From the IMG/VR virus record IMGVR_UViG_2902076858_000006: a stretch of DNA of 25,726 nt. One strand, written 5' to 3'. The DNA comes from an uncultured virus (IMG/VR IMGVR_UViG_2902076858_000006). Its lineage: Duplodnaviria > Heunggongvirae > Uroviricota > Caudoviricetes. The translations under genes and the position numbers were made by a program. The notes below the pieces were generated by a model that was given only the letters and a program-made list of their open reading frames with translations, made no database searches and was not told where the DNA came from. Positions 1-25,726 of the stretch are shown here, one piece after another; the first letter of the stretch is position 1, and the number at the start of each line of letters is the position of its first letter.

Positions 1-1562
1 GCCGGCACCTGAATAGATTGAATAACATTGCCTTCTTGGAGAATAGTAACGGTGTTATAGCGCACATCAGACGCCACATTCTGCCAAGAAAGCGTACCTT
101 GCACGATGTCACTGACAGCAAGTGGAACAAAGGTAAGATTAATGGGTGAAGCAACACTACCAGTGGGTAAACTCACAAACGGCGGACGCTCAAACGGTTT
201 GCCAATCACATCTTCATATAAATAGGCACCATCCTCTTCCAACGTTAAAGCCACACCCTCTAAAGCATGAAAAGACCATTCGGCAATACGGAATTCCAGC
301 CCACTAATCCCCAAAGCCGGTAATTCTAAAAGCACAACTTCACCAGGACGATAAGCATAGCCGTCTAAGTTCATGGTCAATTGAACCCGTCTTCCGGCTT
401 TCTTTTTACGAAGATATTGGCGGGCTAATCGTTGGGCTTGATAAGGGCTAGTAACAAAACGATAATCGATGTTCTCCCGAATTTCTAAGCCATCCTCTTT
501 CACCCACTCGTCCACAATCACAGGCGTGAAATCCGTTTTTGTGTATAACTGTTCGGCATCAATAAACGTGCCATACACCGCATTGGTCGCGTCTTTTAAA
601 CCTGTTTCAGGGGTACACGTGACAGTGCCAATCAATTGTGATTCAGTGATGGTTTTTATTGCAGGCCCATAATAAGCACCAATTTGGATACCGTGTTTTC
701 CTGCGGTGAATGTCGGTTCCGCGTTGATGCATTTGTGCATCGCCTCCAAAACACTGGATGGACTCTCATTTAAGTCATAGGCGCCATTAAGGGTATATCG
801 CGACTCAAATCCGCTTTCTGGTAGACTCACTTTTTCATCACATAAATCGGCCGCCTGTTTAAAGCTGTCAAAATCAATATCCGTATCAGGCACTTTTAAA
901 TAATGGCGGTAATAATCCAAAATGACTAAAGCCCCATTATTACTCCATGCAGTTTGCCCAGTGCGAGGATCAAACAGATGTTTTCCCCAGACTTCACATT
1001 TCACATTGGGTAATCCATAAGGGAATTTTTCTTGGTCAAACGTGAGTGTCACACGTAACCACGCTAGACCTCGACCAATCATATCCTCTTTCCATGACGA
1101 GCAATTTTTAAGCATAAAGGGATCGGCGTCTTTCCTATCGTTATGTAATTCCCATGAGGCTTTATCACCAAACGTCTCAATGAGATCATCCCCCAACCAA
1201 ATCTTCCCTATTTTCTCTATGGGGTGTCCTGCTAACGCTAATGCCAGTGTGATTTTTTCGTTTTCATCTTGTTCGCCTGCTTCTTCTTCGGCGAAGAAAA
1301 GCAAACCCGATATCACTGTTTTTCCGACGATCACGGTTTCAGGCGCAGACGATGAACGTAACATTTGTTTGCGTTCACTGGTATCTCGATAATTCATGGA
1401 AGGCAGTTTTGGCTTAAAGATAAGCGAACCCGCAACTTGAACCGCAACGCCTGCTGCCATCAGCGCCATCCCCATCGCCGAGGTCACGCCTCCGGTAAAT
1501 AGCCCCGCAATCATTAAGCCTGCGCCCACGACTTTTGAAATTAATCCACCACTCCCACCCAT
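1..1562 (-). CDS. phage tail tip / host-specificity protein (gpJ-like), N-terminal part; runs off the window edge
   Basis: Not in the ORF track because it is truncated. ATG at 1562-1560 overlaps the upstream stop (TAATG). Reads MGGSGGLISKVVGAGLMIAGLFTGG...RSSAPETVIVGKTVISGLLFFAEE. Position after tape measure and minor tail genes. Confidence 0.8.
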   Translation of the reverse strand, partial: MGGSGGLISKVVGAGLMIAGLFTGGVTSAMGMALMAAGVAVQVAGSLIFKPKLPSMNYRDTSERKQMLRSSSAPETVIVGKTVISGLLFFAEEEAGEQDENEKITLALALAGHPIEKIGKIWLGDDLIETFGDKASWELHNDRKDADPFMLKNCSSWKEDMIGRGLAWLRVTLTFDQEKFPYGLPNVKCEVWGKHLFDPRTGQTAWSNNGALVILDYYRHYLKVPDTDIDFDSFKQAADLCDEKVSLPESGFESRYTLNGAYDLNESPSSVLEAMHKCINAEPTFTAGKHGIQIGAYYGPAIKTITESQLIGTVTCTPETGLKDATNAVYGTFIDAEQLYTKTDFTPVIVDEWVKEDGLEIRENIDYRFVTSPYQAQRLARQYLRKKKAGRRVQLTMNLDGYAYRPGEVVLLELPALGISGLEFRIAEWSFHALEGVALTLEEDGAYLYEDVIGKPFERPPFVSLPTGSVASPINLTFVPLAVSDIVQGTLSWQNVASDVRYNTVTILQEGNVIQSIQVP

Positions 1563-1960
1563 TATTCCACTCTCCACGCTTTGATTGGGTTAATCTGCAC
1601 TGGCTTCACGCCTTGTGGGGTTACGCCCCAATAATGCCCCGCCCAAACCACGGCTAAACTGTCACCGTCCTCACCTTTAAACAGTACAAGGTCGCCACGC
1701 TGAACGTGCTCAATCTCAATAGATTTGAAATAGCGTGATACGGCTTTCTCTAAGGAGCCAAATTTGGATTTGAGCAGATTGAAGGCTTCAGCTTTGGTTT
1801 TATAGTGATTGAGATAAGGCTTTATTGGCGAGAAACCACATTGTGCGTAAATACATTCAGAGGCAAAAATACAACAATCAAATTTGCCCCATGAAAAAGG
1901 GCGACTCATCGCCGCCCTTATGGTTTCAGGTAATTTAAGTGTCCAGTTAGGTTGTTTCAT
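1562..1960 (-). CDS. tail assembly protein, DUF6950 / NlpC-P60-like (gpK-like)
   Basis: FSWGKFDCCIFA motif and RGDLV segment; located between minor tail and tail tip genes. Confidence 0.7.
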   Translation of the reverse strand: MKQPNWTLKLPETIRAAMSRPFSWGKFDCCIFASECIYAQCGFSPIKPYLNHYKTKAEAFNLLKSKFGSLEKAVSRYFKSIEIEHVQRGDLVLFKGEDGDSLAVVWAGHYWGVTPQGVKPVQINPIKAWRVE

Positions 1961-1978
1961 GTACTGACCTTAAATAGC

Positions 1979-2001
1979 AAAAAACCCACAAAAGTGGGTT
2001 T
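1979..2001 (-). terminator. intrinsic terminator-like hairpin inside the tail operon
   Basis: Minus strand AAACCCAC-TTTT-GTGGGTTT followed by TTT. Confidence 0.55.
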
Positions 2002-2016
2002 AACAAAGCAATAAGA

Positions 2017-2598
2017 TTATTTATAAATAAATGCAGGTGCATCTTTCTTACTGCCCCAATAAATCGCCCGTTCAGCCATTTGAGCCACATAGCGAAAGAT
2101 ACGATCACCTTGTCGTCGAGATGACCATGACTCATCGGTAAATCTATCGGGTAACCCGATTGACCACCGCTCGAATCGATTAGAAACATTAACACATACG
2201 GCATTTTCTTCGCCAGACACCACATTAATCGATGTGATTTGTCCGACAAATAAGACTTCAGCAAGAAGCGGTTTTCCCTCTTCACCGATGGCGACCATCA
2301 TCAACCGGACTTCGCGTCCTCGACTTTGCTCATTCATCACCATTCCCACCAGCGATTTATCAAAACCGGCTAATTTAAGCTGTAATTGTGGAGGACTGGT
2401 TGTCTTATTCTCTTTTAGCTGACTGATTTCGCCTAAACTGCCCACGCCCAAATAAGTTTCCCCCGCAATAATCAGTTGCCCAACACCGGTATGCGCACAG
2501 GTCACGCCTGATTTCAAATCGAGTCTGGCGGCTAAAACAATATAAGCCCCCTCATTAATTGCTTTTACCATACCGTCAGAAAATGGATGATATTGCAT
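2017..2598 (-). CDS. minor tail protein (gpL-like hub)
   Basis: 193 aa; GETYLGVGSLG and RFTDESW..R.QGD.IF motifs typical of siphovirus tail-tip hub proteins; synteny. Confidence 0.65.
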   Translation of the reverse strand: MQYHPFSDGMVKAINEGAYIVLAARLDLKSGVTCAHTGVGQLIIAGETYLGVGSLGEISQLKENKTTSPPQLQLKLAGFDKSLVGMVMNEQSRGREVRLMMVAIGEEGKPLLAEVLFVGQITSINVVSGEENAVCVNVSNRFERWSIGLPDRFTDESWSSRRQGDRIFRYVAQMAERAIYWGSKKDAPAFIYK

Positions 2599-3194
2599 TA
2601 GTACAACACCTCCTCAAAAGATAACGTGATATTGGTATACCCCAAGCGACGATGCTGAAATTTACCCTGTTCATTATCAACGAGCCGAAATACGCCAAAA
2701 GGACGCTCAACCTCGAGCATTTCATTGACGGTAGGTGACGTTCTTAACATCGGTGAAATAGGAATATTTGCGCGCCCCTGATTATCACTGATCACATCTG
2801 CCACCACCATTTTGAGTTCATTACCCACAGTTAAACGATCCCCTTGCTGTAACACACGCATATTGCGCTTCCAATCCTTTGTTTCTAGCCGATTCCCCAA
2901 TTGGCTTGGTATTGCAATACGAGGCGAGCCATACCCATAACGTCCTTTTCTTATCCAGCTTGATATTTTGACCCGTCCCGACATCCCATCCAATGAAGCC
3001 ACCAGCGCTTCTAACTGGCGCGATTTCTCTTCATTTAAGTTATTGAATGTCAACTCACAACGCCACCGACTCCCCGGAAAGCGTACCGTTTGGCTACTTC
3101 CATTAAATGGCGAGGTGAAAGTTTTGCTGTTACTCAATAATTGCCAATTTTCTTGTGTGGGGATCACCTCTTTTGGCCATTCAAGAATAGACAT
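2598..3194 (-). CDS. distal tail / minor tail protein (gpM/Dit-like)
   Basis: 198 aa directly after tape measure; SPFNGSSQTV.FPGSRW motif. Confidence 0.65.
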   Translation of the reverse strand: MSILEWPKEVIPTQENWQLLSNSKTFTSPFNGSSQTVRFPGSRWRCELTFNNLNEEKSRQLEALVASLDGMSGRVKISSWIRKGRYGYGSPRIAIPSQLGNRLETKDWKRNMRVLQQGDRLTVGNELKMVVADVISDNQGRANIPISPMLRTSPTVNEMLEVERPFGVFRLVDNEQGKFQHRRLGYTNITLSFEEVLY

Positions 3195-6100
3195 TTAGAC
3201 TCCTAATGTTCTGCGTGCTGCGCCATTACTTTGAAAGTCTTGTAACATCATCGCGTGAGCTTTCTGTGCGCCTGCTTCTGTCCCTTGTTGTGCGGCTTCT
3301 TTCATTGCTTGAGCAAGAACAGCATCACCATTGCCTGTCACTGTAATATGATTAACGACCGTCATTTGTACACCACCCGCACGGGCTAACGTTGGTTGTG
3401 GTGTAACGGGTATTCGCCCTGCGACCGCTCCCACAAAGCCCCCCGAAGCATAACCTTGCGCCGCATGCATTAAGCGATAGAGATTGCCGACACCCAATTT
3501 AGCCGTCGCTTCTTTGGTAAAAACAAACTCACCACCATGCACAATCCCTTTAGGCTCAAATTTCCCGCCATGCCCCGTATAACCACCGTAAGCATGCCCT
3601 TTGCTCATCCATCCCATATCAAAGCCCATTGCCTGCCCGCCTGCTTCAATGGCTTTGAAAATCAGCATTTTCATTACCATTCGAGTGATATCGGAAATCA
3701 CCGCATTGGCAAAATCTTTAAAGCTTCCTTTCCCCGTTAAAGCAAAATCGGCTAATGCATCAGACATATTATTAAGGGCATTGGTAGTGACGTTTCTGAC
3801 GTTCTCCATCACATCCATGGCTGACTCACTGAAATCCGATAAGCCTTGTTTTAATCCCGCCATCGGATCACCTTTCATGGCTTCTCGCTTTCTAAGCTCT
3901 TCCTCAATTTGCTGTTTAGTGAGTTCGACATTGCGTTGTAAGTTCGCCAACTCTTTTTCGCCTAAATCCACACTGGCTTGCTGATACAGCACATCAATCT
4001 GACGAAGGGCATTGAGCTTTTCTTGCTCTGCGCGCGATTTCCCTATCAAGGTAGTTTCAAATTGCATCTGCTCAATTTCTTTACCGCGATCATAAGCAAA
4101 TTGCGCGACCGAGTTTGCTCGCGCTAAATCATCAATGGCTTTCGCTTTTTCTTTTATCGTCTCAATGGCGTTGGGATCGATTTTTAAGATGGCATCAAAC
4201 TTGTCTTTGTTCTGTTTGATATCGGCTAATGCGGATGTGTATTCATTAAAGGAAGAGGTAGTGCCATACAGCTGAATACTTTGTCCATCTGCAATCAGTG
4301 AGGCTTGTTTTTCCTCTAATTCCGTCAAGATTTTGGTGTACTGTTTGGCATAATCAATGGTGGATTTATGACTGGGCTTATACGTCCGTTTGGCTTGCAG
4401 TGCCAGTTGTGCCTCAATTTCAGCTTGTAAGGCCTTATCGTAGCCTTGCATATCTGGCGTAATTTTGCGTGAAGCCAATACATCTTCTGCATTTAATTTC
4501 GCTAATGCCTTCCCTGTGGCTTGCGCTTTTGCCACTGAACGTTGCGATTTTTCAATCGATTCATCAATCTGTTTAGCAATCGCCGTGGCGGCATTCACTT
4601 GGCTATTTGTCGCCTGAAGCGTGATATCAATAAGTGATTCATATTCAATGCCTAAACTCTTCAAACTCGCCTTAAGTGAATTGATAACGGCATCAACATT
4701 TTGTAACTCAGTGGCATAGCGTTTATATTCAGGGGCTTGATCACCCACTTTTTCTTTGAGTGTCGCCAACATATTTTGCATATTGGCTCGCTGACGCTCT
4801 AAGTTATTAACTTGCTCTGCATACATTCCCATCGCAGCATCAAGCTCTTTTTGCTTTTCAGCTACTCGTTTAAGGTATAAATCCCCCACACCTTGTTCAG
4901 TAAACGCCTTTTCACTCTCAACGCTGTATTTTGATAGACCTTGTAAGGAAATGACCTGTTGTTTAAGTTCCTCGATTTTCTCCAATTGCGCGTTAATGCC
5001 CGATGAAACTTTGCTTAAATTCGCCACTAACGTGGTATTGCTCATTTTGTTTAACGCTTCTGTTGATGTATCAAGGGAATGAGCAAATTCAATCGATTCT
5101 AACTTGGCTTGTTTGACATTTTCGCTGTATTCATACAATCCCATACCCAATGCCGCCACACCCGTCAACACTAATCCAATAGGGCCACCCGCTAATCCCA
5201 TAACACTGTTAAGTGCTCGCCCTGCCACCGTTGATTGACGCCGAGCGGTCGTTAATGCACGTTGAGCAACGTTTTCGGCTGTTAATGCTTGTGTATAATT
5301 TAGAGAGGCTGTTCTTGCGAGTGACTTTGTGGCGATAAGGTTATCGAGTGCGATTTTTTCCGCGTTAGTGCCTCTAGCAACTTGATATTCCATTTTGGCT
5401 CTATTGAGCGCCGATGTGGTAGCTTCTTTATCCACCCATGCCTTCCTCACGGCACTGGTTGCTGCCACACTGTTTGCCTCTGCACTCTGTAATGTGGCTT
5501 TGGCTTCATTCAACGTTGTCTGATTTTTCAGATAAGTGGCTTTCGTCCATTGAGAGAGTTTTGCTACCAATGCCGTGACAGCAATTCCTTCAACCACTTT
5601 AGCGACTAACGATAGATTATCGGCAAGAGTGGTCATCCCTGTGGTAAAAAGCTGAGTCACACCTGTACCTTGATTCGCTTCGCCGATAAATTTTGTCATC
5701 GCCGATTGAAGATTAGTGAAACCTTGGCTAACCGTCGTCACGCTGGTAGCAAATTTTTTATCCACACTGTCGGCTGCACGCTCTAAGGCTTGAATGACTT
5801 TCTCAATCGTCATTTCACCATCTTGGGCTTTCTTCCTTAGTTCACCCACACTGACACCCATTCCATCAGCGATGGCTTTCGCTAACGCAGGGGTTTGCTC
5901 CATCACCGAATTTAGCTCTTCGCCACGTAACTGACCCGAGGCTAATGCTTGACCAAACTGGGTTAATGCTGCTTGGGCTGCAGTTGCACTCGCCCCTGAA
6001 ATCGCCACGGCTTTTGAGACGGTTTCCGTGAGTTCAGCCACTTTTTGCTGACTTAATCCTAAGCGATCGGCATTATCCGCAAAACGTTGATAAACCTGCG

Positions 6101-6470
6101 CTGTGGCATCCAATGATTGATAGGTTTTTTGGGCAATATCATAGACCGCTTGTGTGGCTTTATTTAACTCAACGGAGCTTTCTGTCACCAGTTTTAAACG
6201 GTTCTGTAATTCCGTCCAACTATCAGCATAATTAATGACTTGATGAATGGATAATGCACTTGCGGTGACACTCGCAAAACGGGCAAAAAGCGCCGAGGAT
6301 TTTGCGGTTTGCGATACCATTCGCTCTTGTTGCACGGTGATAGCTTGAAGGCTGACGCGAATACTTTGCCCAAATTGTTCTGTTTGGCGCTGGCTACGGT
6401 TGATCGCATTTGTGAAATTTGCCGTATTCAGCGTCAAATCAATATTTAATCTACCTAATGCTCCCGCCAT
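3195..6470 (-). CDS. tail tape measure protein
   Basis: ~1090 aa, Ala-rich and helical; GQALASGQLRGEELNSVMEQTP tape-measure motif; C-terminal GGYTG.GGKFEP.GIVH.GEFV. Probable start is ATG 6470 (MAGALG), not the upstream GTG. Confidence 0.93.
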   Translation of the reverse strand: MAGALGRLNIDLTLNTANFTNAINRSQRQTEQFGQSIRVSLQAITVQQERMVSQTAKSSALFARFASVTASALSIHQVINYADSWTELQNRLKLVTESSVELNKATQAVYDIAQKTYQSLDATAQVYQRFADNADRLGLSQQKVAELTETVSKAVAISGASATAAQAALTQFGQALASGQLRGEELNSVMEQTPALAKAIADGMGVSVGELRKKAQDGEMTIEKVIQALERAADSVDKKFATSVTTVSQGFTNLQSAMTKFIGEANQGTGVTQLFTTGMTTLADNLSLVAKVVEGIAVTALVAKLSQWTKATYLKNQTTLNEAKATLQSAEANSVAATSAVRKAWVDKEATTSALNRAKMEYQVARGTNAEKIALDNLIATKSLARTASLNYTQALTAENVAQRALTTARRQSTVAGRALNSVMGLAGGPIGLVLTGVAALGMGLYEYSENVKQAKLESIEFAHSLDTSTEALNKMSNTTLVANLSKVSSGINAQLEKIEELKQQVISLQGLSKYSVESEKAFTEQGVGDLYLKRVAEKQKELDAAMGMYAEQVNNLERQRANMQNMLATLKEKVGDQAPEYKRYATELQNVDAVINSLKASLKSLGIEYESLIDITLQATNSQVNAATAIAKQIDESIEKSQRSVAKAQATGKALAKLNAEDVLASRKITPDMQGYDKALQAEIEAQLALQAKRTYKPSHKSTIDYAKQYTKILTELEEKQASLIADGQSIQLYGTTSSFNEYTSALADIKQNKDKFDAILKIDPNAIETIKEKAKAIDDLARANSVAQFAYDRGKEIEQMQFETTLIGKSRAEQEKLNALRQIDVLYQQASVDLGEKELANLQRNVELTKQQIEEELRKREAMKGDPMAGLKQGLSDFSESAMDVMENVRNVTTNALNNMSDALADFALTGKGSFKDFANAVISDITRMVMKMLIFKAIEAGGQAMGFDMGWMSKGHAYGGYTGHGGKFEPKGIVHGGEFVFTKEATAKLGVGNLYRLMHAAQGYASGGFVGAVAGRIPVTPQPTLARAGGVQMTVVNHITVTGNGDAVLAQAMKEAAQQGTEAGAQKAHAMMLQDFQSNGAARRTLGV

Positions 6471-6541
6471 AAATTCAATCCTTGGAGTGAACACTACAAA
6501 AGCAAACTTTCACCCTGAATAAATGCAATATTCCTTGTTAT

Positions 6542-6569
6542 TTGCTATTGATTTAATTATTGATAAACT
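6542..6569 (+). promoter_or_regulatory. putative sigma70 promoter for the Pmp3/YqaE moron
   Basis: TTGCTA (6542-6547), 16 nt spacer, extended -10 TG-a-TAAACT (6561-6569). Confidence 0.45.
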
Positions 6570-6596
6570 GAAATTTCGAATAATAGAGGGGGTTTT

Positions 6597-6788
6597 ATGA
6601 GACTTATTCTGGCGTTATTACTACCTTGGTTACAATTTTTCACGATTGGTCGCCCATTTGCTGGCATCTTCTGCCTTATCCTACAAATCACCTTAATTGG
6701 GTGGATCCCTGCGGCTATCTGGTCGGTTTATGCTCTTTCTCAATACAATACGGATAAAAAAATTGAGAAAATGTCTCGCGGTGGTTAA
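6597..6788 (+). CDS. YqaE/Pmp3-family small membrane protein (moron)
   Basis: 63 aa with two hydrophobic segments; ILALLLPW...CLILQITLIGWIPAAIWSVY matches the Pmp3/UPF0057 pattern; GAGGGGG RBS; opposite strand to the tail operon. Confidence 0.85.
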   Translation: MRLILALLLPWLQFFTIGRPFAGIFCLILQITLIGWIPAAIWSVYALSQYNTDKKIEKMSRGG

Positions 6789-6794
6789 CGATTA

Positions 6795-6814
6795 AGCCCC
6801 GCAAATGTGGGGCT
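6795..6814. terminator. hairpin between the convergent moron and tail chaperone genes
   Basis: AGCCCCGC-AAAT-GTGGGGCT stem-loop. Confidence 0.55.
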
Positions 6815-7085
6815 ATCGATTAGCTAATACACTCTCAGTGACGTTGTCCCACAGCTCTTCTTCCGTGATTTTCTTCTTCCACATCGGCATAAAATCCATC
6901 AATTCCGGTGGAGACGTTTTCGGATCACGATTTATCATCGCGAGAAGATGCGCCACTTGTGCCATCCGATAATCCTCTCGCCATAAGCCAAAGGGCTGTT
7001 TGCGATAAAAGGCCTCATATTCACACAAGTGGCTTTCGGGCATTTGCTCGATTTCTGCGAGCGTTTTTCCCAGAGCCAACGACAA
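6813..7085 (-). CDS. tail assembly chaperone T part (gpT / DUF4035-like), expressed as a G-T frameshift fusion
   Basis: LALGKTLAEIEQM...EY.AFY..QPFG.WRED motif; the frame is open back to the slippery site at 7115-7121; the predicted TTG start is probably not a real start. Confidence 0.8.
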   Translation of the reverse strand: MSLALGKTLAEIEQMPESHLCEYEAFYRKQPFGLWREDYRMAQVAHLLAMINRDPKTSPPELMDFMPMWKKKITEEELWDNVTESVLANR

Positions 7086-7087
7086 TA

Positions 7088-7510
7088 TCAGTTGGAATTG
7101 TCGTCGGTCTCCGAGTTTTTTTCACTGTTCCCCGCTTCAGCCGTAAACACCGCATTAGAGAATCCTTGTCCTAGACGATTAAGGCCTTTTAAGTCCGCTT
7201 CATTTTCAGCATCAAAAAGCAGTTCTCCTTTTTCATCACATAACTTAAAGGCCAGCATTCTGGCGACATCATATTCATCGTAGACACGATTTATCGCCTC
7301 ATTAAATTGTTCGGGATCGTCTTCATCTAAATAAATATCCTGCGCTTCGGCGAGCTTAATTTTAATTTGGCGAAGTTTACGCTGAATGTAATTCATGGTG
7401 CCAACATCCAGCTCTTTGACATAAAAGGTGTTGTCTAAATAGGTAAAAGGCGTCACTTTCAGTGCTTGGTTTAACACTAATTCACGCAATAAAGCGTTAG
7501 ACATAATCAC
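7088..7510 (-). CDS. tail assembly chaperone G
   Basis: 140 aa between tail tube and T/tape measure; ends ...SEKNS across the slippery sequence. Confidence 0.85.
   Translation of the reverse strand: MIMSNALLRELVLNQALKVTPFTYLDNTFYVKELDVGTMNYIQRKLRQIKIKLAEAQDIYLDEDDPEQFNEAINRVYDEYDVARMLAFKLCDEKGELLFDAENEADLKGLNRLGQGFSNAVFTAEAGNSEKNSETDDNSN
7115..7121 (-). other. programmed -1 ribosomal frameshift heptamer A-AAA-AAC
   Basis: Frame 0 reads GAA AAA AAC TCG. The -1 frame reads KKLGDRRQFQLILSLALGKTLAE, continuous with ORF 6813..7085. Confidence 0.85.
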
Positions 7511-7568
7511 TCCTAAGATTTTTTATCGAGAAGGGAGATGAGAAATAATAAGAGAGGTGAATTAAGAG

Positions 7569-8240
7569 TTATTTCTTCACATTCAAATAATCACGGCCAG
7601 ACAATTTAATTGAGATCCCCGAATCCATCATTTGCCCTACACTGCCATCAATGTTCATACCTGTCTCGACGGAGCCGTAATAAAACATGGAGCCTTCATC
7701 TCGCGTTAAGACCATTTTCACTGCGAATTTTTCTTTGCTGTTTTCATATTTACGCAAGAGTCGCTGCACATCACTGGAGCTATACCGTAAGAAAAAGGTC
7801 AATTTAATTGAGCCGTATTCCGTATCACCGGATTCATATTCTTTGCCATCACTGCAAATAGTGGTGACATCAATTTGTTCGGTTGTCGAACCGTCTTTGC
7901 TGAAACTTTTTACCGCACAGAAATTATTAGACCATTGAATGCGTTGTGCTTTGGCGTTTGCAAAATCCGTGGGTAACGTTTTATCACGCCAATCCACTTC
8001 CTCACACAAAGTCACTTTATTGCCATCAACCTGTGCAATGGGGAAACGCCCATCTAACTCCCCGAGTCCCGATAACATAATCATGTCATCCGCTTTCAGT
8101 TTATTATTGGCGATGGTAATGGTTGCCGGTGATAACGTCGCTTCCGTCACCGTCATCGCCTCCCCTAAGCCTGTTTGCACAAAGATCTTCGTGCCGAGGA
8201 AAGGCGTCGCTTTATGGTTTTTTGACTTTGCCATATCCAT
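7569..8240 (-). CDS. major tail (tube) protein
   Basis: 223 aa; TTEQIDVTTICSDGKEYE.G motif; synteny. Confidence 0.85.
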   Translation of the reverse strand: MDMAKSKNHKATPFLGTKIFVQTGLGEAMTVTEATLSPATITIANNKLKADDMIMLSGLGELDGRFPIAQVDGNKVTLCEEVDWRDKTLPTDFANAKAQRIQWSNNFCAVKSFSKDGSTTEQIDVTTICSDGKEYESGDTEYGSIKLTFFLRYSSSDVQRLLRKYENSKEKFAVKMVLTRDEGSMFYYGSVETGMNIDGSVGQMMDSGISIKLSGRDYLNVKK

Positions 8241-8243
8241 TCC

Positions 8244-8591
8244 TTATTTATCTGATGAAATCATTAATTCAAGAACAAGCCGATGCAATTTGACATCCGC
8301 TTCATACCCAAAGATCGCATTCACCCGTTGTGCAAATGGGATTGTCGCAACAATCTGAGTTTCAATCTTTTTACGCAAGACCATAAGGGGTTGTGGCTGT
8401 GGCGCATACACATCAAGTTGCACACGATAGTTGTCTAAATCCGTATCCTCCAGCGCACTGTTAGGCGTGATGCTGGCAAACTGGATCACAATGGCGGGAT
8501 AATGCCCTTTGCCTTCAGGTAATACCTGAAAAAAAACCCTTCCATCGACAAGCGGTGAAAGGGTCTCTTTTAATTGCTGTATCATGGTCAC
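8244..8591 (-). CDS. tail terminator protein (DUF3168 / gp11-like)
   Basis: RVQLDVYA motif; position before the tail tube gene. Confidence 0.8.
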   Translation of the reverse strand: MTMIQQLKETLSPLVDGRVFFQVLPEGKGHYPAIVIQFASITPNSALEDTDLDNYRVQLDVYAPQPQPLMVLRKKIETQIVATIPFAQRVNAIFGYEADVKLHRLVLELMISSDK

Positions 8592-9064
8592 TACCTTGCT
8601 TTTTCAATATCCTCTTTGAGTGTTTGAACAATCACTTTAGCCGTCGCTTCCTTTTTCGCTTCAAAGCTGGGGCGCATAAACGGTTGTGCGGGCATCTTGG
8701 CGGTGCCAAACTCAACAAACCACCAATAAAACGGATCATTTGGGTTCAATGCCGCACTTTTTCCCGTTGCCTGTTTAAAGGCAGACACCTTTTTACCCGA
8801 TAATGATTTCACCCAAATACGCGTTTTGACTTGTCCATTGCGTTGTACTTTCGTTTTAGAACGAATATTGCGCTTGATAGTGCCTTTGCGTCGATGCGGC
8901 ACCGTTTCCTTAAGGATAGGCACTCGATGTTTGATTTCCTGCTTTAACGCCGAAGCCCCTGCATTCATCGCCTTACGCGCACTTTGATTTCTGGTTTTAC
9001 GGGCGATATCTTGCATTCGTTGAGCGAGTTCAGACAATCCACTGATTTTAATCTCACCCATCAT
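8591..9064 (-). CDS. HK97 gp10-family tail completion protein
   Basis: YWWFVEFGTAKMPAQPFMRP signature. Confidence 0.92.
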   Translation of the reverse strand: MMGEIKISGLSELAQRMQDIARKTRNQSARKAMNAGASALKQEIKHRVPILKETVPHRRKGTIKRNIRSKTKVQRNGQVKTRIWVKSLSGKKVSAFKQATGKSAALNPNDPFYWWFVEFGTAKMPAQPFMRPSFEAKKEATAKVIVQTLKEDIEKAR

Positions 9065-9383
9065 TCACGCCCTCTTTGCACATTAATTGAAGCTCACGAT
9101 GACGCTCATAAGGGTCAATAATCGAAATAATATTAAATAGTCGCTTACCCCATACAATACGCATCGAGGTATCAATATCAGCAATATAGCGAATAAGAAT
9201 TCGCGTTGTGGCCTCACTTTGTACTTGCTGAGCTTGAAAATATTCTCGCCCTTGATAAGGCATGATCGCTGCACGTACTTTTGTCGCATGATCCGTCCAA
9301 ATCACATCACTGCCACTGATGGCATCGGGCGCTAATACTGATTTTTGAATATGAATAGTGTGGCGTAATCGTCCTGCACGCAT
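9054..9383 (-). CDS. head closure / head-tail adaptor (SPP1 gp16-like)
   Basis: MRAGRLRH N-terminus, GREYF, IRY, ELQLMCKEG. Confidence 0.92.
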   Translation of the reverse strand: MRAGRLRHTIHIQKSVLAPDAISGSDVIWTDHATKVRAAIMPYQGREYFQAQQVQSEATTRILIRYIADIDTSMRIVWGKRLFNIISIIDPYERHRELQLMCKEGVNDG

Positions 9384-9391
9384 AAAACCTC

Positions 9392-9718
9392 CTACAACCC
9401 ATAAATCCGGTAAGGTTGAAGTAGTGCGGTGACCGCAAAAGGTTGTGTAGAAAAAGCTTGCCCCGAAATTACCCCCTCACGATTTTCATACCATTGCGCA
9501 ATTAATAAGAGCATTGCCGCAATCACATCATCCGTTAAGAACAAGGCTTCAGGATCTTCTTGTGCTTTATCCATCTCCTGAGTTTTATGTAATGTTCGAC
9601 GCGTGTAATTTTCAACATATTTCACGGCGGAACCGATATACAGCGTCAATAAATTATCGTCATCCGTAAAATCAGGATCGATATTGCAATGCTGCTTCAC
9701 CAATTCGAGAGAAAGCAT
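9392..9718 (-). CDS. head-tail connector (HK97 gp6-like)
   Basis: LELVKQHCNID..DD.LL; AMLLLIAQWYENRE; LLQPYR. Confidence 0.92.
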   Translation of the reverse strand: MLSLELVKQHCNIDPDFTDDDNLLTLYIGSAVKYVENYTRRTLHKTQEMDKAQEDPEALFLTDDVIAAMLLLIAQWYENREGVISGQAFSTQPFAVTALLQPYRIYGL

Positions 9719-9906
9719 TATTTCTCCTTTTTCGCCTTAATATTTCTTTTCGGTTCAGGTTCAATAACAAGATGTGCTTCTTCCTGTTCTTTGGCATAGC
9801 CTTTTTGAATTAACTCCCGTCCATGTTGCTCTAAGGTATCAATCTGCTCACCTTCAAGCACCACTCGTCCCTCAAAATAAATGGCTCATAAGATGACTAA
9901 TTTCAT
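9718..9906 (-). pseudogene. small post-capsid protein (62 codons) with an in-frame TGA at codon 7
   Basis: Strong RBS GGAGGTGAT-ATG (9906). Reads MKLVIL*AIYFEGRVVLEGEQIDTLEQHGRELIQKGYAKE...KKEK-TAA; this stop overlaps the next ATG. Confidence 0.75.
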
Positions 9907-9916
9907 ATCACCTCCA

Positions 9917-9942
9917 AAGAAAAAGCGGCCATAAAGACCGCC
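9917..9942 (-). terminator. post-capsid intrinsic terminator
   Basis: Minus strand GCGGTC-TTTAT-GGCCGC-TTTTTCTTT directly after the capsid stop. Confidence 0.75.
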
Positions 9943-9951
9943 TTAGTTACA

Positions 9952-11172
9952 TTAATCACTTGACGTTGCTACCGTAAAATCACCGTAAACAAAGGCTTCT
10001 GGGCGTTTGATCGCCAAAGCAAGACGCTCTTCACAACGGATAGAGATCATGTTTTTCTCAAAATCATCGGCGTTTTCCGTTGAAATCACCACATTCGTTT
10101 CTTCGCGATCAAAGAGCTGTGCACCCGCATTAAATGCCCCTGTTAAGAATTTCCCTTTAAACGCGGGGGTTTCTGTTGCCACAACTGGTAATCCCCATAA
10201 AGTCGGCCCTGTTAATGCGGAAGGATTAGCCAAAATATAGCGCCCCAAAGCGTCTTTGGTTAGTTCAATTTTCGCCCAGTCAATAAAGTGTAAAACGTGA
10301 CCAGAAGCAGGGAAACGCGCCAATTGAGCTTGAAGCATGGCAAGCCGTAAATCATCGATACCGTTTTGTTTTTCAACCGTAAAGGAGGCTTTATATTGAG
10401 TGGCTTGTGGGATAATGCCGTGCAAATGAGCCCCAGAGCCATCACCAAATAAAATTTCTTGCTCTTCAACAAACTTCAATCCATAACGCATTTCTGCATC
10501 AATCAACGACTGCAACTGAGAAAAATCATCTAAGATTTGTTTAGACGCTTTAAACATATGAGCAATTGTCGTCACTGGCGTGATTTTGGTCGCAAAGGCA
10601 ATGTCGCTATACGGCTTAGTGGTATTTTCAGGCGCAACCGCCGCCTTGTTGGTAAACCCCGTTTGCTGAACCCAGAAAATGGCAGGAGATTGCGTTTTAC
10701 CTGACGCAATTAAGTCACGAATAAAAAGTCGTTGTTTCGGTGCAACATCGATACCCGACAATCGTTGTGGTTCAACCACGCCTTCGGCAACGCCCGTAGA
10801 TGTTAATGCTGCTTGAACAGGAATTGAAACACGTTTGCCCCCTTGAATGCTGGAATTGATCTCTTTTAATACTTCAGCCGAGATCACTTGTTGACCAACA
10901 CTTTTTACAACCTGCACCGCATTATTGAGTGGCATTTGCGCAACATGTTGTTCTAAATCCCCTAATGCGGCTTTCAGTGTTTTTTCAGATTCGCGTAGCG
11001 CATTTAGCTCGGTTGCCATTTTGTCTACGGCATGTTTCGTTTCTTCACTTAATCCACCCACTTTCTGCGCTTCTTTTAACGCTTCCTCAGCTTTGGCATT
11101 AAAATGTTGGTTGGCTTCTTCAATTTTTGCCGATAGGTTTTTTAATAATTCATTTGTCTCTGACATAGTCAC
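9952..11172 (-). CDS. major capsid protein, HK97 family
   Basis: Coiled-coil delta domain; EQEILFGDGSG..L.GI, TLWGLPVV, FEKNMISIRCEERLAL motifs. Confidence 0.95.
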   Translation of the reverse strand: MTMSETNELLKNLSAKIEEANQHFNAKAEEALKEAQKVGGLSEETKHAVDKMATELNALRESEKTLKAALGDLEQHVAQMPLNNAVQVVKSVGQQVISAEVLKEINSSIQGGKRVSIPVQAALTSTGVAEGVVEPQRLSGIDVAPKQRLFIRDLIASGKTQSPAIFWVQQTGFTNKAAVAPENTTKPYSDIAFATKITPVTTIAHMFKASKQILDDFSQLQSLIDAEMRYGLKFVEEQEILFGDGSGAHLHGIIPQATQYKASFTVEKQNGIDDLRLAMLQAQLARFPASGHVLHFIDWAKIELTKDALGRYILANPSALTGPTLWGLPVVATETPAFKGKFLTGAFNAGAQLFDREETNVVISTENADDFEKNMISIRCEERLALAIKRPEAFVYGDFTVATSSD

Positions 11173-11177
11173 TCCAA

Positions 11178-12029
11178 TTACTTAACGCAGGCAAAGGCGG
11201 TCACCGCCTCCTCCAATTTTGACAGGATTTCAGGATTTATATCGCAGGTAGCGCTTGGCATACCATTAGCTTGGGAAGTAGCGCTCGGCGTACTTCGGGT
11301 TAATGCACTAATTAGTTTTCGTCGTTCAGCACGAGGTGTGTTGGTTTTGGCAAGTAGCGCATCCAGTTTTCGGATCGCGGCTTGGGGACTTTCATCACCT
11401 TCGTCAATCACATCGGCAGAAAGTAGGCTGTCCGCAAATCCCTTTTCTATCGCTTCACTCGCACTGATATATGTTTCGTTATCCATCATCTGACTCACCA
11501 CGTCTCTCGATTGCCCACTGCGTGCAACATAGATATCGGTCATTGAGGCATCAAAAGGGGCGAGATCATGAGCAAGTTTTGCAAAGTCGTGACGATTTCC
11601 TACCCCCATTGCCCAACAGTTATGGATCATTAAAAAGGCACCGCGCCCCATTTTTATTTCATCCCCTGCCATCGCAATAATGGACGCAGCGGAAGCGGCA
11701 ATGCCCAAAATATTGACCGTTACCTTGCCACTGTGAGCACGAAGCAAGTTATAAATTGCCAACCCTTCAAACATATCGCCCCCTGGACTATTGAGGTTAA
11801 CGACAATATCTTGCTCACCAATGGCACGAAGCGCGGCGGAAATCCGTTTAGCGGTGACACCTTCACCCCAATAATCTTCTCCAACGACGTCCAATATCGA
11901 AATCGAGTTATCCGCACTAGATGCCCGAATACGGCTATTCCATTTATCCAGTGCTTTGGGTTTCAACTCATAGCGAATCGATGCGCAGGGGCGATCCTCC
12001 AGCGCGACTGGCAACTGATTTTTTTTCAT
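11178..12029 (-). CDS. head maturation protease, ClpP-like
   Basis: NSPGGDMFEGLAIYN, AASAASIIAMAG, MIHN, ETYISASEA. Confidence 0.93.
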   Translation of the reverse strand: MKKNQLPVALEDRPCASIRYELKPKALDKWNSRIRASSADNSISILDVVGEDYWGEGVTAKRISAALRAIGEQDIVVNLNSPGGDMFEGLAIYNLLRAHSGKVTVNILGIAASAASIIAMAGDEIKMGRGAFLMIHNCWAMGVGNRHDFAKLAHDLAPFDASMTDIYVARSGQSRDVVSQMMDNETYISASEAIEKGFADSLLSADVIDEGDESPQAAIRKLDALLAKTNTPRAERRKLISALTRSTPSATSQANGMPSATCDINPEILSKLEEAVTAFACVK

Positions 12030-12034
12030 AACGA

Positions 12035-13357
12035 TTACTCCTCGGGACGAGGTGGATTGGATTGAGATGGGGTTACAGGCTCACCTTCAGGAAATAACCA
12101 GTTAGTGATCTGTGCTTTGAGCTTTTCAGCTTCACTGTTCGTGATGTCTTTTCCGAGCTGATCCAGTGGCGTTAAATTAAGCTGAACCGTATAAATATCG
12201 CCCCCTTCAATAGGCGGTAAATTCTCTAACCGTCGAACATCATTTCGGCTCATCCAGCCATTTTGTAACGCTGTTGTGTAATAAGCTGAACGTCCTGCAC
12301 TGTCTGCACGTAATAAGCCCTCAACAGAAAATTCCGCATAATAATCATCATCACTGTCGAGTAAACAACGATTAATTTCTTGCTCAATATTGACCAATAA
12401 GGGACGTAGTGTATTAGTCAAAAACTGCATATTCATCCCTTCCACACTGGATGCCCAACTACTTTGCTTATCGGCATGCCCCACCATAAAAGGTGGAACG
12501 CGAAACCAACGGCAAATTTCCTCAATGCTAAATCCGCGACTTTGTAATAATTGGGCAGTTTCAGGGTTCATGGTGACATTTTGATAAGACAAATCCGCTT
12601 CGAGGATCATCACCTTTCCGGCATTTTTTGAGCCGGTAAACGTCATTAAATGCTTTCTTAGGCGTTCTCGTTGATCGGCTTTCAAGGCATTCTTTGACGT
12701 TAATAATCCACTGGTTTGTAACCCATTTTCAAACACTTTTCCGGCCGCTTCATCCGTCGATAACGCTGTACCAATCACATCACGCCCAATCTGGATCGGT
12801 ATCATTCCGCACACACCATCCATACCAAACCCTCGAATATGCATCATATTTTTAACGGGAATAACCCGTTTATTCGATTTAGGCGTGGTATAGGTATATT
12901 CCAACTGCCCATTTTCCAATCGTTTTACCGTCATGTTTTGAGGTAATAACGGTTGAAGTGAAACCAATTTTTTCCCGATATAACATTTTTCAATAAACGC
13001 ATTTCCTCTTAAACATAAGCTGGCAACAACCATCAACATAAAGCGAGAAGGCGTCATTTCTACATTAGGTTTTCGACATAAGACGGTATAAGCGGGATGA
13101 TGTTTCGCCAGTTCGCGCGAGCCATCCGCCTTCGTTTGATAGATTTTCAATGGCAATGTCGAAATAGATTCACTGAGTAACCGAACGCAAGACCATACCG
13201 CAGACAGCTGTAATGCATTATCTGCGGTGACCACCTTGCCACTGCTACTCTTTCCAATCCATTCTTCCCAAAAGGCGCCATCAGTTAAACTAATGGGTAT
13301 CCCCATCCAATTGAGGATCGCCGATTTTATTCGGCTCTTTTTTTTCACGTTACGCAT
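12035..13357 (-). CDS. portal protein, HK97 family
   Basis: ALQLSAVWSCVRLLSE, HIRGF..DG..G, EEICRWFRVPP, GWMSRNDVRRLENLPP. Confidence 0.95.
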   Translation of the reverse strand: MRNVKKKSRIKSAILNWMGIPISLTDGAFWEEWIGKSSSGKVVTADNALQLSAVWSCVRLLSESISTLPLKIYQTKADGSRELAKHHPAYTVLCRKPNVEMTPSRFMLMVVASLCLRGNAFIEKCYIGKKLVSLQPLLPQNMTVKRLENGQLEYTYTTPKSNKRVIPVKNMMHIRGFGMDGVCGMIPIQIGRDVIGTALSTDEAAGKVFENGLQTSGLLTSKNALKADQRERLRKHLMTFTGSKNAGKVMILEADLSYQNVTMNPETAQLLQSRGFSIEEICRWFRVPPFMVGHADKQSSWASSVEGMNMQFLTNTLRPLLVNIEQEINRCLLDSDDDYYAEFSVEGLLRADSAGRSAYYTTALQNGWMSRNDVRRLENLPPIEGGDIYTVQLNLTPLDQLGKDITNSEAEKLKAQITNWLFPEGEPVTPSQSNPPRPEE

Positions 13358-15100
13358 TTAGATCCCCACAATAATTGGGTTATCAAAGAAACCATCAATA
13401 TCCCCTTCATCCTCGAATTCCCCTTCAGAAGCCCCAATCGCCATTGCTGATGCCACCACACCATCAATTCGACCCGTGCTTTTTTTCTTGGCAAAGACGC
13501 GGTTATCTTTTTGGTCAGCCTCAAGCACAGCGGATGCGGCATTCCATCTCAAACAAGGATTGGCGTGGATCTCAATCTTCTTGTCATCAATGAGTTGTTC
13601 AAACAGTTCGATAGAGTGTGGCATCCATAGCCCTGAATCTTTGGCTTTATAAAACCCTTGTCCATGTTGGATTAAGGGAACCGTCACCCCCACCTCATCG
13701 AGTTTGGGTTCAAGGTATTTAATGCGATAAGGGTCAAAGGCAATGGCTCTCATGCTGACGTGCATCGCCATTTCAGCAATACGTTCTGCCACAAATTCAT
13801 ATCTCACCGCATTCCCTGGCGTGGTATGCATAAAACCTTGCCTTACCCATAAGTCGTAAGGCACTCGGTCGGTTTTCGCTCTATCCAATAAGGTGTCTTT
13901 GGGTGTCCAAAATTCAACATAAAGACGTTTGAGGCGAGGAAAATACAGGGCTAATGCGGTTAAATCTTTGGTTCCCGATAAGTCCAATCCTCCATAACAC
14001 TCTTCACCTTGAAGATCATCGAATGTGAATGTATTTTCACACTGCATCCATGTTTCACTGTTAATCCACGGATTATCGGCATCCACCCACTGACAAAAAT
14101 TGAGCCGACGCACAATGCTTTCTTTCGCGGGCATACCTCGGGCTTGAGTCACTTGTTCGCGTAAGTAGCGATCAGAAAAAGTGTAGCCCAATGACGGATT
14201 GGCTTTCCCCCAGCAAGACTCATCCTTAAAGGGATCATCGCCTTCATCCAGTGAGCAAATATAGGAAAAGAAGCTGTCGTCTTCGATAGTGCCTTCGGCG
14301 ACTTTTCGCCCGTATTCATGGTAGTCATAACACACACTGGTTTTATCATGGCCACTGTTGGTGATCATAAATATCAAGGCTTGTCGCCGGCCTTTTGTAC
14401 CCGCTCGCATCATCTCGACAGCGGTATTATTTTTATGCTCATGAATTTCATCTATCAGCGCACAATGGGGACGAGGCCCTGATTGCCCATCATCTGAGCT
14501 AATCGGGCGAAAGAATGAACTTGTTTTCAAATAAGCCAAGTTCCACTCTTTGCCTGTTCCGCCTGATTTGGTGATCCGCTGACTTAATGCGGGAGATTGA
14601 TCAACCATCGCCACCGCATCACGAAACAAAATCATGGCTTGGTCTTTTTTCGTGGCAGCTGCATACACTTCGGCACGCGGTTCACTGTCGGCGACTAAAC
14701 AATACAATCCAACGCCACCCGCCATCGGGGATTTTCCTGAACCTTTGCCTGATTCAACGTACACCATGCGAAACCGGCGTGTACCATCAGTCATTTTCCA
14801 GCCAAAAATGGAGCCAATCACAAAGCATTGCCAAGGCAATAAAATAAACGGTTTTCCTTCATGCTCCCCGCCATTGAGCTTTAAGACTTTCGCGAAAAAG
14901 TCGATCACTCTTTTGACAGCTTCAACATCCCAGACTAATCCCCGTTGCTTGGCTTCGTTTAAATCTTTGAGATGACGCGCACATGCATGGCGAATATCAG
15001 GCCCCGCTAAGATTTTGCCTTGATGCACGTCTTGCGCGTATTGCGTTGCGGGATCAACCGAAATATTGGTTGAGCGGATCTTCCTCTTCTTCTCCACCAT
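13358..15100 (-). CDS. terminase large subunit
   Basis: Walker A GKGSGKS, Walker B LIDEIHEH, nuclease GGLDLS, RIDGVVA. Confidence 0.96.
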   Translation of the reverse strand: MVEKKRKIRSTNISVDPATQYAQDVHQGKILAGPDIRHACARHLKDLNEAKQRGLVWDVEAVKRVIDFFAKVLKLNGGEHEGKPFILLPWQCFVIGSIFGWKMTDGTRRFRMVYVESGKGSGKSPMAGGVGLYCLVADSEPRAEVYAAATKKDQAMILFRDAVAMVDQSPALSQRITKSGGTGKEWNLAYLKTSSFFRPISSDDGQSGPRPHCALIDEIHEHKNNTAVEMMRAGTKGRRQALIFMITNSGHDKTSVCYDYHEYGRKVAEGTIEDDSFFSYICSLDEGDDPFKDESCWGKANPSLGYTFSDRYLREQVTQARGMPAKESIVRRLNFCQWVDADNPWINSETWMQCENTFTFDDLQGEECYGGLDLSGTKDLTALALYFPRLKRLYVEFWTPKDTLLDRAKTDRVPYDLWVRQGFMHTTPGNAVRYEFVAERIAEMAMHVSMRAIAFDPYRIKYLEPKLDEVGVTVPLIQHGQGFYKAKDSGLWMPHSIELFEQLIDDKKIEIHANPCLRWNAASAVLEADQKDNRVFAKKKSTGRIDGVVASAMAIGASEGEFEDEGDIDGFFDNPIIVGI

Positions 15101-15521
15101 CCATCTTCACCTTCGAACGAGCGGCAGGGGTTAAACCAAACTCGACTAAATAACTTTTAAAGCGGCGATCTGCATCAGCCAACATGGCTACGGCAGGATT
15201 CGCTTTAATTAAAAAATCCCCTAGTTGGGTTTTTGTGGTGTATGTCCGACCTTCAATCGCAATGGTGTCTCGCAATTGAAGAATATCGGCGTAGATATCA
15301 CACAGCCGTTCTAATGCCAGCGTGTCAGCCACGGTTAAAACGCCCATTCCATCGAGTAATAAGGTTAATTTTGCCCACGCCATTTTCCCCCAATCCGTTA
15401 AATGTTCGGGCGGGCTTGGAATTTCACGTTTGGGTTGGGGTTCTTTATCGTTGAGTTTTCGTTTTCCCGGATTACCGGTGACCACCTTCAAGTGGGTCGG
15501 TTTCGGGCGTCTTCCTGCCAT
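15054..15521 (-). CDS. terminase small subunit, P27 family
   Basis: MAGRRPKPTHLK..GNPGKR and EFGLTPAARSK; GGAGG RBS. Confidence 0.95.
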   Translation of the reverse strand: MAGRRPKPTHLKVVTGNPGKRKLNDKEPQPKREIPSPPEHLTDWGKMAWAKLTLLLDGMGVLTVADTLALERLCDIYADILQLRDTIAIEGRTYTTKTQLGDFLIKANPAVAMLADADRRFKSYLVEFGLTPAARSKVKMDGGEEEEDPLNQYFG

Positions 15522-15559
15522 CGGAACCTCCCAGAAAAAAACTTTTCATTTCGCGGTTG

Positions 15560-15630
15560 TGCACACAAATGAGGGCGCTAGGTAATCAGCGCGAAAGTAT
15601 CTGAACTTTTACCCCACCCCCACCCTGTAT
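15560..15630 (-). other. probable cos/packaging site region
   Basis: HNH-terS intergenic region with a G-rich run (GGGTGGGGGTGGGG) followed by ...TACCTAGCGCCC...; this is where cos lies in HK97-like phages. Exact ends not determinable here. Confidence 0.45.
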
Positions 15631-15638
15631 TCATTGTG

Positions 15639-15977
15639 TTATTGATGCCAATGAGAATTGGGATCGAGTGGAATGCCATCCGCATTACAGCCAATGACTT
15701 TGCCACTCTTTTCGATACGTTGTTTGGTTGAGTTATGATGCAGTTCGCATAAGCTTTGAAAGTTCTTTGCGTCCCAAAATAAGGCTTGGGCTTTTGCGAT
15801 ACGTTCTTTATCGCCTGATTCAAGTGCTTCTTTAAGGCGATGCGGAATAATGTGGTCAACCACTGTGGCAGCAGTAATGCGTCCTTGCTCTTGGCACATG
15901 ACGCAAAGTGGATGTTCATTAAGAAACGCTAATCGCACCTTTGCCCAGCGACCACCATAGACATTGCGTTTTTTCAT
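15639..15977 (-). CDS. terminase-associated HNH endonuclease (HK97 gp74-like)
   Basis: HPLCVMC...ATVVDHIIPH...NFQSLCELHHN.TKQ immediately upstream of terS. Confidence 0.92.
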   Translation of the reverse strand: MKKRNVYGGRWAKVRLAFLNEHPLCVMCQEQGRITAATVVDHIIPHRLKEALESGDKERIAKAQALFWDAKNFQSLCELHHNSTKQRIEKSGKVIGCNADGIPLDPNSHWHQ

Positions 15978-16003
15978 GTTTTATCCCATTACAAATTTTC
16001 CCC

Positions 16004-16040
16004 AATAAAAAAGCCACCAGCGGTTAACTGATGGCTATTT
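16004..16040 (-). terminator. intrinsic terminator
   Basis: Minus strand AGCCATCAG-TTAACCG-CTGGTGGCT-TTTTTATT. Confidence 0.75.
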
Positions 16041-16173
16041 ATATAAACTCTATCAATGATACTCAATGAATAATATTTGTAGAATTGAATGCAGATAATA
16101 AAAAAACCACTCAGAAGCAGGCTTTATAATTGGTCACTTTACGCCATAAAGAATCCATATCAGACGAACTATT

Positions 16174-16638
16174 TTAACCTTTTTTGTTTAATTGGCTTTC
16201 TACTTTCTCTGAAAGTTCTATATTATCTATTTCAGTTTTAATTTCTTGAATATATTTTTCATTAAATCCACTAAATTTAATAACTCGCTTCGTTACTTTA
16301 CTTCCTTCGCCCGATGTTCCAAAAGTAATACCTTCTTGTTCCGTCTTCAGTCCAACAGAACCTTTGCCGTTAATATCATAATATTCTTCAATTTCGACTT
16401 CTTGAGCACACATAATTCGACGAGCTATTGATAATTCTTGCTCTACTTTTGCTTGAGCAAGAAGTGCTTTAGATTCTATTTCGACTCTTTTTGCTTTTTC
16501 ATTTAACTCATCAATACTAGCGGTTGATTCACTAATCTCACTGCCTGACTTTTCTAAAATTTTACTTATAGCATATCCCGTTGGACTTATTATAAACTTA
16601 AAAGCCTCTAATGCTGTTGATTTTACTGCAATCGCCAT
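16174..16638 (-). CDS. hypothetical AT-rich accessory protein (moron) between Rz and HNH
   Basis: ORF with GAGG RBS before ATG 16638 (MAIAVKS...); central coiled coil; no family recognised. Confidence 0.7.
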   Translation of the reverse strand: MAIAVKSTALEAFKFIISPTGYAISKILEKSGSEISESTASIDELNEKAKRVEIESKALLAQAKVEQELSIARRIMCAQEVEIEEYYDINGKGSVGLKTEQEGITFGTSGEGSKVTKRVIKFSGFNEKYIQEIKTEIDNIELSEKVESQLNKKG

Positions 16639-16787
16639 TGAAAAACCCCTCATTAATAAATTTATATTTATTATATTGTTTCATAAGCTATTTACTAGAT
16701 AATAAACCTTGTTGTTGTTCAATTTCCCGTATTGCTTTCTTTTAATAAATGATTCTATTTTTGAAGCAAGCACATCTTTATCTAAAT

Positions 16788-17249
16788 TCATTGCATACAT
16801 TCCGCTCTAATGTAATCCTGCAACCCTTTAATCATCTGCTCTGACTCTGCAATTCGCTCTCTGAGTAACCAATAATTTCGGATAGCGGTGTCAGTAGGTC
16901 TGGCGGTGGTTGCAGAAGCCAAGCTGGTGGAGGGAGTGGTTTTGCTTTTTGGGCACTCGGCTTTGATGTACACCCGCTCAGGATGATGCTCGCTAATATC
17001 ACGCAAGCGACTAATTTCATTCTTAGCATTCTCTAACTCCTGCGTATATTGAATATCCAGTTGGTTTAACCGCATTATGCGTGCTTGATAATCAGTATTA
17101 ATAGACTTCTGTTCTTCGAGAGCCACGGCCAGTTTTTTGTTGGTATCTATCAGTGAATTAATCCTGTTAGCTTGCCTGTTAATCACCCAATAACTACCCA
17201 CAATGATGCCTACCATCGCGATGGCGGCATAGAGTTTCCCGTATTTCAT
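16788..17249 (-). CDS. Rz i-spanin
   Basis: N-terminal TM, coiled coil, RVYIKAECP, YWLLRERI...GLQDYIRAEC. Confidence 0.92.
   Translation of the reverse strand: MKYGKLYAAIAMVGIIVGSYWVINRQANRINSLIDTNKKLAVALEEQKSINTDYQARIMRLNQLDIQYTQELENAKNEISRLRDISEHHPERVYIKAECPKSKTTPSTSLASATTARPTDTAIRNYWLLRERIAESEQMIKGLQDYIRAECMQ
16832..17020 (-). CDS. Rz1 o-spanin lipoprotein nested in Rz
   Basis: MKLVACVILASIILSGC lipobox followed by Pro-rich PLPPPAWLLQPPPD, in an alternative frame inside Rz. Confidence 0.88.
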   Translation of the reverse strand: MKLVACVILASIILSGCTSKPSAQKAKPLPPPAWLLQPPPDLLTPLSEIIGYSESELQSQSR

Positions 17250-17251
17250 GA

Positions 17252-17410
17252 TTAGTACCGATGATGTGAGAGTGCAATCTGACAGCGTTTTTCTAAACTC
17301 ACTTGGTCTTTAGTACATGAGTTATCAATCAAGAGATAAATGCCACCAGCGACTGTAATGAGTAATGCAAGAATAAAGCTGATAATGATGATTAAAGTTT
17401 TCCATGACAT
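17252..17410 (-). CDS. 52-aa single-pass membrane protein between endolysin and Rz
   Basis: MSWKTLIIIISFILALLITVAGGIYLLIDNSC...C; ATG 17410 overlaps the endolysin 3' end, stop 2 nt before the Rz ATG. Confidence 0.6.
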   Translation of the reverse strand: MSWKTLIIIISFILALLITVAGGIYLLIDNSCTKDQVSLEKRCQIALSHHRY

Positions 17411-17862
17411 AGTGCTGACTCCGCCTCTCGACGACTGACAAGCCCTCGCCAAACCTTTCCGCCTGCATATACCCAACGTTTTATTTCTTCACAGGCACCC
17501 GCTCTATCACCAACATTTAGTTTCTTAAGTAATGTTGAGCGAGCAAATGCTGTCGTTCCTACATTAAAAGCAAAGGAATATAAAGCGGCTTTGGCGTAGT
17601 CATCGAGTGGTACTTTGATTAATGCATCGACTTGCTGTTGTGTCTTAATAAAATCATTTTGTAATAACGCATCACATTCTTGTTGTGTGTATCTCTTACC
17701 TTGAATAATGTCTTTGCCTGTATGCCCATAACAAACCGTTAAAACGCCTGCCACATCACGATAAGGTTCATAACGTACACCTTCAAAATGGGCTATTACT
17801 ACTAACGCGATGGCTGTTGCTCCCGCCGTTGTTAGCGCAGCTATTTTCTGTTTGAGAGACAT
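17392..17862 (-). CDS. SAR endolysin (GH24 lysozyme, R21-like)
   Basis: Ala/Gly-rich N-terminal SAR segment; catalytic E-X8-D-X5-T (FEGVRYEPYRDVAGVLTVCYGHT). Confidence 0.95.
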   Translation of the reverse strand: MSLKQKIAALTTAGATAIALVVIAHFEGVRYEPYRDVAGVLTVCYGHTGKDIIQGKRYTQQECDALLQNDFIKTQQQVDALIKVPLDDYAKAALYSFAFNVGTTAFARSTLLKKLNVGDRAGACEEIKRWVYAGGKVWRGLVSRREAESALCHGKL

Positions 17863-18131
17863 TAAATATCCTTTGGCGCTTTCACCATTAATTCAGCAAG
17901 CCTTTTTAGGGTTTCAGTTGGGTTTTGTGGGTCAACATGTCGAACAAGCTCTTCAAATAATTGAGTGCGTTTTCGTTGTTCTCGACGAGTCATAAAATAA
18001 GTGGCTAAACCGAGAACCATGCTAAACGCCATCCCGATAACAAATCCCCATTCATATAATGAGAGACTGGCAAAAAATGCCGTTAGGCCTGCGGTTCCGT
18101 AAGTCACATTGGTTAATTTATCCATACGCAT
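17862..18131 (-). CDS. holin (class II, pinholin-like) with Met-Arg-Met dual start
   Basis: MRMDKLTNVTYGTAGL...two TMs...basic tail, resembling S21; ATGs at 18131 and 18125; RBS GGGGGTG inside hairpin CACTCC-TCTG-GGGGTG. Confidence 0.88.
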   Translation of the reverse strand: MRMDKLTNVTYGTAGLTAFFASLSLYEWGFVIGMAFSMVLGLATYFMTRREQRKRTQLFEELVRHVDPQNPTETLKRLAELMVKAPKDI

Positions 18132-18170
18132 AGTCACCCCCAGAGGAGTGTCCGAATTTAGTTACAGGAA

Positions 18171-18228
18171 TGCAGACACACAGCTTTTGTGTAAAGTAAT
18201 TAGGGTGTGATTAGTACTGTGGTCTGCG
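18171..18228 (-). repeat. structured element, copy 1 (upstream of holin)
   Basis: Minus strand GCAGACCACAG...CACAAAAGCTGTGTGTCTGC; homologous to 18970-19027 and 22732-22789. Confidence 0.7.
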
Positions 18229-18282
18229 TATTAGGAAAGAATAATACTTGCAAAGTCTAAATAGCCCTTGCAGGTCAATTTA

Positions 18283-18507
18283 TTAAAGTGGCGATATCCG
18301 GTAAATAGTAGAACCATTAACTTTTTTTATTTCAATGAGATTATTAGAAATAGCCATTAATGTGGCATTATTAATAGTCTCTAATTCACAGCTCGTTAAT
18401 TGCATGCTAGCGAGCTGTTTTTGTAACTCAGCAATTTGCTTGCCTTGCTGAGTAACTTGTCGCATTAAGGTGCTCATTGTCATTTTTAATTGTTCATCAC
18501 ACATCAT
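18283..18507 (-). CDS. hypothetical 74-aa coiled-coil protein
   Basis: AAGGAGAG RBS; heptad-like QQGKQIAELQKQLA. Confidence 0.65.
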   Translation of the reverse strand: MMCDEQLKMTMSTLMRQVTQQGKQIAELQKQLASMQLTSCELETINNATLMAISNNLIEIKKVNGSTIYRISPL

Positions 18508-18522
18508 TCTCTCCTTATTCGC

Positions 18523-18939
18523 TTATTTGGATAAATTAAGTGCTTTTAATAAACCTTCAGGCAACTGCTCTTCCAGTGACGCATTAGAAACAATCACAAG
18601 ACCATACATAGATATCCATGTATTCGTTTGTTGTAAGTGTCCTTGAATAAATTGCTTTGCTTTCTCTAACAAATAAATACAACTCTCTTGTGTGTTTTTA
18701 CGCCAATAGGATTCAATCGCCACCAGCAATGGGTCACCGGCATCACTAATTTTTTGCAAACCGATTCGATATTGCTTTTTACCTGCGGGAGACGTTGTAC
18801 AAATTAATTGTGTCAGTTGTTGAGTTTCACCATCAGCCGTATGGATATTCACCGTTAAAATGATAGAGGTATTCATTTCACTGTCTGTTTCTGATGCATA
18901 GTGAAGACTAAGCTGTAATTCGCTTATCTCTTTTGACAT
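18523..18939 (-). CDS. hypothetical 138-aa protein
   Basis: Clean ORF starting just downstream of structured element copy 2; no family recognised. Confidence 0.7.
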   Translation of the reverse strand: MSKEISELQLSLHYASETDSEMNTSIILTVNIHTADGETQQLTQLICTTSPAGKKQYRIGLQKISDAGDPLLVAIESYWRKNTQESCIYLLEKAKQFIQGHLQQTNTWISMYGLVIVSNASLEEQLPEGLLKALNLSK

Positions 18940-18969
18940 AACATTTACCGATTTATTTAGTTAATAAGG

Positions 18970-19027
18970 TGCCGACTCACAGCTCTTGTGTGAACAGTAT
19001 AAGTGGGTGTTGATTCTGTGGTCGACG
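18970..19027 (-). repeat. structured element, copy 2
   Basis: Minus strand GTCGACCACAG...CACAAGAGCTGTGAGTCGGC; U-G wobble on the minus strand. Confidence 0.7.
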
Positions 19028-19067
19028 TAGATGAAAAGGCTACAAAGTAACCTTATTTAATTTAGGG

Positions 19068-19097
19068 TTGAATACATTAATAAGAATAATTATCATT
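19068..19097 (+). promoter_or_regulatory. sigma70 promoter overlapped by a Fur box (copy A)
   Basis: TTGAAT-17 nt-TATCAT; TAAGAAT-A-ATTATCA (19081-19095) has 2 mismatches to the 7-1-7 Fur consensus TGATAAT-n-ATTATCA. Confidence 0.75.
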
Positions 19098-19102
19098 ACG
19101 CA

Positions 19103-19208
19103 TGTATCAAATTTGACAGGTCTGATACGAATTAGTACGACATGACTTACATTGCTTCTTGCGTTTATTTTATATGCCGATATGACTCCTAGCGTATCAG
19201 CATTTTTT
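19103..19208 (+). ncRNA. ryhB: RyhB-like Fur-regulated small RNA, copy A
   Basis: 5' hairpin GTATCA...TGATAC; core AGTACGACATGACTTACATTGCTTC versus E. coli RyhB AGCACGACATTGCTCACATTGCTTC; U-rich tract, terminator hairpin (one mismatch) and poly-T. Confidence 0.78.
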
Positions 19209-19295
19209 ATTTTGCGTTGAGTGGTTTTTTGTACGGATAATTTAGATGTGTATTTTAGATTTAGCACGATAACTCAAGATTAAATCTAGTCAGAT

Positions 19296-19321
19296 AGTCC
19301 ACTCATTACCAGAAGTAGGCT
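19296..19321. repeat. 26-bp degenerate palindromic cargo-boundary site L1
   Basis: AGTCCACTCATTACCAGAAGTAGGCT; its reverse complement resembles the R sites; ends 7 nt from the DUF3800 stop. Confidence 0.55.
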
Positions 19322-19328
19322 TTAACCT

Positions 19329-20441
19329 TTACAATTTTATACCATGTAAAAACCAATTATTTCTTCGTTGCTCTCTCTCGCTACTAACTACATGAAAAAA
19401 TCCTCTGCTAACATCCTCAGAAATATCAATAATACGTTTTAATGCGGAAAGTGTCTTAAATTGCTGACTAGTTAAATTTGCCTTATCAAGTGCTAATTGT
19501 TCATCATTTACATCTTTTAAGTAAGAAAAATACTTACCCAAAAATCCTGCGATAACGTCAGATAGTTGAATAGCCTCTGAGTTGTGGGATTTAACAAACT
19601 CATAATTATGTATTGGCATGTCATTGTCAGTTAGCGCGAAATCTTTAACATCACCCTGAATGCTTTTTTCTTCATCAAATATGTGAATGGAATTTTTAAA
19701 TAAAAATAAATTTCTTAAATAAAACACCATAAAACTATCGATCAGTTCTCGACCATGAGATCCCGATATGAATGGTAGATCTTCGACTTTAAGAGATTCT
19801 TTAACTAAACTTTTAAGCACGTTTGCTCGAAAATTCGGCAACATACAACTGTACATGCATGTAAAATCGATAAGCCATAGGCAAAACACATGAGCTTTTT
19901 CTTCAGGAATATTGGGATAGCTAAATTCATGTAGAGCATTCAGAAAAATATCAGAATTGCTATTGACAAGCTCATAGAAATCACTTTTAAGTGACATGTG
20001 GTTCATTATATAAAAAGGATGATGTAACTCACCAATAAGAGAATCAATAATGTCAATAACAGACCAGTACACGATATTAAGATTAAAGTAATGGATGTAA
20101 AATTTGTTTTCGATGAGCCAATTTAGAATAATTAAAAGCTTATCAGATTTAAGCATATCCAAAAAATTACCCTTAGCAATATGCTTGAGCTTTAGCTCAT
20201 GCGTACTTCCCTGAAGATTAAGCATTTGAAATAGTATTGAATAATCACTATCAGTGCTTAATCCTTTGTGTAGTATGCCGGCAAGGATGAAATTATCCGT
20301 CTTGTTAACATTAAAGCCAGAATCTTTTAAATATAGCTTTCGAATGTTATTCGTTTCATCATAATAAAATGTATAGACTTCATCAGTATTTTGAAGATCA
20401 TGATGCTGGATGAGCATTTCTCTATGTTTATTGACATCCAT
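19329..20441 (-). CDS. DUF3800-domain protein (RNase H-like fold), putative defence nuclease
   Basis: N-terminal YTFYYDETNN and C-terminal SHNSEAIQLSDVIAG motifs of DUF3800; probable start ATG 20441 after AAGGGG. Confidence 0.75.
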   Translation of the reverse strand: MDVNKHREMLIQHHDLQNTDEVYTFYYDETNNIRKLYLKDSGFNVNKTDNFILAGILHKGLSTDSDYSILFQMLNLQGSTHELKLKHIAKGNFLDMLKSDKLLIILNWLIENKFYIHYFNLNIVYWSVIDIIDSLIGELHHPFYIMNHMSLKSDFYELVNSNSDIFLNALHEFSYPNIPEEKAHVFCLWLIDFTCMYSCMLPNFRANVLKSLVKESLKVEDLPFISGSHGRELIDSFMVFYLRNLFLFKNSIHIFDEEKSIQGDVKDFALTDNDMPIHNYEFVKSHNSEAIQLSDVIAGFLGKYFSYLKDVNDEQLALDKANLTSQQFKTLSALKRIIDISEDVSRGFFHVVSSEREQRRNNWFLHGIKL

Positions 20442-20473
20442 TTCATTCCCCTTATGTAATTCTCCAAAGAAGG

Positions 20474-20644
20474 TCAATTTCCACAATCACCATATAAATC
20501 ACCAAGTTCTAGATAAGTTATACCCGCATATGACAAACCATCATAACTTTGCATGTTGCTATTGGTGGAGTACTACCAAAGTCATGACCACATGGGTAAT
20601 GCAAGAGCAAAAACATCGAATAGAGATTGTGGTAGCTTTTTCAT
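20474..20644 (-). pseudogene. decayed ORF fragment upstream of the DUF3800 gene
   Basis: ATG 20644: MKKLPQSLFDVFALALP / GHDFGSTPPIAT / QSYDGLSYAGITYLELGDLYG reads as protein-like text across two frameshifts. Confidence 0.35.
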
Positions 20645-20733
20645 ATATACAGGCAATATCCCTAAATATTTTCGAAATGCCTGTAGCGAATTGTGAACAG
20701 ATTTTAAGTTAGCCTAACAAACATACTAATGGA

Positions 20734-20801
20734 TGTCAGCTTCTCGTTCATGATGGACAACCATACTCAAATCTCCCAAATTGTAGGAGATGGAGCAGAC
20801 A
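20734..20801. repeat. inter-cassette imperfect hairpin containing boundary site R1
   Basis: TGTCAGCTTCTCGTTCATGATGGACA (20734-20759); outer arms TGTCAGCTTC / GGAGCAGACA and inner ATCTCC/GGAGAT. Confidence 0.5.
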
Positions 20802-20940
20802 CAGCGCAAACAGAAATAAAAATGTATTATATAATGTAGAATTACATAACTGTAGTTAAAAGACACTTCACATGGGTACATCATAACGTGATGATATCTA
20901 AACATATAGTATATTAAAACGTAAAGAAAAGGATTTATCA

Positions 20941-22449
20941 GTGGCGATCGTTAAAACATTTCATCTTAAAAGCAATCCCTTCGAGCATTACACTGCTGAA
21001 AATGAACCAGATATAAGTTTATATGCAGTAAGACCACCTTACCTTTCAGCCATAACTGATAGAGCCAGAAAGCTAAATTCTTTCATACTTTTTGGCAAAA
21101 GAGGGGCTGGTAAAAGTGCAACACGGTTGACAGTGTTTAAAGAAAATTATTCAACAGAAGAAAAAAAACCATTTTTAGTTAACTTAACTGACTTTACTGA
21201 TTTAATTGAAAAGTTTAAAAAAGGGAAGTTGACAGAAAGAGATATCATTTATCTTGTTGCCTACAATGTAATAGAGCAAATGTTAGGATGGATTTCTTTA
21301 CTTGATGAAGTTGAAAGAAAAAAAGTAATATCACAATTAAGCGCCAAACAGCGAGAATTGATTTTTGCATTGTTAAAAGGTTTTTATCTCTCTAAGAGCG
21401 AAGGAGAACGAGAGTTAACTACTGAAAACACTTTGAAATTATTGGATAGTGCATGGTTTAAAAAAAGTCAGGTATGGACAATTCACAGATGGGAATCTAT
21501 AAGTAAAGTTATAGCAGCAGCCATTAACGCACTTTCAAAAAAAACTTTAGAAGATGACACCATTGATATATCTAAGCCTGCTGAGGAATTACTTAAAAGC
21601 CTTACTGGTGAATCAGCCAATGCCCCACGGATTCTAATTAGCCGTTTAGTCTACTTTAGTCAATCTTTCGGTTTTTCGGGTATTTGTGTCTTAATTGATA
21701 AACTTGATGAAACTACTGTTACTACTAATTCTTCAGAAGCAACGGCTAAATTAATTTTTCCTTTACTATCAAATATACAGCTACTAGAGATTAGTAACTT
21801 TTCATGGATCGCATTTGTATGGGATGCAGTACAAGCTCATTTCAATAACAAGTATAAAATCAGACTGGATAAAATAGCTCATACAAATATATCATGGGAT
21901 AATGATGAACTTAAGGAAATGTTAGACAAAAGGATGTCATTCTTCTCAGATGGAAAATTAAACTTTGAAGGCATACTGAATATTAGTGGAGATAAAGGTA
22001 AGGCTATTGATCAACTTATTCATATTTCTGTTAAATCTCCACGAGAGCTCATAAAGCTATGCGACATCATATTTAGGGAGCATGATGCAAATGAATTAAA
22101 AGGCGGTATTAATGAACAGTCTTTGAACTCGGGGATTGACAAATATTGCCTAGATACAATCGGAACATGGTATGACAATGATGTCTTACAGCAAATTTAC
22201 AGATTAGGTAAAGATAATTTTGTCAACAAAGACGTTCAAAATTTATTTAAAATAAGTGATCAAGGTGCTCGTAATAAAATTAGAGGCTGGGAAGACATGC
22301 AAGTTGTTAAAAAAAAGGGCACCGCTCCGAGTGATGCAGGTGGCAAGTCAGTAACTCTTTATGAAGTAGCGGATCCTCGTATAGTCAGAATAATAAATAG
22401 AAAACTTGATCCTACTGTTGGTTTGTCAAATTTAAGCCAAGAAGAGTGA
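20941..22449 (+). CDS. P-loop ATPase (Sll1717/STAND-like) with C-terminal winged HTH
   Basis: Walker A GKRGAGKS, Walker B CVLIDKLDE, SPRELIK, C-terminal NKDVQNLFKISDQGARNKIRGWE; AAGGA RBS and GTG start. Confidence 0.8.
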   Translation: MAIVKTFHLKSNPFEHYTAENEPDISLYAVRPPYLSAITDRARKLNSFILFGKRGAGKSATRLTVFKENYSTEEKKPFLVNLTDFTDLIEKFKKGKLTERDIIYLVAYNVIEQMLGWISLLDEVERKKVISQLSAKQRELIFALLKGFYLSKSEGERELTTENTLKLLDSAWFKKSQVWTIHRWESISKVIAAAINALSKKTLEDDTIDISKPAEELLKSLTGESANAPRILISRLVYFSQSFGFSGICVLIDKLDETTVTTNSSEATAKLIFPLLSNIQLLEISNFSWIAFVWDAVQAHFNNKYKIRLDKIAHTNISWDNDELKEMLDKRMSFFSDGKLNFEGILNISGDKGKAIDQLIHISVKSPRELIKLCDIIFREHDANELKGGINEQSLNSGIDKYCLDTIGTWYDNDVLQQIYRLGKDNFVNKDVQNLFKISDQGARNKIRGWEDMQVVKKKGTAPSDAGGKSVTLYEVADPRIVRIINRKLDPTVGLSNLSQEE

Positions 22450-22475
22450 GCAATATCACTTAATTTGTGATTTAT

Positions 22476-22496
22476 GCACTGTTAACAGTGCTTTTT
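22476..22496 (+). terminator. terminator after the ATPase gene
   Basis: GCACTG-TTAA-CAGTGC followed by TTTTT. Confidence 0.7.
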
Positions 22497-22519
22497 ATCT
22501 TTCATAGAAAAATTGTCAG

Positions 22520-22647
22520 TATCCGTTTTTCGCTCAAACCAGACTGCCAGTCTCTAATTGTGTTCAACTTACAAACTTTGCAAACCCAAATTTGAATCAG
22601 TGCTCTTACAAAAACAATTAAGGCTACACATTATGCGTAGCCTTAAT
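22520..22647. repeat. right arm of duplicated module, copy A (site R2 plus hairpin); homologous to 25162-25297
   Basis: Shared blocks CGCTCAAACCAGACT, ACTTAC, CAAATTTGA, ACAAAAACAATT and a terminal hairpin. Confidence 0.75.
22617..22647 (-). terminator. terminator-like hairpin
   Basis: ATTAAGGCTAC...GTAGCCTTAAT, followed on the minus strand by TGTTTTTGT. Confidence 0.6.
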
Positions 22648-22731
22648 CTTATTCACGTTATCTAACTCAATTATTTTTTATCACTATTGTTTGCCGTTTT
22701 TCCATTTACCGATTTATTTTAGTTAATAAGG

Positions 22732-22789
22732 TGCCGACTCACAGCTCTTGTATGAACGGTATAAGTGGGTGTTGATTCTGTGGTCGGCG
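22732..22789 (-). repeat. structured element, copy 3
   Basis: Minus strand GCCGACCACAG...TACAAGAGCTGTGAGTCGGC. Confidence 0.7.
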
Positions 22790-22829
22790 TAGATGAAAAG
22801 GCTACAAAGTAACCTTATTTAATTTAGGG

Positions 22830-22859
22830 TTGAACATATTGATGAGAATAATTATCATT
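22830..22859 (+). promoter_or_regulatory. sigma70 promoter overlapped by a Fur box (copy B)
   Basis: TTGAAC-17 nt-TATCAT; TGAGAAT-A-ATTATCA (22843-22857) has 1 mismatch to the Fur 7-1-7 consensus. Confidence 0.82.
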
Positions 22860-22864
22860 ACAAA

Positions 22865-22970
22865 TGTATCAAATTGACAGGTTTGATACGAATTAGTACG
22901 ACATGACTTACATTGCTTCTTGCGTTTATTTTATATGCCGATATGACTCCTAGCGTATCGGCATTTTTTT
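22865..22970 (+). ncRNA. ryhB: RyhB-like Fur-regulated small RNA, copy B
   Basis: Perfect 5' stem GTATCAAA/TTTGATAC, RyhB-like core ACGACATGACTTACATTGCTTC, terminator ATGCCGATA/TATCGGCAT plus T7. Confidence 0.82.
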
Positions 22971-23295
22971 ATTGTATTGAGCAGTCCTTTCATACTTGTA
23001 ATTTAGAGATATATGATCAAATTCAATCTAATATTACTATGATTTAAGTCTAAATCTAATCAGATAGTCCGCACAGTGCCAAAAGATGCCTTAAGAAAAC
23101 TGTAAATTTGCATTAAGTGTGGTGCTATAACTCATCTGATTCAAATAAATTCGCATTTGAATTCATTTTGTGAAAACGATCTTAAAAAGCGGTTAAATCA
23201 ATATGTTATTGTGATGTTATAGTAGTATATTGTACTACATATGTGTTAGTAAACGTTTTGGTGCTGATATTGTTAACTATATAAAAGGAGTTATT

Positions 23296-24369
23296 ATGTG
23301 TGAAAATCCTATGGACATTAATGAATCCGAACAAAAAAATGCTATACAAGAACAAATTGCGGAAGTTCTTATGGATTATGAACTTCCCCCTCCCGGAGGG
23401 ATGAACTCAGCACATGTAGGTCGTTGGATAGAGCAATTTGAGGAAAGAGACAGACTTTTCATTCTTAAGCAAACGCTGGCGTTACTTCGAAACGCATATA
23501 TAAGCAAAAGTAATTATATAGATAAAATTAATGATATTCTTAGACATAAGAAGAATTTTTCTATAATCCGCGAATCAGCGTTCCTTAATATACAAGAAGC
23601 TAATCGTGGGACTAGTCAGAGAGATTTACTGGAACTGTTAGAAAGCCAAGCAGAGGAATCTGAAGAATTAGATATAGTTATTTTATCAAGAACGTCAACA
23701 AAACAAAAAGTTGAAGAATTTAATAGATTCATCTACTTCGACGATGTTTGTTTTTCTGGGAATAAGGCCTTGAACGATATTACTTGGTTTGTAGAATACT
23801 TTGATCTAAGTAATATTACTATTCGCGTGTGTTTCTTGGGAACTCATCGATATGCAACCTATATGCTAAAGACGACTCTCGAGAGAAAATTTCAAGAGCG
23901 AAATATCTCACTGATGATCAAAGAAGATGGATTCCTCAAAACGCGCGAAAATCGCCTTAGGTATTCCTCATCTTCTGAAGTTTTTTGGTTGCGCAGAAAT
24001 GGTATTGAGCTACCAGGCTGGATCCAACATCCGGAGATCTATACATCGCGTGAGGGCACTGAAAGGACTCATTTTGAGCCAAACGACATCTTTCTCAACA
24101 AAGCAGATCGCTATCGTTTTGAATATGCACTAACAAAGGCTGGTTTTTATATACTTCAGCAAAGTCAAAATCCTGCTTCGATTCTCAAACCTCTCGGCTT
24201 TTCAACATTCTCTGGACTAGGATTTGGTGGAACCATTTTTACTTATCGAAATTGTCCAAATAATACTCCACTAGCTTTTTGGTGGGGAAGATATGAGCGC
24301 GATGAGATTCCAAATTGGGCACTGGATTGCTGGTATCCATTAATGCGCAGAATTGGGTATAATCAGTAA
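23296..24369 (+). CDS. phosphoribosyltransferase-like protein (PRTase-CE-like)
   Basis: PRPP-loop-like FIYFDDVCFSGNK; C-terminal PLGF..F.GLGFG...YRNCPNNTPLAFW; AAGGAG RBS before ATG 23296. Confidence 0.7.
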   Translation: MCENPMDINESEQKNAIQEQIAEVLMDYELPPPGGMNSAHVGRWIEQFEERDRLFILKQTLALLRNAYISKSNYIDKINDILRHKKNFSIIRESAFLNIQEANRGTSQRDLLELLESQAEESEELDIVILSRTSTKQKVEEFNRFIYFDDVCFSGNKALNDITWFVEYFDLSNITIRVCFLGTHRYATYMLKTTLERKFQERNISLMIKEDGFLKTRENRLRYSSSSEVFWLRRNGIELPGWIQHPEIYTSREGTERTHFEPNDIFLNKADRYRFEYALTKAGFYILQQSQNPASILKPLGFSTFSGLGFGGTIFTYRNCPNNTPLAFWWGRYERDEIPNWALDCWYPLMRRIGYNQ

Positions 24370-24371
24370 CT

Positions 24372-24983
24372 ATGAGCTATAGAATTTATCCAAACAATGA
24401 GACTGTCAGTTTCAGGAAAACGACGGAAAAATGGGGTGGTCTATCTAACATGTCGCGTGGATATCCACTGTATGTTAACGATATTCCTATCCAATCGAGT
24501 GAAATCCTCTATCAGGCCTGCCGTTACCCCGACTATCCGGAAATACAAAAGGAGATAATTACTCTAAGCAATCCCTTTGAGGCGAAGCAAGTGGCTAGAT
24601 ACTATGAGCCGAAAACACGTGACGGTTGGGAAAAAAATCGAGTGTCCATAATGAAATGGTGCGTCCGGATAAAGCTTTGCCAGAATTGGGAAAGCTTTTT
24701 TCCACTCCTTAATTCTACAGGTAATATTAATATTGTTGAACATTCTGAAAAAGATCTTTTCTGGGGAGCTCGCCGTGAATCAGATGGTAGTTTTTACGGG
24801 ATGAATGTACTTGGTAGAATACTCATGGAAACTAGGGAAATAGCTAGAGCGCGTGGGCAAGACGGTTTCAAATTTATCCCTGCTCTGCAATTAGATAAAT
24901 TTCTACTACTGGGCGAACCGATCAAAGGTACTTCTACACTAAAACTGGGGCCATCCACAGGGCAAACCATGGAATTGTTTTAG
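24372..24983 (+). CDS. NADAR (YbiA-like) family N-glycosidase
   Basis: LSNM...SSE.LYQA.RY...EAK...W...MKW...K..QN...L.STG...IVEHS..D.FWG...G.N.LGRILMETRE; starts 2 nt after the upstream stop. Confidence 0.88.
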   Translation: MSYRIYPNNETVSFRKTTEKWGGLSNMSRGYPLYVNDIPIQSSEILYQACRYPDYPEIQKEIITLSNPFEAKQVARYYEPKTRDGWEKNRVSIMKWCVRIKLCQNWESFFPLLNSTGNINIVEHSEKDLFWGARRESDGSFYGMNVLGRILMETREIARARGQDGFKFIPALQLDKFLLLGEPIKGTSTLKLGPSTGQTMELF

Positions 24984-25010
24984 TTAGTTTCTAGCAAGGT
25001 ACATTTTACC

Positions 25011-25032
25011 CTCTCTTACAATAGTAAGAGAG
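25011..25032. terminator. perfect 9-bp hairpin after NADAR
   Basis: CTCTCTTAC-AATA-GTAAGAGAG; no clear U tract. Confidence 0.45.
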
Positions 25033-25161
25033 CCTATTCAAATTAGAAATATACACTGTACAGTTTTAACGCTTTGCTGTAAGGTTCTTAATAGATCAAT
25101 GAACCGTCAAGGATGATCTAAAATCTCCAAGCCCTTTCTTCTTTGAACATTTTACATATTA

Positions 25162-25297
25162 TGTCCACTTAGCGCTCAAACCAGACTATCTGGTCTAGAT
25201 TGTTTTTACTTACGACGCCTGTCAACTCAAATTTGAGTTAATACAATTTAGAACCTTTGACAAAAACAATTTTGACTGTACATAACGCATAGTCATA
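25162..25297. repeat. right arm of duplicated module, copy B (site R3 plus hairpin)
   Basis: TGTCCACTTAGCGCTCAAACCAGACT...CAAATTTGA...ACAAAAACAATT...TGACTGTAC/GCATAGTCA. Confidence 0.75.
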
Positions 25298-25302
25298 AAT
25301 AG

Positions 25303-25330
25303 CAAAAAACCCCGCCGAAGCGAGGTTTTG
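25303..25330 (-). terminator. intrinsic terminator of the csp-ymcF-like transcript
   Basis: Minus strand AAAACCTCGC-TTCG-GCGGGGTTTTTT, UUCG tetraloop. Confidence 0.85.
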
Positions 25331-25350
25331 TATATTCAACTATTTAATGC

Positions 25351-25506
25351 TTAACTCATTTGAGCTGTCATCACACTTTTGCAAAAGATACATTTTGCGC
25401 CGTGTGGGTTGTTCACTGTGACATCAAATTGTGATGTTCTATATTGTGATGTTCTATATTGTGAACCGCTACAACAAGGGCATTTAAAATAGAGGCGAAT
25501 AGTAAT
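25351..25506 (-). CDS. ymcF: YmcF/YnfQ-family cold-shock zinc-ribbon small protein, ATT start
   Basis: (ATT)TIRLYFKCPCCSGSQYRTSQYRTSQFDVTVNNPHGAKCIFCKSVMTAQMS; CPCC..SQYRTS.FDV...NP.GAKCIFCKS matches YmcF; directly downstream of csp. Confidence 0.85.
   Translation of the reverse strand: MTIRLYFKCPCCSGSQYRTSQYRTSQFDVTVNNPHGAKCIFCKSVMTAQMS
25429..25464. repeat. 15-bp tandem duplication inside the ymcF-like gene
   Basis: TTGTGATGTTCTATA x2 plus TTGTGA. Confidence 0.9.
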
Positions 25507-25513
25507 AGCGCCT

Positions 25514-25726
25514 TTAGAGAGCCACCACATTGCCTGCTGCTGGGCCTTTCATACCATTTTCCATGGTGAATGAAACTTGTTGGCCTTCAGCTAATGTTTT
25601 GAAGCTATCACTTTGGATTGCAGAGAAATGTACGAAAACATCTTTGCTGCCATCAGCTGGAGTAATAAAACCAAAACCTTTACCTTCATCGAACCATTTT
25701 ACTGTACCAGTCATTGTATTAGACAT
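25514..25726 (-). CDS. cold-shock protein, CspA family (CspB/G/I-like)
   Basis: RNP1 KGFGFI and RNP2 VFVHF; 70 aa. Confidence 0.96.

Follow-up and report, generated by a model that had tools for sequence, protein, structure and literature searches.

A doubled defence-cargo slot in a Proteus prophage and a candidate system of cassette exchange by a small tyrosine recombinase

The window analysed here (25,726 nucleotides, IMG/VR record IMGVR_UViG_2902076858_000006) is from an HK97-like temperate phage or prophage of Proteus, whose defence-cargo slot lies between a RyhB-like sRNA gene and cspA. Two slot modules stand in tandem, unit A (18942-22647) and unit B (22703-25297), just as delimited in the initial annotation. 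The module was also said to lie immediately upstream of the lysis genes; it is upstream of the holin, lysozyme and Rz genes, but orf74 and orf138 intervene. Features are collected in Table 1. Rfam matches other than those to cspA and RyhB were set aside as terminator-like chance matches.

Table 1. Features of the two slot units and their surroundings, in window positions
Feature	Position	Strand	Remarks
Rz gene	16788-17249		lysis cassette
Lysozyme gene	17392-17862		lysis cassette
Holin-like gene	17862..18137	-	heads lysis cassette; fixed left context of slot
orf138	18523..18939	-	conserved phage gene, function unassigned (phrog_2473), downstream of leader copy A
Leader stem-loop, copy A	18971..19026	-	12-bp stem, ~30-nt loop; folding z -2.8
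Fur-box-like site and RyhB-like sRNA with terminator, copy A	19076..19210	+	Rfam RF00057 23.1 bits, below cut-off
Site A1, degenerate type A	19297..19320	+	left edge of DUF3800 cassette; A profile rank 2 of 25,696 window positions
Cassette 1: DUF3800 protein	19329..20486	-	PADLOC candidate system PDC-S51, E 1.3e-107
Site B1	20735..20758	-	right edge of cassette 1; profile score 17.7
Remnant 5' leader of 200-aa tyrosine recombinase gene	20750..20791	+	coding sequence gone; 49/56 identical to B site and leader of locus L093
Half site A2 (inner half, type A)	20792..20800	+	left edge of DS-41 cassette; core and outer half missing
Cassette 2: DS-41 anti-phage P-loop ATPase	20941..22449	+	NCBIfam NF053860 400.5 bits, cut-off 370
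Site B2	22521..22544	-	right edge of slot A; highest B-profile score in window, 20.6
Conserved terminator-like hairpin closing slot	22617..22647	none	folding z -6.3
Last codons of presumed small heat-shock gene	22670..22702	-	gene follows slot in most relatives
Left arm, copy B	22703..22971	+	leader stem-loop 22733-22788, Fur-like box, RyhB-like sRNA 22892-22970
Site A3	23067..23090	+	left edge of DS-32 cassette; A profile rank 1; homology to L171 starts at core
Cassette 3 gene 1: DS-32A PRTase-like anti-phage protein	23299..24369	+	NF053875 289.4 bits, cut-off 250
Cassette 3 gene 2: DS-32B NADAR anti-phage protein	24372..24983	+	NF053876 263.7 bits, cut-off 240
Site B3	25163..25186	-	right edge of slot B; score 11.4, rank 3; homology to L170 stops here
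Diverged closing hairpin, terminator, ymcF-like gene and cspA	25269..25726	-	fixed right context

The left arms (18942-19210 and 22703-22971) are identical at 255 of 270 alignment columns (94%), with a longest identical run of 76 bp; agreement drops to 76/120 in the distal left arms up to the originally annotated "L site", and is 91/140 in the right arms. Of the ~380-bp left arm first proposed, ~270 bp is near-identical, but the other ~110 bp is similar only at the level of motifs. The leader stem-loop has paralogues in copy B and before the holin gene (18172-18227), and its stem differs between copies by a double change. Upstream of the RyhB-like RNA in each arm is a sequence resembling a Fur box. 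The RNAs do resemble RyhB, as annotated, but at 30.1 and 23.1 bits fall short of the RF00057 gathering score of 55; they are RyhB-like only, not members of that family. In empty alleles the closing hairpin comes straight after the RyhB terminator. The gene whose last codons lie just before unit B we take to be a small heat-shock gene, from the resemblance of its 152-aa translation to such proteins rather than from a family scan.

The interiors are unrelated, as first noted: DUF3800 and P-loop ATPase genes in unit A, PRTase-CE and NADAR genes in unit B. The arrangement is tandem, but instead of a duplication we read it as a mosaic join of two alleles, because the arms are no closer to each other than those of unrelated prophages. 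The arm copies are 93.7% alike against a median of 94.4% between relatives, each has relatives of 96-98% elsewhere, and the other copy ranks between 9 and 57 of 60, varying with the segment, unlike what a recent tandem duplication would give. Identity ranks alone were used, since the arm tree was poorly resolved (6/45 branches starred). A non-homologous crossover at 22702/22703, where the end of the small heat-shock gene is fused to the second leader, may have brought parts of two related prophages together out of register.

The cargo comprises three cassettes, DUF3800 (PDC-S51), DS-41 and DS-32. Unit A holds two of them, separated by an internal B site, in the order A1-DUF3800-B1-recombinase stump-half A2-DS-41-B2; the earlier reading had missed this internal site, the leftover recombinase leader and the connection with a small tyrosine recombinase. 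Copies of the DUF3800 cassette, 86-87% identical at the DNA level, are found in a P2-like G-FI slot of E. coli and on a Klebsiella plasmid, and both keep the window's cassette edges. In unit B a PRTase gene is followed by a NADAR gene, both above the DS-32 family cut-offs, with 50% identity to an E. coli protein annotated DS-32A and 69% for DS-32B; this cassette recurs with the same edges in three other loci (L170, L171, L178). No edge sites are seen around the E. coli copy of DS-32 that lies in a lambdoid replication slot. The P-loop ATPase scores above the DS-41 equivalog cut-off. Homology to its E. coli plasmid copy, which has no B site, begins at 20793 and stops 36 bp before B2. The DS-41 cassette was absent from IMG/VR and from the 401 family genomes searched, so its right edge rests on a single site score. 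DS-32 and DS-41 are validated anti-phage systems (DefensePredictor, bioRxiv 10.1101/2025.01.08.631726); the window's three proteins exceed the NCBIfam equivalog cut-offs, but they are Proteus homologues, and those of DS-32 are 50-69% identical. Judging from these sequences, a lysogen probably gains three defence systems.

That the slot is a swappable defence hotspot, here captured twice, had been proposed from the sequence, and is borne out by variable cargo, empty alleles and enrichment for defence genes. We collected 61 slots (48 filled, 10 empty and 3 unresolved). There are 28 cargo layouts in 35 slots, a count that omits 9 empty or cargo-less IMG/VR slots; 3 slots lacking a right end were also dropped. 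PADLOC matched 35 of the 64 cargo families, compared with 1 of 26 other window proteins serving as controls, and 16 of the 26 layouts outside the window have a match at E <=1e-20 (hand count).

The cargo edges are marked by two kinds of 9-6-9 site, A (core GTGCCA) and B (core GAGCGA), both of them dyads whose core is asymmetric. The L and R sites of the initial annotation are present, although as an inverted pair of two site types rather than as parts of a direct repeat. A first, mixed site profile was noisy and was replaced. In the window A1 and A3 score only 9.0; A1 has the position of the A site in the P2-like and plasmid DUF3800 copies, and the bases adjoining B1 match the P2-slot copy as far as the B site of that copy. 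Polarity is fixed (A-right/B-left) for 70 of 71 sites in 39 distinct slots, and neighboring site pairs over all loci are concordant in 186 of 190 cases. At least one of A and B is present at an edge of 41/48 filled slots, versus 1–2% of random windows; both edge sites are kept in only 16/48, and neither in 7/48. These sensitivity figures are inflated because the profiles were trained on the same loci, while polarity and breakpoints lie outside the training. Among slot pairs that have a like outer arm but carry unlike cargo (49 pairs), the sequences agree almost completely through the A core, and identity falls off directly afterwards; 36 of the 41 pairs whose outer arms are alike at >=36/40 positions have unrelated inner sequence. 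Cassettes 97–99.7% identical switch neighbors exactly at a core (L075/L149, L079/80/81, L090/91). Exchange points fall at the repeats, and as a pattern each cassette lies between two 9-6-9 sites that do not substitute for one another, with A at its left edge and B at its right.

In other slots a 200-aa tyrosine recombinase gene is lodged between B and A sites. Both long B-to-A gaps in the RyhB-selected slots, which were chosen independently of the enzyme, hold this gene, and every one of the 30 homologues that are >=75% identical is followed by an A site at +28..30. Among 49 near-full-length recombinase loci (28 of 77 having been left out beforehand as partial matches, with two duplicates), A was found in 33, B at -62..-66 in 25, and both in 24. 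Most copies have the catalytic motifs; a broken copy stands ahead of an A site in L063. Distant homologues (<=72%) are mostly without A/B site motifs, and a homologue occurs in only 3 of 21 genus genomes, of which one copy is broken and another is distant and lacks sites. Adjacency of gene and sites is a correlation, from which we infer that the recombinase acts on A and B.

The slot might instead be an ordinary moron hotspot, with Red- or RecA-type homologous exchange in conserved arms and the short sites as operators, terminators or passengers. We consider this unlikely. In its favor, the arms are ~94% alike between prophages, both sites are missing from the seven filled slots noted above, and homologous inter-phage exchange is a standard proposal, as in the discussion of PMC13586616. 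Recombination between long arms, the engine proposed by the initial annotation, is possible given this identity and the 76-bp identical run, and it could still delete unit A (3.76 kb); it probably also acts, carrying whole slot alleles between Proteus prophages. It is nevertheless inadequate for the observed pattern, because identity breaks at the 6-bp A/B cores and not along the arms, and because these cassettes turn up with unchanged edges in P2-like prophages and plasmids whose flanks are unrelated. The fixed site polarity and the recombinase lodged between B and A also argue against it.

Very unlikely is an assembly chimera of two prophages, with the slot system real but single. No second double slot was found in 44 IMG/VR loci and 18 genome stretches, and no contig bridges 22702/22703 in the runs compared. 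The junction 20-mer had 0 matches in IMG/VR, its two metagenome matches were dismissed as chance for want of further similarity, and the junction was absent among the plasmid-collection records searched. Run X1 departs from the window at a few positions; its contigs break at repeats, none of those listed covers 22603-22724, and its joint 18994-25299 was not used, having only 24 letters on one side. X1 does, however, contain both interiors at 0-1 differences and at similar depth, the join offers an assembler no shared repeat to cross, and the arm copies differ at 15/270 columns. Runs X2 and X9 have unit B alone, joined to orf138; we read these single-unit phages as relatives rather than deletion products, X9 being ~5-7% different in lysis/orf138.

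Still less probable are non-autonomous transposons, with inverted ends (A, B and outer arms) moved by a transposase in trans. A and B do face each other like terminal inverted repeats, and the outer arms resemble those of the P2 slot. But where cargo changes, the change starts just inward of the core and the slot keeps its outer arms (the 36/41 pairs above), so the repeats do not travel with the cargo; each site has its own dyad symmetry around an asymmetric core; and the 60 cargo families scanned with Pfam include a tyrosine recombinase and no transposase.

Least probable of all is integron-like excision and insertion of single cassettes by A×B recombination, which would fit the closely spaced arrays (29-48 bp in 25 B-to-A gaps) and the tyrosine recombinase beside them, but a hybrid site, expected alongside a single attC, is present in 0/10 empty alleles (only 14-18 bp is there), there are two site types per cassette with differing cores, inverted products are nearly absent (4/190 discordant pairs), the 200-aa protein matches no IntI family above the NCBIfam cut-off, nor does anything in the window, and no attC-like Rfam match occurs in 15900-25726.

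We regard as the best explanation overall, and as probable, a slot doubled by an out-of-register join together with recombinase-driven A×A and B×B cassette exchange. The mobile 200-aa tyrosine recombinase most likely recombines like sites, A×A and B×B. Under this model a circular cassette would insert at a resident site, yielding a two-cassette array, and old cargo would be removed by a second crossover at the other site type, a natural cassette exchange. Unit A resembles a frozen array or intermediate of this kind, which may have lost the recombinase gene and most of A2.

Several known systems share parts of this picture. Inverted repeats flank fun(Z) of P2-like coliphages (Nilsson, Karlsson & Haggard-Ljungquist 2004, as cited in PMC8987985). 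In phage P2, fun(Z) lies between an A site at 15344 and a B site at 17441; these align with A1, A3, B2, B3 and the outer arms, and score 31.9 and 32.4, respectively, against profiles that excluded P2 but included one P2-like prophage locus; the cargo here is flanked by fun(Z)-type repeats. The window's DUF3800 cassette occupies that very slot in E. coli M10; unlike it, the present slot is beside the lysis genes of an HK97-like Proteus prophage, with two site types, arrays and a candidate enzyme visible. P2/P4 hotspots similarly have variable defence cargo between conserved phage genes, rapid swapping, and near-identical systems in unrelated elements, but the window represents another phage group and another locus. 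Integrons (IntI, attI/attC) also have a tyrosine recombinase next to site-bounded cassette arrays rich in defence genes, but here each cassette has two types of double-ended site, the cargo can be multi-gene and face either way, and a 200-aa enzyme is encoded inside the array. Recombinase-mediated cassette exchange (RMCE) with heterospecific lox/FRT sites is an engineered method, and FimB/FimE invert a fixed switch. These share dyad sites with two asymmetric core kinds and a ~200-aa enzyme of catalytic domain only; the slot recombinase, at 28.5 bits, is far short of the invertase cut-offs (222 bits). Readings as XerC/D dif modules or Tn7 ends were set aside because the resemblance is lacking.

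We lean towards an undescribed, widespread Enterobacterales cassette exchange, in which a small mobile tyrosine recombinase would act in trans on two heterospecific sites and carry defence cassettes between chromosomes, plasmids and phages of the lambdoid and P2-like groups; this prophage would be a stalled intermediate with a recombinase scar, its slot doubled for three systems. No description was found by title or abstract among the publications searched. In passages of PMC9122126 and PMC13586616, the processes of swapping at P2/P4 hotspots "still need to be elucidated", with cos-end, homologous or illegitimate recombination proposed, and defence-gene swapping there, and without shared homology between unrelated elements, is a stated open question; the main text of PMC13586616 contains no "inverted repeat", "motif" or "palindrom". 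The slot also supplies defence candidates: 29 of 64 cargo families lack a PADLOC match, and one of these turned out to be DS-41. On its own the doubling is a minor curiosity; the exchange mechanism carries the weight, and the sites and candidate enzyme make it testable.

We compared the slot, the cargo interval between the RyhB-like sRNA gene and cspA, in 44 IMG/VR loci retrieved with a RyhB 20-mer and in 18 genome stretches. Among 61 anchored slots, the window's two included, 48 are filled, spanning 0.8-6.9 kb; 10 are empty and 3 unresolved. The 35 cargo-bearing slots from IMG/VR and the window present 28 layouts and 64 protein families, including five different Gabija pairs, Lamassu, retron I-C, SIR2-HerA, PD-T7-1/5, and DRT, SEFIR and TIR proteins. 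PADLOC matches 35 of these families, a few of them weakly or spuriously (RlmF, a kinase), versus 1 of 26 other window proteins, the generic CspA. The initial annotation had proposed a swappable defence hotspot; interiors do vary and cargo is enriched for defence genes, and the slot is almost certainly a new instance of one.

The window covers the late region of an HK97-like prophage, with terminase, major head protein and lysis genes, and ends at cspA. Named arm matches are to Proteus phages and P. mirabilis records; the left arm matches 21 of 21 genomes of the nearest genus versus 1 of 40 others, that one weakly. The two units are present as annotated: their left arms are identical at 255 of 270 aligned columns, the further, distal 110 bp at 76 of 120, and their right arms at 91 of 140. 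Each left arm carries a leader stem-loop, a Fur-like box and a RyhB-like RNA that falls short of the Rfam cut-off; by its folding score copy A may be decaying. The 12-bp-stem leader stands 5' of holin, orf138 and other phage genes in several copies per Proteus genome, its stem preserved by a double change (GCCGAC/GTCGGC versus GCAGAC/GTCTGC). It has no Rfam family, and is possibly a late-transcript or translation leader.

Features of the window
Feature	Coordinates	Strand	Observation
Unit A	18942-22647		DUF3800, ATPase
Unit B	22703-25297		PRTase-like, NADAR
Site A1	19297..19320	+	
Site B1	20735..20758	-	
Half site A2	20792..20800	+	
Site B2	22521..22544	-	
Site A3	23067..23090	+	
Site B3	25163..25186	-	
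RyhB-like copy A	19105-19212		folding z -0.4
RyhB-like copy B	22866-22973		folding z -4.0
12-bp stem, 30-nt loop	18172-18227, 18971-19026, 22733-22788	-	
Additional ~200 bases	20497-20706		between DUF3800 start and B1; not in P2-slot or plasmid copies
Tandem duplication	25433-25462		in-frame, 15 bp, in ymcF-like gene; missing from all four runs compared
Variable interval	18200-18520		holin to orf138; 0 to 1.2 kb in relatives
Variable interval	16000-16780		3' of Rz; AT-rich 159-aa gene

The arm copies are 93.7% alike, versus a median of 94.4% between different prophages, and for each of them closer relatives exist elsewhere. Sequencing runs X2 and X9 contain unit B by itself, attached to orf138 (~99% identical). 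At the junction (22702/22703) the leader is fused to the last codons of a small heat-shock-like gene usually 3' of the slot; the junction has no shared repeat, and no other double slot was seen among 62 loci. The simplest reading is that two prophages were joined out of register. The tandem is very probably real, the window sequence itself being the support for its junction. In four prophages (L036, L037, L041, L062) another ymcF-cspA pair lies to the left of the RyhB gene, a sign that the slot region is often rearranged.

Slot conservation ends at two motifs, both imperfect 9-6-9 dyads: type A, whose core is GTGCCA, bounds the left side, and type B, with core GAGCGA on the opposite strand, bounds the right. 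With profiles trained on the same loci as those scored, at least one site lies at the edge of 41 of 48 filled slots and both in 16, versus 1-2% of random windows; 7 have neither. Polarity is constant for 70 of 71 sites in 39 distinct slots, and 186 of 190 neighbouring pairs, over all loci, are concordant. In 49 slot pairs with like outer arm and unlike cargo, identity persists through the A core and drops directly after, and where cargo is 97-99.7% identical its neighbours switch exactly at a core. Across the entire window, the two highest A scores and the three highest B scores all fall on the tabulated sites. A full RlmF 23S rRNA m6A1618 methyltransferase gene (NF008725, above cut-off) is slot cargo 3' of a B site in L053, L073 and L164.

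The window's cargo also occurs elsewhere with some of these edges. Its DUF3800 protein (PADLOC PDC-S51) lies in a cassette that a Klebsiella plasmid and a P2-like prophage, the latter in its G-FI slot, also carry between A and B sites. NCBIfam models, all scoring above cut-off, identify the PRTase/NADAR pair as DS-32 and the ATPase as DS-41; both are among the validated DefensePredictor systems (bioRxiv 10.1101/2025.01.08.631726). At its A edge DS-32 matches L171 and at its B edge L170, and in L178 it has A and B at its ends; similarity of DS-41 to an E. coli plasmid copy starts at half site A2. Against cassette edges count that plasmid copy, which lacks a B site, and one E. coli DS-32 copy without edge sites.

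The cargo families include a 200-aa tyrosine recombinase, which lies between B and A sites in L048 and L068 and, with a deletion, in L160; L063 has a broken copy 5' of an A site. Of 49 loci with near-full-length homologues (of 77 retrieved), 25 have B 62-66 bp upstream, 33 have A downstream and 24 have both; where identity is at least 75% (30 loci), A is always at +28..30. Around these homologues, A...B cassettes form arrays, separated by spacers of 29-48 bp. The window lacks the gene itself: after B1 comes the leader of the recombinase (49 of 56 identical to L093), joined to an A site's inner half. Single in-frame stops in several copies (L075, L086, L089, L092) suggest selection to turn the enzyme off once cargo is captured.

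We consider recombinase-driven cassette exchange the likelier mechanism. Cassette circles would be excised or inserted by B×B or A×A crossovers, and a swap would be entry at one site type and exit at the other. The unlike cores should prevent A×B recombination, in keeping with the lack of inversions and with the 10 empty alleles having no hybrid sites. In unit A, a circle of recombinase and DS-41 would have entered at B1, the recombinase being lost afterwards. Whole slot alleles are probably also moved by homologous recombination in the arms. A recombinase homologue is present in only 3 of 21 genus genomes; the enzyme would therefore act episodically and in trans.

No published description of this site and enzyme system was found in the literature accessible to search. 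In phage P2, A and B flank fun(Z), and a review associates these repeats with site-specific exchange, crediting Nilsson et al. 2004 (PMC8987985). P2/P4 defence hotspots are known, their swapping mechanism being left open in the accessible portions of the sources (PMC9122126; PMC13586616); the cassette exchange proposed for the slot would extend that of the P2 Z/fun repeats.

What the first reader, a model, noticed from the sequence alone, without database searches (positions are those of the whole stretch)
19281..25203. Family of ~26-bp palindromic sites bracketing each cargo gene: an integron-like cassette system without a visible integrase
Seen: three right-hand sites align without gaps: TGTCAGCTTCTCGTTCATGATGGACA (20734), TATCCGTTTTTCGCTCAAACCAGACT (22520) and TGTCCACTTAGCGCTCAAACCAGACT (25162). 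Two left-hand sites, AGTCCACTCATTACCAGAAGTAGGCT (19296) and AGTCCGCACAGTGCCAAAAGATGCCT (23066), resemble them in reverse complement (consensus about GTCCGCT-N10-AGCRGAC). The inversion extends outward: TAAATCTARTCAGATAGTC (19281, 23051) versus GACTATCTGGTCTAGATTG (25184-25202). Homology between the two units stops at these sites. Between the two cargo genes of unit A, 20734-20801 folds as a longer imperfect hairpin, reminiscent of an attC. Inference: these are recombination or insertion sites through which cassettes are gained, acted on in trans by an unidentified recombinase.
Basis: partly seen in the sequence, partly recalled or inferred. Interest (0 to 1): 0.78.

Follow-up and report, generated by a model that had tools for sequence, protein, structure and literature searches.

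The report
Swappable anti-phage gene cassettes in prophage
Three anti-phage gene cassettes in a Proteus-type prophage are bounded by short recombinase-type DNA sites that also bound unrelated cargo in unrelated phages, which points to a cut-and-swap route by which phages trade defence genes.

Summary
The five sites are real and non-random. Each is a 24-bp core of a 9-bp arm, a 6-bp spacer and an inverted 9-bp arm. There are two classes. L sites (spacer GTGCCA-like) lie at 19297 and 23067. R sites (spacer TCGCTC-like) lie at 20735, 22521 and 25163.

Models trained on other phages rank four of them (all but 20735) top in the window. Homology to related prophages and to the same cargo elsewhere breaks inside the cores.

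The sites match the inverted repeats of the phage P2 Z region (Nilsson 2004). In E. coli and the nearest genome, G001, the same sites flank a 200-aa tyrosine recombinase gene. The window lacks that gene but keeps 57 bp of its upstream site and leader (20735-20791).

The cargo is defence genes: DUF3800/PDC-S51, DS-41 and DS-32.

This is not an integron. There is no attC-like fold and no IntI, and the sites are double-stranded palindromes of two spacer classes, which suggests cassette exchange.

The tandem "units" were not made at the sites: unit B replaces an hsp20 gene, and other strains carry unit B alone.

The window's cargo-side arms are decayed. This scan noted the same system earlier on other genomes. 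My seven paper searches found no paper naming the recombinase.

The parts
18942..19208 (.). L arm A: non-coding backbone leader just upstream (in the sense of late transcription) of the first late gene, 18523-18939 (-). It is repeated at 22703-22975.
   Evidence: Direct repeats D1, D2 and D19 are 94-100% identical. The arm is conserved in G001 (94.8%), in phage vB_BPM-V3 (first ~100 bases) and in L059, L108 and L112.
19209..19296 (.). Left landing-pad flank of unit A. It includes the outward inverted extension at 19281-19296.
   Evidence: Homology to G001 ends at 19208. Four-way alignment of left and right flanks. The extended L matrix scores 25.8 bits.
19297..19320 (+). L site A: GTCCACTCA-TTACCA-GAAGTAGGC. 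The spacer and the cargo-side arm are degenerate.
   Evidence: Second-best L-matrix hit in the window: 16.4 bits against a shuffle maximum of 15.0. It scores 17.2 against a training median of 33.4.
19329..20486 (-). Cassette 1 cargo: DUF3800 / PDC-S51 candidate defence gene. The likely start is the ATG at 20441.
   Evidence: PF12686 at E = 9e-8. PDC-S51 at E = 1.3e-107. It is 85.6-85.8% identical in DNA to the Z-region cargo of the P2-like phage fiAA91-ss and of an E. coli M10 prophage.
20735..20758 (+). Hybrid R site: GTCAGCTTC-TCGTTC-ATGATGGAC. The cargo-side arm belongs with the DUF3800 cassette. The other arm is of the type found upstream of the recombinase gene.
   Evidence: Four-sequence alignment: the window follows fiAA91-ss to the left of the core and the recombinase-upstream loci (L009, L035) to the right.
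20759..20791 (+). Truncated leader of a lost small tyrosine recombinase gene. It ends inside the stem that, in intact copies, covers the ribosome-binding site and start codon.
   Evidence: Matches of 48-66 bases at 82-91% identity in 24 loci. In 14 of those 24 loci the element runs into an intact 200-codon recombinase ORF. tblastn finds no recombinase in the window.
20792..20800 (+). GGAGCAGAC: probably the cargo-side arm of the L site that once followed the recombinase gene. This is inferred.
   Evidence: It reads like the right arms of L sites elsewhere, such as GGAGCGGAC and AAAGCAGAC. Its position is shown. Only 9 bases, so this is weak.
20941..22449 (+). Cassette 2 cargo: DS-41 anti-phage P-loop ATPase.
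   Evidence: NF053860 at E = 1e-119, 400.5 bits against a cut-off of 370. The family was validated in E. coli by DefensePredictor (passages read).
22521..22544 (+). R site A: ATCCGTTTT-TCGCTC-AAACCAGAC.
   Evidence: Best R-matrix hit in the window: 33.8 bits against a shuffle maximum of 11.1. Homology to L059, L108 and L112 resumes at 22522-22529.
22545..22646 (.). Right landing-pad flank of unit A. It ends in a 15-base-arm hairpin at 22617-22647.
   Evidence: About 75% identical to 25187-25298. 80% identical to L059, L108 and L112. Inverted repeat I23.
22647..22702 (-). 3' end remnant of an hsp20-family gene. This is the illegitimate joint between the two units.
   Evidence: In L059, L108, L112 and G235 this stretch continues into a 152-aa ORF. 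The L059 copy, the only one scanned, is HSP20, PF00011, E = 1.8e-17.
22703..22975 (.). L arm B, the second copy of the backbone leader.
   Evidence: D1, D2, D19. 96.3% identical to G001.
22976..23066 (.). Left landing-pad flank of unit B, with the outward extension at 23051-23066.
   Evidence: (D4). The extended L matrix scores 32.4 bits.
23067..23090 (+). L site B: GTCCGCACA-GTGCCA-AAAGATGCC. The cargo-side arm is degenerate.
   Evidence: Best L-matrix hit: 20.9 bits. Homology to the same cassette in L166 and L167 starts at 23076, the first base of the spacer. Homology to same-backbone prophages ends at 23082-23085.
23296..24983 (+). Cassette 3 cargo: the two-gene DS-32 system. The PRTase-like gene is 23296-24369 (the ORF is open from 23230). 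The NADAR gene is 24372-24983.
   Evidence: NF053875 at E = 4.1e-86 and NF053876 at E = 4.8e-79, both above their cut-offs. Pfam PRTase-CE and NADAR. DS-32 is described in DefensePredictor (passages read).
25163..25186 (+). R site B: GTCCACTTA-GCGCTC-AAACCAGAC.
   Evidence: Second-best R-matrix hit: 30.4 bits.
25187..25298 (.). Right landing-pad flank of unit B, with the outward inverted extension at 25187-25202.
   Evidence: (D5, D8, D9).
25299..25333 (-). Hairpin plus T-run that marks the far edge of the variable region. In phage vB_BPM-V3 it lies just downstream of gene Q.
   Evidence: Conserved in G001, G235, G098, L004, L059, L108 and L112. Annotation of vB_BPM-V3 and its sequence.

Best explanation
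Setting. The window is a lambda-like, HK97-type prophage of the Proteus group. The variable region lies just upstream of its lysis genes.

What the region holds. It carries three gene cassettes, each bounded by core-type sites for a tyrosine recombinase. A core is a 9-bp arm, a 6-bp spacer and an inverted 9-bp arm.
- Each cassette's left boundary is an L site (spacer GTGCCA).
- Each cassette's right boundary is an R site (spacer TCGCTC).
- R is roughly L inverted, but the spacers differ at 2 of 6 positions.
- The outer arm of each site stays with the phage backbone or with a linker. The inner arm travels with the cargo.

Likely enzyme (inferred). It is a roughly 200-aa, catalytic-domain-only tyrosine recombinase. 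Its gene elsewhere sits in the linker between an R site and the next L site. It would act here in trans.

Likely mechanism (inferred). Because the two site classes should not recombine with each other, a cassette would be neither excised nor inverted on its own. It would move in one of two ways:
- by paired L x L and R x R crossovers between two landing pads, a natural form of recombinase-mediated cassette exchange; or
- as a circle of cargo + R + linker + L, cut out of an array that has two like sites.

History of unit A (inferred). Unit A once had the layout L - DUF3800 - R - recombinase - L - DS-41 - R. The recombinase gene was then deleted, leaving 57 bp of its site and leader.

What the sites did not do (shown). 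The two-unit tandem layout was not produced at the sites. It came from an illegitimate joint (22702/22703) that put unit B in place of an hsp20 gene.

Current state (inferred). The window's cargo-side arms and one spacer have drifted, so these copies are probably poor substrates now.

Shown: the sites, their two classes, the breakpoints, and the link to the recombinase gene. Inferred: catalysis by that enzyme and the exchange route.
For: 1. Architecture found independently of the window.
- An exact-pattern scan of viral contigs gave 120 loci and 95 distinct contexts. Of these, 80 carry the conserved outer flank.
- Those 80 abut 75 different cargo-side sequences.
- Information content is near zero (most columns about 0.1 bit, none above 0.2) up to 13 bases before the spacer, then 0.8-1.5 bits per column across the arm GTCCGCT.

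2. Matrices from other phages pick out four of the window's five sites (22521, 25163, 23067, 19297); 20735 scores at chance on them and rests on point 4.

3. Same backbone, different cargo.
- Three viral contigs have the same late genes, L arm, R arm and terminator as the window (L059, L108, L112).
- They carry other cargo: a PIN_8 protein; a SIR2/PDC-S25 protein plus a 350-aa protein; and a 343-aa protein plus an RlmF-like methyltransferase.
- Their homology to the window ends at 19253-19315 (unit A) or 23082-23085 (unit B) and resumes at 22522-22529.

4. Same cargo, different backbone.
- The DUF3800 cassette is 85.6% identical to the Z-region cargo of the P2-like phage fiAA91-ss.
- At the right end the window follows fiAA91-ss up to the R core, then switches to the recombinase-upstream sequence, which is unrelated to the P2 flank.
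- The DS-32 cassette is 85.7% identical in L166 and L167. That homology starts at the first base of the L spacer, while the outer arms differ (GTCCGCACA against GAAGGCTCT).

5. Link to the enzyme.
- In 14 of 24 loci that share the window's 20735 element, it runs into an intact 200-codon ORF that matches Phage_integrase, E = 1.3e-18.
- Conservation around that gene starts at an R core and ends at an L core.
- An E. coli prophage shows the full layout: L, cargo, R, 18 bp, L, cargo, R, recombinase, L, cargo, R.
- DNA of the gene is found in 892 of 5,426 complete E. coli genomes.

6. The nearest genome, G001 (same genus group), has an intact copy. It is 87% identical, has an open frame and has R and L sites on either side. 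Its R, H-x-x-R, H and Y residues align with the catalytic residues of XerD.

7. Hint of co-variation. In 5 of 11 distant homologues inspected (58-63% identity), an arm-spacer-arm motif lies about 80-110 bases upstream of the gene but with spacer GGGTCG.
Against: - No recombinase is encoded in the window. The window's own genome is not held, so whether the strain has one is unknown.
- None was found in G235 or in the three same-backbone virus records, two of which are 95-100% complete.
- The window's L sites score 17-20 bits against a training median of 33.4. Their cargo-side arms score 6.2 and 2.6 against a median of 11.0.
- Site 20735 scores at chance level on the P2-type matrix.
- The left side of the DS-41 cassette is only a 9-base remnant.
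- DS-32 homologues in two E. coli prophages lie between gene P and the nin region without such sites. The related G001 prophage fills the same slot with a PDC-S06 gene and no sites. The hotspot is therefore also filled by other routes.
- Empty alleles lack the whole landing pad. The model does not explain how pads are installed.
- No direct sign of recombination was seen. Only assembled contigs, not raw reads, were available.
- The idea that L and R cannot recombine with each other rests on spacer sequence alone.
Confidence: 0.7

Rival explanations
1. The sites are only the inner ends of conserved boundary sequences. Cargo is swapped by ordinary homologous recombination (host RecA or phage recombinases) between the roughly 60-110-bp flanks. 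No site-specific enzyme is involved.
For: - The flanks outside the cores are conserved across backbones for about 15-50 bases and form long inverted repeats.
- GenBank annotates repeats of 113 and 91 bases in P2-EC53.
- The window's own cores are decayed, yet the cassettes are present.
- A 2026 survey of P2 and P4 hotspots lists homologous and illegitimate recombination among possible routes (passages read).
Against: - Two breakpoints involving the window's own cassettes join sequences with no similarity beyond the core. One joins a P2 flank to the recombinase leader at 20735. The other joins different outer arms and flanks at 23067.
- Cargo-side arms are kept as a motif next to 75 unrelated cargo sequences. 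Homology-driven exchange would not require this.
- The recombinase gene is bounded by exactly one site of each class.
Confidence: 0.12
2. The cores are genuine recombination sites, but the enzyme is not the 200-aa recombinase. It is a host enzyme such as XerC/XerD (as proposed for the pdif modules of Acinetobacter plasmids) or the prophage's own integrase.
For: - Most site-bearing elements lack the small recombinase. Only 2 of the 120 viral loci from the R-site scan have it within the fetched stretch (up to 5 kb each side), and none of three same-backbone virus records has it.
- Modules flanked by inverted recombinase sites are the hallmark of pdif modules (recalled, not from a call).
Against: - The small recombinase gene is always framed by the two site classes where it occurs.
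- A distant clade of the enzyme has a matching motif with a different spacer.
- I made no comparison with dif or with phage att sites, so this rival is lowered by association only.
Confidence: 0.08
3. The whole block from the outer end of the left flank to the outer end of the right flank is a non-autonomous transposon with long terminal inverted repeats. A transposase moves it in trans, and the palindromic cores are part of its ends.
For: - Empty alleles lack the complete block. In Yersinia phage P37 only 133 bases separate G and FI. At a second place in G235 the end of the L arm lies about 40 bases from the end of the R arm.
- The inverted similarity runs well beyond the cores.
Against: - Cargo changes while the flanks stay in place, in 75 different junctions. 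The mobile unit is therefore the inside, not the whole block.
- I saw no target-site duplication when reading the P37 and fiAA91-ss junctions.
- No transposase is in the window.
- This rival may still explain how landing pads are first installed.
Confidence: 0.05
4. It is an integron, or a cluster of attC sites without an integrase.
For: Cassettes with short imperfect palindromes at their borders and no integrase nearby resemble such a cluster superficially. Anti-phage cassettes are known in integrons (search listing and abstract only).
Against: - The candidate "attC" folds no better than shuffles.
- The sites are sequence-conserved 24-bp duplex palindromes of two classes, and the genes lie on both strands.
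- The associated recombinase scores 16-17 bits on the integron-integrase models, against cut-offs of 265-435.
- An Rfam scan found only the cspA element.
Confidence: 0.01

Closest known systems
Inverted repeats flanking the Z region (Z/fun locus, between G and FI) of P2-like coliphages. Source: Nilsson, Karlsson and Haggard-Ljungquist, Mol Biol Evol 2004. I could not read the paper; I saw its GenBank records and how later papers cite it.
   Same: - The site family is the same. L and R matrices trained mostly on P2-like contigs pick out four of the window's five sites (all but 20735).
- GenBank AJ512682 annotates "left" and "right inverted repeat" around the cargo.
- One of the window's cassettes (DUF3800) is itself Z-region cargo in fiAA91-ss and in an E. 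coli M10 prophage.
[quoted passage not shown]
   Different: - Here the pad sits upstream of the lysis genes of a lambda-like Proteus-group prophage, not in a P2 tail operon.
- There are three cassettes in two units.
- A remnant of a recombinase gene lies between cassettes.
- In the passages I could read, the literature names no enzyme and no two-class site grammar.
Integrons (IntI, attI, attC cassettes)
   Same: A tyrosine recombinase is inferred to move promoter-poor accessory (often anti-phage) gene cassettes in and out of a fixed platform. Arrays of several cassettes occur.
   Different: - There is no folded single-strand attC.
- The sites are conserved duplex 9-6-9 cores.
- Two spacer classes flank each cassette in inverted orientation.
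- The enzyme has 200 aa and lacks the N-terminal domain. It scores far below the integron-integrase cut-offs.
- The enzyme gene sits inside the array between cassettes, not at its head.
pdif modules of Acinetobacter plasmids (gene modules flanked by inverted XerC/XerD sites). Recalled, not from a call.
   Same: Accessory-gene modules are bracketed by pairs of short tyrosine-recombinase sites in inverted orientation. They occur in many backbones, usually without a dedicated recombinase nearby.
   Different: A dedicated small recombinase gene is associated with the sites here. Similarity to dif was not tested.
Recombinase-mediated cassette exchange with heterospecific lox or FRT sites, a laboratory method (abstract seen in the listing)
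   Same: Two site variants share arms but have different spacers and flank a cassette. Under the inferred model, exchange needs two like-with-like crossovers, and self-excision is avoided.
   Different: That method is engineered. Here the layout is natural, and the incompatibility of L and R spacers is inferred from sequence (GTGCCA against the reverse complement GAGCGA), not measured.
FimB/FimE-type DNA invertases
   Same: The enzyme is of similar size (about 200 aa, catalytic domain only). There is a weak match to the NCBIfam tyrosine-type DNA invertase model (E = 1.1e-5).
   Different: - The score is 25 bits against a cut-off of 222, so it is not a member.
- No invertible promoter segment is present.
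- The DUF3800 cassette has the same orientation relative to L and R in the window and in fiAA91-ss.

Membership tests
Integron | IntI-type integrase | tested here: not met
   The window has no integrase by tblastn (best E = 0.92) or by a Pfam scan of 39 ORFs. The associated 200-aa recombinase scores 16.7 and 16 bits on NF011946 and TIGR02249, against cut-offs of 435 and 265.
Integron | attC sites that fold as imperfect single-strand hairpins | tested here: not met
   20730-20806 folds at -8.3 kcal/mol, z = -0.59, and 52 of 200 shuffles fold as well. The other sites are 24-bp palindromes with conserved sequence.
Integron | Cassettes co-oriented behind a common promoter next to the integrase | tested here: not met
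   The DUF3800 gene is on the - strand. DS-41 and DS-32 are on the + strand.
P2 Z-region repeat-flanked cassettes | Left and right inverted repeats of the same sequence family around the cargo | tested here: met
   Matrices trained mainly on P2-like contigs score four of the window's five sites far above shuffles; the fifth, 20735, scores at chance level. The repeats are annotated in AJ512682.
P2 Z-region repeat-flanked cassettes | Located between tail genes G and FI of a P2-like phage | tested here: not met
   The window is an HK97-type lambda-like prophage, and the pads lie upstream of the lysis genes.
P2 Z-region repeat-flanked cassettes | Cargo shared with Z regions | tested here: met
   The DUF3800 cassette is 85.6-85.8% identical to cargo between G and FI in fiAA91-ss and E. 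coli M10. No such match was found for DS-41.
Tyrosine-recombinase core site | Two inverted binding arms around a 6-8-bp spacer | tested here: met
   The 9-6-9 layout is seen in 80 R contexts and 37 L contexts. Arm columns carry 0.8-1.5 bits next to unrelated DNA.
Tyrosine-recombinase core site | A cognate recombinase with the catalytic R, H-x-x-R, H and Y residues | tested here: inconclusive
   It is present beside the same sites in E. coli and G001, and its residues align to XerD. It is absent from the window, and the window's genome is not held.
Tyrosine-recombinase core site | Strand exchange at the spacer | not testable with these tools
   Comparative breakpoints fall at the spacer edges. 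No raw reads or biochemistry were available.
pdif (XerC/XerD) modules | Sites that match XerC and XerD binding arms | not tested
   No comparison with a dif site was run.
FimB/FimE DNA invertases | Score above the family cut-off | tested here: not met
   NF007371 scores 25 bits against 222. NF007370 scores 18.1 bits against 221.

The most novel reading that the evidence does not exclude
A natural recombinase-mediated cassette-exchange system operates across Enterobacterales.
- A FimB-sized tyrosine recombinase rides in the linker between cassettes.
- It uses two mutually incompatible site classes (L and R).
- With them it swaps anti-phage genes between portable landing pads installed in unrelated temperate phages (P2-like, lambda-like) and chromosomes.
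- This would be a main engine of the rapid defence-gene turnover seen in phage hotspots.
Probability: 0.5. Interest if true: 0.85.

Novelty: new variant of a known kind. Interest (0 to 1): 0.72.

Why it matters
How defence systems hop between the hotspots of unrelated phages is still treated as open. In the passages I read of a 2026 survey of thousands of P2 and P4 hotspots, the authors weigh transposons, homologous recombination and illegitimate recombination. They do not mention site-specific cassettes.

This locus, with its relatives, makes a concrete mechanism testable:
- defined 24-bp sites in two classes;
- a named candidate enzyme of only 200 aa;
- base-level breakpoints.

If it works as inferred, it would explain why the same defence gene turns up in a P2 tail operon in E. 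coli and upstream of the lysis genes of a Proteus prophage. It would also give a way to find new defence genes, namely anything that lies between an L and an R site. And it would offer a compact natural system for cassette exchange.

Tried and rejected
- The window's own genome is not held, so I could not look for the recombinase in the strain.
- Nilsson 2004 and Odegrip 2006 are not held. What they say is taken from GenBank features and from passages in citing papers.
- DS-41 relatives: none in viral contigs, none in 401 family genomes with NF053860, where the controls did not ring either, and none in the phage records by tblastn. The borders of that cassette could not be tested by comparison.
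- The Rfam gathering scan found only the cspA thermoregulator. No tRNA was found.
- The strict terminator scan of the L arm found nothing. I therefore dropped the idea that the L-arm hairpin is a terminator of a small RNA.
- Sequencing runs: only assembled contigs were available. The listed contigs of X1, the likely source, do not cover 22603-22804, so the joint between units is not independently confirmed.
- A short X15 contig that seems to join the end of the L arm (22975) to 22611 through 6 letters has too short a side to count.
- No support either way came from searching earlier scan notes by words or by place.
- Seven paper searches found no paper that names the recombinase or the two site classes. 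Supplements were not opened.

Full report
**Setting**

The window is a prophage with its late genes on the minus strand. These include the tape measure, HK97-type capsid, protease, portal, terminase, lysozyme and Rz genes. Its lysis region is 77-93% identical to Proteus phage vB_BPM-V3 and 94-95% identical to a prophage in the nearest held genome, G001.

The finding lies between two landmarks:
- the first late gene, 18523-18939 on the minus strand;
- a hairpin plus T-run at 25299-25333, which in vB_BPM-V3 lies just downstream of the antiterminator gene Q.

In the window that hairpin follows a YmcF-like gene and a cspA-like gene with its thermoregulator leader.

G001 is collinear with the window up to 19208 and again from 25293. 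In between it carries an unrelated 733-aa PDC-S06 gene. This is therefore a variable cargo slot of the phage lineage.

**The observation**

The region has two units with like ends.
- Left arms, 18942-19322 and 22703-23092: 94-100% identical over the first 270 bases, 74% over the last 57.
- Right arms, 22522-22646 and 25164-25298: about 75% identical.
- Between the arms nothing is shared.

The five sites sit exactly where the similarity ends. Read as 9-6-9 cores they are:

| Site | Coordinates | Sequence |
|---|---|---|
| L-A | 19297-19320 | GTCCACTCA-TTACCA-GAAGTAGGC |
| R | 20735-20758 | GTCAGCTTC-TCGTTC-ATGATGGAC |
| R-A | 22521-22544 | ATCCGTTTT-TCGCTC-AAACCAGAC |
| L-B | 23067-23090 | GTCCGCACA-GTGCCA-AAAGATGCC |
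| R-B | 25163-25186 | GTCCACTTA-GCGCTC-AAACCAGAC |

Weaker inverted similarity runs on for about 55 bases.

The stretch 20730-20806 does not fold better than chance: z = -0.59, and 52 of 200 shuffles fold as well.

**Are the sites more than chance?**

I built models from DNA that is not the window.

An exact scan of viral contigs for the 16-base inner part of the R site gave 120 loci. Of 95 distinct contexts, 80 have a conserved outer flank, and these abut 75 different cargo-side sequences. The other 15 look like chance matches.

In the 80 contexts, information per column behaves as follows:
- near zero (most columns about 0.1 bit, none above 0.2) up to 13 bases before the spacer;
- 0.7-1.3 bits at two A positions;
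- 0.8-1.5 bits across GTCCGCT.

The cargo-side arm is thus a conserved motif set in unrelated DNA.

Upstream of 58 of 102 such R sites lies an L-type core, with consensus GTCCGCTCT-GTGCCA-RRAGCGGAC. After the core the sequence becomes variable.

| Matrix | Window hits (bits) | Best of 60 shuffles |
|---|---|---|
| R core | 22521: 33.8; 25163: 30.4 | 11.1 |
| L core, 37 contexts, five doubtful hits and three same-backbone contexts (of the four such loci excluded) dropped | 23067: 20.9; 19297: 16.4 | 15.0 |
| L core plus 15-base extension | 32.4; 25.8 | 17.5 |

Nothing else in the 25.7 kb stands out.

The site at 20735 is at chance level on the P2-type R matrix (0.5 bits). A different line of evidence carries it (below).

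**What the 20735 element is**

A search of 301 genomes of the family with the whole region gave 28 places in 24 genomes that match only window 20730-20797, at 82-91% identity.
- In 14 of the 24 loci fetched, the element runs straight into an intact 200-codon ORF. In several of the other loci the ORF is cut short.
- The protein is a Phage_integrase-family tyrosine recombinase (E = 1.3e-18). It consists of little more than the catalytic domain.
- It falls far below the cut-offs of the Xer, integron-integrase and Fim-type invertase models.
- Conservation around the gene begins at an R core (GTCCGCTTC-TCGCTC-ATAAGGGAC). It ends, 40 bases after the stop codon, at an L core (AGCAGCCCT-GTGCCA-GAAGCGGAC).
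- DNA of the gene occurs in 892 of 5,426 complete E. coli genomes, with at least 80% coverage in 772. It sits inside lambda-like prophages among variable genes.

One E. coli prophage shows the full layout: L 5847, cargo, R 7021, 18 bases, L 7063, cargo, R 9004, recombinase, L 9688, cargo, R 11234.

In the window the element stops after GGAGAT at 20791, inside the stem that covers the start codon in intact copies. It is followed by GGAGCAGAC, which reads like the cargo-side arm of an L site. The simplest reading is that a recombinase gene once lay between the DUF3800 and DS-41 cassettes and was deleted.

**Breakpoints**

Same backbone, other cargo. Three viral contigs (L059, L108, L112) have the window's lysis genes, L arm, right arm and terminator, but a single unit with different cargo:
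- a PIN_8 protein;
- a SIR2/PDC-S25 protein plus a 350-aa protein;
- a 343-aa protein, an internal R-like core, and an RlmF-like methyltransferase.

Their similarity to the window ends at 19253-19315 (unit A) or 23082-23085 (unit B) and resumes at 22522-22529. Across these phages and the window's unit B, the outer arm and spacer are constant: GTCCGCACA-GTGCCA on the left and TCGCTC-AAACCAGAC on the right. Unit A's L site has drifted (GTCCACTCA-TTACCA), and unit B's R spacer reads GCGCTC. The inner arm changes with the cargo.

Same cargo, other backbone.
- The DUF3800 cassette is 85.6% identical to cargo lying between tail genes G and FI of the P2-like phage fiAA91-ss and of an E. coli M10 prophage. 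That cargo is bounded there by GTTCGCTCT-GTGCCA-AAAGCAGAA and GTCTGCTAT-TCGCTC-AAAGCAGAC.
- In a four-way alignment the window follows fiAA91-ss up to the R core and the recombinase-upstream loci after it. The two right-hand contexts are unrelated, so homologous recombination cannot have made this joint.
- The DS-32 cassette is 85.7% identical in viral contigs L166 and L167 over window 23076-25128. Position 23076 is the first base of the L spacer, and the outer arms and flanks differ.
- A third copy (L168) has an intact R core 180 bases after the NADAR gene, the same distance as in the window.

**The enzyme in the window's neighbourhood**

The window encodes no recombinase or transposase. The best tblastn E-value is 0.92, and 39 ORFs were scanned against Pfam.

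G001 has an intact copy. It is 87% identical and has an open frame.
- An R core lies upstream of it, an L core downstream, and two further R cores follow the next genes.
- Its R, H-x-x-R, H and Y residues align with the catalytic residues of XerD.

No copy was found in G235 or in the three same-backbone virus records, which are 43%, 100% and 95% complete. Action in trans is therefore required by the model.

Across the class, 24 of 400 sampled genomes (23 of 321 genera) hold a homologue at E <= 1e-15. This tally includes two unpublished genomes, G546 and G713. I used their loci for nothing else.

In 5 of 11 homologue loci inspected (58-63% identity), an arm-spacer-arm motif lies about 80-110 bases upstream of the gene with spacer GGGTCG instead of TCGCTC. 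This hints that the site changes with the enzyme. I did not test it further.

**How it most likely works**

Shown:
- There are two site classes with like arms and different spacers.
- L lies to the left and R to the right of each cassette.
- R is roughly an inverted L. The reverse complement of TCGCTC is GAGCGA, which matches GTGCCA at 4 of 6 positions.
- Outer arms stay with the backbone or linker, and inner arms travel with the cargo.
- The recombinase gene lies in an R-to-L linker.

Inferred from the general rule that tyrosine recombinases need matching spacers:
- L and R do not recombine with each other, so a lone cassette is neither inverted nor lost.
- Cassettes move by paired L x L and R x R crossovers between two pads, or as circles cut from arrays that hold two like sites. 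Such circles may carry the recombinase gene along.

Unit A of the window (L, DUF3800, R, recombinase remnant, DS-41, R) has the layout such a circle would leave.

The window's sites look worn:
- L scores are 17.2 and 20.3, against a training median of 33.4 and a lower quartile of 31.1.
- Cargo-side arms score 6.2 and 2.6, against a median of 11.0.
- Two spacers carry one or two changes.

**The tandem units**

The joint between the units is not at a site.
- Window 22647-22702 is the 3' end of an hsp20-family gene. In L059, L108, L112 and G235 that gene is complete (152 aa; the L059 copy matches PF00011) and lies between the right arm and the terminator.
- In the window it is cut after 56 bases and joined to the first base of L arm B. 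Unit B then runs straight into the terminator.
- In run X9, from another study, one 28.9-kb contig joins the late gene directly to unit B and runs on to 25333, with no unit A. Eighteen other runs hold about 0.2-0.3 of the stretch (four of the 22 listed runs were laid).

So a phage carrying unit B alone is common. The window's layout arose by an unequal, illegitimate joint with a phage carrying unit A.

The listed contigs of X1 (share 0.92, possibly the source) do not cover 22603-22804. The joint therefore rests on the window's assembly alone.

**Landing pads are themselves gained and lost**

- Yersinia phage P37 has only 133 bases between G and FI. It lacks both long repeats as well as the cargo.
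- At a second place in G235 the end of the L arm lies about 40 bases from the end of the right arm.
- I found no allele in which an L and an R site are simply fused. Within arrays, R-18 bp-L linkers do occur.
- How pads are installed is unexplained.

**What is known**

GenBank records from the 2004 study annotate "left inverted repeat" and "right inverted repeat" around Z-region cargo. [quoted passage not shown] Other papers call the Z region a hotspot of accessory cassettes (passages read). I could not read the 2004 paper itself.

Seven full-text searches found no paper that names the recombinase, the two site classes, or arrays in lambda-like prophages. In the passages I read, a 2026 survey of P2 and P4 hotspots lists transposons, homologous recombination and illegitimate recombination as possible routes and does not mention these sites.

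Earlier notes of this scan describe the same recombinase and 24-bp sites on other genomes. They gave me the lead to the 2004 paper and the "9-6-9" wording. The tests above are my own.

**Verdict**

- The integron label is wrong.

This locus is a somewhat decayed member of an under-described cassette system. The system was first glimpsed in P2. Here it is extended to a Proteus-group lambda-like prophage and carries a scar of its probable enzyme.

Noticed in passing
window 25351-25726: A cspA-like cold-shock gene lies inside the prophage, on the Q side of the hotspot. It has a full cspA thermoregulator leader (Rfam RF01766, 163 bits) and a YmcF-like gene beside it. The same pair is conserved in G001, G235 and three viral contigs.
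   Followed up: partly
window 19110-19208 and 22871-22969: The inner 99 bases of the duplicated L arm are 97% identical between the two copies. They end in a 7-bp-stem hairpin followed by a T-run on the + strand, antisense to late transcription. The strict terminator scan did not call it, and its role is unknown.
   Followed up: partly
window 20499-20705: The window's DUF3800 cassette carries about 200 extra bases that the fiAA91-ss copy lacks. They overlap a 100-codon ORF (20410-20712, + strand) with no Pfam or PADLOC match.
   Followed up: no
run X2, laid on window 18900-22799: A 2,281-base contig joins the late-gene start (18943) to L arm B (22718) through 1,958 other letters. Another strain may therefore carry a different first unit in the same tandem layout.
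   Followed up: no
L005 (G001) 7497-10517: The related G001 prophage fills the same slot with a 733-aa PDC-S06 (AAA_13, PrrC-like) gene plus an 85-aa ORF. There are no L or R sites (no matrix hit of 12 bits or more near it).
   Followed up: partly
L162 (E. coli A35) 9138-9941: An E. coli lambda-like prophage has a DUF3800 gene between Q and the holin gene, the same relative place as in the window. In the same prophage DS-32 lies between gene P and the nin genes without sites.
   Followed up: partly
L173-L177: Homologues of the small recombinase at 58-63% identity, in other Gammaproteobacteria, have an arm-GGGTCG-arm motif about 80-110 bases upstream. This may be a sister system with a different spacer.
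   Followed up: partly
L165 (Yersinia phage P37) 829-961; L039 reverse strand 751-949 (G235): These are alleles that lack the whole repeat-bounded landing pad. The pads are insertions or deletions in their own right, and their mode of installation is unexplained.
   Followed up: partly
L112 about 3005-3030 and 3234-4262: A same-backbone prophage carries, behind an internal R-like core, a GC-richer segment with an RlmF-like 23S rRNA methyltransferase gene. It looks like captured chromosomal DNA rather than a defence gene.
   Followed up: no
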